Source: Saccharofermentanales bacterium (GTDB lineage Bacteria > Bacillota > Clostridia > Saccharofermentanales > DTU023). From it: DNA of 64,000 nt. The notes under the pieces are model-generated. The model did not search any database. It was not told the DNA's origin and saw only the letters and a program-made list of their open reading frames with translations. Below are positions 1 to 64,000 of the stretch, piece after piece (within the stretch, counting starts at the first letter, position 1; each line of letters starts with the position of its first letter). The position numbers and the translations under genes are program-made. The stretch spans positions 10,876-74,875 of the forward strand of contig JBMNTA010000004.1 in assembly GCA_050945495.1 (NCBI GenBank), in the 5' to 3' direction.

Positions 1-361
1 TCATGCGCTTGCTTTGAGACCACCTCGATTCACAAGAATTGCATATTTGGCCATATACGCATGGTTATTATAAATTTCACCCAAGAAAGATTCTCTTTAC
101 AAAACGATGGTTTTGTTAAAAAAGTGTGCATCCGGAAAAAAATGCATAGTCTAATTGTCATTATTAAACGAAGACCGACGACTTTTTATTTGATTTTGAA
201 AAATGTTGATGTAAACTTGAGTTAGCTCGGATTGTGCCAAATGCAGTCTGTTTTTTATTCGTTTTCTGCATACGGATCGTACGCCGTTGATTGAGGAGTG
301 TGTTTTCGTGCCCAAAACTTGAATCACAAAAGTTGCACTGGCGCGGGCATTACGCCGAATC

Positions 362-877
362 ATGAAAAACACACCCCTAAGCAAAATTACGATCAAAGAT
401 ATCACCGACGAGTGCGGGATTAGCCGCAATGCCTTCTATTATCATTTTTCAGACAAATACGCTTTGGTCAACTGGATCTTTCTATCGGAAACATTGCCGG
501 TAATCAATAAGTTCAGTGCGCCCGATCGATATTTTGACGGCTTCGTTGCGCTTTGCAAACACCTGCTGGAAAATAGGCAATTTTATTTGGAGGCCTTCAG
601 TTATTCAGGACAAAACTCTTTGTGGGACACATTGACCGAATCCTACTATGAACTCATCAAAATTCATATATCCACGGTGTATGCCCAGCTTGGGTATCGG
701 CTGACGGATGATGAGCTGTTTATTGTTGCGCGCATGGAAACGCATGCTTACGTCGGCATCATCAAGGAATGGATTCAAGATGGCATGAGTGAAAACTACA
801 TTACGTATTTTGAGAAATTGAAAGCCATCAAAGCGGGACTTGCTTTTCCGTTGGTGCCGTTTGACGACCATCATTAA
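362..877 (+). CDS. TetR/AcrR-family regulator (DhaS-like). Annotated from the first ATG, but homology continues upstream to GTG 308 across an in-frame TGA at 320-322.
   Basis: HTH segment KITIKDITDECGISRNAFYYHFSDKYALVNWIF. In-frame codons 323-361 read ITKVALARALRRI, which looks like the missing helix 1. GAGGAG at 293-298 precedes GTG 308. Confidence 0.8.
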   Translation: MKNTPLSKITIKDITDECGISRNAFYYHFSDKYALVNWIFLSETLPVINKFSAPDRYFDGFVALCKHLLENRQFYLEAFSYSGQNSLWDTLTESYYELIKIHISTVYAQLGYRLTDDELFIVARMETHAYVGIIKEWIQDGMSENYITYFEKLKAIKAGLAFPLVPFDDHH

Positions 878-954
878 TATAAGGTTGACATATGTTTATG
901 TGTGCGTCATCATATTTTCAATCGACAAGCCATTGATTGCAGGAGGTAGTGGGT

Positions 955-1809
955 TTGCCAAAACAATACATTGACATTGTTTGGAATCCGGAGCAGAACC
1001 GGAAAAAAGCGGATGTATCAATCCTGAATGATATCGATTACTCCATTCCTGCGCCAACACGCAGCATTGATATGTTGCTGGCCAAATTTAATGGTCTGCC
1101 CTATCGCACAGAGGTTGAATTCACGCCACCGCAAATCATCGAGACACCCAAGCTGAAAAAACCGATCCGTTCGTCAACGATTGCCTTTGTCACGGATGGA
1201 GGCTTGGTTCCGAAGAACAACCCGGATGGTTTGCCCCCCGTCAATTCCGACAAATTCTGCACCTATCCTTTCTACGGCGCGGAACGATTGGATCCGGAGG
1301 CTTACACCATCAGCCATCAAGGCTACGACAATCGATACATATTGGAGGACCCGAACCGTCTGATCCCCCTCGATGTGGCACGCGAAGCCGTCAAAGACGG
1401 AAAAATTGCGGCCATTTTCGACTTCTACTATGTCACGACGGGCGTTATGACGTCCGTTGAAAACAGCCAACATATGGGCGAAAAAATCGCGGCTTCGCTT
1501 GTTGCAAGTCACATTGACGGCGTGATCCTTACCTCAACGTGCGGAACAAGCACACGATGTGGAGCCTACATTGCAAGTGCCATTGAGAAAGCCGGATTGC
1601 CCGTCGTGCATGTGACCAATTTGGCCCACATCTCCGAATGGGTTGGATGCAGTCGTATCCTCTGCGGAACCGACATCAGTTACGTCTTTGGCAATCCCAC
1701 GCTCTCACCGGAGCGCGAATACAACCACCGGAAAACCCTGTTTGACAAGGCGATCTCCCTCCTGGAAACGGTCCCCCCCGAAAATTCAAGTGTGATCGTC
1801 AGCGATTAA
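955..1809 (+). CDS. GrdB/PrdB-family protein, Cys-type (no selenocysteine), lacking the N-terminal third of GrdB
   Basis: Aligns by eye to the C-terminal two thirds of the GrdB at 30791. Motif ILTSTCGTSTRCG replaces ILTST-U-GTCTRCG. AGGAGG at 941-946 favours TTG 955 over the track start 937. Confidence 0.75.
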   Translation: MPKQYIDIVWNPEQNRKKADVSILNDIDYSIPAPTRSIDMLLAKFNGLPYRTEVEFTPPQIIETPKLKKPIRSSTIAFVTDGGLVPKNNPDGLPPVNSDKFCTYPFYGAERLDPEAYTISHQGYDNRYILEDPNRLIPLDVAREAVKDGKIAAIFDFYYVTTGVMTSVENSQHMGEKIAASLVASHIDGVILTSTCGTSTRCGAYIASAIEKAGLPVVHVTNLAHISEWVGCSRILCGTDISYVFGNPTLSPEREYNHRKTLFDKAISLLETVPPENSSVIVSD

Positions 1810-1946
1810 CCGCACATCCGCATGGGCGTTGCGATCTTCGTGTTTCGATCCGCGGGAGCACGTTTGTATCATAAGCGCATGTGGACGGTTTCGTTGTCGT
1901 GTACACTCGTAACGTAAATACCCTTACTGTGAGGGAGGATCACCCC

Positions 1947-2570
1947 ATGAACATGGATAAAGGCCGCATTTTGAAAGCATCGGATCTGTTGCCGATGAAA
2001 GCGGGACACACCATCTCGAAGGGACTCTCCGAGACGTTTGTCGTGTTCTCCATGGCGCCCGACACCGACATCAGTCCGGAAATCCACTACGAAGACAAGT
2101 GCTATTACGTCTTCGGCGGCGATGCCACGGTGGCCGGTTTGGCGCTGACAACGGGCGATTTGGCGGTGATTGAGAAGAACACGCCGCTCGGTGTTCACAC
2201 CGAGGACGGCGCTTACTTGCTGGAAGGCACATGGAAGGACGGCCATGACATGAAACTTGAAAAAGGTAAAATTTTACATCTGAAAGACCAGATCGATTAC
2301 GTCGACGGTGCGATCGCGAATGTCGACATCGCGAAAAACAAGAACTTGAAGTTTGCGCTCTTGGCCTTTGATGAGGGTCAAGGCTTGACGCCGCACACGG
2401 CGCCGGGCGACGCCTTGATCGTGGCGTTGGAAGGCCGCGCCAAGGTCACCATGGGCGACATCGAAGCGACCATGGAAGCCGGCGATCAATTTGTCTTCGA
2501 AAAAGGCAAATCGCACAGCGTCTCGGCCATCTCTCGCTTCAAGATGGCGATCCTGCTGGTCATCGATTGA
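1947..2570 (+). CDS. cupin-domain protein (apparently two cupin barrels)
   Basis: GAGGGAGG at 1931-1938, 8 nt before ATG 1947. Cupin-like segments GDATVAGLALTTGDLAVI and PGDALIVALEGRAKVTMGD..AGDQFVFEKG. Confidence 0.7.
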   Translation: MNMDKGRILKASDLLPMKAGHTISKGLSETFVVFSMAPDTDISPEIHYEDKCYYVFGGDATVAGLALTTGDLAVIEKNTPLGVHTEDGAYLLEGTWKDGHDMKLEKGKILHLKDQIDYVDGAIANVDIAKNKNLKFALLAFDEGQGLTPHTAPGDALIVALEGRAKVTMGDIEATMEAGDQFVFEKGKSHSVSAISRFKMAILLVID

Positions 2571-3938
2571 TCAGCGCTTGAGCGGTTGAATCGAATGTGA
2601 CGCACATGCGGGATCATGCAGCGTGCATGATCCCGGGACGTCGGACGCCGTAGTCGGAGGATCCTCCGACGGGGCGTCTTCTTTTTTCGCCGTGGTTGGC
2701 GTCGACGCGGTGTACGCCCCGGCAAGGTAGAGGCCGAGCTTGGCCGAGGCCGGTCCGATCAATTCATAAAGCACGCTGGACGCGAGAATGATCGTCTGGA
2801 ACGGCACGCCGAGTTCGGGGCCGAGCATGCGCGCGCCCATGGCGGCGAGCCCGATCGCGACGCCCGCTTGCGGGGCGAGCGCGAGGCCCAGATAGCGTCG
2901 GATGTGCTTCGGCTTCCGCACGAGCGCACTCCCGACGTACGCCCCCGCGTATTTCCCGATCAATCGAACGATGAAGTAGAGGACGCCGACCAACCACAGG
3001 GGATGCGCTCCGAGATGGCTTCGGCTCGTGAGCGCATGCAGATCAAACGTCACGCCGGAACGGACGAAAAACAGCAAGAGAATCGGCGGGCTGAAGTAAT
3101 TCAGTTGTTTGAAAAGCGAGGTGTGACCGCCGATGTTCGCGTACACGATGCCCATCGTCATGCAGCCCAAAAGCGGCGAGACGTCGACCGCGGCACTGAG
3201 CCCGTTAAACAGCAAGAGCAGCGCGATGGCGATGATCAGGCGGTTGTCGGTCGAACGACGATCGGGCGTCAGGAGCTTCAAAACCCACGCGAACAACGCC
3301 CCCAGCCCGATGAACGCCACGTTCAGCGCGAGCGGGATCAGGACGGTCCGAACCGGGGAGCTCTCGGTGTGCGACACCGAGGCCGCGACGGCGATCGCGA
3401 CGCTGTAGGCCGTGAGGGCGACGATGTCGTCCATGGCGATGACCTGCAACAGCGTGTTGACGTAATCGCCTTCCGCGCGAGTCTGGCGAATGGTCATCAT
3501 CGTCGAGGCCGGCGCCGTCGCCGAAGACAACGCGGCGAGGATCAACGAAAACGTGAGATCCATCCCCAACAGTACATAGGTCAAGACAAAGACGAGGGCC
3601 GACGCCATGAGGGATTCGGTCAAGGTAATCACGATCGATGCCCTGCCGTCCTTTTTCAACGTTTCGGTCGTCAAGTGTTCCCCGACGCTGAACGCGATGA
3701 AGGCGAGCGCCACGTCGGTCAAAAATTCGGTCTGTTCGATGAACGACGAAGGGACCCAATCCAAGACGTGGGGGCCGATCAGGATGCCGGCGACGATGTA
3801 GGCGGTGACGTTCGGCAGCCGCGCGCGCTTCGTGAAACGCGTCATGGCAAATCCGATCAAAAGCATGAGCGCGGTCGGAATGACGGCGGCCGGAACGCCC
3901 GTGGCAAATTGTGTGAAGGTCAAGACGTGGCGATGCAT
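2571..3938 (-). CDS. cation:proton antiporter (Na+/H+ exchanger family)
   Basis: Polytopic membrane protein with a typical N-terminus (LPNVTAYIVAGILIGPHVL). GGAAAGGAGGG RBS lies before ATG 3938. The track start 4001 lacks an RBS. Confidence 0.85.
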   Translation of the reverse strand: MHRHVLTFTQFATGVPAAVIPTALMLLIGFAMTRFTKRARLPNVTAYIVAGILIGPHVLDWVPSSFIEQTEFLTDVALAFIAFSVGEHLTTETLKKDGRASIVITLTESLMASALVFVLTYVLLGMDLTFSLILAALSSATAPASTMMTIRQTRAEGDYVNTLLQVIAMDDIVALTAYSVAIAVAASVSHTESSPVRTVLIPLALNVAFIGLGALFAWVLKLLTPDRRSTDNRLIIAIALLLLFNGLSAAVDVSPLLGCMTMGIVYANIGGHTSLFKQLNYFSPPILLLFFVRSGVTFDLHALTSRSHLGAHPLWLVGVLYFIVRLIGKYAGAYVGSALVRKPKHIRRYLGLALAPQAGVAIGLAAMGARMLGPELGVPFQTIILASSVLYELIGPASAKLGLYLAGAYTASTPTTAKKEDAPSEDPPTTASDVPGSCTLHDPACASHSIQPLKR

Positions 3939-4060
3939 GTGTGTGCCCTCCTTTCCGGGTTTGCTTTCTTCGTGATGTGATGATAGACTGAATTTAACCA
4001 AAAATAAAATAATCGTTTATTAGAATTCAATTCATTTTAGTTATGAAAAGGAGGTGCCTC

Positions 4061-4975
4061 GTGCTGGATCCCAAAGTGGCCTCGCTGCTGGCGGTGGCCG
4101 AAAAGAAAAATTTCACACGGGCGGCGGAAGCATTGTCGCTCTCCCAGCCGGCGGTCAGCCACCACATCAACCAACTGGAAGACGAACTCGGCGAGACGTT
4201 GTTCATTCGAGGGAAAGGCCCCTTACGCCTTACGGGCGCAGGCGAAATCGCCGTTCAGTATGCCAAGCGCCTGACGACCATTTATCAGCGGATGCGCATG
4301 GCGATCGAGGATGCCTCGCGCGATCTGACACGGCTGCGCGTCGGCGTGACCCATACGGCCGAAAGCAACATCGTCGCGGAGGTTTTGGCGCAATACGGGC
4401 ATGAAAATCCCGGGGTCGTCATCACCATTTTGACGGATTCGATCAATAATCTCTATGATCGTCTCGGGAATTATGACCTGGACATGGCCATCGTCGAGGG
4501 CGCATCGAATGTGCCGGAGTTCAATTTCATCTTGCTCGATACCGACTACCTCGTCTGCGCCATGTCGAACGATCATCCGTTGGCGGGCCAATCGATGGTG
4601 TCGTTGGAGGCCTTGCAAAAGGAGCGCATGATCCTCCGGCTCGCCGAATCGGCGACGATCAACTTATTCATCGCTAACCTCGAGAGCATGAATCGGTCCA
4701 TCGACGAATTCAACGTGATTTTGGAAGTCGACAACATCGCGACCATCAAGGATCTGATCCGCAAGGATCTCGGCATCTCGATCTTGCCGAAGAGCACCTG
4801 CATGGACGAAGTCAGCAAAGGCAAGATGACGATCCTGCCGATCGAAAACATGAGCATGATCCGCGAGACCAAGATCGTCTATCCGAAGGACTTCGCGCAC
4901 ACGGAGGTCTTGCATGACATCACGCGTCTGTACCGAAAGATCGCCAAAAAACGGAACCGCACGACGGGTGCGTGA
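4061..4975 (+). CDS. LysR-family transcriptional regulator
   Basis: HTH NFTRAAEALSLSQPAVSHHINQLEDELG. AGGAGG RBS favours GTG 4061 in the same frame as the track ORF 4043. Confidence 0.9.
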   Translation: MLDPKVASLLAVAEKKNFTRAAEALSLSQPAVSHHINQLEDELGETLFIRGKGPLRLTGAGEIAVQYAKRLTTIYQRMRMAIEDASRDLTRLRVGVTHTAESNIVAEVLAQYGHENPGVVITILTDSINNLYDRLGNYDLDMAIVEGASNVPEFNFILLDTDYLVCAMSNDHPLAGQSMVSLEALQKERMILRLAESATINLFIANLESMNRSIDEFNVILEVDNIATIKDLIRKDLGISILPKSTCMDEVSKGKMTILPIENMSMIRETKIVYPKDFAHTEVLHDITRLYRKIAKKRNRTTGA

Positions 4976-5092
4976 CGGCGCCCCGTCAAAAGGGCATCGA
5001 ACGCCGATCCTTTGCCGATGGACGGGTTCATTTTTCGTAGGTGTTTGGTAGTCTTATAAGGTAAACAACACGCGCGCGGAAAGGCAGGCTTC

Positions 5093-6319
5093 ATGAGCGT
5101 TCATTTCATCCATACGGCGGATCTGCATCTCGGAAACCGCATGGCATCGCTGGGACGTCATCGCGACGATTTCCGGGAAGCCCTGATCCGCAGTTTTGAC
5201 CGTTTGCTGGAAACGACGGCGCGCGAAAAGGCGACCGCGTTGCTCATCGCGGGCGACTTTCTGGAAGCGAACGAGATCGACGATCGCGAGATCGAGGCCA
5301 TCCGTCGATTGCTCTTGCGACCGCGCCCGTTCGTCGTGCTCCTCGCGGCCGGCAACCACGACCCCCATACATCGGCCTCGATCTATGCGACGCGACTGAC
5401 CGATATTCCCGGATTTCATGTGTTTTCGGCCGAAGATACGGAGCGCGTCGATTTTCCCGACCACGATCTGAGCGTCTACGGCCAGAGCTTCGGCTCGTTG
5501 TATCAGCGCACGCCGCGGGTGCCGATCCCCGGCCGTGAGGCGCGTGTCTGGACAGCGACGGAGGGCGATCTCGTCGCGTCGGACGCGACCGTCGCGCCGT
5601 GCCGTCAGCACGTCGGCATGGTCCACGGGACGCTGACCGCGGGCGCCGTGGCACCCAACGATCCCGCCGCCCTGTACAATCCCTTGCAGACAAGCGATTT
5701 TGCCGATCTGCCGTTCGCCTATCTGGCGCTCGGCCACATTCACAAGCCTTCGACGATCCCCGACCTCGCGATGGGCGGCTCCGGCGCACCGGTGGCCCTG
5801 TACCCCGGCAGTCCCCAGGGCATCTCCTTCAACGAACCCGGCCCGCGCCACGCTTTATCGGTCGAGATGGCCGACGGCGCGGTGACGGCGATCCGTCCCC
5901 TCATCACGTCCGATCGGCTGTTTTTGCCCCTCACGGTGGACGTCGACGCCGCGGATGCGTACGACGACGTGTGCCACAAGATTGAGCGGGCGGCGCAGGA
6001 TGCCGCGGGCTCCGACATCGCACGCCATGCGTATCGGATCGTGTTGCAAGGCACCTGCGACGAGACATTTCGCGCCGACCGCGTTGCGGCCAAACTGTCG
6101 GATCGATCGTTTGGGCACTTCACCCTGCGCGACGAGCTGAGCGTCGCGATCGATGCCGACGCCCTTCGCAAAGAGAAAACCCTTCGCGGTTGGTTTGTCG
6201 ATCGGCTCATGACCGAGATCGAGGCCACCGACGACGAACCGACCAAGACCGAGTTGTTGCGCGCCTTGCGCATCGGCTTGGAAGCGTTTAACGGGGAGAT
6301 TGTGTTCCGTGTGGATTAA
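5093..6319 (+). CDS. metallophosphoesterase, SbcD/YhaO-like DNA repair exonuclease
   Basis: N-terminal FIHTADLHLG and GDFLE, GNHD, GHIH phosphoesterase motifs. Overlaps the following ATPase gene. Confidence 0.85.
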   Translation: MSVHFIHTADLHLGNRMASLGRHRDDFREALIRSFDRLLETTAREKATALLIAGDFLEANEIDDREIEAIRRLLLRPRPFVVLLAAGNHDPHTSASIYATRLTDIPGFHVFSAEDTERVDFPDHDLSVYGQSFGSLYQRTPRVPIPGREARVWTATEGDLVASDATVAPCRQHVGMVHGTLTAGAVAPNDPAALYNPLQTSDFADLPFAYLALGHIHKPSTIPDLAMGGSGAPVALYPGSPQGISFNEPGPRHALSVEMADGAVTAIRPLITSDRLFLPLTVDVDAADAYDDVCHKIERAAQDAAGSDIARHAYRIVLQGTCDETFRADRVAAKLSDRSFGHFTLRDELSVAIDADALRKEKTLRGWFVDRLMTEIEATDDEPTKTELLRALRIGLEAFNGEIVFRVD

Positions 6320-8975
6320 ATCGATTGACATCCGACAATTCGGCAACCTCCGCGATTTTTCCATCGCGTTCCAGCCCGGCGCCAACGTCATCGCGGCGCC
6401 GAACGAATCGGGCAAAAGCACCTTGATTGATTTCATCCTGGTCGCCCTGTACGGCATGGAAGATAACCGCGAAGATCCGCGTGCGAGCAACCGCAAACGC
6501 AACATGCCGTGGGGGCAGACGTCGATGCAGGGTGCGATGCTCTTGCAGGAAGAGGCCTTTCGCACGAAGACGCCGCAGCTCTACCAGATCAGTTGCGAAT
6601 TCGGCAAGCAATACAGCTTGGATACGAGCACGTTGACGAATCGGACGACGGGGACCGAGCTCGATTTCGGCGGGCAGCGGAAAGGATCGGACGCCATCGG
6701 CGAATACTTCTTTGATCTGCCGGAAGCGTCGTTTCGTCAGACGGTGTACGTCCGGCAGATGGCCGTGGCGATCGACGTGAGCGAAGGCGGCAACAGCGAC
6801 ATTGCCGGCCGCCTGGCCAATCTCGGCACCTCGGGCGACGCCGACGTGTCGCAACAGGACGTCGAACATCTCCTCGACACGCAATACTCCCAATACACGA
6901 GCCCCCGACGCACCGCCCCCCCGGCCGTGCTGGTCGGACTTAGGCGGACGCTCGAGAAACTGAACGAAGCCCGCGATGCGGCCGTGGCGCGCGAACGCGC
7001 GGAGGCCGAGGATTTGGAGGCGTTGGCGGCTTTGGAAGGTGAACTCGACGTCTTGCAACGTCAAAAGGACGCCGCCGACGATGCCGTCGAGCGAACCCGA
7101 TTTCTGGTGCGCGCCGAACGCCTGGCCAAGCGGATCCGAGAAACGCGGGCGCTGCAAACCAAGATCGCCGAAACGAAAGCCCGCCGACAGCGCTTGACCG
7201 CCTGCCTCGGCGCCGACGGCGCGGGCCATCTCGCACGTCTCGAGACCGACATGGCCGCGTTGGACGAACAGCGCGCGGAGACGAAAGCGGCGTTGAAGCA
7301 ACTCGCCGAGGACCGGGCGCAATGGCAAGAGGATCTCGACGCATGGGACGACCTCAAACGATCGGCCCCGGCCGATGAGCGTCGAGGCGCGATGGATGCC
7401 TTGCGAGCCCGCCTGCGACGGGCGGATCAGGCGGAACAAGATGCCATGCTGAAGATCGGCCGGCACACCGACCGACTGGAAGAGATGCAGGCAGGCCTCG
7501 GGCGCCCGGCATGGCGCGATCCCGAACGCGTGCGTCGAACCCGCCTCGCCGGCGGGGCGTTGACGATCCTCGGCCTCGCGGCCGTCGTCGCCCTGGTCAT
7601 CTTGTTTTCGAAAGCGTTCTGGTGGGTCCTCCCCGTGGTCGCGGCCTTGGCCGGGGCCGTCGTGGCGTATCGGAGCCATCGTCGCTTGCAACGCCTCGAT
7701 GCCGTGGCGCGCAAAACGCGGCAATTGGAGGCACTCGAGCGCGACCTCGAAGCCGCCCGACGGGAACAAACGGAGGCCTCGGCCGACCTGCAACACCTCG
7801 AAGCGATCGAACGCGACATGACCTTGCAACAAGACGCCATGGATCAACGCGAACGCGCCCTCTCCGATCGCGAACACAAGCTCATCCTGGACGTCCACGC
7901 GCTTGCCGAATCGATGCACGACGTGGCGGAGCACCATCCGTTCTTGCGTTGGAGTCGACGCTTGGACGATCTTGCCGAAGGCACGGTGTCCGAAGCGGAC
8001 CTTGACCGCGAGGTCGCCCCGGAAGCGCCCCGCGTTGCGCCGGACGTGAACGGCGCCCTGCGCCAATACGCGCAGGTCACCGACGGCATCGCCGACCTAC
8101 GGGCGCGCGCCGCGTGCTGGCAGACCGCGTTGGATCGCCTGGACGAGGAACGCCGCCTCATGGAAGCGCGATACGAAACCGTCGCGAAGCGCGCGGGGGA
8201 GCCGTCGCTCGACGACGCGTGGACGGCCCTGCTGGACGAAGCGTCCCTGCAAGACTTCCCCGATACGCCCAACGCGCTTAGCGCGGCGATGAAATTGGAA
8301 CCCGACCCGGACGACATGACGGCCTCGCTCGCATCGCGGGAAGACGTGGCCACGCGTCGGGCCGAAGCATTGCGAGAAGCCACCTTGGCCTACGAACGGC
8401 TGCAGACATCCATTCAAGTCCAATATCGCAATCACATGCGTTCGGAAGGCATCGAGCGCGAGATTCGGGCCGTGGAACAAAAGATCGAGGATGCGACGTC
8501 GTACGTCCGCAGCTTGGACCATGCGCGGGACGCCCTCGCGCACGCGGGCGAGGAAGTGCGTCGGCAATTCTCGGTCCCCTTGCAAGAGCAGACGGCATCG
8601 TATCTTTCGTACCTGACGGAGGGACGCTACGACGACGTCCTCATCAACGAGGCCATGCAGCTGAAGGTTCGGCTTGCCTCCGAAACCGTCCCCCGCATGG
8701 CCGAATTCATGAGCGGCGGCAGTTACGATCAAGTGTACTTGGCCCTGCGCCTGGCCATGGCGACGCTCCTGCCGGACGCCGACAAAGTGCCACCCCTCAT
8801 TTTGGACGACGTCTTCCGCCAATTCGACGACCGACGGATGGCACGCGGCCTGGAACTCTTGGTCAAGATGGCCGAAGAACAACATCGTCAAATCTTGTTC
8901 TTCACCTGTCGCGAAGACGATCGCCGCCAAGCGGAGGCCTTGGGATTTCACAACGTGATCTTTCCCCTCGATTAA
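6309..8975 (+). CDS. AAA/SMC-like ATPase, SbcC/YhaN-like, with long coiled coil and a central double-TM hairpin
   Basis: Walker A APNESGKST. ER/AL-rich coiled coil. Hydrophobic pair ALTILGLAAVVALVILF / WWVLPVVAALAGAVVAY. C-terminal LILDDVFRQFD (Walker B/D-loop). GGGGAG RBS favours GTG 6309. Confidence 0.8.
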   Translation: MWIKSIDIRQFGNLRDFSIAFQPGANVIAAPNESGKSTLIDFILVALYGMEDNREDPRASNRKRNMPWGQTSMQGAMLLQEEAFRTKTPQLYQISCEFGKQYSLDTSTLTNRTTGTELDFGGQRKGSDAIGEYFFDLPEASFRQTVYVRQMAVAIDVSEGGNSDIAGRLANLGTSGDADVSQQDVEHLLDTQYSQYTSPRRTAPPAVLVGLRRTLEKLNEARDAAVARERAEAEDLEALAALEGELDVLQRQKDAADDAVERTRFLVRAERLAKRIRETRALQTKIAETKARRQRLTACLGADGAGHLARLETDMAALDEQRAETKAALKQLAEDRAQWQEDLDAWDDLKRSAPADERRGAMDALRARLRRADQAEQDAMLKIGRHTDRLEEMQAGLGRPAWRDPERVRRTRLAGGALTILGLAAVVALVILFSKAFWWVLPVVAALAGAVVAYRSHRRLQRLDAVARKTRQLEALERDLEAARREQTEASADLQHLEAIERDMTLQQDAMDQRERALSDREHKLILDVHALAESMHDVAEHHPFLRWSRRLDDLAEGTVSEADLDREVAPEAPRVAPDVNGALRQYAQVTDGIADLRARAACWQTALDRLDEERRLMEARYETVAKRAGEPSLDDAWTALLDEASLQDFPDTPNALSAAMKLEPDPDDMTASLASREDVATRRAEALREATLAYERLQTSIQVQYRNHMRSEGIEREIRAVEQKIEDATSYVRSLDHARDALAHAGEEVRRQFSVPLQEQTASYLSYLTEGRYDDVLINEAMQLKVRLASETVPRMAEFMSGGSYDQVYLALRLAMATLLPDADKVPPLILDDVFRQFDDRRMARGLELLVKMAEEQHRQILFFTCREDDRRQAEALGFHNVIFPLD

Positions 8976-8992
8976 TCGCCGATCCCACGCAT

Positions 8993-9031
8993 AAAAAACG
9001 GGAGATCCTTCTTCGGGATCTCCCGTTTTCG
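8993..9031. terminator. bidirectional intrinsic terminator between convergent yhaN-like and fdhA genes
   Basis: AAAAAA-CGGGAGATCC-ttcttcg-GGATCTCCCG-TTTTC. Confidence 0.7.
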
Positions 9032-9050
9032 TTGTTCGGAAACGGTCCGA

Positions 9051-11747
9051 TTATTCCACCGTTTCGTCGGTGGGCTCCACCCGCACCGCGGCGATCTTGT
9101 ATGCACCCGTGAGCGTGATCGGGTCGAAGGCGCCTTGCGTCAGCTCGTTCGTCGGCGTCTCGGGGTAATGAAACGTCATGAACATCATGCCGGGCTTCAC
9201 GCGGTCGGTGAGCAGGACGCGCGTCTTGACGGAGCCGCGGCGGCTCGTGACGCGCACGACGTCGTGGGTGCGGACACCGAGGCGTTCGGCATCGACGGGG
9301 TTCAGCTCCGCTTCTTCGAACGGATGAATCTCCATCAACAGCTTCGACTGACGCGTCGTGACGTTGTAGTGGCCGAGTTTGCGCCCGGTGGTCAAGAGCA
9401 TCGGGTAATCCGCGTCGACCGTCTCGGTCGGCGGTTCGTAATCGACCGGCTTGAACGTCGCGCGGCCGCGCGGGAACACGCCTCGGTGGAGATACTTCGT
9501 GCCCGGATGCGTCGATGTCGGACACGGCCACTGAAGACCGTTGTGTTCATCGATTCTCCGGTAACTCATGCCGCGGTACGACGGGGTCGCCACGCAGAGC
9601 TCGTCGAAGATCGCCTCCGGATCCTCGAACGCAAAGCCCGGGGCGCCCATGGCTTGTGCGAGTTCACAGATGATCTGCCAGTCGGGTTTCGCGTCGCCGG
9701 GCGGGTCGACGGCCTTGCGCACGCGCTGGACGCGGCGCTCGGAGGCCGTGAAGGTGCCGTCTTTTTCGGCGTAGCACGCCGCGGGGAAAATGACGTCGGC
9801 GTAGTGCGCCGTCTCCGACATGAAGATCTCCTGCACAACGACGAAATCCATCGCCTCAAAGGCGGCGCGCACGTGGTTGGCATCCGGATCGCTTAAAACG
9901 GGATCCTCGCCCATGACGTACATCGCCTTGACCGTGCCCGCTTGGGCGCCGTCCATCATCTCGGGGATGCGAAGCCCGTTGTGTTCGTTGACGGGCACGC
10001 CCCAAAGCTCGGTGAAGAACCGAATCGACTTCGGCGACTCCACGGGCTGGTAGCCGGGATACGTGTTCGGCAGCGCGCCCAGGTCGCAGGCGCCCTGCAC
10101 GTTGTTTTGCCCGCGCAAGGGATTGACGCCGGCACTCTCGATGCCGACGTGCCCCGTGACGAGCGCAAGGTTGGCAAGGCTCATCACGTTGTGCGAACCG
10201 GCCGTGTGTTCCGTGATGCCGAGCGTGTAGAAGATGCCGGCCTTCTTATGGGTGGCATACATGCGCGCCGTCTTGCGGAGGGTCGCTTCGTCGATGCCCG
10301 TGATCTTTGCGACGACCTCCGGCGTGTACGCGCGAACGGTCTCGCGCAAAGCGTCGATGCCCTCGGTGCGCGAGGCGATGTAGTCGGCGTCTTCGAGCCC
10401 TTCCTCAAAAATAATGTGGATCAGGCCGTTGATGAGCGCGACGTCGGACCCTGCGTTGAGGGGCAGATGGAGATCGGCCATCGCGGCCAATTCCGTGGTA
10501 CGCGGATCGACGACGATGAGCTTCGTGCCCTTCCGGACCGCCTGCTTCATCTTGTTGCCGATGATCGGGTGCGCCTCCGTGGTGTTCGATCCGATGACGA
10601 ACAGGAGGTCGGCCTCCAGAACTTCGTTGACGGAGTTGGTCATGGCTCCGCTGCCCAGCGTGGTTGCAAGACCTGCAACCGTGGGGGCGTGTCAGGTTCG
10701 TGCGCAGTGATCGACGTTGTTCGTGCCGATCGCCGCGCGCATGAATTTCTGGAATAAATAGTTCTCTTCGTTGGTGCATCGGGCCGACGAGAGGCCGGCC
10801 ACGGCATCGGGACCGTACGTGTCGCGGATCTCCGTCAGCCGGGTCGCCGCATAACGGTACGCCTCCTCCCACGAGGCGGGAACGAGCTCACCGTCCTTGC
10901 GAATCAAGGGGGTGGTGAGCCGATCTTCGGAATGAATGAAATCGCTGTGGAAGCGCCCTTTCACGCAGAGCTCCGTGCCGTTGATCGGGGCCTCGGGGCA
11001 CGGCGTGACGCCGACGACGCGATCCGTCGTCTCGTCGACGTTGAGGTAGAAATTGCAGCCCGTGCCGCAGAAGGGGCACGTGGTCCGCACTTTTTTAAGC
11101 TCCCACGGCTTGTATCCGATGAACTGCTTGTTGATCAGGGCGCCGGTGGGGCACATCTCCACGCACTGGCCGCACATGCGGCAGATCTCGCGGCTGATCG
11201 GTCGATCGTTTGCGGTGGTCACGGTCGAGGTGAATCCGCGACCGACGTGATCGTACGTCGCCGTGCCCTGAATCTCACGGCAGACGCGGACGCACTTGCC
11301 GCACTTGATGCACTTTGATTGATCGCGAATCATGATGGGGTTCGCGGCATCGAGGATCGGGAGCGGCGCCTCGCGCATGTACGACGGCGATTTGACGCCG
11401 TACGCGCGACAGAGATCCTGCAATTTGCAGTGGCCGCCCTTCTCGCACGTCAAACAGTCAAGCGGATGGTTGCTGATCAGGAGATCGAGCATGTCGCGGC
11501 GCAGTTCGATGATCTCGGGCGTCTTCGTCCGGACAACCATGCCGTCGCGGGCATCGGTCGAACAGGCCGCGTGCAATTTTCGCTCGCCTTCGATCTCCAC
11601 CAGGCAGAGCCTGCAGCCCGAAAACGTCGACAGGGCGGGATCGTAACAGAGGTTGGGGATCTCGATGCCGACCGTGCGCGCCGCCTCCAGAAGATTCATC
11701 GGAGCGTCGAGCGTGACCGACCGGCCGTCGATGGTCAATTGCATCAT
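9051..11747 (-). CDS. fdhA: formate dehydrogenase alpha subunit, selenocysteine-containing (UGA at 10692-10694)
   Basis: Track ORFs 10692..11747 and 9051..10643 are in one frame. Read-through gives [30 protein letters not shown], the FdhF-type Sec active-site motif. The N-terminus has 2Fe-2S and 4Fe-4S Cys clusters, followed by a molybdopterin oxidoreductase body. Confidence 0.9.
10662..10694 (-). promoter_or_regulatory. UGA plus SECIS-like hairpin of fdhA
   Basis: UGA-CACGCCCCCAC-GGUUGCA-GGUCU-UGCAACC: 11 nt spacer, perfect 7-bp stem. Closely resembles the remembered E. coli fdhF SECIS (GGUUGCAGGUCUGCACC). Confidence 0.75.
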
Positions 11748-11757
11748 GCGGGATCAC

Positions 11758-12222
11758 CTACCAAACTTCCGCGTACGCGGTGTTGAGATACAAGGTCTCC
11801 AGCGCCGTCTTGTGCGCCTGTTCCATGTTTCTCAAATTGGTGAAGAGTTCTTTCAGACGGGGATCCGACGCCTCGGCGGCGAGCTTTTCGTACGTCTGCA
11901 TCGCCGCTTCTTCGCGTTTCACGGCCAAGGCCATGGCGTCGCTGAACGGCATGTCGGCCCACAGATTCGGCGTCTCGGAGATCACCTCTTCGGCAATGCG
12001 GTAATCGTGCGTCTGAGCCTTAATCGTGACGCTTAACGGGTCATCGCTTTCCAGCAGGCGCGTCAAAAAGTCTCGGTGATTTAATTCATCTTTCGCCAAA
12101 TTTTGAAATGTCTCTTTCAGGGCGTCGTTGTTGACTTTTTGGGCGGCGATGCGATAGAAATCGTAGGCGTCTTGCTCGGCTTGAATGCCGCGCTGAAGGG
12201 CGTGTTTCATAGCTTCGGTCAT
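11758..12222 (-). CDS. ferritin-like / rubrerythrin-family protein without a rubredoxin domain
   Basis: Two EXXH-type helices (KDELNHRDFL, NMEQAHKTAL). AAAGGGA RBS before ATG 12222. Stop lies 10 nt upstream of the fdhA start, so probably co-transcribed. Confidence 0.75.
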   Translation of the reverse strand: MTEAMKHALQRGIQAEQDAYDFYRIAAQKVNNDALKETFQNLAKDELNHRDFLTRLLESDDPLSVTIKAQTHDYRIAEEVISETPNLWADMPFSDAMALAVKREEAAMQTYEKLAAEASDPRLKELFTNLRNMEQAHKTALETLYLNTAYAEVW

Positions 12223-12325
12223 GATGGTGTCCCTTTCTTCCATCGCGTGCGAAAACGATGGCACACCTTGATTTTACCATAGGATCACCCGATGACCGGA
12301 GGTTATTTATGCAAAGATGTTTTGA

Positions 12326-13774
12326 TTAAATACGACGCCAGGTGCGATGCGAGAACAGAACGAGGATCGGAATGATCTCCAAGCGCCCCATGATCATGCC
12401 GAGGCTCAAGGTCACTTTCGAAAGGTCGCTCAAACCGGCATACGATCGGGTCGGACCGACGGCATCGAACCCGGGCCCGATGTTGTTGAAGGTCGCGGCC
12501 ACCGATGTGAACGCCGACGTCATGTTCGGCGCATGGAACGATACGATGATGAAGAGCACCATGAAGACCAAAATGTAGATCGCCAAATATTGATGGACGT
12601 TGGCGCGCAGCGTCGGGCTGACGGGCTTGCCCTCGAAACGGAGCTGGAGACGTCGTTTCGGATTCATGTTGGTTTTGATCTCCATCAACGACGACTTGAT
12701 GTACAGGGCGACGCGGCTGACCTTCAAGCCGCCGGCCGTCGATCCCGCCATGCCGCCGACAAACATCAGGGCCAGCAAAATGACGTGCGAGAGCAGCGGC
12801 CATTTCTCAAAGTCGGTGACGGAATAACCGGTCGTCGTGATGAGCGAGACGACCGTGAAGAAGACTTCGCGGAATTGCACCGCGAACGAGGCGTACAGGG
12901 CGCGTGTGTTGAGCAGGATGATCAGGACGGCGCCGCCGATGATCCCGAGGTACCAGCGCAATTCTTCGCTTTTGAACGCGCCGTAAACGCGGCGGAAAAT
13001 AAACGCGTAATACAGATTGAAGTTGATGCCGAACAAGAGCATGCCGATGGCCAATACATACTGGATGTACGGACTCGCGTAATGGGCGATGGAATCGGAA
13101 TAGAGCCCGAAGCCGCCGGTACCGGCCGCCCCGAACGCATTCAAAAAGGCCTCAAACGGCGGCATGTGGCCAAACATCAAGAGGATCGCGATGAGGAGCG
13201 TCAACACGAGATACATCGCATAGAGGACGCGGGCGGTGCTTTTCACGCGCGATCGAATCTTGCCGAACGTCGGCCCCGGCACTTCGGCCTGCATGATGAA
13301 GACGTCGTCGGTGCGGATGCGCGGCATGACGGCCAGCGCAAACACCAGGACGCCCATGCCGCCGATCAGGTGCGAAAACGAGCGCCAAAAGAGGATGGAT
13401 TTCGGCAAGTCTTCGGGGAACGGCACAACAGACGCACCGGTCGTGGTAAACCCCGAGACCGACTCGAAGATCGCGTCGGACCAGTGCGGAATCGTCCGAC
13501 TCAGCATGAACGGAATCGCTCCGAAAAGCGACAGCAAGAGCCACGTCAGCCCGACGACCGCAAAGCCCTCGCGCATGAAGAAGTCGCTGTTCTCGGGACG
13601 GCGATACGAACAGGCCGTTCCGATGAGCATCGCCAACACCATGGGGATCAGGAACGGCCAGACCCCGCCCCACCCCTCGCCGAATCCGACGGCGACGAAG
13701 ATGGACGGCACCATCAAAAGCCCGATGATGATCAGGAGCCGCCCGAGCACGAAACGCACCATGTCGCGATTCAT
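12326..13774 (-). CDS. trkH: TrkH/KtrB-family potassium uptake membrane subunit
   Basis: Polytopic protein with a TrkH selectivity-filter-like segment (SGFTTTGASV, TTTGYSV). GGCGGAGG RBS. Confidence 0.9.
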   Translation of the reverse strand: MNRDMVRFVLGRLLIIIGLLMVPSIFVAVGFGEGWGGVWPFLIPMVLAMLIGTACSYRRPENSDFFMREGFAVVGLTWLLLSLFGAIPFMLSRTIPHWSDAIFESVSGFTTTGASVVPFPEDLPKSILFWRSFSHLIGGMGVLVFALAVMPRIRTDDVFIMQAEVPGPTFGKIRSRVKSTARVLYAMYLVLTLLIAILLMFGHMPPFEAFLNAFGAAGTGGFGLYSDSIAHYASPYIQYVLAIGMLLFGINFNLYYAFIFRRVYGAFKSEELRWYLGIIGGAVLIILLNTRALYASFAVQFREVFFTVVSLITTTGYSVTDFEKWPLLSHVILLALMFVGGMAGSTAGGLKVSRVALYIKSSLMEIKTNMNPKRRLQLRFEGKPVSPTLRANVHQYLAIYILVFMVLFIIVSFHAPNMTSAFTSVAATFNNIGPGFDAVGPTRSYAGLSDLSKVTLSLGMIMGRLEIIPILVLFSHRTWRRI

Positions 13775-13789
13775 CGTCGACCTCCGCCT

Positions 13790-15145
13790 TTATTTGACCA
13801 GGATGTCGCTGACATCGCGGAAGTTCGGCGTCGTCGTGACGACGATGATCTCGTCGTTCGGACGAATGATGTCGGATCCGGAGGGGAAGATGATGTCGTC
13901 GTCACGCAAGATGCAGAGGATCAAAAGCCCCGGCTTCGTCTCCATGTCCATCAACGGAATGTCGCAGACGGGACTGTCGTCGGCCACGTGGAATTGCAGC
14001 ACTTCCGCAAGTCCCCCCGCCACCCGATAGAACGCCTCGATGTTGGACCCCTTGATGTTGTCGGTGGAGCGAACGAAGCGGACGATTTCGTCGGCGATCA
14101 GTCGGCGCGGCGTGATGATGGCCTGCAGGCCGACGTTGTCGAGAACGTTCAATAAATTCGTGCGATTGACCTTCGTGATCGTCTTCGGCACCCCGACGCG
14201 CGACGCGTAGATCGAAATCAGCAAGTTCTCCTCATCGATGCCCGTCAGGGCGATGACGGCATCGCTGTTGTAGATGCGCTCTTCACGCAAAATCGCCTGA
14301 TCGGTGCCGTCGGCGCAGATGATGTCGGCCTTCGGGAATTCGCCCGCCAGTCGATCGGCGACCGCCTCGTCGTATTCGATGACCTTGAGGCGCATGTTCA
14401 ATTTTTGGAGCATCGGCAGCACGTACCGCGTGATGCGTCCGCCGCCGATGATGATGACGTTCTCGGGGCGCTTGGAACGATCGGGATCGACACGCATGAA
14501 GCGGTGAATCTCGGTCGGAAGCCCCGTGATGTAAAGCTTGTCATCGGCCCGAAGCACGAAATCGCCGGACGGAATCACGATGTCGCCGTCGCGCTCGACG
14601 GCCGCAATCAAGACGTCGCCGTGTTGACGTCCCAGATCCCGGAGGCTCTGTCCGATGTACATGGAATCTTCGGCGAGATCGGTCTCGACGATGAAGACGC
14701 GGGCGTGACCGAACGATTCGACGCCCATCGCCGCGGGGAAGCGCATCATGCGATCGATGGCGCGCGCCGCCTCGTAGTCGGGGTTGATCATCAAATCGAT
14801 GCCCAGGGATTCGCGCAAGAACGCCATTTGATGAAAGTACTCAGGGCTGCGGACGCGCGCGACGACGTACCGCGCACCGATTTTCTTGGCGGTGATGGCC
14901 GCGATGATGTTGGTCTCATCGTCGGGCGTCACGGCGATGAACATATCGCAGGTGTCGACGTCGGCTTCGCGCTGAACGTCCAACAGGGAACCGTTGCCCT
15001 GCACACCCGCGATGTCCGCCATGTGAATCATCTGATCGATGCGTTTTTCGCTTTGATCGATGATGATCACGCGGTGATCTTCCAAACTCAAATCGTGGCA
15101 AATCACTTCGCCGACTTTGCCTGCGCCGCAGACAACAATGTCCAT
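13790..15145 (-). CDS. trkA: Trk system NAD-binding (RCK) subunit TrkA
   Basis: Two Rossmann starts (VVCGAGKVG, IIIGGGRITRY) giving a duplicated RCK architecture. GAGGGAG RBS. Confidence 0.9.
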   Translation of the reverse strand: MDIVVCGAGKVGEVICHDLSLEDHRVIIIDQSEKRIDQMIHMADIAGVQGNGSLLDVQREADVDTCDMFIAVTPDDETNIIAAITAKKIGARYVVARVRSPEYFHQMAFLRESLGIDLMINPDYEAARAIDRMMRFPAAMGVESFGHARVFIVETDLAEDSMYIGQSLRDLGRQHGDVLIAAVERDGDIVIPSGDFVLRADDKLYITGLPTEIHRFMRVDPDRSKRPENVIIIGGGRITRYVLPMLQKLNMRLKVIEYDEAVADRLAGEFPKADIICADGTDQAILREERIYNSDAVIALTGIDEENLLISIYASRVGVPKTITKVNRTNLLNVLDNVGLQAIITPRRLIADEIVRFVRSTDNIKGSNIEAFYRVAGGLAEVLQFHVADDSPVCDIPLMDMETKPGLLILCILRDDDIIFPSGSDIIRPNDEIIVVTTTPNFRDVSDILVK

Positions 15146-15148
15146 CGT

Positions 15149-15559
15149 TTACTCCCTCGTATATCGACCGAACGGCTCGCGTTCAAACGCGAGGAAGCGT
15201 TCGCCCTGAAATGTCAACGTCCCGCGATCGCCTTCGACGAGATGCCCGGCCACCCGCGCGTCGATCTCCATCTCCAGTCGATCACCGCTGTCGAACTCAA
15301 ACGTCGCGTAATAGCGCGTGTACGCATTCGCCGCGCTGCCGTAACGCACATCGCCGCGCGCCGAATGACCGACCTCGGTGCGTTTCTCGACGACCGTGGC
15401 ATCGACCGTCAGACGCGGCGATTTTTGATCCTTACGATAGCGCTTGGCGCGCACAACAAAAGAATACAGAATGATGACCAACACCACCAAAAAGAAGATG
15501 ATGAAAAGCGTCATAAACGTATTCATCTGTCCGAATAAACCTACGTTTGCGATGTCCAC
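15149..15559 (-). CDS. small single-pass membrane protein (DUF2500-like by recollection)
   Basis: N-terminal TM FMTLFIIFFLVVLVIILYSFVV followed by a soluble beta-rich domain. GTG start with AGGAGC RBS. Confidence 0.6.
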   Translation of the reverse strand: MDIANVGLFGQMNTFMTLFIIFFLVVLVIILYSFVVRAKRYRKDQKSPRLTVDATVVEKRTEVGHSARGDVRYGSAANAYTRYYATFEFDSGDRLEMEIDARVAGHLVEGDRGTLTFQGERFLAFEREPFGRYTRE

Positions 15560-15571
15560 AGCTTGATGCTC

Positions 15572-16000
15572 CTATACGTCGATGTCCAACATGCGCATCG
15601 CTTTGATGACTTCGCGACACACGGTGGTTTGGGGGCGCAAGCGTTGCGTCTCTTCCGTTCCGTCGCCGTATTTCAGGTAAAATTCCATCGACTTCACCTG
15701 TTCCCGATATCGTCCCGACGCCATCCCCAAGAGGAACCCCCAATCGCCGGCGATCCATTTGCCGAGGATCGCCTTTTCCAGCGTATCGTCGTGACCTTTG
15801 ACATCGACCATGAGCAATTTGGCGTCTTGCAAACCGTGTTCTCGAAGCTTCAAAAGCGTTCGCCGCTCGGACACCGCGCGCCCGATCAAGCCGATGATAT
15901 AGACGATGGGCAAGAGAATCAACATCCATTTGAGCAACGTGCCGAACGCCGTGCCTTTGCACGCCGTCGTCGGAAGCCATGCCCCTAGCTCATGGATCAT
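15572..16000 (-). CDS. hypothetical membrane-anchored protein, first gene of the trk operon
   Basis: GAGGAG RBS 6 nt before ATG 16000. One TM (WMLILLPIVYIIGLIG). No family recognised. Confidence 0.6.
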   Translation of the reverse strand: MIHELGAWLPTTACKGTAFGTLLKWMLILLPIVYIIGLIGRAVSERRTLLKLREHGLQDAKLLMVDVKGHDDTLEKAILGKWIAGDWGFLLGMASGRYREQVKSMEFYLKYGDGTEETQRLRPQTTVCREVIKAMRMLDIDV

Positions 16001-16092
16001 CGGTCGCTCCTCTTCTCGGGCGCTCGGAATCCCTCCCGCGCGCGTTCGAATGATGCGCTTTCAATATAGCAGACATCGCCCGCTTTTTGACC

Positions 16093-16129
16093 CAAAAGAC
16101 GGGACGCTCCCGCATGTCGGAAGCGTCCC
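16093..16129 (-). terminator. intrinsic terminator after the amidohydrolase gene
   Basis: Minus strand reads GGGACGCTTCCGACATGCGGGAGCGTCCC-GTCTTTT. Confidence 0.65.
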
Positions 16130-16159
16130 GCCCATCGCAGATCGTTCAGGATCTCACGT

Positions 16160-17395
16160 CTAATCGGCGTAGTGGGTCTCTCGAATGTTCTTTAAAAGAA
16201 TCTTGCCTTCGCGAATCACGTACGGGCGGTTCGGGCAGAGCGCCATCGCCTCGCGGATGTTCTTCGCCTCGATGAGCACCAGGTTGGCGGTGCAGCCCTC
16301 TTCCAGGCCGTAGCCTTCGAGGTTCATGATTTTGTTCGCATCCGTCGTGATCATGTCGAACACTTTTTCCAGTTCCGGCGGCAGGCTCATCTGCGCGGCA
16401 TGGACGGTCACGTTCGCCACCTGCAGCATGTCGGCGCTGCCCAAGGGATAGAACGTGTCGTTCACGCAGTCTTGACCGAAGCTGACGTTGACGCCGGCCT
16501 CGAGCAATTCTTTCACGCGCGTGATGCCGCGGCGAATCGGCTGACGGTCGAGACGCCCTTGGAGCATCAGGTTCGTCACGGGATTCGTGATGATGTGCAT
16601 CTTCGCCTTGGCGACTTTCTCAATCACGTACGCGGCGTAGTGGTCGTCGTAGGCGGCCAGCGCACAGGTGTGTCCGGCGGTGACGCGACCTTCCCAGCCG
16701 CGCTTGATCGTCTCGTCGGCGACCATCTCGAGGGTGCGGTAGAACGGATCGTCCGTCTCGTCGACGTGCATGTCAACGTCGGCGTCGTATTTTTCCGCGA
16801 GATCGAAGCAGTAGCGGACGTGGGCGAGGCTGTCGTCGGGCGAGTTTTCGTTCGCCGGCATGCCGCCGACGATGTCGCAGCCCATCTTCATCGCTTCGTC
16901 CATGAGCTTGTCGCAGCCGGGATCTTTGAGAATGCCCTCTTGCGGGAAGGCGACGAGTTGCAACGTCATTTTGTCTTTGTAACGGTCGCGCAACGCCAGG
17001 ACGCCCTCCAGCGGCTTCAATCCGCCGATGGTGTCGATGTCGATGTGCGTACGCATGGCCAACGTGCCGTTGGCGAGGGCCTTGTCGACGACGTCGCCCG
17101 CGCGTTCGAGCACGTCCTCATTCGTGTACTGACGTTTGCGATCCCAGATGATCTCGATCGCCTCGGTGAGCGTTCCGGATTCGTTCTTCCGAACGCTGTC
17201 GAGGATGTTGACTTTGTCCAAGTGAATGTGCGGGTCGATGAGCGCGGGCACGAGGAGGTTCTCCTCGGCGTCGATCGTCGTCTCGGCCTGGACGTCCAAC
17301 GCCTGCCCGATCTCCTTGATCTTTTTGCCTTCGCAATACACGTCCCAAAGTCCGTCGCGATCTCGAAGGATGCAGTTCTTGATAAGTAATGACAT
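16160..17395 (-). CDS. amidohydrolase-superfamily enzyme, cytosine deaminase (CodA)/AtzC-like
   Basis: LVPALIDPHIHLDK metal-binding start, later HVDE and a TIM-barrel amidohydrolase layout. AAAGGAG RBS. Confidence 0.85.
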   Translation of the reverse strand: MSLLIKNCILRDRDGLWDVYCEGKKIKEIGQALDVQAETTIDAEENLLVPALIDPHIHLDKVNILDSVRKNESGTLTEAIEIIWDRKRQYTNEDVLERAGDVVDKALANGTLAMRTHIDIDTIGGLKPLEGVLALRDRYKDKMTLQLVAFPQEGILKDPGCDKLMDEAMKMGCDIVGGMPANENSPDDSLAHVRYCFDLAEKYDADVDMHVDETDDPFYRTLEMVADETIKRGWEGRVTAGHTCALAAYDDHYAAYVIEKVAKAKMHIITNPVTNLMLQGRLDRQPIRRGITRVKELLEAGVNVSFGQDCVNDTFYPLGSADMLQVANVTVHAAQMSLPPELEKVFDMITTDANKIMNLEGYGLEEGCTANLVLIEAKNIREAMALCPNRPYVIREGKILLKNIRETHYAD

Positions 17396-17437
17396 GGTGG
17401 CTCCTTTCCTGAGTCTAACGCTTGGTATCTTTTAAGG

Positions 17438-17998
17438 TTATTGGTTCCGTAATTCTTCGGCCGCCTTTTCGATCGCATTGACGATCGGGATGTAGCCCGT
17501 GCAGCGGCAGATGTTGCCCGCCACCGCCTGGCGGATCTCTTCGCGCGTCGCCTCCGGGTTTTTCTTCAGCAACGCGTACGCGCTCATCACAAATCCCGGG
17601 GTGCAAAATCCGCATTGGACGGCGTCGCCGTCCACGAAACACCGCTGAATGACGCTGCCGATCGCGTCTTCGCTCATGCCTTCGATCGTCAAAATCTCGG
17701 CATCCTGCATCTGACCGGCCAGCACGAGGCAGCTCGTCACGGCATTGCCGTTCAAGACCACGGTGCACGCACCGCACTCTCCGACGCCGCACCCTTCTTT
17801 CGTGCCGGTGAGCCCCAGCTCATCGCGGATCACATCGAGCATCCGCATCCCCGGCGGCACCGTGACGGTGTACGGTTCTCCGTTTAACGTAAACGACACC
17901 TCGATGGTCTCGCGATCGGGCGATGACGCCATCGCTTGCTTAACCTCGGTCGCGGTGATATTTTTGGTTTGCGTTTGAGGTTTGTCTTTAGTGGTCAT
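17438..17998 (-). CDS. (2Fe-2S)-binding small subunit of a xanthine dehydrogenase-family molybdenum hydroxylase
   Basis: GCGVGECGACTV and CGFCTPG cluster motifs plus NICRCTGY. AAGGAGAG RBS. Overlaps the FAD subunit stop. Confidence 0.9.
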   Translation of the reverse strand: MTTKDKPQTQTKNITATEVKQAMASSPDRETIEVSFTLNGEPYTVTVPPGMRMLDVIRDELGLTGTKEGCGVGECGACTVVLNGNAVTSCLVLAGQMQDAEILTIEGMSEDAIGSVIQRCFVDGDAVQCGFCTPGFVMSAYALLKKNPEATREEIRQAVAGNICRCTGYIPIVNAIEKAAEELRNQ

Positions 17999-18866
17999 CG
18001 GTCTCTCCTTTGATCAGTTTTCTAAGAATACGTTCCGCCAAATTGCGGCATACCGGTTGCTTGTAAGCGGTCGACTTACGGATGCCCGCGATTTCGGGAA
18101 TCTTATCCGAAAGGGCGCGTGCGACCGCTTGGATGTCCCGATCGGTCGGTCGTTTGCCGACCAGCATCGCGGAGATGTCGGGGAACGTCATCGGGCGCGG
18201 GAACGTCGCTCCCATGGTCATGTCAAAGAACGTCACCACCCCGTCATCGTCCATTTCCAACAACGTCGCAATCGTCATGCGGGAAATCGACAGGGCTTTT
18301 CGACGCCCAATCTTGGTGAAATCATATTGAACGTTCGGGCCGAGCTTTTGGATGCGCACGCTGACGATCAGGTCGCGATCGCTTAAGTTCGTCTTGTAGG
18401 GTCGCTCGAAGATATCGACGAGCGGCTCCACCCGCATGACGCCGTCGCGGAGAATGACCACTTCGGCACGGAGCAGGGCCAACGCCGCCAGCGTGTCGGC
18501 CGCGGGCGATGCATTGGCGATGTTGCCGCCGATCGTCGCATGCTGGCGGATCTGCAACGATCCGACCGATCGGGACGCTTCCGCGAGGATCGGCATGTAA
18601 CGCTTGACGAGCGGCGAGGCCGCGATGTCTTCATGCGTGGCACAGGCCCGAATGATCACTTCGTCGCCCTGTTCCTCGATCGTACGCAACGCCGGGATGC
18701 CGAAGACGTCGATGAACGTGTGATCTCGATAGGCATCGGTCTCGCGGGCCTTGACCAGCACATCGCTGCCGCCGGCCAAAATCATGACGGGGCCGTCCAC
18801 GGAAGCCACGGCCTGCTCGAAGTCCTCGAGCGTCGTGACGCGAATGTAATCGTGCATTTTAATCAT
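17988..18866 (-). CDS. FAD-binding medium subunit (CoxM/XdhB-like) of the molybdenum hydroxylase
   Basis: ILAGGSDVLV and ATIGGNIANASPAADT FAD motifs. ATGA-type start overlap with the large subunit stop (start 18866 rather than 18899). Confidence 0.9.
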   Translation of the reverse strand: MIKMHDYIRVTTLEDFEQAVASVDGPVMILAGGSDVLVKARETDAYRDHTFIDVFGIPALRTIEEQGDEVIIRACATHEDIAASPLVKRYMPILAEASRSVGSLQIRQHATIGGNIANASPAADTLAALALLRAEVVILRDGVMRVEPLVDIFERPYKTNLSDRDLIVSVRIQKLGPNVQYDFTKIGRRKALSISRMTIATLLEMDDDGVVTFFDMTMGATFPRPMTFPDISAMLVGKRPTDRDIQAVARALSDKIPEIAGIRKSTAYKQPVCRNLAERILRKLIKGETDDH

Positions 18867-21180
18867 CGTATCCACCCCACAGTTCGTGCGCCTTGGCAAA
18901 GACGCGGTCGAGATCGAACGGCAATTGACGAATGGCCCCCGGGTGACCCAGCGCCATGTTGACGGCGCTCGTCAGCGCACCCGCACCGGGCTCGGTCGCC
19001 GGTTCGCCGATGGAGCGTCCGCCGAACGCACTGCGCGGATCGGGGTGTTCGTCCAAGATCGGCAGGTTCGTATCGGGCACATCGAGCACGGTCGGCAGCA
19101 AATAATTTTCGAAGTTCAAATTCTTTAAGGCCCCCGTCTCGTCGTTGTGGCCCAAATCTTCGATCAGCGCCATGCCCTGCGCCATCGCGAGGCCGCCGTA
19201 CACTTGGCCCTTGACCATCGTCGGATTGATCGCCCGTCCGGGATCGTGGACGCCGACCATTTGAATGACCTCCACGGAACCGACGTCGAGGTCGACTTCG
19301 ACCTCGGCCGCATGGCAGGAGTACGTGTACGTATAGAAAGGTTCGCCGTATCCCTTCTCCTCATCCCAGTCCGTGATGGGCACGGTGTACGTGCCGGTCG
19401 CCATCGGCGTCAGATTGATCCGATACGCGATGCCGACGACCTCTTCAAAGGACAGATCGTGGCCGTCAAACGTGACGCGATTGTTTTCAAACACGACGTC
19501 GCCGATATCTTCGCCGTAGTCATGTTTGATCGCTTCGATCAGGATGTCGTGGATGCGTTCACAGGCATCGTGGATGGCGCCGCCGCCGAGCAGCGTGCCG
19601 CGCGAGGCGATGCACGCGCCCGTGACGGGCGCACGCGACGTGTCGGTCGCGCCCATGGTGACGCGATCCATGCTGACGCCCATGCCCTCCGCGGCCATCT
19701 GTTGCTGACAGGTGCGAAGCCCCTGCCCGATTTCAACCAGGCCCAAGTTGACGTGGACACTGGCGTCCTGCATCACTTCGATCAGGACACGGGCCACGTC
19801 GAAGCCGTTGCCGTCGGCACCGACACTGGCGCCGCGCATGCTGACGGCCAGGCCGACCCCGCGCCGTTTTCGGCGTTTCGGATCTTGATTTTCTTTTTTG
19901 TATTGTTCGTATTTGCGTTCGTAGTCGAGCGCTTCGACGGCCTTTTCCATCACGGACATGATGCTGACTTCGTGGAAGTCCAACACATGACCGGTCGGGC
20001 TGGTGTCGCCGTTTTTCAAGAGATTCTTGCGACGCAGTTCGAGGGGCGAGATGCCGAGTCGCTCAGCCAATTCGTCCATGGCGTTCTCCAAGGCGAAAAT
20101 CGCCTGAGGCGTCCCGAACCCGCGCATCGATCCCGTATGGTTGTTGTTCGTCAGAACGGCCAGCGCCGTGTAGTCGACGTTGTCGAGCCGATACGGCCCC
20201 GGGCCGAGCGTCGCGGTTTTGTACGCGACGGGCGGCGACATGTTGGTGTAGGCGCCGGCATCCGACACGGAGAACACGCGCATGGCTTTCAACGTGCCGT
20301 CCTTCATCGCACCGAGCTCAATCTCAAATTCGATGGGATGGCGCTTGTAACTTTCGCGAATGGATTCTTCGCGCGTGAGCGTGTACTGCGTGGGCCGCCC
20401 CGTCTTCAGGGCGATCAGGCCCGCGCGCACCGACATCGCTTCGGCCGTTTCGATTTTGCCGCCGAACGAGCCGCCGACCGTGCTCGGTCGGAAAATAATC
20501 TGCGACATCGGGATGTTCAATACGCGGTGAATCGAGATGCGCGCGTTGTACGGCGCCTGCATCGATCCCAAAATGGTCAGCTCCGGGCGCATGCGGCTCG
20601 GGATGGCCGTCACCGATTCGGGTTCGATGTACGCATGTTCCACAAAATCGGTTTTATAGCGCGTCTTGAGCACCACGTCGGACTCCGCCAACCCCTGCGC
20701 CGCATCGCCTTTGCGCGTATGCACTTCGCCGCAGATGTTGCGCGGATTCTTTTCATTGATGCGGAGATCGCTCTCCATGGCGGCGAGCGGCGAGCCGAGG
20801 ACCGGCAACGGCTCGTACTTGACTTTGACCCGTTCGGCCGCTTCGTTGGCTTGCTCTTGCGTGTCGGCGGCCACGATGGCGACCACGTCCCCCAAATAGC
20901 GGACGCGATCGTCGGCGATGGGATACTGGTCCACGAACAATTCGCCGATCATCAGCTCTCCGGGAATATCCTTCGACGTGACAACGCATGCCACCCCGGG
21001 CATCCGTTCTGCTTCCGTCGTGTCTATGGAAAGGATCTTGGCATGGGCGTATTCACTGTAGACGCCCTTGCAGTAGAGGAGGTCGGGGAGTCGAACATCG
21101 GCACCGAACTCCGCACGACCGGTCACTTTGGCCTGCGCATCAATCCTTTCAAAGGTCTTACCTATGGTGTGATTTGCCAT
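18859..21180 (-). CDS. molybdopterin-binding large subunit, xanthine dehydrogenase / aldehyde oxidoreductase family
   Basis: GGSFGGK motif, GFGTPQ, C-terminal RSIGEPATEPGAG with the catalytic Glu context. Confidence 0.9.
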   Translation of the reverse strand: MANHTIGKTFERIDAQAKVTGRAEFGADVRLPDLLYCKGVYSEYAHAKILSIDTTEAERMPGVACVVTSKDIPGELMIGELFVDQYPIADDRVRYLGDVVAIVAADTQEQANEAAERVKVKYEPLPVLGSPLAAMESDLRINEKNPRNICGEVHTRKGDAAQGLAESDVVLKTRYKTDFVEHAYIEPESVTAIPSRMRPELTILGSMQAPYNARISIHRVLNIPMSQIIFRPSTVGGSFGGKIETAEAMSVRAGLIALKTGRPTQYTLTREESIRESYKRHPIEFEIELGAMKDGTLKAMRVFSVSDAGAYTNMSPPVAYKTATLGPGPYRLDNVDYTALAVLTNNNHTGSMRGFGTPQAIFALENAMDELAERLGISPLELRRKNLLKNGDTSPTGHVLDFHEVSIMSVMEKAVEALDYERKYEQYKKENQDPKRRKRRGVGLAVSMRGASVGADGNGFDVARVLIEVMQDASVHVNLGLVEIGQGLRTCQQQMAAEGMGVSMDRVTMGATDTSRAPVTGACIASRGTLLGGGAIHDACERIHDILIEAIKHDYGEDIGDVVFENNRVTFDGHDLSFEEVVGIAYRINLTPMATGTYTVPITDWDEEKGYGEPFYTYTYSCHAAEVEVDLDVGSVEVIQMVGVHDPGRAINPTMVKGQVYGGLAMAQGMALIEDLGHNDETGALKNLNFENYLLPTVLDVPDTNLPILDEHPDPRSAFGGRSIGEPATEPGAGALTSAVNMALGHPGAIRQLPFDLDRVFAKAHELWGGYDD

Positions 21181-21224
21181 CTTATACCCCCTGAATAGGC
21201 TTTTATTACCTTGCGCGTGGTTTC

Positions 21225-21253
21225 ATTGTAACCGATTACATTGCAGCTGTCCA
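21225..21253 (-). promoter_or_regulatory. putative sigma-A promoter (TGGACA-17-TACAAT) of the hydroxylase genes, overlapped by operator TGTAATCGGTTACA (21227-21240)
   Basis: Read on the minus strand. The 14-bp TGTAA-N4-TTACA dyad overlaps the -10. A second copy of the dyad lies at 23764-23777. Confidence 0.5.
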
Positions 21254-21287
21254 TGGCCTTTTATACCAAAACGGATGCGTTTTATTG

Positions 21288-21320
21288 CACAAAAGACGCG
21301 CCCACTTCCGTGCGCGCGTC
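21288..21320 (-). terminator. possible intrinsic terminator/attenuator after the DPD-like gene
   Basis: Minus strand GACGCGC-12 nt loop-GCGCGTC followed by TTTTGTG. Confidence 0.45.
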
Positions 21321-21360
21321 ACCGCTTCGAACCCGGTCCCCGCCGCACGACGGGTTCCGA

Positions 21361-22479
21361 TTATCCGTCGAGCCGAAGTTTCAAGATCTCGCGCGGGCAG
21401 CGCGCGACACACAATCCGCACCCGTCACAGCGTTCGGGATCGACGACAATGCCCCGATCGTCGCTCCACGACACGGCGTCGGACAGGCAATGGCGGATGC
21501 ACCGCCGACAATCGTCGCGATCACATGACGCCGTCAACACGACCGTCTGCGGCAAGGCCACAATGTCTTCGAAGGCCCGCAACGACGCCAAGGCCTTGCC
21601 CCGGATGGCCCGGAAGCTGTCCAGATCGTGCGCTTCGAGCCATCGGTTAAGGTCATCGAGGATCCGCGTGATGACGCCGTAGCCTTCCAACTGAATGACG
21701 GACGCGAGCTGAACGGCCTTGGCCCCGAGCATGAGGTGCTCCAACACCGTCGTGTAATCGACGACCCCGCCGGAGCTTGCGACCTCCATGTTTGTATATT
21801 GATGCAACGCCGCCGTTGTGGCCAAAGCGATGGGGCGTATGTGGTGTCCCGTATAACCGCCGTACGTCGGCATGTGGCACGTCTGTGTCTCCAAATCCAC
21901 GCCTTCCAAGCCTTTGAGCGCATCGATGGCGCTGACGCCGCGAATGCCCGCACGCTCCAATTCACTCAGGAAATACGGCGAGGACGCCGCTTCATAGGAC
22001 AGTTTCACGGTCACCGGCACGTCGACGGCCCGCACCGCGGCCTGCACAAACGCATAGATGTCGGGCGAGTAATTCACGAGCAACGGGTTCCGCGCCCCGA
22101 TCGGGGCCGACAAACTGATTTCGATGCCGTCGGCGCCCATTTGCTCGACTTTGCGCGCCATATACGCGATTTCGGACGGCGTGGCACCCCAAATGCTGCC
22201 GATCACCTTCGCATCGCCCCGATCGATCTGCGGGAATTCCTCTTCCCATTCTTCCAAGTGCATTTTGGAATAGAGCATGATGTTGAAGAGCTCGTCCTCG
22301 GAGGCATACAGTCGGGGACTCAAGCGTGTCGCCGCCTCCAGCGAGATGGTCTCCGTAATGACGGCGGCCGCGCCCGCATCGATGCAACGCTGGATGCCGT
22401 CGGCGGATCCCGCCCACGGACCCGACGCCACAATGATGGGGTTTTTTAATTTCAATCCGATAAATTCAGTGGTCGACAT
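21361..22479 (-). CDS. dihydroorotate/dihydropyrimidine dehydrogenase-like flavoprotein (PreA/PyrD fold) with a C-terminal Cys-rich Fe-S domain
   Basis: LKNPIIVASGPW start typical of class 1 DHODH/DPD B. C-terminal CDRDDCRRCIRHC and CDGCGLCVARCP ferredoxin-type motifs. GAGGAAG RBS before ATG 22479. Confidence 0.85.
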   Translation of the reverse strand: MSTTEFIGLKLKNPIIVASGPWAGSADGIQRCIDAGAAAVITETISLEAATRLSPRLYASEDELFNIMLYSKMHLEEWEEEFPQIDRGDAKVIGSIWGATPSEIAYMARKVEQMGADGIEISLSAPIGARNPLLVNYSPDIYAFVQAAVRAVDVPVTVKLSYEAASSPYFLSELERAGIRGVSAIDALKGLEGVDLETQTCHMPTYGGYTGHHIRPIALATTAALHQYTNMEVASSGGVVDYTTVLEHLMLGAKAVQLASVIQLEGYGVITRILDDLNRWLEAHDLDSFRAIRGKALASLRAFEDIVALPQTVVLTASCDRDDCRRCIRHCLSDAVSWSDDRGIVVDPERCDGCGLCVARCPREILKLRLDG

Positions 22480-22505
22480 GGGGCTTCCTCGTTTCTTATG
22501 AGCCA

Positions 22506-23531
22506 TCAATCAAACAGTTCAAAAATATCGCTCTTGTTGCCGCACGATGCGCGGATTTTCAATTTGGGTTGCAGGATCAGCTCGTGCGTGATCGCGTCGT
22601 CGGATTCGCCTTTGTCGAGCCGATCGAACAAGAGGCGTGCGGCCGTCATGCCCAGCTTGGACGCCGGCATCTCGATGCTCGTGATCGCGGGCGTGACGAC
22701 CTTGCAGATGACCGAATCGTTGAAACACGCCAGTGCCATCTCGTCGGGAATCACGAGGCCCGCATCGCGTGCCGCCTTCAGCGCACCGATGGCCTGCAAG
22801 TCGTTTTCCGTCACAAAGGCCTCCGGCAGTTCATTCTTTTGAATCATCTTTTGCACGGCAAAGTAACCGCCCCGCGCATTCCCCGCTTCCGAGAAATAGA
22901 TCGTGCGCATGGGCACCTTGAGCTCCCGCGATGCCCGCTCGATGCCGGGCTCGACCAACAGCGACAGATGCGATGTGCGTTCATCCGACAGGATCCCGAG
23001 CACGTGGTGGCCGAGACGCCCGAGGTGACGCGCCATCCGATAGGCGGCTTCTTCAAAATCAAGGTAGACCAGCATATCGCACCCGCAGTCGCGGTTTTTG
23101 CCGATGTGCACTCGGGGGATCTCCATCGCGTCCAACTCGGGAATGTGCGACACATCCAATTTGGAATCCACGTGGATGATCCCGTCGACGTGGCGCATCT
23201 TCATGGTTTTCATGAATTCCAATTCCGCTTCGGGATCGCCGCCCGTCTGGCTCAAAATGACCACAAAGCCTTTGTTGTCGGCGACGGTTTCCACGCCGGA
23301 AATGATGTTGCGGTGTAAATCGGAATCGATGTCGGGGACCAGCAGCGCAATCGTCTTGGTGGTTCCGAGGTTTAAGCCGCGGGCGAGCCAGTTGGGCGTG
23401 TAGTCGTGAGCCTCCGTGATGGCAAGCACGCGCTCGCGCGTCTCCGGCAAGACACGCTCCGGATGATTGAAAACGCGTGAAACCGTTGCCACGGAAACGC
23501 CCGCGAGTTCAGCGATCTTTCGAATATTCAC
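22506..23531 (-). CDS. LacI-family transcriptional regulator
   Basis: N-terminal IRKIAELAGVSVATVSRVFN HTH followed by a periplasmic-binding-protein-like effector domain. Confidence 0.9.
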   Translation of the reverse strand: MNIRKIAELAGVSVATVSRVFNHPERVLPETRERVLAITEAHDYTPNWLARGLNLGTTKTIALLVPDIDSDLHRNIISGVETVADNKGFVVILSQTGGDPEAELEFMKTMKMRHVDGIIHVDSKLDVSHIPELDAMEIPRVHIGKNRDCGCDMLVYLDFEEAAYRMARHLGRLGHHVLGILSDERTSHLSLLVEPGIERASRELKVPMRTIYFSEAGNARGGYFAVQKMIQKNELPEAFVTENDLQAIGALKAARDAGLVIPDEMALACFNDSVICKVVTPAITSIEMPASKLGMTAARLLFDRLDKGESDDAITHELILQPKLKIRASCGNKSDIFELFD

Positions 23532-23717
23532 GCACGTCCTCCTTTGGCACCCTCCACCTGATCGAACTAATTATACATGACGGCGAACGCGCCACGCACA
23601 AAATTTTACCCGGATTTCACAAATCGACTCATAAGGCCGATGTGTCAAGCGTCCCGCACAAAGCGAAAAACACGGAAGGTCGGCCCGTTCGGCGTTTAAA
23701 TATTCGAAATCATTGCA

Positions 23718-23777
23718 TTGACAAGCCCCGCGTGCTTGTTATAAAGTGTCATTGTCCAACTGTTGTAAATAGTTACA
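23718..23777 (+). promoter_or_regulatory. permease promoter (TTGACA 23718-23723, 16-nt spacer, TGtTATAAA 23737-23745) and downstream operator TGTAAATAGTTACA (23764-23777)
   Basis: Hexamers and extended -10 read directly. The dyad shares TGTAA-N4-TTACA with the site at 21227-21240. Confidence 0.55.
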
Positions 23778-23826
23778 TCTTTTACACGGATGTACCCCAG
23801 AGACATGGGATTGAGGAGGAGTTTTC

Positions 23827-25098
23827 ATGACAAAGGACAAGAAGCAAGCGGAAGTCGTTGATATCGACTTTTCGTTGGAACCCGTGCCGCAGAAGGCTCG
23901 GAAAAACTTTTGGTCGATGTTTGTCATCATGCTCGGCTTTACCTTCTTTTCGGCAAGCATGAGCGTCGGTGCCACCATGGCCAACGGACTGAACTTGAGC
24001 AATTTCATTTGGGCGGTTCTGATCGGCGGCGTCATTCTCGGCGCCTACACCGGAGCCTTGGGCTACATCGGATGCGATACCGGCCTCAGCCTCGACTTGC
24101 TCGCTCACCGCTCGTTCGGAACGCTCGGATCGTATCTGCCGTCCGCACTGATTTCATTCACACAGATCGGCTGGTTCGGCGTCGGCTTGGCGATGTTCGC
24201 CTTCCCGGTCGCAGACCTGCTGCACATCCCCGTTTGGGTGCTGGTCGTGATTGCCGGCGTTCTGATGACGTCATCGGCCTACTTCGGCATCACGGGCTTG
24301 GAGATCGTCAGTTACGTCTCCGTGCCGCTCATCGCCATCCTGGGCATCTATTCGATGGTGACCGCCACCAACCAAGGCGGCGGACTCGTGGCCATTTTCG
24401 CCAAATCGCAAGGCCAGCTGTCCTTGTTCGCGGCCGTCGGCCTCGTCATCGGATCCTTTGTGTCCGGCGGCACGGCAACGCCCAACTTTGCCCGGTTTGC
24501 CAAGAACAATAAATCGGCCGTCGTCACCACGGTCATCGCCTTCTTCCTCGGCAACACGCTGATGTTCATGTTCGGCGCCGTCGGCGGTGCCTTCACCGGC
24601 CAGGAAGACATCTTCTACGTCATGATCGCGCAAGGCCTCGCCATTCCGGCCATCCTGGTCTTGGGCGCCAACATCTGGACCACCAACGACAATGCCCTTT
24701 ACACATCGGGGCTCGGCTTGTCGAACATCACCAAGGTTCGCAAAAAGCCCATGGTCATCATTGCCGGCATCATCGGCACGGCCGCAGCCGTGTGGCTTTA
24801 CAACAACTTCATCGGCTGGCTGAATTTCTTGAACGCGACGTTGCCGCCCGTCGGCGCCATCATCGTGCTCGACTACTTCCTGCGCCGTGAAAAATACAGA
24901 GATGCCAATGAACCGTTGGCGAAAGTCAACATCGCCGCCATCTTGGCCGTGGTCGCCGGCGCACTGGTCGGCAACTACGTCAAGTGGGGCATCAGCGCGA
25001 TCAACGCCATGGTCGTCGCGTGCCTCGTCTACTACATCGGTTCGAAGTTCTTTTCCAAGTTCTTGGTGATCCCGAATAAACCGAAAGCGAAAGCATAA
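23827..25098 (+). CDS. NCS1-family purine-cytosine (CodB-like) permease
   Basis: 12-TM protein with a CodB-like N-terminus (VPQKARKNFWSMFVIMLGFTFF). GAGGAGG RBS. Confidence 0.9.
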   Translation: MTKDKKQAEVVDIDFSLEPVPQKARKNFWSMFVIMLGFTFFSASMSVGATMANGLNLSNFIWAVLIGGVILGAYTGALGYIGCDTGLSLDLLAHRSFGTLGSYLPSALISFTQIGWFGVGLAMFAFPVADLLHIPVWVLVVIAGVLMTSSAYFGITGLEIVSYVSVPLIAILGIYSMVTATNQGGGLVAIFAKSQGQLSLFAAVGLVIGSFVSGGTATPNFARFAKNNKSAVVTTVIAFFLGNTLMFMFGAVGGAFTGQEDIFYVMIAQGLAIPAILVLGANIWTTNDNALYTSGLGLSNITKVRKKPMVIIAGIIGTAAAVWLYNNFIGWLNFLNATLPPVGAIIVLDYFLRREKYRDANEPLAKVNIAAILAVVAGALVGNYVKWGISAINAMVVACLVYYIGSKFFSKFLVIPNKPKAKA

Positions 25099-25111
25099 CT
25101 TCAATCAACAT

Positions 25112-25192
25112 GGCGGTCGGGCGCGGCCCGACCGCCCACCTTGCGTCATTCGTACATCCCCCGTCGTCATCGGCCGACGGGGGATTCTCTTT
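25112..25192 (+). terminator. two tandem GC-rich hairpins after the permease gene
   Basis: GGCGGTCGGGC-gcg-GCCCGACCGCC (25112-25136) and CCCCCGTCG-8 nt-CGACGGGGG followed by ATTCTCTTT (25158-25192). Confidence 0.5.
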
Positions 25193-25339
25193 GCCCGACA
25201 ACGGCATCGGCCGACGGCTCCGCGATCTTCGGGCGTTTTGGTACAATGTTAGCCGTAGCACGCGCCGCCCGATCGGGCGGCGGCAAAGATGAGGAGGAAC
25301 GCGCGGGCGCCATGAGGGTGCGCCCTTCGCTCGACCACA

Positions 25340-26383
25340 ATGAAAGAACGATTGGAAGCCATTCGCGCGGAAGCGCTGCAAGCGTTTGCCGAAGCCCCGT
25401 CTTCGGAAGCGCTCGACCATTTGCGCCAGGATTTTTTGGGCAAAAAAGGCCGCTTGACCGACGTCTTGAAAGGCCTCGGCCAATTGCCGCCGGAAGACCG
25501 CAAAACGTACGGCAAAATGGCCAACGACATCAAGCGGGAACTGAACGAGGCGCTGGAAGCGCAAAAGGATCGACTGCTTGAACAGGCGTCGTATTTTGCC
25601 GATCCCGTCGACGGCACCGTCCCCGGATTCGCCGTGGGCCGCGGCGGGCTCCATCCCATCACGCAGATGTGTTACGACTTGAACGACGCGTTTTATTCCC
25701 TGAACTTTGAGCTCTACAGCGAGGATGAAGTGACGAGCGAATTGTACGCGTTTGACCATTTGAACTTTCCGCCGGATCACCCGGCCCGCGATACGATGGA
25801 CACGTATTGGATCGACGGCACCGAGGACCTGCGCGGCGTCGAGCGCCTGTGCCTGCGCCCGCACCTGACGGGCGGCAGCGTCCGCTATCTGCAAAAGCAC
25901 GGCGCCCCGGCACGTGTGATTTACCCCGGCAAGGTCTTTCGCAACGAAGCGACGGACGCCCGCCACGAGCGCGCGTTCTACCAATACGAAGCATTGATCG
26001 TCGATCGCGACTTCTCGTTCGCCTCCGGCCTCCTGCTGGTGCGCACCATCTTGGAGCGCGTGTTCGGCCGCGACGTGCCCGTCCGCATGCGTGCGGGCTT
26101 CTTCCCGTTCGTCGAACCCGGCTTTGAAATCGATATGGAGTGCCAAGTCTGTCACCACGAAGATCCCGACTGCCACGTCTGCCACGGCACGGGATGGATC
26201 GAGGTCATGCCGGGCGGCGCCCCGCACCCCAACGTGCTCCGCGCCGCGGGACTCGATCCCGACATCTGGAGCGGCTTTTACATCAACATCGGACTCGATC
26301 GCCTCGTCATGATGCGCTACGGCGTCGACGACGTCCGACTGTTCCACAGCGCCGACCTGCGCTTCCTCGAACAGTTTAAGTAA
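25340..26383 (+). CDS. pheS: phenylalanine--tRNA ligase alpha subunit
   Basis: N-terminal coiled coil LRQDFLGKKGRLT. Class II motifs FRNEATDARHERAFYQYE and GLDRLVMMRYG. Confidence 0.95.
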   Translation: MKERLEAIRAEALQAFAEAPSSEALDHLRQDFLGKKGRLTDVLKGLGQLPPEDRKTYGKMANDIKRELNEALEAQKDRLLEQASYFADPVDGTVPGFAVGRGGLHPITQMCYDLNDAFYSLNFELYSEDEVTSELYAFDHLNFPPDHPARDTMDTYWIDGTEDLRGVERLCLRPHLTGGSVRYLQKHGAPARVIYPGKVFRNEATDARHERAFYQYEALIVDRDFSFASGLLLVRTILERVFGRDVPVRMRAGFFPFVEPGFEIDMECQVCHHEDPDCHVCHGTGWIEVMPGGAPHPNVLRAAGLDPDIWSGFYINIGLDRLVMMRYGVDDVRLFHSADLRFLEQFK

Positions 26384-26439
26384 GCTTTTTACCGCGTTCG
26401 CACCGCGAACCGTTTCATCGATATCAAGAGGAGTCAATC

Positions 26440-28872
26440 ATGAAAGTCTCACTGCAATGGATCCGCGATTACGTCGATTTGCCCGCCGATCTCACGGCCG
26501 AGCAACTCGCCTCGGACCTCACCCTCCGCACGGTCGAAGTCGAAGCGATCGAGAACCCGGCCGACCGGGTCGAGGGCATCATCGTCGGCCAAATCGACAC
26601 CGTCTCCGAACACCCGAAAGCCGACCGCCTGCGCGTTTGCACGGTCGACATCGGACGCGACCGCCACTACCAGATCGTCTGCGGCGGCAGCAACCTGTAC
26701 GACGGCGAACTCGTCGCCGTCGCCCCGCCGGGATCATGGGTGCGCTGGCACGGCGAAGGCGAGCCCGTCGAATTGACCTCAACGAAGCTGCGCGGCGTGC
26801 TGAGCGAGGGCATGATCTGCGGGTCGGATGAGATCTGCCTGGAGGCGCTGTTGCCGAAACACTCGGAGGCCGAAATCGTCGACTTGACCGCGTTGTTTCC
26901 CGATGCCGCCCCCGGCGCCCCGATCGCCGACGTACTGGGTCTCGACGACCTCATCATTGAAATCGACAACAAATCGATGACGAATCGCCCCGACTTGTGG
27001 GGCCATTACGGCATCGCGCGGGAACTCGCGGCGATCTACGGCACGGCGCTGAAACCGTTGCCCGCGTTCACGTGCCCCGAACACGTCGACGACTACGCGG
27101 TGCGGATCGAGGCCCCGGAGCGCTGCCTGCGTTACGACGCCGTCATCTTCGAACCCGTGCAATTGAAGCCCGCCCCGTTCTGGATGCAACGCCGCATCTG
27201 GTCGGTCGGCATGCGCCCGATCAATGCCTTGGTCGACATCACCAACTACGTGATGCTCGCCACCGGTCAACCGACGCACGGATTCGACCGCGCGCACGTC
27301 GAACGCGGCATTTCGGTGCGCGAGGCACGCGCGGGCGAACAGCTCACGCTGTTGGACGGCCACGTCCTGGACCTCGACCCCTCCGACCTGTTGATTTGCG
27401 ACATCGCCGGCAAACCGATCGGACTTGCCGGCGTCATGGGCGGAGCCGCCGATTCGATTCTCCCCGAGACGGAAGGCCTCGTTTTGGAAATTGCCAACTT
27501 TACGCCGAAAAGCATCCGCCGCACGGCGGGACGCCACATGATTCGCACCGAAGCGTCGGCGCGGTTCGAAAAATCGCTCGACACCCAACGCTGTGATGAC
27601 GCGCTGGGCCTCGCGCAAGCCTTGTTTGCCGAGATCGTCCCGGAAGCGAAAATCGTTGCGACCGGTCGGTCGCACATCCGCACGACGGCGCCGATCGAGA
27701 TCCCGGTCTCGCTCCGTTTCCTGAACGTTCGCTCCGGCCACACCCTCACGTGGGACGACGTGAAGGAGGTCTTGATCCCCCTGGGGTTTGACGTGACGTT
27801 CGACGGCGACGACACCCTCACCGTCGGCGTGCCGAGCTGGCGCGCGACGGGCGATGTCGACATCCGCGACGATATTCTCGAAGAAGTCTGCCGCATGATC
27901 GGGTACGACGCCTTCGACTTCGTTCCGCCGACCGTGCAACTCGCGTCGGCCGTCCGCCAACGCGACGTCGAGGCGGAGCGCGCTTTGCGCGAATATTTGG
28001 CGTTCCGCGCGGGGCTACAGGAAGTCTTCGGATATCCGTGGGCGGCCGATCTTTTCCGCCATCTCGTGGGCGAAGACGACGCGCAATGCATCCGCCTGGC
28101 CACGCCGCCGGCGCCCGACCGCGCCTGTTTGCGCGCCTCGATTTTGTCGGGGCTTCTGGAAGCCGTGGCGGAAAATTCACGGTATTACGAGGCGTTCGGT
28201 CTCTTTGAATTGGCCCAAGTCCATCGCGCGGGCGAAACGCACCCGAGCACGCCGGAAGAGACGCTGCCGATTCAGCGCCGTCATCTGGGCATGGCCGTCG
28301 CCGGCCCCTCGGCCGACGATCTGTTCCGAAAGATGAAGGGCATCTTGGCGGCGGCGCCCCGCTTTGCGGGCGTCCGACCGCTGACGTTCGATGTTGTCGG
28401 CGAGCGCCCCGTGTGGGCCGATCGCAACGCCTGGCTCGCAATCCTCGGCGAGGACGACACGGTCATCGGGCACATGGGCATCGCTTCGCCCAAGACCATC
28501 GCCGAGAGCGGCACGCGCAACGTATGCGTTGCCATGGCCGAGCTCGACGTCGAATGCCTCACGCCCTTGGCGAGCCGCGACAATCGCTTCGAGCATGTGC
28601 CGCAATTCCCCTTGGTCGAGCAAGACTTGTCGATCGTGGTCGACGAGGACAAAACGTGGGGCGAAATCGAGGCGGCCATCGAGGGGTACGTGCGTCGCTC
28701 CGAATTCGTCGAGGCGTACCGCGGCGATCAGGTGCCGGCGGGCAAAAAATCGATCATGTTCCGATTCTGGCTCGGCTCCGACGAGGGCACCCTGTCCGCC
28801 GAGGCCATCGAGCGCGAGCGCATGCGCTTGATCAAGAAGCTGCATTATACGCAGGGCGCGGAGATGCGCTAG
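26440..28872 (+). CDS. pheT: phenylalanine--tRNA ligase beta subunit
   Basis: MKVSLQWIRDYVD start, tRNA-binding domain (HPKADRLRVCTVDIG), B3/4, B5 and FDX-ACB-like C-terminus. About 810 aa. Confidence 0.95.
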   Translation: MKVSLQWIRDYVDLPADLTAEQLASDLTLRTVEVEAIENPADRVEGIIVGQIDTVSEHPKADRLRVCTVDIGRDRHYQIVCGGSNLYDGELVAVAPPGSWVRWHGEGEPVELTSTKLRGVLSEGMICGSDEICLEALLPKHSEAEIVDLTALFPDAAPGAPIADVLGLDDLIIEIDNKSMTNRPDLWGHYGIARELAAIYGTALKPLPAFTCPEHVDDYAVRIEAPERCLRYDAVIFEPVQLKPAPFWMQRRIWSVGMRPINALVDITNYVMLATGQPTHGFDRAHVERGISVREARAGEQLTLLDGHVLDLDPSDLLICDIAGKPIGLAGVMGGAADSILPETEGLVLEIANFTPKSIRRTAGRHMIRTEASARFEKSLDTQRCDDALGLAQALFAEIVPEAKIVATGRSHIRTTAPIEIPVSLRFLNVRSGHTLTWDDVKEVLIPLGFDVTFDGDDTLTVGVPSWRATGDVDIRDDILEEVCRMIGYDAFDFVPPTVQLASAVRQRDVEAERALREYLAFRAGLQEVFGYPWAADLFRHLVGEDDAQCIRLATPPAPDRACLRASILSGLLEAVAENSRYYEAFGLFELAQVHRAGETHPSTPEETLPIQRRHLGMAVAGPSADDLFRKMKGILAAAPRFAGVRPLTFDVVGERPVWADRNAWLAILGEDDTVIGHMGIASPKTIAESGTRNVCVAMAELDVECLTPLASRDNRFEHVPQFPLVEQDLSIVVDEDKTWGEIEAAIEGYVRRSEFVEAYRGDQVPAGKKSIMFRFWLGSDEGTLSAEAIERERMRLIKKLHYTQGAEMR

Positions 28873-28885
28873 GCAATTCGCACAG

Positions 28886-28913
28886 AAAAACCGGGCCTTG
28901 GCCCGGCTTTTTT
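28886..28913 (+). terminator. intrinsic terminator after pheT
   Basis: AAAAA-CCGGGC-cttg-GCCCGG-C-TTTTTT. Confidence 0.8.
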
Positions 28914-28974
28914 GTGGTTTTATCGGGGCACAGTGACCCATGTGACGCCATGCGTGCATACCGGCCGTTTCAGC

Positions 28975-29002
28975 TTGCATAATTCATGGTTTTTGCGATA
29001 AT
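28975..29002 (+). promoter_or_regulatory. putative grd operon promoter TTGCAT-16-TGcGATAAT
   Basis: -35-like hexamer at 28975-28980 and extended -10 at 28994-29002, about 50 nt upstream of grdX. Confidence 0.5.
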
Positions 29003-29054
29003 GGTACGTGGAGAATTGGCGAGTTTTCCCACAGAAAGTGATTGATTTTACAGA

Positions 29055-29477
29055 GTGCTTACAAGCTCTTTCCAAATCCTGACGAACAACCCGAAAGTCG
29101 TCGCAACGTACGGCGACACATTTCGCGTTGAGTCCATGACGGACGCAACCGATCGGGAGGTTCTCATGCGCGCACGCGACCTCGTCCATCGGGGACACCG
29201 CATCTTGTCCGCGCCCCTCTCGGGAAGCGTCAAGCCGTGGGAAACGCCGTATCGGTCGATCCTTGTGACGACCGACAAAGGCGAACGCATGGACATGTTC
29301 TCGTTCGACATCATGGAACGCGCTTTGGCAATCATAAGAGACCATCCGACACGCCCCGAAGGGCCCATCGCACCGGCGATCTTGCAAGACTTTCAAGTCA
29401 TCGACCTGAGTCTCGTGGCAAGCGCGTTGGAGTCCATGGAGGCTACCGGACGAGCTCCGCTCGTTTCGGCAAACTAA
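29055..29477 (+). CDS. grdX: GrdX, small glycine reductase operon-associated protein
   Basis: About 140 aa with an ILTNNPKV start and operon position directly upstream of grdE. GTG start, weak RBS. Confidence 0.7.
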   Translation: MLTSSFQILTNNPKVVATYGDTFRVESMTDATDREVLMRARDLVHRGHRILSAPLSGSVKPWETPYRSILVTTDKGERMDMFSFDIMERALAIIRDHPTRPEGPIAPAILQDFQVIDLSLVASALESMEATGRAPLVSAN

Positions 29478-29495
29478 AGCTTGAGGTGATAGAAG

Positions 29496-30779
29496 GTGAA
29501 ACTTGAACTGGGATACATTGACATTCAGGGCATCAAGTTCGGCGACCGCAACGCCGTCGAAGACCACGTCCTCATCGTCCATCCCGACACACTGCTCGAG
29601 CCGGTCCTCGAAGACCCGCTCATCCAATCGGCGCGTTTTGACATCGCCACGCCCGGCGAAAGCATTCGCATCACGCCCGTCAAAGACGTGATCGAACCAC
29701 GCGTCAAGGTCGAAGGCGAAGGGGGCATTTTCCCCGGCATGATCTCCAAAGTGGAGACCGTCGGCTCCGGCAAAACGCACGTTTTGCGCGGCATGGCCGT
29801 CGTCACGGCGGGCCCGATCGTCGGCTTCCAAGAAGGCATCATCGACATGACGGGCATCGGCGCCGAATACACGCCGTTCTCGCAACTGCACAACCTCGTC
29901 CTCGTCATGGAACCCGCGGAAGGCGCGGGCCAACACGAGTATGAGAAAGCCTGCCGCTTGGCCGGTCTGAAAACGGCCGCGACCATCGGCGAACTGGCGC
30001 GCGAACTGACCCCGGACGAGACGGTCGTCTACGAGACGCCCACCGTCGCCGAAGGGTTCGAAGAGCCCTTGAAGGATCTCCCCCGCGTCGGTTACGTCAT
30101 GATGCTCCAAAGTCAAGGCCTGTTGCATGACACGTACGTCTACGGCGTCGACGCCAAGCGTACGTTGACGACGATGATCAGCCCGACCGAAGTGATGGAC
30201 GGCGCGATCGTCTCCGGCAACTGTGTCTCGGCATGCGATAAAAATACGACGTATCACCACTTGAACAACCCCGTCATCCAAGATTTGTTTGCCGTCCACG
30301 GGAAGCTGATCAATTTCGTCGGCGTCATCATCACGAACGAAAACGTGTACCTTGCCGACAAGATCCGCTCGTCGAACTGGACCGCCAAACTCGCTGAGTT
30401 CCTCGCGCTCGATGGCGCGATCGTCTCGCAGGAAGGCTTCGGCAACCCCGACACCGACCTGATCATGAACTGCGTCAACCTCGAGAAAAAAGGCATCAAA
30501 ACCGTCATCATCACCGACGAATACGCCGGTCAAGACGGCAAGAGCCAATCGCTGGCCGACGCCGACGAACTCGCGAACGCCGTCGTTACGGGCGGCAACG
30601 CGAACGAGCCGATCGTCCTGCCTCCGATGGACCGCGTGATCGGCACGCTCGACTACGTCAACAAGATCGCCGGCGGCCATGACGGCTCGCTGCGTCCCGA
30701 CGGCTCGATCGAAGCCGAATTGCAGGTCATCACCGGATCGACGAATGAGATGGGATTCAACCGTCTCAGCGCAAGGTAG
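29496..30779 (+). CDS. grdE: glycine reductase component B proprotein GrdE (alpha/beta subunits)
   Basis: 427 aa. Cleavage-site context VSGN-C243-VSACDKNTTYHH (Cys codon 30222-30224). GAGGTGA RBS with GTG start. Confidence 0.9.
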   Translation: MKLELGYIDIQGIKFGDRNAVEDHVLIVHPDTLLEPVLEDPLIQSARFDIATPGESIRITPVKDVIEPRVKVEGEGGIFPGMISKVETVGSGKTHVLRGMAVVTAGPIVGFQEGIIDMTGIGAEYTPFSQLHNLVLVMEPAEGAGQHEYEKACRLAGLKTAATIGELARELTPDETVVYETPTVAEGFEEPLKDLPRVGYVMMLQSQGLLHDTYVYGVDAKRTLTTMISPTEVMDGAIVSGNCVSACDKNTTYHHLNNPVIQDLFAVHGKLINFVGVIITNENVYLADKIRSSNWTAKLAEFLALDGAIVSQEGFGNPDTDLIMNCVNLEKKGIKTVIITDEYAGQDGKSQSLADADELANAVVTGGNANEPIVLPPMDRVIGTLDYVNKIAGGHDGSLRPDGSIEAELQVITGSTNEMGFNRLSAR

Positions 30780-30790
30780 GGAGGTTTTGC

Positions 30791-32095
30791 ATGAGCTATA
30801 AAGTTGTCCATTACATCAACCAGTTCTTCGGCCAGATCGGCGGGGAAGAAAAAGCCGACGTCGCGCCCGAAAAGCGCGAAGGCCCCGTCGGCCCCGGACT
30901 CGCGTTCAACGGCGCGTTCAAGGGCGAGGCCGAGATCGTCGCGACCATCGTTTGCGGCGACTCCTGGTTTAACGAAAACATCGAACAAGCGAAGGCGACG
31001 ATCCTTCCGATGATCAAGGAAGAGGATCCCGACCTGTTCATCGCGGGCCCGGCCTTCAACGCCGGCCGTTACGGCGTCGCTTGCGCGACCATCGCGCACG
31101 CCGTCCAAGAAGAACTCGGCATCCCCGTGCTCACCGGCATGTACGAAGAGAACCCGGGCGCCGACATGTTCCGCGAAAAGATCTACATCGTTGCGACGCG
31201 CGACAGCGCGGCGGGCATGCGCAAAGCCGTCCCCGCGATGGCGAAATTGGCGCTGAAGCTCGTCAAAGGGGAGCCCGTCGGGGCGTCCGCCGAAGACGGG
31301 TACCTGCCAAACGGCATCCGCAAGAACTTCTTCGAGAAGAAACGCGGCAGCCAACGCGCCGTGGAGATGCTCTTGAAAAAACTGTCCGGCAAACCGTTCG
31401 AGACGGAATACCCGATGCCCGACTTCGACCGCGTTGAACCCAACCCGGCGATCAAAGACCTCTCGAAAGCGACCATCGCGATCGTGACGTCCGGCGGCAT
31501 CGTGCCGAAAGGCAACCCGGATCGCATCGAGAGCTCGTCGGCCTCGCACTACGGCGAATACAACATCGCCGGCGTCGACGATCTGACGGCGGATACCTAC
31601 GAGACGGCCCACGGCGGCTACGACCCCGTTTACGCCAACGAAGACGCCGACCGCGTCATTCCGGTCGACGTTTTGAGACAATACGAAAAGGAAGGCAAGA
31701 TCGGCAAGCTGAACGATTACTTCTACACCACGGTCGGCAACGGCACGAGTGTGGCGAACTCGAAGAAGTTCGCAAGTGAGTTCTCGAAAAAGCTGCTTGC
31801 GCAAGGCGTGGACGCCGTGATCTTGACCTCGACCTGAGGGACCTGCACACGTTGCGGAGCAACCATGGTCAAAGAAATTGAACGCGCGGGCATCCCCGTG
31901 GTCCATATGTGCACGGTGACCCCCATCTCGATGACGGTCGGCGCGAACAGAATCGTCCCGACGATCGCCATCCCGCACCCTCTCGGCAACCCCGAGATGA
32001 GCCCGGACGAAGAATTCGAGCTGAGAAAGAGCCTCGTCGACAAAGCCCTCACGGCCCTGACGACCGAGGTGGATGATCAGACGATCTTCGAATAA
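30791..32095 (+). CDS. grdB: glycine reductase selenoprotein B (GrdB), UGA-Sec at 31835-31837
   Basis: Track ORFs 30791..31837 and 31865..32095 share one frame. Read-through gives VILTST-U-GTCTRCGATMVKEIERAG. Hairpin GTTGC-GGA-GCAAC at 31851-31863. Confidence 0.9.
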
Positions 32096-32125
32096 CCACC
32101 ACATCTGAGGAGTCATATAGATAAC

Positions 32126-33082
32126 ATGCAAGAACTGTACGATCTCATCATCATCGGCGCCGGTCCCGCGGGGCTGGCCGCCGGTCTGTACGCCGGACGC
32201 TCTCGGCTGAACACCCTCCTGATCGAAAAAGGCCAGGACGGCGGTCAGATCGCCATCACGGACGAGATTGAAAACTATCCCGGCGGCATGACGGGTCCGG
32301 AAGGCCCCGAAAGCGGTGCTCAACTGATTGAACGCATGACGAAACAGTGCGAACACTTCGGCGTCCATCGCCTCAGCGCGAACGTCACCGAGGTGGAACT
32401 CGAAGGCGACGTCAAGCGCGTCCACACGCGCGACGGCGTCTACGAATCGAAAGCCATCATCATCGCGACCGGCGCACACCCGCGCCTGATCGGATGCCCC
32501 GGTGAAGCGGAATTCACCGGACGCGGCGTTTCGTACTGTGCGACCTGCGACGGATCCTTCTTCGAAGACTTCGAGGTTTACGTGGTCGGCGGTGGCGACA
32601 CCGCGGTCGAAGAGGCGATCTACCTCACGAAATTCGCACGCAAAGTCACGATCATTCATCGACGCGACGAACTGCGTGCCGTGCAATCGATCCGTGAGCG
32701 CGCCTTTGCCAACGACAAGATTGAATTCATGTGGAACTCGGTCGTGGTCGGTCTGCACGGCGACGGCATTCTCTCGTCCATGACGGTCAAAGACACGAAG
32801 ACGGGCGAAGAACGCGTCGTGGAAGCCGACGAAGAAGACGGCATGTTTGGTGTCTTCGTATTCATCGGTTTCTTGCCGAACTACGAATTGTTCGAGGGCA
32901 AAGTCGACATGGAGTACAATTACATCGTGACCGACGACGCCATGCGCACAAACATCCCGGGCGTGTACGCGGCCGGTGACATTCGTAAAAAACCGCTTCG
33001 CCAAGTCGTGACGGCCTGCGCGGACGGCGCCATTGCCGCCATGCAAGTCGAACACGATCTCGCCTCCGGCGTGATTGGCTGA
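32126..33082 (+). CDS. trxB: thioredoxin reductase
   Basis: GAGPAG FAD motif, redox-active CATCDG, GGGDTAVEEA NADPH motif. Confidence 0.95.
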   Translation: MQELYDLIIIGAGPAGLAAGLYAGRSRLNTLLIEKGQDGGQIAITDEIENYPGGMTGPEGPESGAQLIERMTKQCEHFGVHRLSANVTEVELEGDVKRVHTRDGVYESKAIIIATGAHPRLIGCPGEAEFTGRGVSYCATCDGSFFEDFEVYVVGGGDTAVEEAIYLTKFARKVTIIHRRDELRAVQSIRERAFANDKIEFMWNSVVVGLHGDGILSSMTVKDTKTGEERVVEADEEDGMFGVFVFIGFLPNYELFEGKVDMEYNYIVTDDAMRTNIPGVYAAGDIRKKPLRQVVTACADGAIAAMQVEHDLASGVIG

Positions 33083-33106
33083 GCACAGACATAGAAAGGA
33101 ACTTTT

Positions 33107-33448
33107 ATGTTAGAACTCGATCGCAAAACGTTTGAACCCGAAGTCCTTGAACAGGAAGGCCCGATTCTCGTGGATTTCTACGGTGACGGCTGCGTGCCCT
33201 GCGCGGCGCTGCGCCCGCACATCGAAAAGTTCGAAGAGACCTACGGCGACAAGATTAAATTCACGGCGTTGAACACGTCGAAAGCGCGTCGCCTGGCCAT
33301 CTCCCAGAAAATTCTGGGGCTGCCGGTCATCGCCATTTACAAAAACGGCGAAAAAGTCGAAGAGTTGATCAAAGACGACGCGACGCCGGAAGCCGTGGAG
33401 GACATGCTGAAAAAGTACGCTTGCAATTGCACGTGCGGTTGTGAGTAA
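33107..33448 (+). CDS. trxA: thioredoxin, Grd-type GCVPC active site, with an unusual C-terminal CNCTCGC tail
   Basis: [14 protein letters not shown] active site. The last 8 residues are CNCTCGCE. Confidence 0.9.
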
Positions 33449-33552
33449 TCTTTAAACATCTGGCGGGGAGCCGGCGCTGTGCGCGCTTGCTCCCGAAAGA
33501 TACGGGGGTGGGCACCCGCACCAACGCCCAAATAAAACGAAAGGAGCAGGAT

Positions 33553-34023
33553 ATGAGCATACTCGAAGGCAAAAAGGTCATCGTGATCGGTGACCGCGAC
33601 GGGATCCCCGGTCCGGCCATTTCGCTTTGTGCTGAATCGGCCGGCGCCGAAGTCATCTTCTCCGCGACGGAGTGTTTTGTCTGAACGGCCGCGGGTGCAA
33701 TGGACTTGGAAAACCAGAAGCGTGTGAAAGACCTCACCGACGAATATGGCGCAGAGAACGTTGTTGTTCTCCTCGGCGCCGCGGAAGGTGAAGCGTCCGG
33801 AATCGCAGCTGAGACGGTCACCAATGGTGACCCGACCTACGCCGGTCCATTGACAGGAGTCCAGTTGGGGCTCGCCGTGTACCACGTTTGCGAAGACGAA
33901 GTCAAGGAAGAGTTCGATCCCGAGGTATATGATGAACAGATCTCCATGATGGAGATGGTTCTCGATCTCGATGAGATCGCAGAAGAGATGCAGGCGATCC
34001 GCGAGGAGTTTAGCAAGTACTAA
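33553..34023 (+). CDS. grdA: glycine reductase selenoprotein A (GrdA), UGA-Sec at 33685-33687
   Basis: Track ORFs 33487..33687 and 33700..34023 share one frame. Read-through gives [19 protein letters not shown], the GrdA signature. AAGGAG at 33541-33546 fixes ATG 33553. Confidence 0.9.
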
Positions 34024-34195
34024 TCGCTCGCTTTTCGTTTGACCTGGGGTGCCCCGTACGCGGCCCTTCCGCCTTGAGCGGAGGGACCATCGGGGCATCC
34101 TTATGAGAAAAAATAACGACCGGGCGTCCCCGAGGCGCCCATGAAGACCCATCCACCGAAACCCATAACGACCGGAAAGGCAGGACAACGCATTG

Positions 34196-35737
34196 ATGAA
34201 CAGTGTGCTTAAGGGCGCAGGCTACATCCTCGTCCACACCCCCGACATGGTGCTGAACAACGGCACCACCCAGACGACCGAACGTGTCGTGAACCCCGAT
34301 TCCGAGTACCTCCGACAGATCAAGGCGCATCTGCGTCCCTACGATCGCGTGCTCGCGTATTACCCGAACCAGACGTACATCGGCAACGTGACCCCCTTTG
34401 AACTGAACGAGATCAAAGGCCCGTGGCAGGACATGGAATGCCCCGTCGCCGAACGCTACGGTCAATTCGGCGAAATCATGCCGCAGGACGAGTTCTATCT
34501 GCTCGTGGAGGCGGTCGACGAATTTGATCTGGTCTTCCTCGACAAAGATTTCGTCGCCGAGACGAAACCGAAACTGGCGGACGACCCGATCATCACCGAA
34601 TACATTCTGAGCCGCATCAAAGAGGGCGAAGATCACGATCACATTCAGCACCTGATCGATGACGAAGGGGCCGAGGGCCTCTACATGGACGACCGCCTCG
34701 TCGGCGCCGTCCGTCGCGCCCACGACATCGACCCGAACCTGTCGGCGCACGTCATGATCGAGAACCTCGCTTCGAAAGCGTCGAGCGTCCTCGCCCTCAT
34801 GTACGCCGTCCGGGATTCCGACATTTCGCCCGATGAGGTCGAATACACGATCGACTGCTCGGAAGAAGCGTGCGGTGACATGAACCAGCGCGGCGGCGGC
34901 AACTTCGCGAAAGCGACCGCCGAAATCGCCGAATTGTCCCGCTCGACCGGTTCCGACTGCCGCGGCTTCTGCGCCGCGCCCGCGCATGCCATTCTCTTGG
35001 CCGCGTCGCTCGTCAAGGCCGGCACGTTCAAGACGGTGGCCGTGACGGCCGGCGGCTCGACCGCCAAACTCGGCATGAACGGCAAAGACCACGTCAAGAA
35101 GGGTCTGCCGGTCCTCGAAGACTGCCTCGGCGGGTTCGCCGTCATCATCTCCGAAAACGACGGCCAAAACCCCGTGATCAACATCGACAACGTCGGCTGG
35201 CATTCGGTCGGCACCGGCAGCGCGCCGCAACACGTCATCGGCTCGCTCGTGACCGATCCGCTCGAGCGTGCGGGACTCAAGGTCACCGACGTCGACTACT
35301 TCTCTCCCGAGATGCAAAACCCCGACATCACGAAACCCGCCGGCGCCGGCGACGTCCCGGTGCAGAATCTGAAGATGATCGGCGCACTGGCCGTCAAGCG
35401 CGGCGACATCGATCGCAAAGCGATGGGCCAATTCGTGAAAGACCACGGACTCCCCGGATTCGCCCCGACGCAAGGGCACATCCCGTCGGGCGTCCCGATC
35501 ATGGGGCACGCGCGCAACGCGATGCTCGCGGGCGACATCCGCCGCGTCATGATCATCGGCAAGGGCTCGCTCTTCCTCGGCCGCATGACCAACTTGTTTG
35601 ACGGCGTTTCGTTCCTCATGGAACCGAACGACGGCGTCGAAGCGACAACGGCCGTCTCGTCCGATGAAATCCGCCGCATCGTCGCCGAGTCGCTGCGCGA
35701 TTTCGCCGCCGGTCTTTTGGGCGACGAGAGCAGGTGA
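34196..35737 (+). CDS. grdC: glycine reductase component C beta subunit (GrdC)
   Basis: About 513 aa, thiolase/ketosynthase-like. Position after grdA. Start is ATG 34196 (or the adjacent TTG 34193). Confidence 0.85.
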   Translation: MNSVLKGAGYILVHTPDMVLNNGTTQTTERVVNPDSEYLRQIKAHLRPYDRVLAYYPNQTYIGNVTPFELNEIKGPWQDMECPVAERYGQFGEIMPQDEFYLLVEAVDEFDLVFLDKDFVAETKPKLADDPIITEYILSRIKEGEDHDHIQHLIDDEGAEGLYMDDRLVGAVRRAHDIDPNLSAHVMIENLASKASSVLALMYAVRDSDISPDEVEYTIDCSEEACGDMNQRGGGNFAKATAEIAELSRSTGSDCRGFCAAPAHAILLAASLVKAGTFKTVAVTAGGSTAKLGMNGKDHVKKGLPVLEDCLGGFAVIISENDGQNPVINIDNVGWHSVGTGSAPQHVIGSLVTDPLERAGLKVTDVDYFSPEMQNPDITKPAGAGDVPVQNLKMIGALAVKRGDIDRKAMGQFVKDHGLPGFAPTQGHIPSGVPIMGHARNAMLAGDIRRVMIIGKGSLFLGRMTNLFDGVSFLMEPNDGVEATTAVSSDEIRRIVAESLRDFAAGLLGDESR

Positions 35738-36897
35738 TCGCGATGGATCCGATCAAACGTGACATTGCGACGATTTTCCAAGAGCTCGCCGACGGCCTGG
35801 AGACGGGTCGCATCGGGAAGCGTCCGACCGTCGCCGTCATCGGCCTCGGTTCGGAATTGGGCGAGGACAACGTCATGGAGGGCTGCCTCGACGCCGCCCG
35901 ACACGACATCGACGTGATCTTCCTCGGTAAGATCGAGGCGGACGGCGTCCGCACCGTGCAGGCCGAGGATCCCGACGACGCCTTCGCCAAGATGGAGGCG
36001 CTCATCGCCGCCGGCGAAGCCGACGCCGCCGTCGCCATGCATTACCCTTTCCCGATCGGCGTCTCCACCGTGGGACGCGTCAACACATCGGCGACGGGGA
36101 AACAGATTTATCTGGCGACCACGACGGGCACCACGGCGACCGATCGCGTCGAAGCGATGGTGATGAACACCTTGGCCGGCATCGCCACGGCGAAAGCCGA
36201 CGGCATCGCCGACCCGACGGTCGGCCTGTTGAACCTCGACGGCACGCGCCAAGTCGAAATCATCCTGAAACAGCTGCAAGAGAACGGCTATCCCCTGACG
36301 TTTGCGACCTCGAGTCGTGCCGACGGCGGCGCCGTCATGCGCGGCAACGACATCATCCGTGCGTCACAGGACGTCCTCGTCCTCGACTCGCTCACGGGCA
36401 ACGCCGTCATTAAAATGCTGTCGTCGTTCACCTCCGGCGGCTCGTACGAGACCGTCGGCGCGGGGTACGGCCCGGGCGTCGGCGAAAAAATGGCCGGCAT
36501 CGTGATGATTGTGTCACGCGCCTCCGGCGCGCCCGTCATCGCGCAGTCGATCCGATTTGCCGCATCGCTTGCCGAAGGCAACCTCAAAGACATCTACATG
36601 AAGGAACTGGCGGCCGCCAAAAAAGCCGGGCTCGATCAACTGTTGAACGAGCGCCGCGAGCAGGCCTCCGCCAAGTCGGACGAAGCGACGGTCACGGCAC
36701 CGCCCTCGGAAGTCGTGCCCGAACAAATCCAAGGCATCGACGTCATGGACCTCGACGACGCCGTGCAGACGCTCTGGAAGGCCGAGATTTACGCCGAGAG
36801 CGGCATGGGCTGCACCGGCCCGATCATCCGCGTCTCGACGGCCAACCTGGACAAAGCCGCCGCGATCCTTCGCGACGCCGGCTTCATCAGCGAGTAA
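35734..36897 (+). CDS. grdD: glycine reductase component C alpha subunit (GrdD), PlsX-like fold
   Basis: GTGA start/stop overlap with grdC. About 387 aa, PlsX/phosphate acyltransferase-like sequence. Confidence 0.85.
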   Translation: MIAMDPIKRDIATIFQELADGLETGRIGKRPTVAVIGLGSELGEDNVMEGCLDAARHDIDVIFLGKIEADGVRTVQAEDPDDAFAKMEALIAAGEADAAVAMHYPFPIGVSTVGRVNTSATGKQIYLATTTGTTATDRVEAMVMNTLAGIATAKADGIADPTVGLLNLDGTRQVEIILKQLQENGYPLTFATSSRADGGAVMRGNDIIRASQDVLVLDSLTGNAVIKMLSSFTSGGSYETVGAGYGPGVGEKMAGIVMIVSRASGAPVIAQSIRFAASLAEGNLKDIYMKELAAAKKAGLDQLLNERREQASAKSDEATVTAPPSEVVPEQIQGIDVMDLDDAVQTLWKAEIYAESGMGCTGPIIRVSTANLDKAAAILRDAGFISE

Positions 36898-36916
36898 GTG
36901 GGGTGTACGTTCGCGC

Positions 36917-37846
36917 ATGTTAGCGTTTCAACCCCTAAAACTGGAAGACATCCCGCGGATTCGGCCGTATTTGACGCCGAATCCGCAACGGATGTGCGAT
37001 TGGACCGTCGGCGGCACCTTTATTTGGCGCGACCTCTACGAGTACGAAGTTGCGTTCGTCGACGATTGTCTCATTTTTCGCATGAAGATTTTCGGCACGC
37101 ATCACGCGTACACCGTCCCGCGGGGCGAGCACATCGGCAACGCGTTGGATGCGCTCGAAGCCCACTGTGAAGCCGTCGGCGATCCCTTGGTCTTCAGCAT
37201 CGTGGGGGACCACGATCTGCCGCTCTTGTCGGAGCGTTACCCCGGCTTTCACGCCGTCTCGGAACGCGATTACTACGATTATTTGTACGACGCGCGCGAT
37301 CTCTTGGCCCTCGAAGGACGTCAACACAAGTCGACGCGCAACAACATCAACCGCTTCCGCCGACAGACACCGGATTGGCGATTTGAAAAGATCGATGCGA
37401 CGAACATCGACGATGTCCGCCGCTACGTCGACGAAGAGCGCCAATACATCCCCGAGGACCATGCGACGCTCATCGAAGAGTCGAATAAAATCCATGAGGT
37501 CTTGGATCACATGGACGCGTACCGCATGTTCGGGGGCGTGCTCTACGTCGGAGACACGGTCATCGGTTACTCCTTGGGCGAAGTCGTGGGCGACACGCTC
37601 TACGTGCACACGGAAAAAGCCGACGTCGCGTACCGCGGCGCCTATCAAATGCTCGTCGCCTGTTTCATGGACATGTACGGCGACGACCCCGACATCGCGT
37701 TTGTCAACCGGGAAGACGACAACGGCGACCCGGGCCTGCGTCGATCCAAGACGACGTATGGCCCCGTGGCCCTGATTTCGAAGTACACCGTCTACACCTC
37801 GGACGACCACCTCGAGTGGCGCGAGCGCACGTATTTGGAAGGTTAA
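36917..37846 (+). CDS. DUF2156 (MprF C-terminal / lysyl-PG synthase-like) domain protein
   Basis: Resemblance recalled to stand-alone DUF2156 proteins (RMCDWTVGGTFIWRDLY, NINRFRRQ, GDPGLRRSK). Starts 19 nt after grdD. Confidence 0.7.
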   Translation: MLAFQPLKLEDIPRIRPYLTPNPQRMCDWTVGGTFIWRDLYEYEVAFVDDCLIFRMKIFGTHHAYTVPRGEHIGNALDALEAHCEAVGDPLVFSIVGDHDLPLLSERYPGFHAVSERDYYDYLYDARDLLALEGRQHKSTRNNINRFRRQTPDWRFEKIDATNIDDVRRYVDEERQYIPEDHATLIEESNKIHEVLDHMDAYRMFGGVLYVGDTVIGYSLGEVVGDTLYVHTEKADVAYRGAYQMLVACFMDMYGDDPDIAFVNREDDNGDPGLRRSKTTYGPVALISKYTVYTSDDHLEWRERTYLEG

Positions 37847-37863
37847 ACGACGGACCTCACGAC

Positions 37864-37894
37864 GAAAGGCCGGACCCGGTGCGTCCGGCCTTTC
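37864..37894 (+). terminator. 12-bp perfect hairpin ending the grd operon, followed by a second hairpin with a long T-run near 37905-37935
   Basis: GAAAGGCCGGAC-ccggtgc-GTCCGGCCTTTC, then GGCGGTTTTTTTATTTTT. Confidence 0.7.
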
Positions 37895-38043
37895 GCATGC
37901 ACCGCGACGCGCCGTTGGGGGCGGTTTTTTTATTTTTGACGCGGTTTCATGTAAAATACGTATAAACGACGGCCCCGTTTTTGCTGAATTGTCCAACGGT
38001 ACACAGGGTGATATCTGTTCTCATATCGAAGGAGACGTATGCC

Positions 38044-38694
38044 ATGGATATGAAAAAAGAAGCCTTGCGAAAGCAAATGATGGCTAAGTTCATCATCTCC
38101 GCCGATGAAATTTTGCAGTCCGAAGGATTTGACAAAATCACCATCCGCAACGTCGCCGATCTGGCCGGCTACAATTCCGCGACCCTTTACAACTACTTCG
38201 AGGACCTGGATCACCTGCTCTTCTACATGTCGATGCGCTACTTGGCCGAGTACAGTCGCAGCGTCGAGCGCGTCGCCGCGCATTACAAAACGGCCCTCGA
38301 GCGTTACTTGGGCATCTGGGCGTTCTTCATCGATCAGTCGTTCGAAAAACCGAAGATGTTCTACGAAATCTTCTTCAGTCCGAAGTACCGCAATCTCCTC
38401 GACGTCACCATGCGCGATTATTACCAGATCTTCCCCGAAGAATGGAACGTGCAAATGGAACTCGTGAACCAAATGTATCGCGGCAAGAACATCTACGTTC
38501 GCAATCGCGTGCTTTTGGAAGACTTGGTCGAGGAGGGCGTCATTGAGGAACGCAACGTCGGGCGCATCAACACAGGTTCCATCTACGCCTATCAAGCCGT
38601 ATTGAACGATCTGCGCCAAGGCATTTGCTTTGAGCATTTTAAAGAAGAATTGATGGATATTCTCGAATACTTTATTACCGGCACTTGGAACTGA
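38044..38694 (+). CDS. TetR/AcrR-family transcriptional regulator
   Basis: HTH FDKITIRNVADLAGYNSATLYNYFEDLDHLLFY. AAGGAGA RBS 8 nt before ATG 38044. Confidence 0.9.
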   Translation: MDMKKEALRKQMMAKFIISADEILQSEGFDKITIRNVADLAGYNSATLYNYFEDLDHLLFYMSMRYLAEYSRSVERVAAHYKTALERYLGIWAFFIDQSFEKPKMFYEIFFSPKYRNLLDVTMRDYYQIFPEEWNVQMELVNQMYRGKNIYVRNRVLLEDLVEEGVIEERNVGRINTGSIYAYQAVLNDLRQGICFEHFKEELMDILEYFITGTWN

Positions 38695-38918
38695 CCGGAT
38701 CCGGGCGCGTATCCTTACGCGCTGTTCCTTTCTCTATTAGCAAAAGGCCATATTTGTCATTGATTATTCAAATATGTCTTTCGCTTCTTTTCCAAAGATA
38801 CCGTGATGAGTTATTGCCCCGACCAATGCATGGCGGAGCAATATAGCTTCATGATTATTTAACCGTGATTACAAACGTTCCAGCATTTATTCATATCATC
38901 AATACCCATACATTTTTC

Positions 38919-38969
38919 TTGACATCCTCCTTGCGATGAAGTAGCATACATTCAAGTAATCATGATTAC
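38919..38969 (+). promoter_or_regulatory. promoter TTGACA-17-TAGCAT (38919-38947) followed by the perfect 14-bp palindrome GTAATCATGATTAC (38956-38969)
   Basis: Read directly. The palindrome lies between the -10 and the GAAGGAGG RBS of the gene at 38985. Half-site copies TCATGATTA (38849-38857) and GTGATTAC (38865-38872) lie upstream. Confidence 0.6.
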
Positions 38970-38984
38970 CGAAGGAGGTGCGCG

Positions 38985-40310
38985 ATGCATTTGACCATAG
39001 GCAGGTTCCCGATTCGTGATGTGGTCTTCGGTTCGTCCACCTCCCTGAACGACGGCATCATCACCCTCGATAAAGCGAGCGCCATCCGCTTTCTGCGCGA
39101 AAGCGACGAACATTTAACCGATCTCGACATCGAAATCGCACGTCCGGGCGAGCACAAACGCATCGTCCCGATCAAGGAAGCGGTGGAGCCACGCTTGCGC
39201 ATGGACGGACGCACGCTGTTTCCCGGTGTGACGGGCGAGCTCGTGCCCTGCGGCGAAGGCAGCCTGCATGCCACCGAGGGCGTCGCGATCCTCGGCGTCG
39301 GCAAACATTGGGGCAGTTTCGGCGACGGCCTCGTCGACATGTTCGGCAAGGGCGCCCCTTACTCGCCGTTTTCTCAAACGATCAACATCTGTCTCGTCGC
39401 GGACACGGACGAGCCCGATCAACGGGAAGTGCAGAAAACCAATCACGCCATCCGTTGGGCGGCGCACCGATTCGCCGAATACCTCGGCGCCGTGTTGATC
39501 GACCATGTGCCAGACCGCGTGGAAACGTATGCATTGGCGCCACTGCTGAAACGAACGCACGAGGAAATGGCGTTACCGGGTGTCGTGTTGGTCATGCAGG
39601 CGCAGTCCCAGATGGAGGTTGCGGGGTACAACGACCTTTTCTACGGATGGGACATGAACCATTATTTGCCAAGTTTTGTGCACCCCAACACCATTTTGGA
39701 CGGGGGGCTCATTTCCGGAAGTTTCATGCCGTCAAGTTCCAAATGGTCGACGTATGACATGCAAAACTTCCCGCTCATCAAAGAACTGTACGCCCAACAC
39801 GGCAAAACCCTCAATTTCTTGGGCGTCATCCTGAGCAATTTGAACGTCTCGCTGAACCAAAAAGAGCGATCGGCCCTCCGCGTCGCTGAGATCGCGCAGG
39901 CGATCGGCGCCGACGGCGCGATCGTGACGGAAGAGGGCTACGGCAATCCGGACGCCGACTACATTCGCTGCATTGAAGTCCTGGAAGACGCCGGCATCCC
40001 GACGGTGGGCGTCAGCAACGAGTGCACGGGGCGCGACGGACGCAGTCAGCCGCTGGTCGTCATGAGCGAAAAAGCGAACGCGCTGGTCTCCACCGGCGAC
40101 GTCTCGCAGTTGATTGAACTGGAACCCGCCGAGACCGTCATCGGGGAGCTCGAAGCGCTCGCCCGCGACGGACTTTCCGGCGGTTGGGCCCACGACGAAA
40201 TCTTGGGTCCCTCGGTGCGCGACGACGGATCGATCATCATGGAGAATAATGCCATGTTCTGCGGAGATGCCATTTCCGGCGCCAGCGTCAAGACCGTCAA
40301 GGAGTTCTAG
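38985..40310 (+). CDS. GrdE/GrdI-family reductase component B subunit paralog lacking the cleavage-site Cys
   Basis: Collinear by eye with GrdE at 29496 (PRLRMDG, FPGV, GNPDADYI, TVGVSNE). LISGS-F247-MPSSSKWSTYD replaces IVSGN-C243-VSACDKNTTYH. Confidence 0.85.
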   Translation: MHLTIGRFPIRDVVFGSSTSLNDGIITLDKASAIRFLRESDEHLTDLDIEIARPGEHKRIVPIKEAVEPRLRMDGRTLFPGVTGELVPCGEGSLHATEGVAILGVGKHWGSFGDGLVDMFGKGAPYSPFSQTINICLVADTDEPDQREVQKTNHAIRWAAHRFAEYLGAVLIDHVPDRVETYALAPLLKRTHEEMALPGVVLVMQAQSQMEVAGYNDLFYGWDMNHYLPSFVHPNTILDGGLISGSFMPSSSKWSTYDMQNFPLIKELYAQHGKTLNFLGVILSNLNVSLNQKERSALRVAEIAQAIGADGAIVTEEGYGNPDADYIRCIEVLEDAGIPTVGVSNECTGRDGRSQPLVVMSEKANALVSTGDVSQLIELEPAETVIGELEALARDGLSGGWAHDEILGPSVRDDGSIIMENNAMFCGDAISGASVKTVKEF

Positions 40311-40312
40311 GC

Positions 40313-41620
40313 ATGAAAAAAGCGGTGTTGTACATCAATCAATTTTTTGCCGGCATCGGGGGCGAAGACCAAGCGAACCTCGAACCGGAGATGCGGCCGG
40401 GCGTGGTCGGATCCGGCATGGCGCTTCAGGCGGCCTTGGACGGCATCGAGATCACGCACACCCTCATTTGCGGCGACAACTACATCGGCACGCACGACAA
40501 AGAAGCGATCGAACGGATTTTGTCGCTGTTGGAGACGATTGAATTTGACCTGCTGTTTGCCGGTCCCGCCTTCCAAGCCGGGCGTTACGGCTTTGCGTGC
40601 GGACTGGTCTGCAAACGCGTTCGGGAAACGTTTGGCGTGCCGGTGTTTTCGTCGATGAATGAAGAGAACCCCGGCACCGAGATGTTCCACGAAGATTTTC
40701 CGATCTTCATCGGCGGGCGAAGTGCCGCCGCCATGCGCAAAGACTGTCGGCGGATGGGGCGTTACGCCAGCCGCCTCATGCGCGGCGAACCGCTCGAATG
40801 GGCCGAGAAGGAAGGCTATTTCGGCCGCGGGATCCGAAAGCAGATCCCGCTGGATCCGCCGGTGCCCGCCGCGCGGCGCGCCGTGGAGATGTTGACCCGT
40901 AAAATGGCGGGCGAGCCCTACGTCACGGAATTGCCGGTGCCGCCTCGGTCCCATGTACCGATTGCGCCGCCGATCAAAGATTTGACGCAGGCGACCCTGG
41001 CCGTCATCACCACGGGCGGCATCGTTCCGGTCGATAACCCCGACCGCATTCAGTCGGCCTCGGCCACGCGTTGGGGATCCTACGACATTTCATCGATGGA
41101 TCGCTTGGAAGCCGGCCGATTCAAGACCATTCACGCGGGCTTCGACCCCTACGCGGCCAACACCGATCCCAACGTGATCGTGCCGCTCGACGTCTTGCGA
41201 GCCATGGAAAAAGAGCATGTGTTCAAACGGTTGCACTCGCATTTCTTTTCCACGGTCGGCACGGGAACGACGCAGGCGGAAGCCGAGCGCATGGGTCGGG
41301 AAATGCTCGTCGAACTTCGGAGGAACCATGTAGACGGCGTGCTCATGGTATCGACCTGAGGGACCTGTACCCGTTGCGGCGCAACGATCGTCAAAGAAAT
41401 CGAACGGGAAGGCCTTCCCGTCGTTCAGCTGTGCAACATGATCCCCGTGGCCCTCACCGTGGGAAGCAACCGCATCGTTCCGACCATATCCATCCCCTAT
41501 CCTTTGGGCGATCCGAACGATCCGAAGGATGTCCAATACAAGCTACGCCGACATCTGGTGGCCAAAGCCCTCGAGGCGTTGACTGCCGATATCGAAGAAC
41601 AGACGGTTTTCAAGGTCTAG
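40313..41620 (+). CDS. GrdB/GrdH-family selenoprotein B paralog, UGA-Sec at 41357-41359
   Basis: Track ORFs 40313..41359 and 41438..41620 share one frame. Read-through gives VLMVST-U-GTCTRCGATIVKEIEREG. Hairpin CGTTGC-GGC-GCAACG at 41372-41386. Confidence 0.9.
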
Positions 41621-41762
41621 GCGGGGGGTGCGCGCAAGCATGCGGTTCCATACGCCAGACGATGCTCGAGGCGACTCGAGGATCTCCTTGACCATTCCAT
41701 CAACCGACCAAGCACGATGTGCTTCGAAGGGTGCGACATCACCGAACATAAGGAGGAAAAAC

Positions 41763-43298
41763 ATGTTGAAACGAGGTTTTGGGAAAAAGGTTGTGGCAGC
41801 CTTTCTGATTGCGATACTTGTCGTGAGTGTCGTCGGCTGCGGACCGAAAGAACAGACGACGGGCGGCGCGAAAGATTCGCTGACCATCGGCATCGTCGCC
41901 GACGCGACGACGATGGATGCGCAAATGTTCAACGACAACATGACCGAAGGCATTGTCTCGAACATCTACGACCCGATCGTCCGCGTCACACCGGACGGCG
42001 AAATCGTCCCCTGCATCGCAGAAAAATGGGAAATTTCCGAGGACGGTCGAGTGTATACGTTCGACATCAAGCAGGGCGTTAAATTCCACAACGGCGATGA
42101 GCTGACACTGGACGACGTGGTCTTCACGTTGAATCGGTGCAAAGAGTCCTCGTTTGTGGGCACGTACTTCTCGTACATTGAGGACGTCAAAACGCAAGGC
42201 GACCACCAAGTCGTCGTGACGCTGGCGTATCCTTACAGCTCCTTCATGCCGATCCTGGCTTGCTACAGCGGCGTCGTGAGCAAAAAACTCCTCACCGAAG
42301 ATCCCGATTCGATGGCGAGAAATCCGGTCGGCACGGGCCCCTACAAGTTTGTGAAATGGGAACCGGAAAACGTCATCGTCATGGAAGCTTTCGAAGATTA
42401 CCATGCGGGCGCGGCCCCCATCAAAAACGTGACATTCCGCATCATCGGATCGGCCTCCACCGGCACGATTTCGCTGCAAAAAGGCTCGATCGACGCCTAC
42501 GTCAACGTGTCCTCGGTCGATCGTCAAACCGTCAAAGACGACGAGCATTTGGAATTGCTCGAACGCTCGTCGGGCGCCTTCCGCTTCTTGGGCATCAACT
42601 GCGAAGTCAAACCGTTTGACGACGTCCGCGTGCGGCAAGCCATCGCGCACGCCATCGACAAAGAAGCCGTCGTCATCGGGGCGGAAGACGGGAACGGCGT
42701 CGTCGCCGTCAGCCACATTCCGGAAGGCGTCGTCGGTTACGATCCGAACTTCAAGGACCTCGAACACGACGTCGAGAAAGCCAAAGCGCTCTTGGCGGAC
42801 GCCGGCTATCCCGAGGGGTTTGAGTGCACGCTCACCACGACGGAGAACCGGTCGATGCACGCGCAGATCATTCAGGCCGACCTGAAGAAAATCGGCATCG
42901 ACGTCAAGATCGAACTGCTCGAATCCGGCACCTTCTACGAAGACCTGGAGAACGGCGATTTTGAACTGCAGATTCTGGGCTGGTCCTACATCGCGCAGGA
43001 TCCGGACGTCGCCATTTACGACTTGTACAAGTCGGACAACGCGCTCGCGGGCAACTACGGCCGTTACGCCAACCCGAAGATGGACGAACTGCTCGAAAAA
43101 GCGCGCGTCTCCACCGATACGGCCGAACGTCAAAAATTGTACGAAGAGGTGGAAGCCCTCTGCCGTGACGATGCCTTCAACATCGTCATCTACTGGACGG
43201 TGGCCAACATCGGCTTCAACAAAGATTTGAGAGGCGTTCAGGTATCTCCGAAGTCGACGTACTTCGTCTATCCTTTCCATTGGGCGGACGGCGAGTAA
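41763..43298 (+). CDS. ABC transporter substrate-binding lipoprotein, family 5 (peptide/nickel/opine type)
   Basis: Lipobox LVVSVVGC after a basic N-terminus. AAGGAGG RBS before ATG 41763. SBP_bac_5-like body of about 510 aa. Confidence 0.9.
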   Translation: MLKRGFGKKVVAAFLIAILVVSVVGCGPKEQTTGGAKDSLTIGIVADATTMDAQMFNDNMTEGIVSNIYDPIVRVTPDGEIVPCIAEKWEISEDGRVYTFDIKQGVKFHNGDELTLDDVVFTLNRCKESSFVGTYFSYIEDVKTQGDHQVVVTLAYPYSSFMPILACYSGVVSKKLLTEDPDSMARNPVGTGPYKFVKWEPENVIVMEAFEDYHAGAAPIKNVTFRIIGSASTGTISLQKGSIDAYVNVSSVDRQTVKDDEHLELLERSSGAFRFLGINCEVKPFDDVRVRQAIAHAIDKEAVVIGAEDGNGVVAVSHIPEGVVGYDPNFKDLEHDVEKAKALLADAGYPEGFECTLTTTENRSMHAQIIQADLKKIGIDVKIELLESGTFYEDLENGDFELQILGWSYIAQDPDVAIYDLYKSDNALAGNYGRYANPKMDELLEKARVSTDTAERQKLYEEVEALCRDDAFNIVIYWTVANIGFNKDLRGVQVSPKSTYFVYPFHWADGE

Positions 43299-43380
43299 TC
43301 GTTGATGCCGGCTAAGTTTTTTCGGGGCGCATCCCACATGCGCCCCGAACCATCGTTGAACGCACGGATTGAGGACATCT

Positions 43381-44346
43381 ATGCTTAAATACGTTTTCAA
43401 AAGAATTTTGCTGATGATTCCGGTGCTCATAGGCATTTCTTTTATCATCTTCAGCATCATTTCATTGACCCCCGGGAATCCGGCAAAGGCCATCTTGGGG
43501 GAACGCGCAAGCCCGGAAGCCATCGACGCGTTGAACGAAGAGCTCGGCTACAACGACCCGTTCCTGGTCAAATACGGCAACTATTTAAAAAATGCCTTTA
43601 AGGGCGATTTCGGCACGTCCTACAAATCGGGATTGCCGGTGACGGAGGAAATCGGGCGTCGCTTTCCGGTGACGCTGTTGCTCGCCGTCATGATCATGGT
43701 CATCACCGTCATTGTCGCCATCCCCTTGGGGGTGTTTGTCGCGATGCGGAAGAACACGGTGGCCGACGGGACGAGTTTGGTCGTCGCGCTTTTATTGAAC
43801 TCCATGCCGTCCTTCTGGTTGGGCCTGTTGTTGATGCTGCTGTTCTCGCTGTATCTCGACTGGCTGCCGGAGACGGGCTCATCGTCCTTCGCCCACTTCA
43901 TCCTTCCGGCGTTGACCTTGTCGGCGAGCAACATCGCGCAAATCATGCGGATGACGCGATCGTCCATGCTGGAAGTCGTGGGGCAGGACTACATTCGCAC
44001 CGCCAAGGCCAAGGGCGCGAAAAAGAATCAGATCATTGTCAAGCACGCGTTAAAGAATGCCTTGATCCCGGTCATCACCGCCGTCGGCGTCAACTTCGGT
44101 TACACGCTCGGCGGATCGGTGCTCGCCGAATCCGTGTTCGGCATGACGGGCCTCGGAAGCTTGCTGCTCAACGCGATACGAAGCAAAGACATTCCTTTGG
44201 TCATGGGTTCGGTCTTATTCATGTCGTTCTTGTTCAGCATTGTCAACTTGATCGTGGACATCTCGTACGGATTCATTGATCCGCGCATCCGAGGGCAATA
44301 TGCGACCGGCAAGCGGAGACGAGCGAAACGAGGTCAAAATGTCTAA
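43381..44346 (+). CDS. ABC transporter permease (OppB/DppB type)
   Basis: MLKYVFKRILLMIPVLIGISFIIF start typical of DppB. EAA loop region YIRTAKAKGAKKNQII. Confidence 0.9.
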   Translation: MLKYVFKRILLMIPVLIGISFIIFSIISLTPGNPAKAILGERASPEAIDALNEELGYNDPFLVKYGNYLKNAFKGDFGTSYKSGLPVTEEIGRRFPVTLLLAVMIMVITVIVAIPLGVFVAMRKNTVADGTSLVVALLLNSMPSFWLGLLLMLLFSLYLDWLPETGSSSFAHFILPALTLSASNIAQIMRMTRSSMLEVVGQDYIRTAKAKGAKKNQIIVKHALKNALIPVITAVGVNFGYTLGGSVLAESVFGMTGLGSLLLNAIRSKDIPLVMGSVLFMSFLFSIVNLIVDISYGFIDPRIRGQYATGKRRRAKRGQNV

Positions 44347-45232
44347 AAAGAAATCCAAAAAACCCATCCCGAAGACGTTGACCCGACGCACCCCGTGGCA
44401 GGACGCCATGTTCCGCTTCCGTCAGGACAAGTTGGCCATGGCGGGCCTGTGGATTTTGGTGGCGATTCTGCTGATCACCATCCTCGGAGCCATCTTCTTG
44501 GATTACGACACCCAGGTCATCGAGCAAAACGTGCGCAACAAGTATGCGCCGCCCAGTGCGGAACACTGGTTCGGCACCGACGGATTCGGCCGCGACATCT
44601 TTGCCCGTGTCGTGTGGGGATCCCGCTACTCGCTGCTCATCGGCTTTGCCGCCACGTTCAGCTCCTTGTTCATCGGAGGTTTTCTCGGCGCCATCGCCGG
44701 CTATTACGGCGGCAAAATCGATAACGTGATCATGCGTATCATGGACATGTTCATCGCCATTCCGACCATTCTCTTGGCGATCGCGATCGTCTCGGCGCTG
44801 GGGCCGAGCTTGTTGAACCTCATCATGGCGATCTGCATCTCCAACGTGCCGGGCTACGCGCGACTCATCCGCTCGTCGGTGCTGACCATCAAGGACAACG
44901 ATTTCGTGGAAGCGGCACGGGCGACCGGGGCGAGCAACCGCAAGATCATCATGACGCACATTCTGCCCAACACGCTGGCACCGATCATCGTCCAAGCGAC
45001 CCTCGGCGTCGGCTACGCCATTTCCAGCGCGTCCGGCCTGAGTTTCCTGGGATTGGGCATTATGCCGCCCGACCCGGAATGGGGCAACATGTTGGCGGAA
45101 GGACAGGACGTGATCCGATATACGCCCTGGCCCGTCATCTTCCCCGGTCTGGCCATCATGATCACCGTTTTGGCGCTCAACCTTGTCGGCGACGGACTTC
45201 GCGACTCGATTGACCCCAAACTGAAAAGGTAG
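44339..45232 (+). CDS. ABC transporter permease (OppC/DppC type)
   Basis: Start overlaps the preceding stop. HWFGTDGFGRDIFARV motif typical of DppC. Confidence 0.9.
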   Translation: MSKKKSKKPIPKTLTRRTPWQDAMFRFRQDKLAMAGLWILVAILLITILGAIFLDYDTQVIEQNVRNKYAPPSAEHWFGTDGFGRDIFARVVWGSRYSLLIGFAATFSSLFIGGFLGAIAGYYGGKIDNVIMRIMDMFIAIPTILLAIAIVSALGPSLLNLIMAICISNVPGYARLIRSSVLTIKDNDFVEAARATGASNRKIIMTHILPNTLAPIIVQATLGVGYAISSASGLSFLGLGIMPPDPEWGNMLAEGQDVIRYTPWPVIFPGLAIMITVLALNLVGDGLRDSIDPKLKR

Positions 45233-45241
45233 GCGTTCGTT

Positions 45242-46222
45242 ATGGAAAATACCCTTCTATCGATTGAAGACCTGGTGGTGCGTTACAATACGTCGACCGG
45301 CGTCGTGCATGCGGTCAACGGGATTACGTTGGACTTGAAAAAAGGTGAAACGCTCGGGCTCGTCGGCGAAACGGGCGCGGGCAAGACGACCATCGGATTC
45401 AGCATCCTGCAGTTGCTGCCCGAGGATATCGGGGAAATCGTCCGGGGCAAAATCTTCTTTAACGGCGAAGACCTGACCGAATTTTCGGAAAGCGAGATGG
45501 AAGACATCCGCGGAGAGAAGATCTCGATGATCTTCCAAGATCCGATGACGAGCCTCAACCCGATTATGCCCGTGGAAGAGCAAATCGCCGAAGCGATCGA
45601 ACTCCATAACGACCAACTGAGCAAACATGAGGTCGACGATCGCGTCGATCAAATGCTTGAATTGGTCGGCATCCCCAAAGAACGCAAGTACGAGTATCCG
45701 CACCAGTTCAGCGGCGGCATGAAGCAACGCGTCATCATCGCCATGGCGTTGGCGTGCGATCCGCAACTCTTGATCGCGGACGAGCCCACCACGGCGTTGG
45801 ACGTCACGGTGCAGGCGCAAGTCCTGGAATTGATGAATGAGCTGAAAAGTCAATTGAACACCTCCCTGTTGTTGATTACGCACGACCTTGGGGTCATCGC
45901 GCAGATGTGTGACCGCGTCGCCGTGATTTATGCCGGCGAGATCGTGGAAATCGGCTCGCTGGAGGACGTCTACGACGACCCGGACTTCAAGCACCCCTAC
46001 ACGCGCGGGCTGTTCGGCGCCATCCCGGACTTGAAATCGGACGAAAAGCGGCTGCGCCCCGTCGAGGGATTGATGCCCGATCCGATGGATTTGCCGTCGG
46101 GCTGTTCGTTCCATCCGCGCTGTCGCCACTGCATGGAGATCTGCAAGACGAAGAAACCGCCCGTCATCGTGCGTGACGGCCATGCCGTGATGTGCCATCT
46201 TTTTGAGGAAGACCATGAGTGA
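45242..46222 (+). CDS. ABC transporter ATP-binding protein (OppD type, C-terminal Cys motif)
   Basis: Walker A GETGAGKT, signature FSGGMKQRV, Walker B LLIADEPTTALD, C-terminal CSFHPRCRHC. Confidence 0.9.
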   Translation: MENTLLSIEDLVVRYNTSTGVVHAVNGITLDLKKGETLGLVGETGAGKTTIGFSILQLLPEDIGEIVRGKIFFNGEDLTEFSESEMEDIRGEKISMIFQDPMTSLNPIMPVEEQIAEAIELHNDQLSKHEVDDRVDQMLELVGIPKERKYEYPHQFSGGMKQRVIIAMALACDPQLLIADEPTTALDVTVQAQVLELMNELKSQLNTSLLLITHDLGVIAQMCDRVAVIYAGEIVEIGSLEDVYDDPDFKHPYTRGLFGAIPDLKSDEKRLRPVEGLMPDPMDLPSGCSFHPRCRHCMEICKTKKPPVIVRDGHAVMCHLFEEDHE

Positions 46223-47213
46223 GTATGTCATTGAAACACGCGATCTGAAGAAATATTTTAAGTCGCCCCACGGCGTCGTCCATGCGGTCGACGGCATCGA
46301 CATGCGGGTGAAGCGGGGCGAGACGCTGGGCATCGTCGGGGAATCGGGCTGTGGCAAGAGCACGCTGGCACGCCTGCTTTTGCGCCTGATCGACGCGACG
46401 TCGGGCGAGATCTATTTCAACGGGGAAAACATTCTGGACTACCGCCCCAAGAAAATGAAAGAAACGCGGAAACAAATTCAGATCATTTTCCAAGACCCGT
46501 ATGCGTCGCTCAATCCGCGATTGTCGGTCAGCGAGATCATTTCCGAGCCGCTCAGAAACTTTAAAGATTACGAGAACGCCAAGGATCTCCAACAAAAAGT
46601 GATGAGCGTCATGGACAAAGTCGGCTTGGACCAGCGCTTCTTTTACAGCTACCCGCATGAATTGGACGGCGGACGACGCCAGCGGATCGGCATCGCGCGA
46701 GCACTCATCCTGCAGCCGGAGGTGATCGTCTGCGACGAGCCGGTGTCGGCGCTCGACGTCAGCGTGCAGGCACAGATCCTCAACCTGCTGATGGACTTGC
46801 AGGAGCAGATGGGACTCACCTACGTGTTTATTTCCCATGACCTGTCGGTCGTCAAACATATTTCCGACAACATCATGGTGATGTACCTCGGCAAATGCGT
46901 GGAACTTGCGCCCTCCGAAAAAATCTTCAAAAACCCCGCCCATCCTTACACGCAGGCCCTGTTGGATTCGATCCTTTTGCCCTCCAGTTCGCAAAAAGGC
47001 AAAAAATTGCCTTTAATTAAGGGAGAACTTACCGGCGCGCTCGATCCCGATCCGGGGTGTCGATTCGCGCCGCGGTGCAAATGGGCGACGGACGCTTGCA
47101 AAGCCGACGATATCCCGTTGGAGCAAATCCGCGACGCCCATCACGTGGCATGTCTGCGATGGAAAGAGGTGCTCGAACACAATGCATCCCCACATTCGGT
47201 CCAAGATTCTTGA
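46215..47213 (+). CDS. ABC transporter ATP-binding protein (OppF type)
   Basis: Walker A GESGCGKST, signature LDGGRRQRI, Walker B VIVCDEPVSALD, C-terminal CRFAPRC. Confidence 0.9.
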   Translation: MSEYVIETRDLKKYFKSPHGVVHAVDGIDMRVKRGETLGIVGESGCGKSTLARLLLRLIDATSGEIYFNGENILDYRPKKMKETRKQIQIIFQDPYASLNPRLSVSEIISEPLRNFKDYENAKDLQQKVMSVMDKVGLDQRFFYSYPHELDGGRRQRIGIARALILQPEVIVCDEPVSALDVSVQAQILNLLMDLQEQMGLTYVFISHDLSVVKHISDNIMVMYLGKCVELAPSEKIFKNPAHPYTQALLDSILLPSSSQKGKKLPLIKGELTGALDPDPGCRFAPRCKWATDACKADDIPLEQIRDAHHVACLRWKEVLEHNASPHSVQDS

Positions 47214-48315
47214 CGTTGACACCGGATCGTTTGATCTGAAAGACATCGCGGTGGACGGCGAACGTTTCGTCGAACCGTCGGCCGCGCCCCCCGCATCGGA
47301 CGTGTGGCACCTGGAGGATCGCTACATCACGCCCGGGTTGATCGAGGCGCATTCGCACCTCGGCCTCTGCGAGGCCGGCCGGGGCGAAGCGGGTGAAGAC
47401 ATTTGCGAGACATCCGAGGCCTCCGTGCCGCAATTGCGGGCGCTCGACGCTTTTAATCCGTTCGATCCCGCGATCGAACGCGCGCGTTCGGGCGGCGTCA
47501 CCGTGGCATGCACGGGGCCGGGAAGCCTCAATGTCTTGGGCGGCCTCTTCATCACCGTGGAGCTTGCGGGCACGGTCGTCGATGAAATGGTGATCGATCC
47601 CGCGGCCGCGCTCAAGTGTGCGCTCGGCGAAAATCCGAAAGCGTTCGGGACCAAGGGCAAGTTTCCCAATTCACGGATGGGCATCGCGGCGATCATTCGC
47701 CAAAGCTTTTACGATGCCATGGCGTACGGCCGCAAGAAAGCCGCCGATCCCGACCTGCCGATCGATCTGCGTTACGAACACCTGTTGATGGTGCTGCGCC
47801 GTGAAATTCCTTTGAAAACGCACGTCCACCGGGCCGATGACATCTGCACGGCCATTCGCTTGGCCCGTGAGTTCAATCTTCGCCTCACGCTCGACCATTG
47901 CACCGAAGGCCACAAGATCGCGCCCTATCTTGCGCAATTCGATTATCCGATCATCCTCGGCCCGAGTTTCGGTGTGCCGGGCAAGCGCGAGACGTTGGAA
48001 AAATCCTTTGCGACGGCGGCGACGCTGTACCGACACGGCATCGCCTTTTCGGTGACGACGGATCACGACGTGTTCCCGCAAGAAGAACTGATCACCTGCG
48101 CGGCGCGCGTCAAAAAGGCCGGCGTCCCCGAGGCGGAAGCCTTCAAGGCCGTGACGCTCCACCCCGCCCAAGCCTTGTCGATCGACGATCGCAAGGGCAG
48201 CATCGAGCCCGGCAAAGATGCCGATTTCGTCGTATGGAGCGGGCATCCGTTCGACCTGGAGTCGCGCGTCGAGCACGTCTTTATCCGCGGTCGCAAGGTC
48301 TATGCGGCCGACTGA
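47182..48315 (+). CDS. amidohydrolase-superfamily protein (imidazolonepropionase-like, COG1228 type)
   Basis: ITPGLIEAHSHLG metal motif, later HVHRADD and a C-terminal GSIEPGKDADFVVW strand. Overlaps the ATPase gene by 32 nt. Confidence 0.8.
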   Translation: MHPHIRSKILDVDTGSFDLKDIAVDGERFVEPSAAPPASDVWHLEDRYITPGLIEAHSHLGLCEAGRGEAGEDICETSEASVPQLRALDAFNPFDPAIERARSGGVTVACTGPGSLNVLGGLFITVELAGTVVDEMVIDPAAALKCALGENPKAFGTKGKFPNSRMGIAAIIRQSFYDAMAYGRKKAADPDLPIDLRYEHLLMVLRREIPLKTHVHRADDICTAIRLAREFNLRLTLDHCTEGHKIAPYLAQFDYPIILGPSFGVPGKRETLEKSFATAATLYRHGIAFSVTTDHDVFPQEELITCAARVKKAGVPEAEAFKAVTLHPAQALSIDDRKGSIEPGKDADFVVWSGHPFDLESRVEHVFIRGRKVYAAD

Positions 48316-48353
48316 CGTTTCCTTTACAATGACATTCCACGGAGGAGAACGCG

Positions 48354-49568
48354 ATGCTCTCGGATGAACTGATTTTACAAGCGGAACGCCGCGCCGATGC
48401 CTTGGCCGATGAATGCGAAGCCATCAGCCATTTCATTTTTACGCATCCGGAGCTTGGATTGGAGGAGCATCAATCCTCGCGTTACCTCGTCGAATATTTG
48501 CAACAAAGAGGCTTTTCGGCGATCCATCCATACGCCGGATTGGCCACCGCCTTCCGCGCCGAATACGGCACAACGGGGCCTCGCATTGCGTTCTTGGCGG
48601 AATACGATGCCCTCCCCGGATACGGCGAAGACGGCACCGACAACGGGCACGCCTGCGGACACAACTGGATCGCCGCGTCCGCGGTGGGCGCGGCCGTCGT
48701 CTTATCGGCCTTTGCCGACGCCCTGGGATTTCGCGTGGCCGTCATCGGCACACCGGCCGAAGAAAGCTACGGCGCCAAGGTCGACATGGTCGAACAGGGC
48801 GTGTTCGACGATGTGGATCTCGTCCTGCAGACCCATCTCGCCGCGGAACACTGCGTCTGTTACAAAGCGCTCGCCATGGATACCTTCGTTTTTCATTACA
48901 CGGGCAAGGCGGCGCATGCGTCGGCGGCGCCGTGGAACGGCATCAACGCCTTGGACGCCGTGCATCTTTTGTATGCCGGCATCAGCGCCTTCCGCCAACA
49001 ACTAAAGCCCGACATGCGCATTCACGGCATCATCACCGACGGCGGCACCGTGGCGAATACGCTGCCCGATCAAGCGAGCGCCGAATACATGACGCGTGCG
49101 TCGACCCGAGCGGACCTCGACCGATTGAATGCCCGCGTCACAGACATTGCCCGGGGCGCCGCCCTGATGACCGGCGCGACGCTCGACATCACGCGCTCGG
49201 AACTCCCCTTGGATCACTTGATTCATCTCCCGTCGCTGCAAGCGTTGACGGTGAAACATTGGGCGCGTTACGGCATCGTTCCGCAAGTCGATGAGGTCCG
49301 GGCGGAAGCGATCGCCGGCTCCACGGACATCGGGAACGTCAGTCACGTCTGTCCCACGATGTACATGGAGGTGGGCTTGGATGCCCCCGAGCCGTTGCAG
49401 GTGCATGAGGCGAGCGCGCTGGCACTCGTCGACGGCCCCTTCGCTTACGCACGGCTGCATCACATCGTCAAGGCCATGGCCACGATGGTCTTGGAGTATG
49501 TGACGGACGACCGACTTCGCCGAACCATCGCCGAAGAATTTGCCGCCCGCCGACCTTCCCGCCGATAA
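48354..49568 (+). CDS. M20D-family amidohydrolase (N-acyl-amino-acid / AbgA / hippurate hydrolase-like)
   Basis: FTHPELGLEEHQSS, EYDALPG, HACGHN motifs. GGAGGAG RBS. Confidence 0.85.
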   Translation: MLSDELILQAERRADALADECEAISHFIFTHPELGLEEHQSSRYLVEYLQQRGFSAIHPYAGLATAFRAEYGTTGPRIAFLAEYDALPGYGEDGTDNGHACGHNWIAASAVGAAVVLSAFADALGFRVAVIGTPAEESYGAKVDMVEQGVFDDVDLVLQTHLAAEHCVCYKALAMDTFVFHYTGKAAHASAAPWNGINALDAVHLLYAGISAFRQQLKPDMRIHGIITDGGTVANTLPDQASAEYMTRASTRADLDRLNARVTDIARGAALMTGATLDITRSELPLDHLIHLPSLQALTVKHWARYGIVPQVDEVRAEAIAGSTDIGNVSHVCPTMYMEVGLDAPEPLQVHEASALALVDGPFAYARLHHIVKAMATMVLEYVTDDRLRRTIAEEFAARRPSRR

Positions 49569-49596
49569 AAAACTGCCCCGAATCGCTTCGGGGCAG
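49567..49596 (-). terminator. intrinsic terminator of the tldD-pmbA operon (T-run only on the minus strand)
   Basis: Minus strand CTGCCCCGAA-gcga-TTCGGGGCAG-TTTTTT. Confidence 0.75.
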
Positions 49597-49627
49597 CCGT
49601 GCATCGTGATGCGTCGCGATGCGTGAT

Positions 49628-51025
49628 CTAGAAGCTCTTATTGGAAATCTCCACGTTGATGTCGTCAAAGCACCCCAACACCGGCACGATCATCGAATAA
49701 GGATCGCGACCGCCGTAGTGGGACGAACTGCCGTAAGGCATCGTCTCTTTGGCGAGCCAGACGAGCTTTTTGCCGAACAAATCGGAGAGTTTTTCCGTGA
49801 AACGCACGTTGTAGGGCAGCGCGATCGAGCCGTCCTTTTTGAGCAGCAGGGCCCCGAAACGCGACGACCCCGTGATGAGGCCCTCGCTCGGGTTGACGAT
49901 GCCGCCGTAGTGCAAGTACGGAATGTACAGGAGATCTTCGTCGCGGGGTTCTTCGGCCAACGCTTGAATCGATGTCCACTCGGCGTCCCCGCCCATCAGC
50001 TTAAACGAGAGGTTCGGCACATCGGACGCGGTCGGGGATGCGCCAAACTCATCGGCCGACGCCTGATCCCAGATAAACCCGGTAAAGACGCCCCGATCGT
50101 ACACGGCGCGTGCGTCACGGCGACGCCCATATAAGTCGACGGGCATCGGGAAGGTGTCGAGAAGCGACGGATCTTCGACGAGCGTGAACCGATCGGACAT
50201 GATCTTTTGCCCGACGCTGTCGTCCTTCAACATGCTGAATCCGCGTTTCATCGAGCCGCCCGCGGTGCCGAGCCATTCCAAGTACATCAGGTACTCCGCG
50301 ATGGCGGCGGGGCCCATGATGACGCGGTACGGGCGCTCTTCGGCGCGCTCTTCGGGACACGTGTTATAGCAAGTCGAAAGCCACCGGAGTCGGTCGTGCA
50401 GCGCTTGGGCGTCGAGATCGGCTTTGCGCCAGACGAATTGCTCGGCGTTGATCTCCCACTTGCGCTTTTCCGACGCCAAAACGAGCGTGATGCCGATGTC
50501 GGTCGAGCGACGGCACACGACGTTGTCCGACGTCGTCCAGATCACGGCCTGTTCGACGACGCCCGCGGAGAAGTTGCCGGACAAGAGAATGTCCTCGGTC
50601 TCCAGTCCTGCGACGGCATCGTTTACAAACGCGATGATCTCCTCGTTCGTCAATTCGACGACCTCCGGGTCGTAGCTGCCTTCGTAAACGACCGTTTCGG
50701 GGATCGTCGCGATGGTCGGTTCGTACGTTTTTTCCGACGCGAACGGCACCATGTCGATCGCCTGATCGATCGCCCGTTTCATCGCATCGATGTCGGCGGG
50801 ATCGACGATGAGGCCGGTCGTCGCCTCGCGACGGCCGTCGTAGACGGACACGCGCATGCGAACGAGGTCCTCGTGACTATTGAGGGAAATCGCCGAATTC
50901 GCGTAGCGCACCATGTGGCTGTCTTCCGCGTTCCAATGGATGGCGGCGACGGCGCCGCGGTCGAGCGCGTATCGACGCAGTTCGCGCAGTGTTTCAATGA
51001 TGAGATGTGCGGCCATGTTATTCAC
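49628..51025 (-). CDS. pmbA: PmbA/TldE-family metallopeptidase partner subunit
   Basis: TldD/PmbA fold by sequence resemblance to the neighbour, without an HExxxH motif. Start overlaps the tldD stop. Confidence 0.8.
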   Translation of the reverse strand: MNNMAAHLIIETLRELRRYALDRGAVAAIHWNAEDSHMVRYANSAISLNSHEDLVRMRVSVYDGRREATTGLIVDPADIDAMKRAIDQAIDMVPFASEKTYEPTIATIPETVVYEGSYDPEVVELTNEEIIAFVNDAVAGLETEDILLSGNFSAGVVEQAVIWTTSDNVVCRRSTDIGITLVLASEKRKWEINAEQFVWRKADLDAQALHDRLRWLSTCYNTCPEERAEERPYRVIMGPAAIAEYLMYLEWLGTAGGSMKRGFSMLKDDSVGQKIMSDRFTLVEDPSLLDTFPMPVDLYGRRRDARAVYDRGVFTGFIWDQASADEFGASPTASDVPNLSFKLMGGDAEWTSIQALAEEPRDEDLLYIPYLHYGGIVNPSEGLITGSSRFGALLLKKDGSIALPYNVRFTEKLSDLFGKKLVWLAKETMPYGSSSHYGGRDPYSMIVPVLGCFDDINVEISNKSF

Positions 51026-52472
51026 CTACCTTTACGTTGTCAAAGCGGCAGACGGGCACGCCGTGGCCGAGCTGCATCACCTGGCCGGGCACGCCTTTGC
51101 CGCAGTTGTCGACGTATTGCACCTTCCACGTCGATGGATCGCCGACGGCCGACAGCGAACGGTAGAAGTCGAGCGTCATGCCGCTGTACGCGGGGTTTTT
51201 CACGACGTGTCGGACGGCCCCGTCCTCGACGTACCAGCCGATGTCGTTGGCAAAGTGGAACTGTTCGCGGTTGGAGCCGATCGACCAGCTCTTTTCGCCC
51301 GACAAAATGACGCCGCGCTCCGTGTTGCTCACGATGTCGTCGAGCGTGCCGTCTTCGCCCGGATCGATGTTGATGTTCGTCATCCGCTCGATCGGGACGC
51401 GATAGAAACTGCACGCACGGCAGGCGCCGCCGGATCCGTCAAAGATGTCGCGGCCGGCGCGTTCGTTCGCTTCGACCACCATCTGGCGCGACGTGATCGC
51501 TCCGACCAGCACGCCGTTTTGGATGAGCATGCGGTTCTGGGCGCGGACGCCGTCGTCGTCGTAACCGAAGCTGCCCGGCGAATTGACGAGCGTCGCGTCG
51601 GCGCGAACGTTGAGTTTCTCGGAGCCGTATTGCAATCGACCGAAGTCGTCCAGACGGACAAACGATCCGCCGGCAAAGGACAGTTCGTAGCCGAGGATGC
51701 GGTCGAGCTCCAACGCGTGCCCGATCGTCTCATGGACTTGCAGGAACATGATGTCCGGCATCAAGATGACCGACATCCGCCCCTCGGGCGCTTTCGGCGC
51801 GTCGAGCAATTGCTTCATCTCGCGGACGATGCGATCGGCTTGTTCGCGCCAGTGCTCGCGATCCATGATTTCCCAGCCGCGCGACGGACCGAGCCGGGGC
51901 GGCATGTACTTGCGATTTTGGCGGATGCCTTCGTCGTCAAACGCCGCCACTTCGAAGAACGGGAAATTCTCGACGATGTGTTTCGTGATCTCGGCGCCTT
52001 CCGAGTCGTAATATTCGATCGTCTTGCGCACCGTCTGCCAACGCACCATGCGGTGTTGCACGCCGGGTTGATCGATGAAACGATCCAGATCCTGCAACAT
52101 CGCCATCTGTTCGTCCAACGGCACCTCAAAGGGATCGATCTCGCACGGGCTCGTGAACGTGCCCGAGACGACCTCTTTATCCGCCAAACGGACCGGACGG
52201 GTCACTTTCTTCGCGGCCGCGGCCGCGTTGTCAAAGGCGCGATCAAACGTCGCTTCCACGCACGCCAAATCGGACGACGCCGCAAAGCCCCAGGCCCCGT
52301 CGACGAGGACGCGCACGCCGAAGCCGCGCTCCGTCGAACGGCTGAAGTCCAAGAGGTTGCCGTTCCAGAGCACGCGGCTGTCCTCTTCTTCGCGGGGGTA
52401 ATAACGGACGTCCGCGTACGTCGCCCCCTTGTCCGTCAATCGACGGACCTGTTTTTTCCAGTCAATTCGCAT
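51018..52472 (-). CDS. tldD: TldD-family metallopeptidase
   Basis: HETIGHALELD (HExxxH) motif and GxC C-terminal region. AAGGAG RBS. Confidence 0.85.
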   Translation of the reverse strand: MRIDWKKQVRRLTDKGATYADVRYYPREEEDSRVLWNGNLLDFSRSTERGFGVRVLVDGAWGFAASSDLACVEATFDRAFDNAAAAAKKVTRPVRLADKEVVSGTFTSPCEIDPFEVPLDEQMAMLQDLDRFIDQPGVQHRMVRWQTVRKTIEYYDSEGAEITKHIVENFPFFEVAAFDDEGIRQNRKYMPPRLGPSRGWEIMDREHWREQADRIVREMKQLLDAPKAPEGRMSVILMPDIMFLQVHETIGHALELDRILGYELSFAGGSFVRLDDFGRLQYGSEKLNVRADATLVNSPGSFGYDDDGVRAQNRMLIQNGVLVGAITSRQMVVEANERAGRDIFDGSGGACRACSFYRVPIERMTNINIDPGEDGTLDDIVSNTERGVILSGEKSWSIGSNREQFHFANDIGWYVEDGAVRHVVKNPAYSGMTLDFYRSLSAVGDPSTWKVQYVDNCGKGVPGQVMQLGHGVPVCRFDNVKVGE

Positions 52473-52689
52473 CGTTGTCTGCTCCTTACTAACTTGTCAC
52501 GGTATGCGCACCGCCCGCCGACAAGCGGAACGAGCGAGGCGTCTCAAGCGCTCTCAGTCTATCAAAGTTAAGGGGCCCCCTCAACGGACAACGCCCCCGC
52601 ACAGGGGCGTTTCAAGGCTTGGGACGCGGCCGTCGGGCGCCGCGCGGCGACCGAAAAGCCCCCCGAAATTGTGTTATAATCGTGCCCAT

Positions 52690-54027
52690 ATGTGGAACGA
52701 GCTGAAAAAGGGAGGCCCTCGACGGCACCGCGTCGGTGCCGCTTTTTTGGGGGGACAGGCCGTATCGCTTCTGGGGTCCGGACTGGTTCAGTTCGCCATC
52801 ATCTGGTACGTCACGATGCGCGCCAACTCGGGCACCTCGATGATGATCATCACGCTCGCCAGTTTTCTGCCGCAACTCGTGGTCGCCCCGTTCGCGGGGG
52901 TCTGGGCCGATCGCTACGATCGCCGATGGCTGACGATCCTCTCCGACGGTTCGATCGCCCTCGTCACCTTGGCCCTGATGATTGCGTTCATCGCGGGGTA
53001 CGAGTCGATCTGGATGATCTACGTCGTCGCCGCGATCCGCTCGTTCGGCGGCGGCATCCAAAGCCCCGCCATCTCCGCCCTGATCCCGCAGATCACGCCG
53101 AAAAGCGACCTCGTCCGCGTCAACGGCGTCTACAACACCATCAACAACGTCTTGTTGCTGTTGTCGCCGATGCTCGGCGGCGCCATGTTGACGTTGTTTC
53201 CCATGTGGACCGTCTTCTTGGTGGACGTCGTGACGGCGGCCGTCGCCATCGTGATCTTGATGTTCCTGCCGATCCCGGACTTCAACACCGGCGTCGTCCG
53301 CAACGGCTTCGGCCGCGAAAAGACGCTCAAACCGGGACAGGTCTGGGGGTTTCCGACCAAAGAGGAATACGAAGCCGCGGAAGCCGAAAAAGGCCTCGAC
53401 GAATCGACCGAAACCGGCGGTCGGCAGTTCAAAAAAGGGCTGGTCTACGTCCGGGGGAACCGCCTGGTGCGCAATCTCATGGCGACGTACGCCGTGTTCA
53501 TGATGCTCTTGGCCCCCGTCGCGATTCTGACGCCGCTCTACATTCGCCGCCACTTCGGCATCGAGCCGTGGCGCATCACGGCCACGCAGACGGCGCTCTT
53601 TGCCGGGATGGCCGTCGGGGGCGTCTTTGTCTCGATCAAAGGGCGCTTCAAAAGCCATCTGACGACGATCCGCACCTCGGGGTTCATCGTCGCGGGCCTG
53701 ACCATGGGACTGGCCTTCTTGGGCATCTTCCAATCCTCGACCTTCACGCTCTTTGCGTTCCTCGCGTTCTGCCTCGGCACGGTGGTGCCCTTTTACACGA
53801 CCGCCGTCACCACGCTTTTCCAAGAAAAAGTGGAGGCGCAATACCACGGACGCGTCTTTGCCATCCTGTTTATGATCGGATCGGCCGCCATCCCGTTGGG
53901 CACCGTGATCTTCGGTCCCCTGGCCGATATCTTCCCGATCGAAAACCTCCTGGCCGTCACCTCCGGCCTCCAGCTGCTGTTGCTGGTTTTTTCGTGGAAA
54001 ACCTTACCGCGACGTTACGAAGATTAA
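52690..54027 (+). CDS. MFS transporter (MFS_3 / EntS-macrolide efflux-like)
   Basis: FLGGQAVSLLGSGLVQFAIIWYV N-terminal signature, about 12 TM segments. ATG 52690 lies 9 nt after the extended -10 TGtTATAAT (52672-52680). Confidence 0.85.
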   Translation: MWNELKKGGPRRHRVGAAFLGGQAVSLLGSGLVQFAIIWYVTMRANSGTSMMIITLASFLPQLVVAPFAGVWADRYDRRWLTILSDGSIALVTLALMIAFIAGYESIWMIYVVAAIRSFGGGIQSPAISALIPQITPKSDLVRVNGVYNTINNVLLLLSPMLGGAMLTLFPMWTVFLVDVVTAAVAIVILMFLPIPDFNTGVVRNGFGREKTLKPGQVWGFPTKEEYEAAEAEKGLDESTETGGRQFKKGLVYVRGNRLVRNLMATYAVFMMLLAPVAILTPLYIRRHFGIEPWRITATQTALFAGMAVGGVFVSIKGRFKSHLTTIRTSGFIVAGLTMGLAFLGIFQSSTFTLFAFLAFCLGTVVPFYTTAVTTLFQEKVEAQYHGRVFAILFMIGSAAIPLGTVIFGPLADIFPIENLLAVTSGLQLLLLVFSWKTLPRRYED

Positions 54028-54093
54028 GCGACATCCGTCGTGAATTTTGCTATACTTGACTGTGATCCGCCCATGTGCGGCGGACAATGTTGA

Positions 54094-55416
<1,323 letters not shown>

Positions 55417-55466
55417 TCGCATGCACACAACCGGCGATCGCAAGATCGCGGGATGATAAGGACAGC

Positions 55467-55492
55467 AAGGGCGCCCCGAGGGGCGCCTTTGC
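55467..55492 (+). terminator. intrinsic terminator after eno
   Basis: GGCGCC(CC)-ga-(GG)GGCGCC followed by TTTG. Confidence 0.6.
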
Positions 55493-55562
55493 CTTGGCCG
55501 CATGCGTCTTTTGCGGAACGAGCGTGCTCGCTTTCACGCGCGCAGGGGCGTAAAATAAACCC

Positions 55563-56144
55563 ATGAACAACCTCATGCAACACGTAAAAACCACCGTACT
55601 CGGCCTGCTGATCGTCGCCCTGATCGGGACGGCCGTCGCATGCGCCCCGAAATCGCCCGCGCCCGCGCCCACCGTGCCCGCCACGACGGTCAAGCCGTGG
55701 ACGAAAGAGGAATTGGCCGATTACGCCAAATCGCTCGTTCCCGATGCGCTCCGCGATCCCGCCGAGCGCCGTCGCGCCCTCGACAAGACGAAGGCCTTCC
55801 TGATCCAACAAGGCGATCACGTGGTGGCCTTCCTGCAGCAAAAGGGCCTGTCGAAAGAACGGTTTAACGACGTATTGGTCGCGTATACCGACCTCGCACA
55901 GACGTATTTCCGACGCGTCCGCGACGCTTACAACGATTTTTGGGAGGATCGACCGGAAGTGAAAAAGACATTGGACGACATCGTCGATCGCGCCGATCGG
56001 GCGATCGACGGCCTTCGCGAGGACATCTTGGAGGCGAAAGAGCGCCATGAACCGGAGCTCAACAACATGTTGAACGAATTAAACAAGACGCTGTTGGGAT
56101 TTGTCCGCGAAGTCGAAGACTTTTTGGAAAAGAACATCGATTAG
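55563..56144 (+). CDS. hypothetical lipoprotein, helical
   Basis: Signal peptide with lipobox TAVAC. Charged helical remainder. No obvious RBS. Confidence 0.5.
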   Translation: MNNLMQHVKTTVLGLLIVALIGTAVACAPKSPAPAPTVPATTVKPWTKEELADYAKSLVPDALRDPAERRRALDKTKAFLIQQGDHVVAFLQQKGLSKERFNDVLVAYTDLAQTYFRRVRDAYNDFWEDRPEVKKTLDDIVDRADRAIDGLREDILEAKERHEPELNNMLNELNKTLLGFVREVEDFLEKNID

Positions 56145-56169
56145 CCCGACATCGAAAAATAGAAAGACG

Positions 56170-56206
56170 ACGCTGACGGCGCAAGGGTGCCGTCAGCGTT
56201 TTTTTA
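56170..56206. terminator. intrinsic terminator between convergent genes
   Basis: ACGCTGACGGC-gcaagggt-GCCGTCAGCGT-TTTTTTT. Confidence 0.85.
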
Positions 56207-56211
56207 TGGGC

Positions 56212-56955
56212 TTATTGGCACGTAAAGCCGCCGTCGACCCCCAAGACCTGCCCCGTGATGTACGAGGCTTTGTCGGAGACCAAGAAGGCGACGGCTTCCG
56301 CCACTTCTTCCGGGGTGCCGATGCGGCCGAGCGGCGTCTGTTCGGCCAAGAGCGCCAGTTCTTCCTCGGAGAAATCGGCCAACATGTGCGTGGCGATGAC
56401 CCCGGGCGACACCGCGTTGACGCGAACCCCGGCCGGCGCGACCTCCTTGGCGAGCGCGCGGGTGAGGCCGATCAGGCCGGCCTTGCTCGCCGAATACGCC
56501 GCTTCGCACGATGCGCCGACGACGCCCCACATCGAGGAGACATTGACGATGCTTCCCGAGCCGCTGCGGATCATGTTGGGCAGCAGCGCGCGCGACAAGC
56601 GATAGCTCGACGTGAGGTTGGTCGTGAGAACGCGATCCCACGTCTCTTCCGTCGTCTCGGTCAGAAGCCCCCACGAGGAAATGCCGGCGTTGTTGACCAG
56701 CACGTCGACGCGACCGGCTTCCAAGAGCGCCGCGGCGACCATCTTTCGGACATCGTTCGGGCTCGCCACGTCGGCGCGCAGCAAGGTCGCCCGATACCCT
56801 TCCGCCGTGAGCGCTTCGTACAGCGTTTGCGCCTCGTTTTCGGAACTCAAATAATTGATCAGAACGTGATAGCCGTCGCGGGCGAGCGCGCGGCTGATGG
56901 CCGCGCCGATGCCGCGGGCGCCTCCGGTGATCAAGGCCGTTTTTTGTCGCTCCAT
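56212..56955 (-). CDS. SDR-family oxidoreductase (FabG-like 3-oxoacyl reductase)
   Basis: TGGARGIG cofactor motif and YSASKAG catalytic motif. 247 aa. Confidence 0.9.
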   Translation of the reverse strand: MERQKTALITGGARGIGAAISRALARDGYHVLINYLSSENEAQTLYEALTAEGYRATLLRADVASPNDVRKMVAAALLEAGRVDVLVNNAGISSWGLLTETTEETWDRVLTTNLTSSYRLSRALLPNMIRSGSGSIVNVSSMWGVVGASCEAAYSASKAGLIGLTRALAKEVAPAGVRVNAVSPGVIATHMLADFSEEELALLAEQTPLGRIGTPEEVAEAVAFLVSDKASYITGQVLGVDGGFTCQ

Positions 56956-57121
56956 ACACGTTCATCCTTTCTTGCAGGTGCTTTTCTGCATTGTACACCA
57001 GCCGCCCCTGCGATCCGCGGTCGTGGTGATACAATGAGAGCGTGCGACCGTTCGTTCGGTCGCCCAAAATATCGTTATGGAACCGATCGGATCTTCGATG
57101 CAAAAAGAAATGAGTACCTTT

Positions 57122-58975
57122 ATGAATCCAGACAAAATTCAAGACCGTGTGCGGGCATTGCGAGACGTCATGGAACGCCATCACATCGATGCCTATTACG
57201 TCGGCACGGCCGATCCCCACAACTCCGAATACGTCGCCCCGCACTTTCAGGCACGGGCCTGGCTCACGGGCTTTTCCGGCTCGGCCGGCACCGCCGTGGT
57301 GACCCGCGATCGGGCACTTTTATGGACCGACGGACGCTACCATATTCAAGCCGAAAAACAATTGGCCGGCACGCCGTTTGAATTGATGAAACAAGGGATG
57401 CCGGGCGTGCCGACGGTCGGCGCGTGGATGGCCGAGATGTTGCCCGCCGGAGCGTGCGTCGCTTTGGACGGACGCCTGATCCCCGACGCCGCGGCCGCCC
57501 GCATGGAGCGCCAACTGGGCGCCAAGGGCATCCGGGTCGCGTTCGACCTCGACGCCGTGGACATGATCTGGGACGACCGCCCCGATCTGCCGAAGGGCGA
57601 GATCTTCATCCACGACCTCCGGTACGCCGGTCGAACGGCGTCGGACAAGATCGCGGACGTCCGCCGAAACATGGTCGCCGACGGCGCCGATTACGCGCTG
57701 TACGTCGGCCTCGACGATATCGCGTGGCTCATGAACTTCCGCGGGAGCGACATCCCGTTCAATCCGGTCGTGTTGGCGTTTGCCCTGATCACCCGCGACG
57801 AGGCGGTCTTGTTCATCGATGAGGACAAAGTCGGCGGCGTCGCGCGCACGTACTTTTCGGAGCAAGGCATCACGATTGCGCCCTACGACGCTTTGGCGGC
57901 GCGCCTGGCGGCGCTTTCGCCCGGCGTATTGGTCGCCGATCGCAACCGCGTGAGCCGTGCCATGATCGCGGCGCTGCCGGAGACCGTCACCGTGTTGGCG
58001 AAACAAGATTATCCCTCGCTCATGAAGGCCGTGCTGAATGAGGTCGAGCTGCGATCGATGTATCGCGCCGGCGTCCGCGACAGCGTCGCCGTGACCCGTT
58101 TCATGCACTTCATGAAATGCCATGCCGTCGAACGCGGCATGAACGAGTACGACGTCACGCATGTCTTGCACGATTTACGCGCGACGTCCGACATGTTTTT
58201 CACGGAGAGCTTCTCCACAATCTCGGCGTACGGGCCGAACGCCGCCATGATGCACTACCAGGCGACGCGGGACCAACATGCCGACTTGAAGGCGGAGGGC
58301 CTGTATTTGGTGGACTGCGGCGCCCAGACCTTGGACGGGACGACCGACATCACGCGGACGTTCGCCCTGGGACCGATCACCGATCGCGCCCGCCGCGACT
58401 ACACCTTGACCTTAAAGTCGCACATCGCGCTGGCGTCCCTGACCTTCTTGCGCGGCGCCAACGGCACGACGCTCGACGCCGTCGCCCGCACCGTCATGTG
58501 GCGCGAGCGCATGGATTACAAATGCGGCACGGGTCACGGATTCGGCTTCGTCGCCGGCGTCCACGAAGGCCCGCAGCGACTGACGCATCACCCGTCGTTC
58601 GGCGCCTACGGCTTCCGGGAACACAACGTGATCACGATCGAGCCCGGCGTGTACCGCGAGGGCGAACACGGCATTCGACTGGAAAACGACTACGTCGTGG
58701 TCGGCGTGGACGATGCCTTGTCCGTCAACCACGACACGAACGAGGTCATCTTGGACGAACACCCGCCGGTCCCGGATGTCATGGGCGACATCTACGTCAA
58801 GTTTTTCCCGCTGACGTTTGTCCCGTTTGACCGCGACGCGATCGATGTCGCGATGTTGACGGACGACGAGATCGCGTGGTTAAACGACTACAACCGGGCG
58901 ATTCGTCGCGAAGTGTGTCCGTACCTTACGGGCGATGTCCTCGCGTTTACGATGGCGATGACCGAACCGTTTTAA
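57122..58975 (+). CDS. aminopeptidase P family (M24B, three-domain Xaa-Pro aminopeptidase)
   Basis: RVRALRDVMERHHIDAYYV N-terminus, DCGAQ..DGTTDITRT, GHGFG, EPG..REGEHGIRLEN metal motifs. In-frame ATGs at 57077/57098/57110 are alternative starts. Confidence 0.85.
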   Translation: MNPDKIQDRVRALRDVMERHHIDAYYVGTADPHNSEYVAPHFQARAWLTGFSGSAGTAVVTRDRALLWTDGRYHIQAEKQLAGTPFELMKQGMPGVPTVGAWMAEMLPAGACVALDGRLIPDAAAARMERQLGAKGIRVAFDLDAVDMIWDDRPDLPKGEIFIHDLRYAGRTASDKIADVRRNMVADGADYALYVGLDDIAWLMNFRGSDIPFNPVVLAFALITRDEAVLFIDEDKVGGVARTYFSEQGITIAPYDALAARLAALSPGVLVADRNRVSRAMIAALPETVTVLAKQDYPSLMKAVLNEVELRSMYRAGVRDSVAVTRFMHFMKCHAVERGMNEYDVTHVLHDLRATSDMFFTESFSTISAYGPNAAMMHYQATRDQHADLKAEGLYLVDCGAQTLDGTTDITRTFALGPITDRARRDYTLTLKSHIALASLTFLRGANGTTLDAVARTVMWRERMDYKCGTGHGFGFVAGVHEGPQRLTHHPSFGAYGFREHNVITIEPGVYREGEHGIRLENDYVVVGVDDALSVNHDTNEVILDEHPPVPDVMGDIYVKFFPLTFVPFDRDAIDVAMLTDDEIAWLNDYNRAIRREVCPYLTGDVLAFTMAMTEPF

Positions 58976-58989
58976 TCGAGGAGGGGCGG

Positions 58990-61170
58990 ATGAGCACACC
59001 GACCGAAACCAAAACGACGCCGCGTGTCCCGACCTTGGGGGCCACGGAGGTCCACGTCCGACCGGAAACGACACCGATGGCCCCGTTCCGCGACCTTCGG
59101 ATCGGGGTGGCGACGCCCGAGATCCGCTTGGGCGACATCGCGCACAACGAGCGGGCCATGCGGTCGATCATCGAGGAAGCGATCGCGGCGGAAACCGACG
59201 TCCTGTTGTTTTCCGATTTGGCGTTGACGGGGGCCGCCATGGGCGATCTCTACCGTTCGAAAGCCTTGCAGGCCGCGTGCTTGACGAGCCTTTCGCGCAT
59301 CAAAGACGCGACCGCCGGCACGTCGCTTCTGGTGTTGCTGTCGTTGCCGCTCTGCATGGGCACGAAGGTTTACAAGGTGACCGCGTTGGTGTTCAAAGGC
59401 GACATCGTCGGCGTGACCCCGGCCCCGCACCTCTCGCGATCAGAGCGGCGTTGGTTCGACGATCCGTGCATGACGTGCGTGGAGGACCTCGGGCACGACA
59501 ACGCGATGTGTCCGCCGTGTGTGACCGACGAGGACGGCGGGCTCACGGTGGAATTTTCGCCCGATGTGTGCCCCACGCTGATGCGCCCCGCGTTCGACGA
59601 TGAGATCGCCGCGGAGGTCGCGCTGGATGCGGTCGATGTCAATCAACTTTTGTCGACGACCTTCCCCTTTGTCAATTTATGCACCGTGATTCCTTGCCTG
59701 ACCGTGCGTCCCGCGGCCCTTCGCGGCGGCACGCCCGACATGACCGCGTTGACGCTCTCCAATTTTCACGCCAAAGCCCTGGCGGACGCCTTTGATCAGG
59801 GGTCGATCCCCCTGGCGGCGATCGCCGAGGCGCGTCCAGAATACGTCGGCGAATATCGGCGCTTGCGCGCCGAACTCATTCGGCGATCGCTCCGCGATCA
59901 CAGCATCATCCTGTATGCGGGCGCGGGACCGGGCGAAACCACGAGCGGCGGCGTGCATGCCGGCCATCGCCTGATTGTGTCCGATGGTCAAATTTTGGCG
60001 GAAGGGGCGCCGTACACGGCGGGCTTGACCTTGGCCGACGTATCCGCGAAGAGCTTATTCGATCTGCGCCGCGGCGCGACGGAGCGCTGGGACATCGTGA
60101 CGATGCGGCCCTCGGACCCGGACGTCGACGCGTTCGATCGCTTGCCGTTCGTGCACCTTTGCGGCACGGATGCGACGACGTTGGCCCGGGAGACGTTGGA
60201 GATCCAGGCCCGCGGCTTGGCCGGCCGCCTGCAACACATCGGCGCTCGGCCCGTCTTGGGCGTGTCCGGCGGCTTGGATTCCGCCCACGCCCTGTTGGTC
60301 TGTCACCGCGCCGTCCGCATTTTGGAGCGACCGGCCGCGGACGTCCTGGCCGTCTCGATGCCGGGACCCGGCACCTCGCCGACCTCGCGCACACTGGCGC
60401 AAACCCTGATGACGGCCGTGGGCGCCGAAGCGCGCGAAATCGAGATCGACGACGCCGTCGCGCGCCATTTGGAGGCGATCGGTCACGACGGCGTTACGCA
60501 CGACGTCACCTACGAGAACGCTCAGGCGCGTGAGCGCACGAAAATCTTGATGGATCTTGCGAACTTGGAAGGAGGCCTGGTCGTCGGAACGGGCGATCTT
60601 TCGGAACTGGCCCTGGGATGGTGCACGTACAACGGCGATCAGATGTCAATGTACGGCGTCAATGCCTCCGTCACCAAGACGTGTCTGCGCGCCATCGATC
60701 AAACGCTCGCCGACGAGCTTGCCCACGGACAGGATCATTTCGGGTTCGCCGACGGCGCGGCCGTGGCATCGGCACTGAACACGATCCTCGCACGCCCCGT
60801 CTCCCCCGAATTGCTGCCGCCCAACGAAGACGGACGCGTGCCTCAAGTCACGGAAGACGTCGTCGGCCCTTACGAGCTCGTCGATTTCTTCTTGTGGCAC
60901 ATGGTGTTCGACGGCCACGCCCCGTCGACCGTCTATGACCGGGCACGCGTGGCATTCGACGGCGTGTACGACGATGCCGCCATCGCACATCGGCTGCGCG
61001 ACTTCATCCGTCGCTTCACCCGCAGTCAATTCAAGCGCACCGCCTCCCCCGACGGCGTGGCGGCCTTTCCGCGACGGCTTTTGCCATCCTCGGCGTGGCA
61101 CATGCCCGCGGACGTGACGGCGGCGACATGGCTCGATGACTTGGAACGACACCTCAATGATCCCCGATAG
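58990..61170 (+). CDS. nadE: NAD+ synthase, long two-domain form (CN-hydrolase-like N-domain plus synthetase domain)
   Basis: GAGGAGGGG RBS before ATG 58990. Synthetase motifs GVSGGLDSAH and GTGDLSELALGW. The N-domain aligns to the glutaminase domain but with altered catalytic positions. Confidence 0.85.
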   Translation: MSTPTETKTTPRVPTLGATEVHVRPETTPMAPFRDLRIGVATPEIRLGDIAHNERAMRSIIEEAIAAETDVLLFSDLALTGAAMGDLYRSKALQAACLTSLSRIKDATAGTSLLVLLSLPLCMGTKVYKVTALVFKGDIVGVTPAPHLSRSERRWFDDPCMTCVEDLGHDNAMCPPCVTDEDGGLTVEFSPDVCPTLMRPAFDDEIAAEVALDAVDVNQLLSTTFPFVNLCTVIPCLTVRPAALRGGTPDMTALTLSNFHAKALADAFDQGSIPLAAIAEARPEYVGEYRRLRAELIRRSLRDHSIILYAGAGPGETTSGGVHAGHRLIVSDGQILAEGAPYTAGLTLADVSAKSLFDLRRGATERWDIVTMRPSDPDVDAFDRLPFVHLCGTDATTLARETLEIQARGLAGRLQHIGARPVLGVSGGLDSAHALLVCHRAVRILERPAADVLAVSMPGPGTSPTSRTLAQTLMTAVGAEAREIEIDDAVARHLEAIGHDGVTHDVTYENAQARERTKILMDLANLEGGLVVGTGDLSELALGWCTYNGDQMSMYGVNASVTKTCLRAIDQTLADELAHGQDHFGFADGAAVASALNTILARPVSPELLPPNEDGRVPQVTEDVVGPYELVDFFLWHMVFDGHAPSTVYDRARVAFDGVYDDAAIAHRLRDFIRRFTRSQFKRTASPDGVAAFPRRLLPSSAWHMPADVTAATWLDDLERHLNDPR

Positions 61171-61188
61171 AAAGCATGGATTTATTCG

Positions 61189-62334
61189 ATGATTTACCTT
61201 GATCAATGCAGCACATCTTTTCCCAAAGCCCGCGGCGTCGGCGACGCCATGAAGACCTTTTTGGAGGATGCGGGCGTCAACGTCGGACGCGGCAACTACG
61301 GGGCCGCCTACGACGTCGAAGCCGACGTCCTCGACACGCGCGAACGCATCGGTCGCCTGATCGGACACCCGAACCCGCGCGGCATTCTCTTTACCTCCGG
61401 GGTCACGGAATCGATGAACGTCTTCTTCTACGGCTATTTGATGCCGGGCGACCATGTCGTCGTCGGCGGCATGGAACACAACGCCGTGATGCGTCCGCTG
61501 ACGCACTTGCAGCGTTTGCGGGACATCCGTTACACCGTCGCCGAGACCGATGCCTGTGGGTTCACGTCGGCCGAGGCCGTCGAACGGGCAATGGAGGACG
61601 ACACGAAGGCGGTCGTCATCTCGCACGCCTCCAACGTCTCCGGCACCATCCAGCCGATCGCCGAGATCGGGGCGCTCTGCCGCGACCGCGGCATCGTGTT
61701 CGCCGTGGATGCCGCACAGTCCTGCGGGGCGTTGCCGATCGACATGGAGGCGATGCACATCGGATTTTTGGGCTTCACCGGCCACAAGAGCCTCCTCGGG
61801 CCCCACGGTACGGGCGGATTCGGCATCGATGAAGAGCTCGCGGCCCGCATGGAACCGCTGTTGGTCGGCGGCACGGGCAGCCGCTCCGACAGCTTCGATC
61901 AGCCCGGTTTTTTGCCCGATAAGTTTGAAAGCGGCACGCAAAACCTGCCGGGCATCATGGGGCTTCGCGCCGCTCTGATGGCGTTGGAGTCGGAGGGCAT
62001 GGAAGCGCGCCACGATCGAGCCATGGCCTTGACCGCCCGCTTTTTGGAGGGCGTCCGGGCGATCCCGGGCGTGGTCGCCGTCGGCTACCCGAACATCGAG
62101 GGGCGCACGGCCGTCGTCTCGGTCGACGTCCCCGCGATGGACAATGCCCGCGTCGCGTTCGAGCTCGAACAGGGCTACGACATCATGGTGCGCGTCGGCC
62201 TTCACTGCGCGCCGTTGGCCCATAAAACCCTCGGGACCTTCCCGCGCGGCACGATCCGCTTTTCCTTCGGCCCCTCGAACACGGAAGCGGAGATCGACAC
62301 GGCGCTCAACGCCCTCGAGCAAACGGCGCGGTAA
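61189..62334 (+). CDS. class V aminotransferase / cysteine desulfurase-family protein
   Basis: PLP-lysine context FLGFTGHKSLLGPHGTGG. About 381 aa. Confidence 0.8.
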   Translation: MIYLDQCSTSFPKARGVGDAMKTFLEDAGVNVGRGNYGAAYDVEADVLDTRERIGRLIGHPNPRGILFTSGVTESMNVFFYGYLMPGDHVVVGGMEHNAVMRPLTHLQRLRDIRYTVAETDACGFTSAEAVERAMEDDTKAVVISHASNVSGTIQPIAEIGALCRDRGIVFAVDAAQSCGALPIDMEAMHIGFLGFTGHKSLLGPHGTGGFGIDEELAARMEPLLVGGTGSRSDSFDQPGFLPDKFESGTQNLPGIMGLRAALMALESEGMEARHDRAMALTARFLEGVRAIPGVVAVGYPNIEGRTAVVSVDVPAMDNARVAFELEQGYDIMVRVGLHCAPLAHKTLGTFPRGTIRFSFGPSNTEAEIDTALNALEQTAR

Positions 62335-62414
62335 CGCCCCGCATTCGGACCGAAAACGCGATGTGTTGTGCTGACATGTTGACTTCAAACGGTCATCTTT
62401 CTGACATAATTCAA

Positions 62415-62625
62415 AACGTTGTCAACGCGCTTATCAACAATCAAAAAGTGAATAATTCACAAGTTATCAACACGATTTTGTGACGTTGACACCTCCTTCC
62501 GCACGATCGCATCGCACCGAAACGACACCAAAGCCGTCTACGATCGCCTTTGTGTCACGGGCGGCGATTTCGTTCACGAAGTTATTAACAATTCACACTT
62601 TGCAACTCACAAAATGTGAACGAAT
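62415..62625. other. DnaA-box cluster in an AT-rich spacer upstream of dnaA (candidate oriC or dnaA autoregulatory region)
   Basis: Five 9-mers are within one mismatch of TTATNCACA: TTATCAACA at 62431 and 62464, TTATTCACT (minus strand) at 62447-62455, TAATTCACA at 62453, TTATTAACA at 62582. Confidence 0.6.
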
Positions 62626-62791
62626 CGATGGCGTCCGAGACGGCGGAAATGCCCTGAAATCAGGCATTTTTGACTTTCACGCGACGCGTTTATCTGGTAC
62701 GATATTTGATACCGCTCCGCCCACCGATCGCGTGGGCGAACGGCCTTACGAAGCGTAACGAAGAAGTGGGGATTTCACGGTGAGGATGACG

Positions 62792-64000
62792 ATGACGAGG
62801 AGTAGCGCGGACACAATTTGGGACAGGGCCTGCCAAACAACGATCAGCAAAGAGGTCAATCCCTTGACATACAATACATGGTTCACGAATGTAAGGCCCT
62901 ACATTCGTGACGATCGGATTTTCGGGCTGTCGGTTCCCAACGACATGGCGGCCGATTACATCGAGCAACATCGTCCGCTCATCGAGGACGCCCTGAAGGG
63001 GGCGTCGCGTGTCGAATACGCGCTCGAAGTCGACGTGCGCTCGGACGGTTCCGTACCGAGCGCGGACGAGCTCGAACGTCGCGACGACACGTTGCGCGAA
63101 AACGACTTTTTGAACTCGACGCCGCTCAATCCCAATTATTCGTTTGATTCCTTTATTGTCGGTTCGGCGAACAGCTTTGCGCATGCGGCATCCGTGGCCG
63201 TGGCCTCCATGGAGGATCCCCATACCTGCAACCCGTTGTTCATGTACGGCGGCTCGGGGCTCGGCAAGACCCATCTCATGCACGCCATCGGCAACCAAGT
63301 CATGAAAGACTTCCCGGACAAGCGTGTCGTCTACGTTCAGACGGAACAGTTTGTCAATGAATTCATCACGTGCATTCAGAAAAATGACTTCGCGGCCTTC
63401 CGCCGCCACTACCGCATGGCCGACATGCTGTTGATCGACGACATTCAATTCATCGAGTCGAAAGAGCGCATGCAAGTCGAATTCTTCTACACGTTCAACG
63501 CGCTGTACGAGTCCGGCAAGAACATTGTGTTGACGTGCGATAAGCCGCCGCAGAGCCTGGCCTCGCTGACCGAACGGTTGCGCACGCGTTTTGCGAGCGG
63601 ATTGACGATCGACATCGGTCCGCCGGATTACGAGACGCGGATCGCGATCTTGAAGAACCTGTGCCGCACGCAGGGCGTCGACATCGACGACGACATCTTG
63701 GAGTACATCGCCGACAACATCACGACGAACGTCCGAGAGATCGAAGGCGCCTTCAAGACGATCAGCGCCCTCCAAGTGATGGGCACCGTTGTCACGCTCG
63801 ACGTCGCGCGCGAGGCCTTGAAAAACATCATTCAACCGGGCGCGGTGAAACCGTTGGGTTTCCCGTTGATCATGGAAATCGTCGCGCATTATTACGGCGT
63901 GACGGTCGATGATTTGAAGTCGCGCCAACGCAGTCAGGACATCGTTTTGCCGCGCCAAATCGCCATGTATTTGTGCCGCAAACAATTGAATAAGACCTTT
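62792..64000 (+). CDS. dnaA: chromosomal replication initiator DnaA (3' end beyond the window)
   Basis: Own translation: MTRSSADTIWDRACQ..YNTWF.., Walker A GGSGLGKTHLMHAIGN, Walker B LLIDDIQF, sensor NVREIEGAF. Open to the last base. GGTGAGGA RBS. In-frame GTG 62780 and ATG 62786 are alternative starts. Confidence 0.95.
   Translation, partial: MTRSSADTIWDRACQTTISKEVNPLTYNTWFTNVRPYIRDDRIFGLSVPNDMAADYIEQHRPLIEDALKGASRVEYALEVDVRSDGSVPSADELERRDDTLRENDFLNSTPLNPNYSFDSFIVGSANSFAHAASVAVASMEDPHTCNPLFMYGGSGLGKTHLMHAIGNQVMKDFPDKRVVYVQTEQFVNEFITCIQKNDFAAFRRHYRMADMLLIDDIQFIESKERMQVEFFYTFNALYESGKNIVLTCDKPPQSLASLTERLRTRFASGLTIDIGPPDYETRIAILKNLCRTQGVDIDDDILEYIADNITTNVREIEGAFKTISALQVMGTVVTLDVAREALKNIIQPGAVKPLGFPLIMEIVAHYYGVTVDDLKSRQRSQDIVLPRQIAMYLCRKQLNKTF

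Follow-up and report, generated by a model that had tools for sequence, protein, structure and literature searches.

A seven-gene cluster in a small anaerobic digester bacterium is proposed here, with moderate confidence, to be a regulon that LacI represses and that serves the use of cytosine or of a closely similar 4-amino-2-oxopyrimidine, comprising the permease CodB, a CodA-type deaminase, and two redox enzymes. The original prediction, which is partly supported overall, had left the substrate open. It is now much less so. The evidence points to cytosine/uracil as the most likely substrate rather than an unidentified heterocycle because an invariant pair of genes for LacI and a stand-alone PreA-like protein (PreAl) nearly always lies beside CodB and a CodA-family deaminase, this deaminase is genuine CodA in many genomes, and genuine preT-preA genes lie behind the same operator in others. 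The whole cluster matches no characterized pathway, and no paper describing it was found in the literature.

Gene content and integrity

The cluster resides in a 64-kb window, by which we mean the whole stretch of DNA analyzed, and is flanked by trkAH (12326-15145) on one side and pheST (25340-28872) on the other. Gene families were assigned with Pfam and NCBIfam profile matches, judged against equivalog cut-offs. All seven open reading frames are intact (Table 1), and the gene content is as originally described: LacI, a DPD/DHODH-like protein, a three-subunit XDH-family enzyme, a CodA-like protein, and a divergent CodB. The starts of two genes, those for PreAl and the FeS subunit, probably lie downstream of the longest-ORF start. 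PreAl has 372 amino acids in database records, a form that begins near 22479. The true start of the FeS small subunit is probably Met23, near 17932, because orthologues align only from residue ~31 on. PreAl is probably co-transcribed with lacI.

Table 1. Genes and promoter-like sites of the cluster, in window coordinates.
Feature	Position	Strand	Domains or remarks
CodA-family amidohydrolase, type AH-A, last gene of XDH operon	16160-17395	-	
[2Fe-2S] small subunit of XDH-family enzyme	17438-17998	-	Fer2_2 + Fer2 (Pfam)
FAD-binding medium subunit, XDH-family enzyme	17988-18899	-	FAD_binding_5 + CO_deh_flav_C (Pfam)
Molybdopterin large subunit, XDH-family hydroxylase	18859-21180	-	Ald_Xan_dh_C + MoCoBD_1/2 (Pfam)
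Promoter-like site of XDH-AH operon	21225-21253	-	LacI-type operator at 21227-21240 overlaps -10 hexamer
Stand-alone PreA-like FMN / 2x[4Fe-4S] protein, PreAl	21361-22509	-	DHO_dh + Fer4 4Fe-4S dicluster (Pfam)
LacI-family repressor	22506-23531	-	LacI HTH + Peripla_BP_3 (Pfam)
codB promoter-like site and operator	23718-23777	+	TTGACA-18-TAAAGT at 23718-23747; operator 23764-23777 just downstream
CodB cytosine permease (NCS1), divergent from lacI	23827-25098	+	NF008241 equivalog

Operators and conserved neighborhood

The LacI protein scores under all NCBIfam equivalog cut-offs, and its nearest models are RbsR, CcpA, PurR, and CytR. Its predicted operator is a 14-bp palindrome (TGTAA-N4-TTACA) located on the promoters of codB and the XDH operon. 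The only two exact copies in the window are those on the cluster promoters, and four matches are found when one mismatch is allowed, versus 0.28 expected by chance. Furthermore, the motif occurs in 38 of 40 divergent intergenic regions between CodB and LacI genes and within 450 bp upstream of all 22 orthologous Mo genes. Its density is 3.46 per kb at orthologous sites versus 0.06 per kb elsewhere. Conservation of these operators on two promoters backs the original idea that LacI controls the cluster.

The genes are co-conserved. Synteny of the cluster extends to at least eight other species of the genus, in which ~9 of 22 species carry it, and beyond the genus to Christensenellaceae and other Clostridia. 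The original prediction viewed the hydroxylating, reducing, and hydrolyzing enzymes as a unit, but the constant pair across 80 compared loci is instead LacI and the PreA-like gene, nearly always beside CodB and a CodA-family deaminase, whereas XDH is an accessory present in a subset. When LacI adjacency was tabulated for 86 loci, a LacI-like match was found directly upstream of the PreA-like gene, in the same orientation, in all but four, and in those four the contig ends just upstream of the PreA-like gene. Elsewhere, the place of this XDH is taken by different XDH lineages, by genuine preT-preA, or by no redox partner. At least two further XDH-family lineages (27-31% identity) adjoin other LacI-PreAl modules, and thus Mo hydroxylases appear to be recurrently linked in function to the module. 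Clusters that lack XDH (e.g., those of Anaerotruncus, Lawsonibacter, Tissierella, and Alkalispirochaeta) have genuine CodA in the deaminase slot, with 55-60% identity to E. coli CodA and an identical pocket. Genuine preT-preA lies downstream of the same operator in Anaerovoracaceae, Sinanaerobacter, and C. aminobutyricum; the PreA encoded there is 57-60% identical to that of E. coli, and next come genes for an M20 amidase of the carbamoylase family and for an NCS2 permease. Neither co-conserved downstream ring-fragment enzymes nor downstream nicotinate genes were found in the module neighborhoods.

Active sites of the encoded enzymes

CodB passes the cytosine permease equivalog NF008241 (496 bits; cut-off 326) and shares 51% identity with its E. 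coli counterpart across 402 residues. The AH-A protein, which has Amidohydro_3/1 domains (Pfam), is closest to the NCBIfam cytosine deaminase model PRK07572 (409.7 bits, under the 438 cut-off), and its best PDB match is E. coli CodA (1e-83; 37% identity). It has a deaminase-type active site. In an alignment, AH-A retains H61, H63, Q156, H214, E217, H246, and D313 of E. coli CodA, and it keeps all metal and catalytic residues plus the Gln156/Glu217 pair of 2-oxo/N3 recognition. Seven second-shell substitutions are present (G84A, F186N, H312Q, D314C, F316N, P318T, and W319F), and the pocket differs from that of CodA near its C5/C6 side. Because the CodA residues are kept, because genuine CodA replaces AH-A in XDH-less clusters, and because AH-A is elsewhere found alone beside an NCS2 permease, this enzyme is probably an exocyclic deaminase of the cytosine type rather than the ring amidohydrolase originally suggested. 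Given the altered C5/C6 side, its substrate may be a modified cytosine instead of cytosine. AH-A is the sole CodA-like gene in the genome.

PreAl reaches 157 bits against the PreA equivalog (cut-off 335), shares 27-29% identity with E. coli PreA, and finds its best match, both in the PDB and by fold, in domains IV-V of pig DPD. Its pocket contains E43, S122, A125, D186, and A187; the corresponding residues of genuine PreA/PydAc are K, N, C, N, and T. In DPD numbering, the general acid Cys671 is replaced by Ala, and the other changes are K574E, N668S, N736D, and T737A; the genuine PreA/PydAc sequences in the alignment are unchanged at these positions. With the catalytic Cys and four pocket residues replaced, uracil reduction via the DPD mechanism is not expected of PreAl. 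Moreover, the occurrence of genuine PreTA in the same regulon elsewhere suggests that the PreAl reaction is non-redundant with that of PreTA.

The XDH-family subunits are more distant from known enzymes. The FeS subunit scores beneath every NCBIfam equivalog cut-off, the FAD subunit is best matched by XdhB (168 bits; cut-off 310), and the best equivalogs of the Mo subunit are XdhA and PucD (~490 bits; cut-offs ~780). The top PDB matches of the Mo subunit are 4-hydroxybenzoyl-CoA reductase and then bovine XO, with nicotinate dehydrogenase at mid-rank. Its alignment reveals equivalents of Gln767, Arg912, Phe914, and Glu1261. At the purine-binding positions, Glu802 is replaced by Ile (with a Glu one residue later), Arg880 by Lys, and Phe1009 by Val, whereas the host's own Se-dependent XDH has Glu and Arg at the first two. 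Judging from its sequence, the Mo subunit belongs to an uncharacterized XDH-family subfamily that lacks the purine-binding residue set; the equivalog and PDB comparisons matched no characterized subfamily and revealed no feature specific to pyrimidines.

Host metabolism and candidate pathways

No pyrB, pyrD, pyrE, or pyrF gene was detected in the 93.6% complete host genome, and thus the host, which has upp, appears to be a pyrimidine auxotroph that lacks de novo synthesis. The originally noted absence of dihydropyrimidinase and beta-ureidopropionase holds for the cluster but not for the genome. Contig C9 encodes a PydB-like protein (TIGR02033, 494 bits) and, after it, an M20 amidase of the hydantoinase/carbamoylase family, and HyuA is encoded on contig C12 with a complete reductive uric-acid cluster (YgeW-YgeY-YgfK-SsnA-HyuA-SeXDH). 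Within the genus, the PydB/PydC-like pair is present in this genome only, and it is not co-conserved with the cluster.

Among known systems, E. coli codBA has an orthologous permease and a deaminase with the same catalytic residues, and many sister clusters carry true CodA. However, AH-A represents a separate lineage, and codBA lacks the LacI-family repressor, the PreA-like Fe-S flavoenzyme, and the XDH, all of which are present here. The oxidative pyrimidine pathway, reportedly described by Hayaishi and Kornberg in 1952 (cited in PMC9585004), consists of uracil/thymine dehydrogenase, barbiturase, and ureidomalonase. It likewise employs a Mo-Fe-S-flavin hydroxylase, whose pyrimidine substrate enters once cytosine has been deaminated, but it is aerobic, and an Amido_AtzD_TrzD search for a barbiturate-type ring opener gave no barbiturase-family match here, with the controls also unmatched. 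Anaerobic nicotinate fermentation (nicotinate dehydrogenase, 6-hydroxynicotinate reductase, and enamidase) shares the hydroxylate-reduce-hydrolyze logic, whereas the present cluster has a cytosine-type transporter and hydrolase, and no downstream nicotinate genes are conserved beside the module. In its FMN TIM barrel and C-terminal 2x[4Fe-4S] domain, PreAl resembles PreT/PreA of the Pyd pathway and the clostridial ferredoxin-dependent PydAc (PMC7332683). Like PydAc, it has no FAD/NAD(P)H domain, but the Fdx1 domain found at the N terminus of PydAc is missing, its pocket differs as described above, and PydB and PydC are unlinked. The mismatch with the canonical Pyd and nicotinate pathways that was originally pointed out holds, and no orthology of the whole cluster to a characterized pathway was found.

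The reductive uric-acid front end of anaerobes, formed by XdhD(-YgfM), YgfK/UacX, and SsnA (PMC12507026), is likewise built from a homologue of XDH, a PydA-like reductase with FMN and Fe-S clusters, and a hydrolase of the amidohydrolase superfamily, and there the reduction is seen only if SsnA hydrolysis is coupled to it (PMC12507026). By analogy, and in line with the logic of the original prediction, the cluster might act on some heterocycle besides cytosine/uracil in a strictly sequential way, in which XDH first adds or removes a ring hydroxyl, PreAl then dearomatizes the ring, and the CodA-family enzyme draws this unfavorable reduction onward through hydrolysis of the reduced product. A non-uracil or non-planar substrate would fit both the remodeled pocket of PreAl and the changed C5/C6 side of AH-A, and among PDB entries the Mo subunit is best matched by a dehydroxylating enzyme. 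In addition, PreA-like, PreT-like, and SsnA-like genes share an operon in a genus relative, whose PreA-like protein also carries the S122/D186 signature. Unlike the urate system, however, each component here is of a different subfamily, CodB is present rather than UacT, HyuA, YgeW, YgeY, and YgeX are not linked to the cluster, and the genome already has its complete urate cluster on another contig. We consider the sequential pathway possible but unlikely because many LacI-PreAl clusters pair a genuine CodA, its cytosine pocket unchanged, with no XDH, because AH-A also occurs alone, because CodB is a cytosine-permease equivalog, and because downstream ring-fragment enzymes are not co-conserved. 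A purine front end, with the CodA-like enzyme deaminating isoguanine or another aminopurine and XDH forming urate for the contig C12 cluster, is highly improbable. Although the annotation of E. coli CodA names both cytosine and isoguanine as deaminase substrates, AH-A carries smaller residues toward C5/C6 (W319F, F316N, and F186N), and the urate cluster is complete, the Mo subunit lacks the Glu802/Arg880/Phe1009 set, the transporter is CodB rather than an NCS2 purine permease, and the operator is elsewhere common to genuine preTA, a pyrimidine enzyme.

The missing pyr genes and the presence of upp would also suit a salvage funnel in which the deaminase, PreAl as a dehydrogenase, and XDH convert environmental cytosine, dihydrouracil, and an over- or under-hydroxylated pyrimidine, respectively, to uracil for Upp. 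Fungal DHOD-like enzymes are known to oxidize dihydrouracil and to rescue uracil auxotrophy (PMC9585004), and in E. coli, codBA likewise serves salvage. Yet this is distinctly unlikely, as there is a single transporter, of the cytosine type, and the cluster occurs in 3-4 Mb genomes too. Within the genus it is found in ~9 of 22 species, although most members had no DHOD-like match to the PreA-like query and may therefore share the auxotrophy. Dihydrouracil oxidation through low-potential Fe-S clusters would not be obviously favorable, and PreAl also lacks the base residue required for it. Perhaps PreAl is mainly regulatory, making or destroying the true LacI ligand in the manner of LacZ and allolactose, with flux carried by CodA, XDH, or PreTA. 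This would agree with the adjacency and co-orientation of LacI and PreAl, their duplication as a unit with two operator flavors in Anaerovoracaceae, and their variable neighbors (CodBA, XDHs, or PreTA). However, a regulator co-transcribed with the first catabolic enzyme is a common arrangement and an Fe-S flavoenzyme is a costly signal maker, making such a role very unlikely.

In the cytosine regulon that we favor, CodB would take up cytosine and AH-A would convert it to uracil and ammonia. As the host seems unable to make pyrimidines de novo, the uracil could be salvaged via Upp, or its ring could be processed by the two redox enzymes under the same repressor. PreAl would act on the pyrimidine at its 5,6 bond with electrons probably from ferredoxin or from the Fe-S/FAD chain of XDH itself, and the accessory Mo hydroxylase would hydroxylate the same ring or, in reverse, dehydroxylate it. 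If a dihydropyrimidine is the product, the PydB/PydC-like pair, which this genome encodes away from the cluster, could open it. What we infer from these genes is the substrate, the direction in which the two redox steps run and their order, and the identity of the electron partner. In the arrangement proposed, the oxidation of one ring can pay for the reduction of another.

Gene block and its setting

All seven open reading frames of the original prediction, which had read them as a LacI-controlled hydroxylate-reduce-hydrolyse module for an unnamed N-heterocycle, are present and intact. They form a block that sits as an insertion between trkAH and pheST in a 1.5-Mb MAG that is 93.6% complete, and whose relatives carry NCBI labels including Mageeibacillus sp., Clostridiales bacterium DTU023, and Saccharofermentanales, among others. 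CodB is the only product to pass a curated NCBIfam equivalog cut-off, and the remaining enzymes fall below every equivalog threshold. Window DNA is found in metagenomes from anaerobic digesters, sludge, bioreactors, and landfill (11 studies), with a single run labeled RNA-Seq behaving as DNA contigs.

Genes of the block and exact operator palindromes (window positions)
Feature	Position	Strand	Remark
CodA-family amidohydrolase	16160-17395	minus	Pfam/NCBIfam
XDH-family [2Fe-2S], FAD, and molybdopterin subunits	17438-21180	minus	Pfam/NCBIfam
Exact palindrome	21227-21240		overlaps -10 hexamer of promoter-like site, upstream of molybdopterin-subunit (Mo) gene
DHO_dh-fold protein with C-terminal 4Fe-4S dicluster (PreA-like)	21361-22509	minus	372 aa in database records
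LacI-family regulator	22506-23531	minus	Pfam/NCBIfam
Exact palindrome	23764-23777		just 3' of promoter-like site, upstream of codB
CodB, divergent	23827-25098	plus	Pfam/NCBIfam

Several features of the surroundings are worth recording. The codB-pheS gap is about 240 bp in the window (25099-25339), and about 2 kb of extra sequence lies there in three relatives (L014-L016). Downstream of the amidohydrolase, on the minus strand at 15149-16000, are two small open reading frames (136 and 142 aa), each with a hydrophobic segment near its N terminus. They have no family matches and no conservation in relatives, and were excluded as module members because relatives do not keep them. Farther away, at 9051-11747 (minus strand), lies a formate-dehydrogenase-like molybdopterin enzyme with 2Fe-2S, NADH-G 4Fe-4S, and Molybdop_Fe4S4 domains that is interrupted by an in-frame TGA. 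This codon stands in a C-A-R-T-U-H context, which we take to be the classic FdhA selenocysteine site, and the region therefore probably encodes one selenoprotein of about 898 aa rather than two open reading frames.

Conservation, architectures, and predicted operators

An orthologue of the PreA-like protein (at least 57% identity) occurs in 9 of the 22 other species genomes of the genus, and the seven-gene synteny beside pheST is seen wherever contigs permit. Within the genus, identities are 86-87% for the amidohydrolase, 70-79% for the Mo subunit, 75-82% for CodB, 59-65% for the PreA-like protein, and 52-65% for LacI. Elsewhere in the genus, most genomes gave matches to the PreA-like query in Fe-S domains alone and no DHOD-like protein. 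The full gene set appears again, in rearranged order, in Christensenellaceae and other Clostridia, and the neighborhood search suggested alongside the original prediction found the module genes co-conserved. Beyond them, the PreA-like family was not found at E <= 1e-70 in a sample of 398 other Clostridia genomes (four candidates scored per genome), which demonstrates rarity within that sample rather than absence, and the module is thus rare and patchy. CodB proteins of module-bearing Clostridia and of the spirochaete Alkalispirochaeta share 74% identity, which is consistent with lateral spread.

We compared 80 loci from species-representative genomes, plus assembly loci, and the constant element is a LacI gene followed immediately by the PreA-like gene (LacI-PreAl). 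Type I loci, as in the window, add CodB, the lineage of the CodA family found in the window (AH-A), and a window-type XDH. Type II loci (Anaerotruncus, Lawsonibacter, Tissierella, Angelakisella, and Alkalispirochaeta) carry CodB and a genuine CodA but no XDH; this CodA shares 55-60% identity with the E. coli protein and matches it at all pocket residues checked. Type III loci (Anaerovoracaceae and Sinanaerobacter) combine CodB and a third CodA-family lineage with two tandem LacI-PreAl pairs followed by genuine preT-preA. In type IV loci (Clostridium aminobutyricum and relatives), LacI-PreAl is followed by preT-preA together with genes for an M20 hydantoinase/carbamoylase-family amidase and an NCS2 permease. 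At other loci, XDH-family enzymes of different lineages (27-31% identity) adjoin LacI-PreAl, and clustering of all neighboring open reading frames revealed no further widely shared partner. The hydroxylase-reductase-hydrolase trio that had been proposed as the functional unit is therefore not what is conserved, given that the XDH varies between architectures. The conserved logic is instead a LacI/PreA-like module attached to the uptake and deamination of cytosine, to which varying redox enzymes are added.

The module occurs in digester and landfill Clostridia, and its XDH-less type II form occurs in human-gut Anaerotruncus and Lawsonibacter; the A. colihominis PreA-like gene is indexed in more than 1,000 sequence-collection blocks. 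Individual loci also depart from these architectures. In one relative (L021, G009:C16, ~9651-10744), the PreA-like gene is spread across three reading frames in an otherwise intact cluster, reflecting either a pseudogene or an assembly error. A second LacI-PreAl locus in Anaerotruncus massiliensis (L085, ~8893-15164; 46% identity, no XDH) continues with a 331-aa protein lacking family matches, a CN hydrolase resembling formamidase and aliphatic amidase, and an AH-A-type amidohydrolase. Another relative (L022, G022:C12, ~6870-10640, minus strand) has an operon of PreA-like (421 aa), PreT-like, and SsnA-like genes that looks like a split YgfK plus its hydrolase; its PreA-like protein keeps the Cys and has the Ser and Asp substitutions. 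Yet another (L120, G005:C26) encodes a DHOD-fold protein without the catalytic loop and flanked by Mo and 2Fe-2S genes of the XDH family, which makes a third XDH/DHOD-like pairing in the genus. Plasmid homologues (Rhizobium and Haloarcula matches) offered no informative context.

The LacI protein has an N-terminal LacI HTH and an effector domain of the periplasmic-binding-protein-like kind. Its predicted target promoters carry a 14-bp palindrome, TGTAA-N4-TTACA. There are exactly 2 copies in the 64-kb window, and allowing up to one mismatch gives 4 matches versus 0.28 expected by chance. At the same stringency, the palindrome is present in 38 of 40 divergent CodB-LacI intergenic regions and, no more than 450 bp upstream, at all of the window-type Mo genes (22/22). 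Motif density at these two kinds of site is 3.46 per kb versus 0.06 per kb elsewhere in the loci. This distribution supports the view that a single repressor governs two or three transcription units, and the predicted operators on two promoters agree with the LacI control that was originally proposed. In types III and IV, the palindrome also lies upstream of genuine preT-preA, which ties the regulon to pyrimidine enzymes.

Active sites of the encoded proteins

In the PreA-like protein, an FMN TIM barrel is joined to a C-terminal 2x[4Fe-4S] ferredoxin domain that contains eight Cys residues (Pfam DHO_dh and Fer4). Both by sequence and in its predicted fold it comes nearest to pig DPD, namely to the FMN domain and the second ferredoxin domain of that enzyme. 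The model has a pLDDT of 75.5 with active-site loops of low confidence, and identity to E. coli PreA is 27-29%. As alignment controls we used E. coli PreA, the genuine PreA of type III/IV loci, and a PydAc-type protein from a PydB-PydAc-PydC cluster. Where pig DPD has Lys574, Asn668, Cys671, Asn736, and Thr737, every control carries the same five residues, whereas Glu, Ser, Ala, Asp, and Ala occupy these positions in the LacI-linked family. The last four of these are near-constant in the family, window included, with Ala (671), Ser, and Asp invariant in a 14-sequence alignment. Because both the general acid (Cys671) and the uracil-binding residues (Asn668, Asn736, and Thr737) that define DPD are missing, uracil reduction by the DPD mechanism is not expected of this protein. 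Tyr206, a residue particular to this family, might donate the proton instead, and the two acidic substitutions would suit a ring that bears an amino group. The protein also lacks an N-terminal Fdx domain, a PreT encoded in the cluster, and an FAD/NAD(P)H partner domain, and the last of these absences predicts that it needs an external electron partner. There is precedent for such an arrangement in the ferredoxin-dependent PydAc (PMC7332683).

CodB scores 496 bits against the cytosine permease equivalog (cut-off 326) and is 51% identical to E. coli CodB over 402 residues, making it by score and similarity an NCS1 cytosine permease, with transport predicted. The closest solved relative of the amidohydrolase is E. 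coli cytosine deaminase (1e-83, versus 1e-50 for AtzC). Aligned with E. coli CodA, it keeps all metal ligands (His61, His63, His214, and Asp313), the catalytic Glu217 and His246, and, in an FPQEG motif, Gln156, which recognizes the 2-oxo/N1 edge of cytosine. Seven changes fall on the C5/C6 side (G84A, F186N, H312Q, D314C, F316N or K, P318T, and W319F), so that N, Q, C, N, T, and F stand in place of the E. coli-type pocket (Phe186, His312, Asp314, Phe316, Pro318, and Trp319). Scores are below the curated CodA cut-offs (PRK07572, 409.7 versus 438; PRK09230, 348.9 versus 483). In a quick tree, AH-A, E. coli-type CodA, and the type III lineage are three well-supported groups, a descriptive result since the groups were defined by identity. 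Comparison with AtzC and a pADP-1 amidohydrolase gave a weak hint in that position 316 is basic or polar.

The most economical reading is that nucleobase (cytosine) deaminases have a second lineage in AH-A, which would then not be the ring-opening amidohydrolase envisaged at the outset. The altered pocket would leave room for a modified cytosine. AH-A is the sole CodA-like gene in the genome carrying the window. Close homologues (67-70%) also exist outside any such cluster, one by an NCS2 permease and one by an IclR regulator (Proteiniborus), and Anaerotruncus massiliensis has AH-A with the LacI-PreAl pair and no cognate XDH. These three cases weaken the idea, first drawn from near-perfect co-occurrence, that AH-A is specific to the XDH product.

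The XDH-family enzyme has all three cofactor modules (Mo-pterin, FAD, and 2x[2Fe-2S]), and its Mo subunit keeps the equivalents of Gln767, Arg912, Phe914, and the catalytic Glu1261. The purine-binding set is replaced, with Glu802 changed to Ile (a Glu follows one residue later), Arg880 to Lys, and Phe1009 to Val, and this signature is kept among orthologues. XDH equivalogs give about 490 bits or less versus cut-offs of 780-916. With these replacements, the enzyme cannot be counted among canonical xanthine dehydrogenases; a Se-dependent XDH elsewhere in the same genome retains the Glu (802) and Arg (880) equivalents. Because the top solved relative of the Mo subunit is the dehydroxylating 4-hydroxybenzoyl-CoA reductase, either direction of catalysis is possible.

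Known pathways and possible function

Canonical reductive pyrimidine (Pyd) clusters link PydA to PydB and PydC, whereas the window cluster and type I loci lack PydB/PydC. Gene content and neighborhoods led us to reject both nicotinate and canonical Pyd assignments, a mismatch that the original prediction had anticipated. The reductive uric-acid cluster, whose pathway was worked out only in 2025 (PMC12507026), includes SsnA, YgfK/UacX, XdhD with HyuA, YgeW/UacY, YgeY, and YgeX, and the window cluster has none of these. A complete version lies on another contig of the same genome (C12, L114:4817-18632), comprising a PLP enzyme, YgeW, YgeY, YgfK, SsnA, HyuA, the Se-dependent XDH, and an NTP-transferase/ModE-domain protein, with every named family above its NCBIfam cut-off. 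We therefore rejected a urate-cluster variant and, by this comparison, regard the window cluster as a distinct system of similar three-enzyme logic.

The pyrB, pyrD, pyrE, and pyrF genes were not detected in this 93.6% complete genome, whereas upp, divided between two contig ends, is present, so the host is probably an auxotroph dependent on pyrimidine salvage. Contig C9 (L115:8691-11336) carries a dihydropyrimidinase-family gene directly followed by an M20 hydantoinase/carbamoylase-family amidase gene (PydB/PydC-like). This pair could complete a reductive pyrimidine route in this genome. The search of the other 22 genomes of the genus did not recover it, and we consequently rejected it as the source of the missing downstream steps of the conserved system. 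A barbiturase family search (PF09663) gave no match, and its controls likewise had none.

With moderate confidence, we propose that the whole is a LacI-repressed cytosine regulon. CodB would take up cytosine, deamination would yield uracil and release ammonia, and these two proteins would thereby feed Upp for uracil salvage. The PreA-like enzyme, joined in type I clusters by the Mo hydroxylase to which it is possibly redox-coupled, would process the ring by redox chemistry. A pathway that treats some other heterocycle in strict sequence, as urate is treated, would share the three-enzyme logic noted for the urate cluster, and it seems unlikely beside architectures in which the XDH comes and goes. 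A salvage funnel would fit a host that probably depends on Upp, and it appears rather doubtful. The constancy of the LacI-PreAl pair could be read to mean that the PreA-like enzyme has a regulatory task and processes the inducer, which we find improbable. A purine front end is the most improbable of the explanations considered, the purine-binding residues of the Mo subunit being replaced.

It is also tempting to speculate that the LacI-linked PreA-like proteins are a new class of Fe-S flavoenzymes that reduce an aminopyrimidine ring (cytosine) rather than uracil, and that with the CodA-family and Mo steps they constitute a new anaerobic cytosine dismutation or fermentation, although we consider this doubtful. 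Replacement of Asn by Asp and of Lys by Glu would invert the pattern of hydrogen bonding, by analogy with the Asn-to-Asp change that converts uracil-DNA glycosylase into a cytosine glycosylase. The CodA-family hydrolase might then deaminate dihydrocytosine, pulling the reaction, and the Mo hydroxylase might oxidize a second ring, supplying electrons.

Full-text literature searches on the component enzymes, on LacI, and on pyrimidine breakdown by anaerobes found no description of this module. It is real, co-conserved, predicted to be regulated, and without published characterization, and for the cytosine regulon proposed here the substrate reading moves from an unnamed N-heterocycle to cytosine/uracil with two non-canonical redox enzymes. 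If it performs ordinary cytosine salvage and uracil reduction, the gain would be limited to better annotation. Pyrimidine-ring handling by strict anaerobes is, however, much less understood than the purine side, and the module joins cytosine uptake and deamination to two redox enzymes outside characterized subfamilies, with a repressor whose predicted operator is clear. It possibly bears on microbial metabolism of cytosine/uracil analogues, and it offers a testable entry to a possible new pyrimidine route and to the long-standing question of what PreA-type enzymes do without PydB and PydC.

Follow-up and report, generated by a model that had tools for sequence, protein, structure and literature searches.

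A glycine betaine reductase locus with an Opp-type importer and two amidohydrolases in place of the usual betaine carrier

Organization of the locus

The window, by which we mean the whole 64-kb stretch of Saccharofermentanales DNA analysed here, carries a gene for a TetR-family repressor of the grdIH cassette (38044–38694, Pfam TetR_N match), followed by nine co-directional genes, all on the forward strand. The intergenic region in between (38695–38984) has a G+C content of 41%, against 59% for the whole window. On the same strand it contains a sigma-70-like promoter (38919–38947; TTGACA, 17-nt spacer, TAGCAT; 10/12 matches in the promoter scan) and a palindromic operator, GTAATCATGATTAC (38956–38969), of which a second, imperfect copy occurs at 38860–38871. 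The first two of the nine genes encode a GrdI-type alpha subunit of betaine reductase protein B, predicted not to be self-cleaving (38985–40310; Pfam Gly_reductase, 539 bits), and a GrdH-type selenoprotein subunit of the GRDB family (40313–41620) with a UxxCxxC motif. Downstream of them lie the genes for an Opp-type ABC importer, namely a family-5 (cluster C) substrate-binding lipoprotein (SBP; 41763–43298; Pfam SBP_bac_5, 317 bits), an OppB/DppB-type permease (43381–44346; BPD_transp_1 and BPD_transp_1_N), an OppC/DppC-type permease whose gene overlaps the preceding one (44339–45232; OppC_N and BPD_transp_1), and ATPases of the OppD type (45242–46222) and OppF type (46215–47213, overlapping both neighbours), both matching ABC_tran and oligo_HPY. 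The last two genes encode an amidohydrolase-superfamily enzyme (COG1228-like and 3OOQ-like; 47182–48315; Amidohydro_1 and Amidohydro_3) and an M20D-family amidohydrolase of the aminoacylase or dipeptidase type (48354–49568; TIGR01891, 216.7 bits with a cut-off of 153.75).

The preliminary description had listed these genes, and each was found at or near the position it gave. Its layout of a tetR gene, an AT-rich control region and co-directional genes also stands, but its count of eleven does not, as this number needs TetR and both halves of the Sec-split reading frame. Spacing is tight or overlapping throughout, except for a gap of 142 bp between grdH and the SBP gene, in which we found neither a terminator-like site (terminator scan) nor a second operator. 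Translation of the hydrolase genes is coupled to that of the ATPase genes, and the importer and the two metallo-amidohydrolases are probably on the same transcript as grdIH. A 12-bp G+C-rich hairpin from the terminator scan (49571–49598, no strand assigned) marks the operon end and is common to the convergent TldD/PmbA genes. In the window, as in the locus L175 with its related permeases, the module is flanked by TldD/PmbA peptidase genes.

The grdIH locus itself contains no grdA, grdC/D or trx genes. These are encoded directly upstream in a canonical glycine reductase operon (29496–36897, forward strand; grdE, grdB, trxB, trxA, grdA, grdC, grdD; NCBIfam matches), where grdB shows Sec read-through at 31835 with a SECIS match at 31838–31875 and grdA (33553–34023) shows Sec read-through at 33682. 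The proposal that the locus relies on the upstream GrdA, GrdCD and thioredoxin system is therefore correct, and within the window these components are encoded only there.

Assignment of the reductase and its operator

The selenoprotein subunit scored 717 bits on the NCBIfam GrdH model, ahead of GrdF (533) and GrdB (450), and lies under the GrdH cut-off of 775. Its in-frame TGA (41357–41359) falls within the motif STUGTCTRCGAT and is directly followed by the SECIS element for Sec insertion (41360–41397, forward strand; Rfam RF01990 SECIS_4, 51.1 bits with a gathering score of 38), which supports the selenocysteine proposed at 41357. The SGNC cleavage site of the window's own GrdE corresponds to SGSF in the window GrdI, and the Asn-Cys pyruvoyl-forming site is absent. 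GrdI is 62–84% identical to the GrdI proteins of other loci, and the pair nests inside the betaine reductase family that is linked to the BCCT carrier. Near-invariant positions of this family are kept at 148 of 157 sites in GrdI and 125 of 129 in GrdH; four lineage-specific changes at such positions of GrdI are I44L, Q149V, K152T and E236T, and E236 is conserved even in GrdE.

Homologues of the window TetR with 76–81% identity occur in the closest grdIH loci, and a tetR gene lies near grdI in 75/91 loci, directly upstream in most. In 63/84 loci the motif TAATCATGATTA lies no more than 400 bp ahead of grdI, with a background of about one per 5 kb, and its only sites with two or fewer mismatches in the 64-kb window are the two upstream of grdI. 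We take TAATCATGATTA to be the conserved TetR operator of the grdIH family, and the window locus carries it.

Because of the score ranking, the missing Asn-Cys site, the SECIS element, the family nesting, the operator and the retained near-invariant positions, the sequence evidence strongly supports a GrdI/GrdH glycine-betaine reductase, that is, a betaine-specific protein B. A new kind of protein B was considered and rejected, since the pair is of the GrdI/GrdH type, lacks the pyruvoyl-forming Cys and nests in the BCCT-linked family. The earlier idea of a new B-type reductase for a new acceptor is accordingly not supported, and probably no new acceptor is involved.

Replacement of the BCCT carrier and recurrence of the module

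Among species-level loci with long enough flanks, a BCCT betaine carrier adjoins grdIH in 63 of 68. No BCCT/OpuD or OpuA betaine transporter is present at the window locus, where the place of the BCCT gene is taken by the Opp-type importer, the COG1228-like amidohydrolase and the M20D enzyme. A BCCT gene was found in 0/4 hydrolase-linked loci tested, compared with the 63/68 other loci (Fisher p = 1e-4). Elsewhere in the genome there could be a betaine transporter of the BCCT or Opu type. Sister loci carry a module of carnitine dehydrogenase, BKACE and a symporter in the same position; therefore, substrate-feeding modules can replace BCCT there.

Orthologous Opp modules adjoin grdIH in two other lineages. 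L174 (31% G+C) has TetR, GrdI and GrdH followed after 30 bp by an SBP with 61% identity, and in L176 (52% G+C) orthologous Opp genes, an amidohydrolase and an M20D gene adjoin a convergent grdIH. The Opp operon and grdIH of L176 have separate promoters with the same operator at each, without mismatch at the Opp promoter and with a single mismatch ahead of grdI. Non-orthologous modules follow grdIH elsewhere: a DcuC carrier, an amidohydrolase and M20D in Natronincola ferrireducens, an NhaC-like carrier, M20 and two amidohydrolases in Acidaminobacter hydrogenoformans, and only an amidohydrolase and a YfcC carrier in a Clostridiales MAG. L020, L051 and L091 are convergent cases with such modules in the same position. 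The hydrolase-linked reductases of other lineages are each closest to a BCCT-linked one (79–91% identity).

The absence of a terminator or second operator in the gap, the linkage in L174 and L176, the non-orthologous parallels, the absence of BCCT and the module of the sister loci together strongly support coupling of the reductase and the importer/hydrolase module. The preliminary description took its proposal to be refuted if the pair clustered tightly with characterised GrdHI or GrdFG while the transporter and hydrolase genes were not conserved neighbours. The pair does cluster with GrdHI, but these genes are still recurrent neighbours, in a minority of loci.

Ligand hints from the importer and the hydrolases

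Where DppA has Asp408 the SBP carries Ile, and all of its clade carries Ile or Val there; the residue matching Arg355 is deleted. There is strong support that the SBP lacks the residue anchoring the free amino terminus of a peptide. Its closest homologues, with 61% and 44% identity, also adjoin grdIH, and the OppB/DppB permease is 65–74% identical to those of L174, L175 and L176. In a related Opp and amidohydrolase module, whose SBP is 44% identical, both Grd and the operator are lacking.

The best PDB match of the amidohydrolase is 3OOQ (E = 5e-83), and the family alignment shows no variation at its HxH, K, H, H and D positions, the enzyme being probably of the binuclear-metal type. Homologues with 48–52% identity adjoin grdIH in L091 and L176; the hydrolase-linked members form no clade of their own. 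Since the family is large and most of its members sit with housekeeping genes (tsaEBD, rimI, tex) and away from Grd, and Grd lies next to the amidohydrolase in 0/80 metagenome loci, it may be a general peptidase. Among solved structures, the M20D enzyme comes closest to HmrA and to PM20D2, an Xaa-Arg dipeptidase, and the M20D enzymes of these loci represent the N-acyl-amino-acid or Xaa-Arg/Lys dipeptidase type; the window enzyme is only 25–30% identical to the M20D proteins of L091 and L176. The alternative carriers at other grdIH loci resemble basic-amino-acid antiporters. A natural betaine amide, trimethylglycyl-lysine, was reported in 2025, so far from human cells and tissue only (bioRxiv 10.1101/2025.04.07.647691).

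Comparison with known systems

Peptoclostridium (Eubacterium) acidaminophilum has separate protein B sets for glycine (GrdBE), sarcosine (GrdFG) and betaine (GrdHI) on one GrdA/GrdCD/Trx core. The window is similar in having a second B pair without its own A, C and Trx components beside a complete glycine reductase operon; it does not add a fourth specificity of this style, since the second set is of the known betaine type and the accessory genes differ, not the reductase. The E. coli ddpXABCDF genes encode a Dpp-type ABC importer and a D-Ala-D-Ala dipeptidase. The window module is a candidate for the same arrangement, in which an importer with a family-5 SBP is co-transcribed with a hydrolase of the imported amide; unlike ddp, it is joined to a Stickland-type reductase by fusion or co-regulation, and its SBP lacks the DppA Asp408 and Arg355 anchors.

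Published grdHI loci share a tetR, grdHI, opuD layout (PMC6716910, PMC8547467). Like GrdHI of E. acidaminophilum and tetR-grdIH-opuD of Candidatus Betaina sedimentti and Oceanirhabdus seepicola, the window encodes a selenoprotein GrdH with UxxCxxC and SECIS, an uncleaved GrdI and a TetR upstream, with the same dependence on GrdA, GrdCD and the thioredoxin system and the same expected products, trimethylamine and acetyl phosphate. In contrast, it carries the Opp-type importer and two amidohydrolases instead of BCCT/OpuD or OpuA, its GrdH lies just under the curated cut-off, and the host genome has a high G+C content. The FarE/GrdB-like fluoroacetate reductase of Cloacibacillus porcorum (NCBIfam NF053623; PMC10838667) is likewise of the GrdE/GrdI family and acts on an X-CH2-COOH substrate with a good leaving group, with no Schiff base needed. 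The window alpha subunit reaches only 139 bits on the FarE model, whose cut-off is 675; FarE was rejected as its identity, and it is clearly GrdI.

Proposed mechanism and alternative explanations

We lean, with moderate confidence, towards a TetR-controlled betaine reductase operon whose module imports an N-blocked, peptide-like amide and frees betaine as the substrate of the reductase; here the link between module and betaine is the part that we infer. The Opp-type importer would take up the amide, and both hydrolases would cleave it inside the cell to glycine betaine; the second product, possibly a basic amino acid, could act as electron donor. Trimethylglycyl-lysine, as an N-trimethylglycyl amino acid, is a candidate for this type of compound. 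The next step, established chemistry for the family, would be attack of the GrdH selenocysteine on betaine at its carboxymethyl carbon, with release of trimethylamine, and the carboxymethyl group would pass to GrdA and be converted to acetyl phosphate via GrdCD, with electrons from TrxB and TrxA. The earlier suggestion of an acceptor imported as a conjugate and freed by the hydrolases holds up in this respect, with modules recurring in at least five other lineages and the operator of the reductase shared in L176.

It is possible, though rather unlikely, that free betaine enters through a transporter elsewhere and that the module imports and cleaves betaine-free peptides or N-acyl basic amino acids as Stickland donors only. 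The hydrolase families are general peptidase/deacylase types widespread without Grd, the alternative carriers resemble basic-amino-acid antiporters, the module is bordered by TldD/PmbA genes in the window and L175, and betaine reduction in E. acidaminophilum requires an external reductant. However, such donor-acceptor coupling leaves unexplained why BCCT is missing exactly at module loci (0/4 vs 63/68), why the module occupies its operon position, why sister loci hold a substrate-feeding carnitine module and why the SBP lacks the free-N-terminus anchor. A shift of GrdI/GrdH specificity to another onium-acetate or related compound made by the hydrolases seems improbable to us. The closest relatives of the window clade are linked to a carnitine-to-betaine module, hydrolase-linked reductases elsewhere are 79–91% identical to BCCT-linked ones, and the operator is the same, which implies a regulator of the same type. 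The GrdH score under the cut-off (717 vs 775), the departure of the clade from the BCCT-linked consensus (9 and 4 positions, where the median for members is 0–0.5), and E236T near the former cleavage site do point that way, and the family can evolve new substrates, as in FarE (PMC10838667), but BCCT-linked outliers deviate equally (14 positions in L061 and 8 in L066; L022 scores 769 bits).

A chance position of an ordinary peptide-uptake and peptidase operon downstream of grdIH in an amino-acid fermenter is very unlikely: an SBP with at least 43% identity lies beside grdIH in 3/5 lineages, the separate promoters of L176 have the operator in common, non-orthologous modules hold the same position in L020, L051 and L091, and BCCT is missing wherever modules occur. 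This has to be set against the rarity of the linkage from the Grd side, with the window's Opp/hydrolase genes in 0/80 species-level grd loci, the 142-bp gap ahead of the SBP gene and the general nature of the hydrolase family. The Opp-type system might also be a non-orthologous carrier replacement for free betaine, with the hydrolases acting on an unrelated substrate of the same transporter; the position of the module at the missing BCCT and the absence of peptide-terminus anchors in the SBP would fit this. Yet no cluster-C SBP is known to bind betaine, the hydrolase genes are coupled in translation with those of the ATPases, and other grdIH loci combine hydrolases with DcuC- and NhaC-type carriers, which makes this explanation highly improbable.

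What is unusual at this locus is the neighbourhood and not the reductase. The pairing recurs in unrelated bacteria and hints that betaine, and through it trimethylamine, may derive from an amide-bound source that has gone unrecognised.

Gene organization of the second reductase locus

The tetR gene (38044-38694) is followed by a 290-bp intergenic region with a G+C content of 41 %, against 59 % in the window, and then by nine co-directional genes: grdI, grdH, the gene of a substrate-binding protein (SBP) lipoprotein, two permease genes, two ATPase genes, an amidohydrolase gene and an M20D gene. This gene list, already proposed in the preliminary description, was borne out by the ORF map, the translations, and the Pfam and NCBIfam scans. 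The alpha subunit (GrdI, 38985-40310) belongs to the Gly_reductase family of Pfam, and the GRDB-family selenoprotein (GrdH, 40313-41620) contains an in-frame TGA at 41357 within STUGTCTRCGAT, a UxxCxxC motif. Directly after this TGA lies an Rfam SECIS_4 element (41360-41397, 51.1 bits, gathering score 38), and the TGA of the upstream grdB is directly followed by SECIS_4 in the same way. According to Pfam, the Dpp/Opp-type (cluster C) importer has all five parts, namely the family-5 SBP (SBP_bac_5), a pair of BPD_transp_1 permeases and a pair of ATPases that carry the oligo_HPY tail. The COG1228-like amidohydrolase (47182-48315) matches Amidohydro_1 and Amidohydro_3, while the M20D amidohydrolase (48354-49568) matches TIGR01891, Peptidase_M20 and M20_dimer.

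The sole sizeable gap within the operon measures 142 bp and separates grdH from the SBP gene. No hairpin followed by a T-tract that would resemble a terminator was seen there, its predicted folding is not stronger than that of shuffled sequence, and neither a promoter nor a second operator was detected in it. The canonical glycine reductase operon directly upstream (29496-36897) carries grdE, grdB, trxB, trxA, grdA (CFVU motif, Sec at 33682), grdC and grdD. As previously noted, the second locus has no grdA, grdC/D or trx genes of its own, and we confirmed that grdA, grdC, grdD, trxA and trxB are found only in the upstream operon. The base composition gave no clear signal of a recent horizontal-transfer island, with GC3 values of 0.71-0.82 in the operon and 0.70-0.84 in the flanks, and this explanation was set aside.

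Between grdD and tetR there is a gene with an LPG_synthase_C domain (36917-37846 from the first ATG; 36992-37846 in the gene call of the comparison locus L009), after which a terminator-like hairpin (37911-37925) divides the two reductase loci. At the other side, a TldD/PmbA metallopeptidase pair (49628-52472, minus strand) is convergent to the operon end; in the comparison locus L175, a PmbA/TldD gene also immediately precedes the orthologous SBP gene. A further amidohydrolase is encoded at 16160-25098, together with flavoprotein and molybdopterin subunits of the xanthine dehydrogenase family, a dihydroorotate/dihydropyrimidine-dehydrogenase-like Fe-S protein, a LacI regulator and a cytosine permease; these genes look like a cluster for purine or pyrimidine catabolism.

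Assignment of the reductase pair

The preliminary description had raised the possibility of a new reductase with a new acceptor. Among the NCBIfam models, GrdH was by far the best for the selenoprotein, although its 717 bits fall below the curated NF040795 cut-off of 775. For comparison, we scored nine other GrdH proteins: those linked to the betaine carrier BCCT reached 769-865 bits (one of them below the 775 cut-off), and those of the closest relatives and sister loci 728-760 bits. The glycine/sarcosine-type models all remained below their cut-offs (GrdF 533 vs 800, GrdB 450 vs 602, GrdG 299 vs 780). The alpha subunit could be aligned over its full length with GrdI proteins (62-84 % identity). 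At the position where the window's own GrdE has SGNC, this subunit and all aligned GrdI homologues have SGSF. The Cys of SGNC belongs to the Asn-Cys self-cleavage site that gives the pyruvoyl group, as in GrdE/PrdA processing, and because SGSF replaces SGNC, the subunit is assigned to the non-pyruvoyl, betaine type. The lack of a pyruvoyl site speaks against glycine, sarcosine and all further amines whose reduction depends on a Schiff base.

Phylogenies of both subunits, which had been suggested earlier as a check, were built by neighbour-joining from 86 GrdI and 80 GrdH sequences. The pair fell into the GrdI and GrdH clades and away from GrdE/GrdB, which speaks against a new enzyme. It was nested among BCCT-linked pairs, with a long branch to the GrdE/GrdB outgroups, and formed a small clade with three metagenomic loci (GrdI identity 75-84 %). 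We then counted deviations at near-invariant columns, which were those with a conservation of at least 97 % in the BCCT-linked proteins. The window departs from the BCCT-linked consensus at 9 of the 157 such columns in GrdI and at 4 of the 129 in GrdH. Most of these deviating positions are common to its clade, four GrdI changes (I44L, Q149V, K152T and E236T) are specific to the window, and some BCCT-linked outliers deviate equally. The PDB contains no solved GrdI or GrdH structure on which the active site could be mapped.

From these sequence comparisons, we conclude that the pair is a predicted glycine-betaine reductase. Profile scores, cleavage-site alignment, trees and conserved-position census did not bear out a new reductase or acceptor; a shift in specificity is possible but unsupported, bar a few lineage-specific substitutions. 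The predicted activity is the formation of trimethylamine and acetyl phosphate from betaine with GrdA, GrdCD and thioredoxin, the partner genes being encoded upstream.

Related genes were also observed elsewhere in the window. The product of 1033-1770 (plus strand) shares 34-42 % identity with the C-terminal half of GrdB/GrdH and is likely a PrdB-type subunit of D-proline reductase at the window edge. A formate-dehydrogenase-like molybdopterin oxidoreductase (9051-11747, minus strand) is split by a single in-frame stop codon within HCART*HAPTV, the classical Sec site of FdhF-type enzymes, and is probably a further selenoprotein.

Usual grdIH neighbourhood and its operator

To define the usual context, GrdI loci were collected by a scan of one genome per species (80 loci), and their neighbours were identified by local tblastn. 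Of the 68 loci whose flanks are long enough, 63 have a BCCT carrier adjoining grdIH. A TetR gene was seen close to grdI in 75 of 91 loci, mostly directly upstream. The order tetR-grdHI-opuD is the published layout of betaine reducers (PMC6716910, PMC8547467). In 63 of 84 loci, the 400 bp upstream of grdI contain a palindromic operator, TAATCATGATTA, whereas its background frequency is about one site per 5 kb. This operator goes with the grdIH-associated TetR across Clostridia, Tissierellia and Fusobacteria, and tandem copies are frequent, with a spacing of 17 or 36 bp. The 64-kb window contains two copies (38956-38969 and 38860-38871), both upstream of grdI, one of which is perfect and is located between the -10 box and the ribosome-binding site. 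The locus has the TetR and the perfect operator, but no BCCT gene was found at the locus or anywhere in the window.

Recurrence of importer and hydrolase modules beside grdIH

None of the 80 species-level grdIH loci gave a match to the window's Opp/hydrolase genes, and its exact arrangement was seen elsewhere only in contigs of the same species. Recurrence became visible only through SBP homologues and through manual inspection of the loci without BCCT. In L174 (31 % G+C, SBP 61 % identical), the order is TetR, GrdI, GrdH, 30 bp, SBP and a permease (73 % identical), followed by the contig end. L176 (52 % G+C, SBP 44 %) carries a divergent TetR, a full Opp set (60-66 %), an amidohydrolase (48 %), an M20D and a convergent grdH-grdI. 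In L175 (SBP 58 %), the Opp genes stand behind the PmbA/TldD gene (2-937 of that locus) and the contig ends early, while L177 and L178, from an SBP branch 44 % identical, have Opp and amidohydrolase genes without Grd. Natronincola ferrireducens has TetR, GrdI, GrdH, a DcuC carrier, an amidohydrolase and an M20D, and its amidohydrolase is the second-best homologue of the window's enzyme (52 % identical).

Five species-level loci lack BCCT despite long flanks, and these were inspected one by one. One contains a carnitine module and two lie inside larger grd clusters. In the fourth, L020 of the MAG Clostridiales SUG1750 (9019-11752), GrdI and GrdH are accompanied by a Xaa-Pro-dipeptidase-like amidohydrolase and a YfcC carrier. 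In the fifth, L051 of Acidaminobacter hydrogenoformans DSM 2784 (13531-19584), they are accompanied by an NhaC/ArcD-like carrier, an ArgE/DapE-type M20 enzyme and two Amidohydro_3 proteins. The modules of these last two loci are non-orthologous to that of the window.

The carnitine-type arrangement occurs at the same position in the two closest relatives. It comprises BKACE, an ADP-forming acyl-CoA synthetase, a sodium:solute symporter and an L-carnitine dehydrogenase that scored 434 bits on NF005471 (cut-off 414). BKACE, dehydrogenase and symporter were located in the comparison loci L001 (12649-18990), L010/L011 (11799-15491) and L039 (about +2.7 to +4.8 kb from grdI), and the synthetase is also in L001. 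The module is a plausible carnitine-to-betaine feeder, and it looks like an anaerobic route from carnitine via betainyl-CoA and betaine to trimethylamine in the closest grdIH relatives.

Each hydrolase-linked reductase is nearest to the BCCT-linked pair of a related taxon: that of N. ferrireducens is 91 % identical to N. peptidivorans, that of L174 80-81 % to Tissierella and Sedimentibacter, and that of L176 79 % to a Negativibacillus MAG. Judged by these identities, the grdIH reductases did not co-evolve with the modules; since the closest pair is BCCT-linked each time, the enzyme is constant and the feeder was swapped. Three transporter families and several hydrolase subfamilies occupy the same position, and the association with grdIH, counted from the SBP side, holds in three of five lineages. 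In L176, the Opp/hydrolase operon and grdIH are on separate promoters, and the family operator occurs at both (one perfect and one one-mismatch copy at the Opp promoter, one one-mismatch copy upstream of grdI). In L175, the SBP gene is preceded by two weaker sites in tandem. The association is convergent and strongly enriched from the SBP side; together with the operator shared in L176 and the absence of BCCT from the hydrolase-linked loci (see below), this indicates a functional link. We found no description of such a linkage between grdIH and an importer/amidase module in a literature search. With regard to the preliminary description, the proposed linkage of reductase, Opp and amidohydrolase does recur, although the window's own Opp and hydrolase genes had no match among the 80 loci collected from the grdI side; what remains of its interpretation is a non-canonical importer/amidase module, recurrent and co-regulated, beside a known betaine reductase cassette.

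Candidate substrates of the module

The SBP is DppA/HbpA-like. When aligned to 1DPP, it shows Ile at the position of Asp408 and lacks 7 residues at Arg355; all members of the SBP clade have Ile or Val at the Asp408 position. In DppA, Asp408 anchors the free amino terminus of the peptide and Arg355 its carboxylate; by this alignment, the anchors for both peptide termini are missing from the window SBP. The window M20D scored 216.7 bits on TIGR01891 (cut-off 153.75) and is nearest to HmrA and the Xaa-Arg dipeptidase PM20D2. The M20D aminoacylase subfamily model was passed by all three M20 enzymes, namely those of the window, L176 and L091 (the N. ferrireducens locus). The best PDB match of the amidohydrolase was 3OOQ, an uncharacterised Thermotoga enzyme (E = 5e-83). 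H57, H59, K212, H214/H216, H239 and D294 are invariant in 24 homologues, and the window enzyme keeps the predicted binuclear-metal ligands (HxH, Lys, His, His, Asp). The alternative carriers at other grdIH loci resemble basic-amino-acid antiporters. Taken together, the features of SBP, M20 enzyme, amidohydrolase and carriers are consistent with a dipeptide-like amide that is N-blocked and contains a basic residue.

A conjugate that yields betaine would be an N-trimethylglycyl compound, because within an amide a quaternary amine can contribute only the acyl moiety. The literature search yielded one natural example, trimethylglycyl-lysine, whose occurrence in human cells, plasma and muscle was reported in 2025 (bioRxiv 10.1101/2025.04.07.647691). 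We treat it as a lead to the module's substrate, not as evidence.

Other substrates were considered and rejected. For nickel or metallophore import, the SBP scored 185 on NikA (cut-off 393) and 154 on CntA (cut-off 800), and the permease 340 against the nickel Opp2B cut-off of 350. A creatinine/hydantoin route, in which hydantoinase and carbamoylase lead to sarcosine, does not agree with the amidohydrolase, which is not of the hydantoinase type, and sarcosine is unlikely with no pyruvoyl site.

Proposed betaine feeding or donor-acceptor coupling

BCCT was absent from all four hydrolase-linked loci tested, compared with its presence in 63 of 68 elsewhere (Fisher p = 1e-4), which suggests that the module stands in for the betaine carrier. 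In the mechanism we propose, GrdHI would receive betaine set free by way of the importer and the two amidohydrolases, and the amino acid would serve as electron donor. The module may serve the catabolism of N-trimethylglycyl (betainyl) amino acids or peptides, such as trimethylglycyl-lysine, forming a self-contained Stickland pair and an unrecognised microbial source of trimethylamine, assembled convergently from different transporter and hydrolase families in several Clostridia. We put this forward tentatively, as a reading with a smaller chance of being right than wrong.

A serious rival is that the hydrolases have a general peptidase role, in which peptides or N-acyl basic amino acids are used as Stickland donors, under common regulation with the acceptor reductase. 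A transporter encoded elsewhere in the genome could bring in the betaine. The 3OOQ-like amidohydrolase family is large and lies mostly among the housekeeping genes tsaE, tsaB, rimI, tsaD and tex, a context that suggests a widespread housekeeping role. No Grd gene was found beside the amidohydrolase homologues in 80 metagenome loci (L094-L173), the Grd-linked members do not group in one clade, and identities among the M20D proteins reach only 25-50 %. These points speak for the general peptidase role; the amidohydrolase neighbourhoods as such say nothing on the substrate. The feeder reading draws on the replacement of BCCT and on the N-blocked ligand to which the SBP alignment points.

Implications for trimethylamine formation

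Betaine reduction is one recognised anaerobic route to trimethylamine, a compound that supports methylotrophic methanogenesis in sediments and is converted to TMAO in animals. Surveys based on genes currently count grdH together with the betaine carrier and assume free betaine as the substrate. If donor coupling is true, the locus would be a rare case of Stickland donor and acceptor pathways under one regulator. If the modules deliver amide-bound betaine, there would be an unrecognised pool of trimethylamine precursors, as well as a microbial fate for new metabolites such as trimethylglycyl-lysine. One cassette of TetR, operator and grdIH would then be re-plumbed by exchange of its feeder, with BCCT for free betaine, carnitine dehydrogenase and BKACE for carnitine, and importer and amidases for amides. 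The locus gives a specific, testable hypothesis that amide-bound compounds may be precursors of betaine and trimethylamine.
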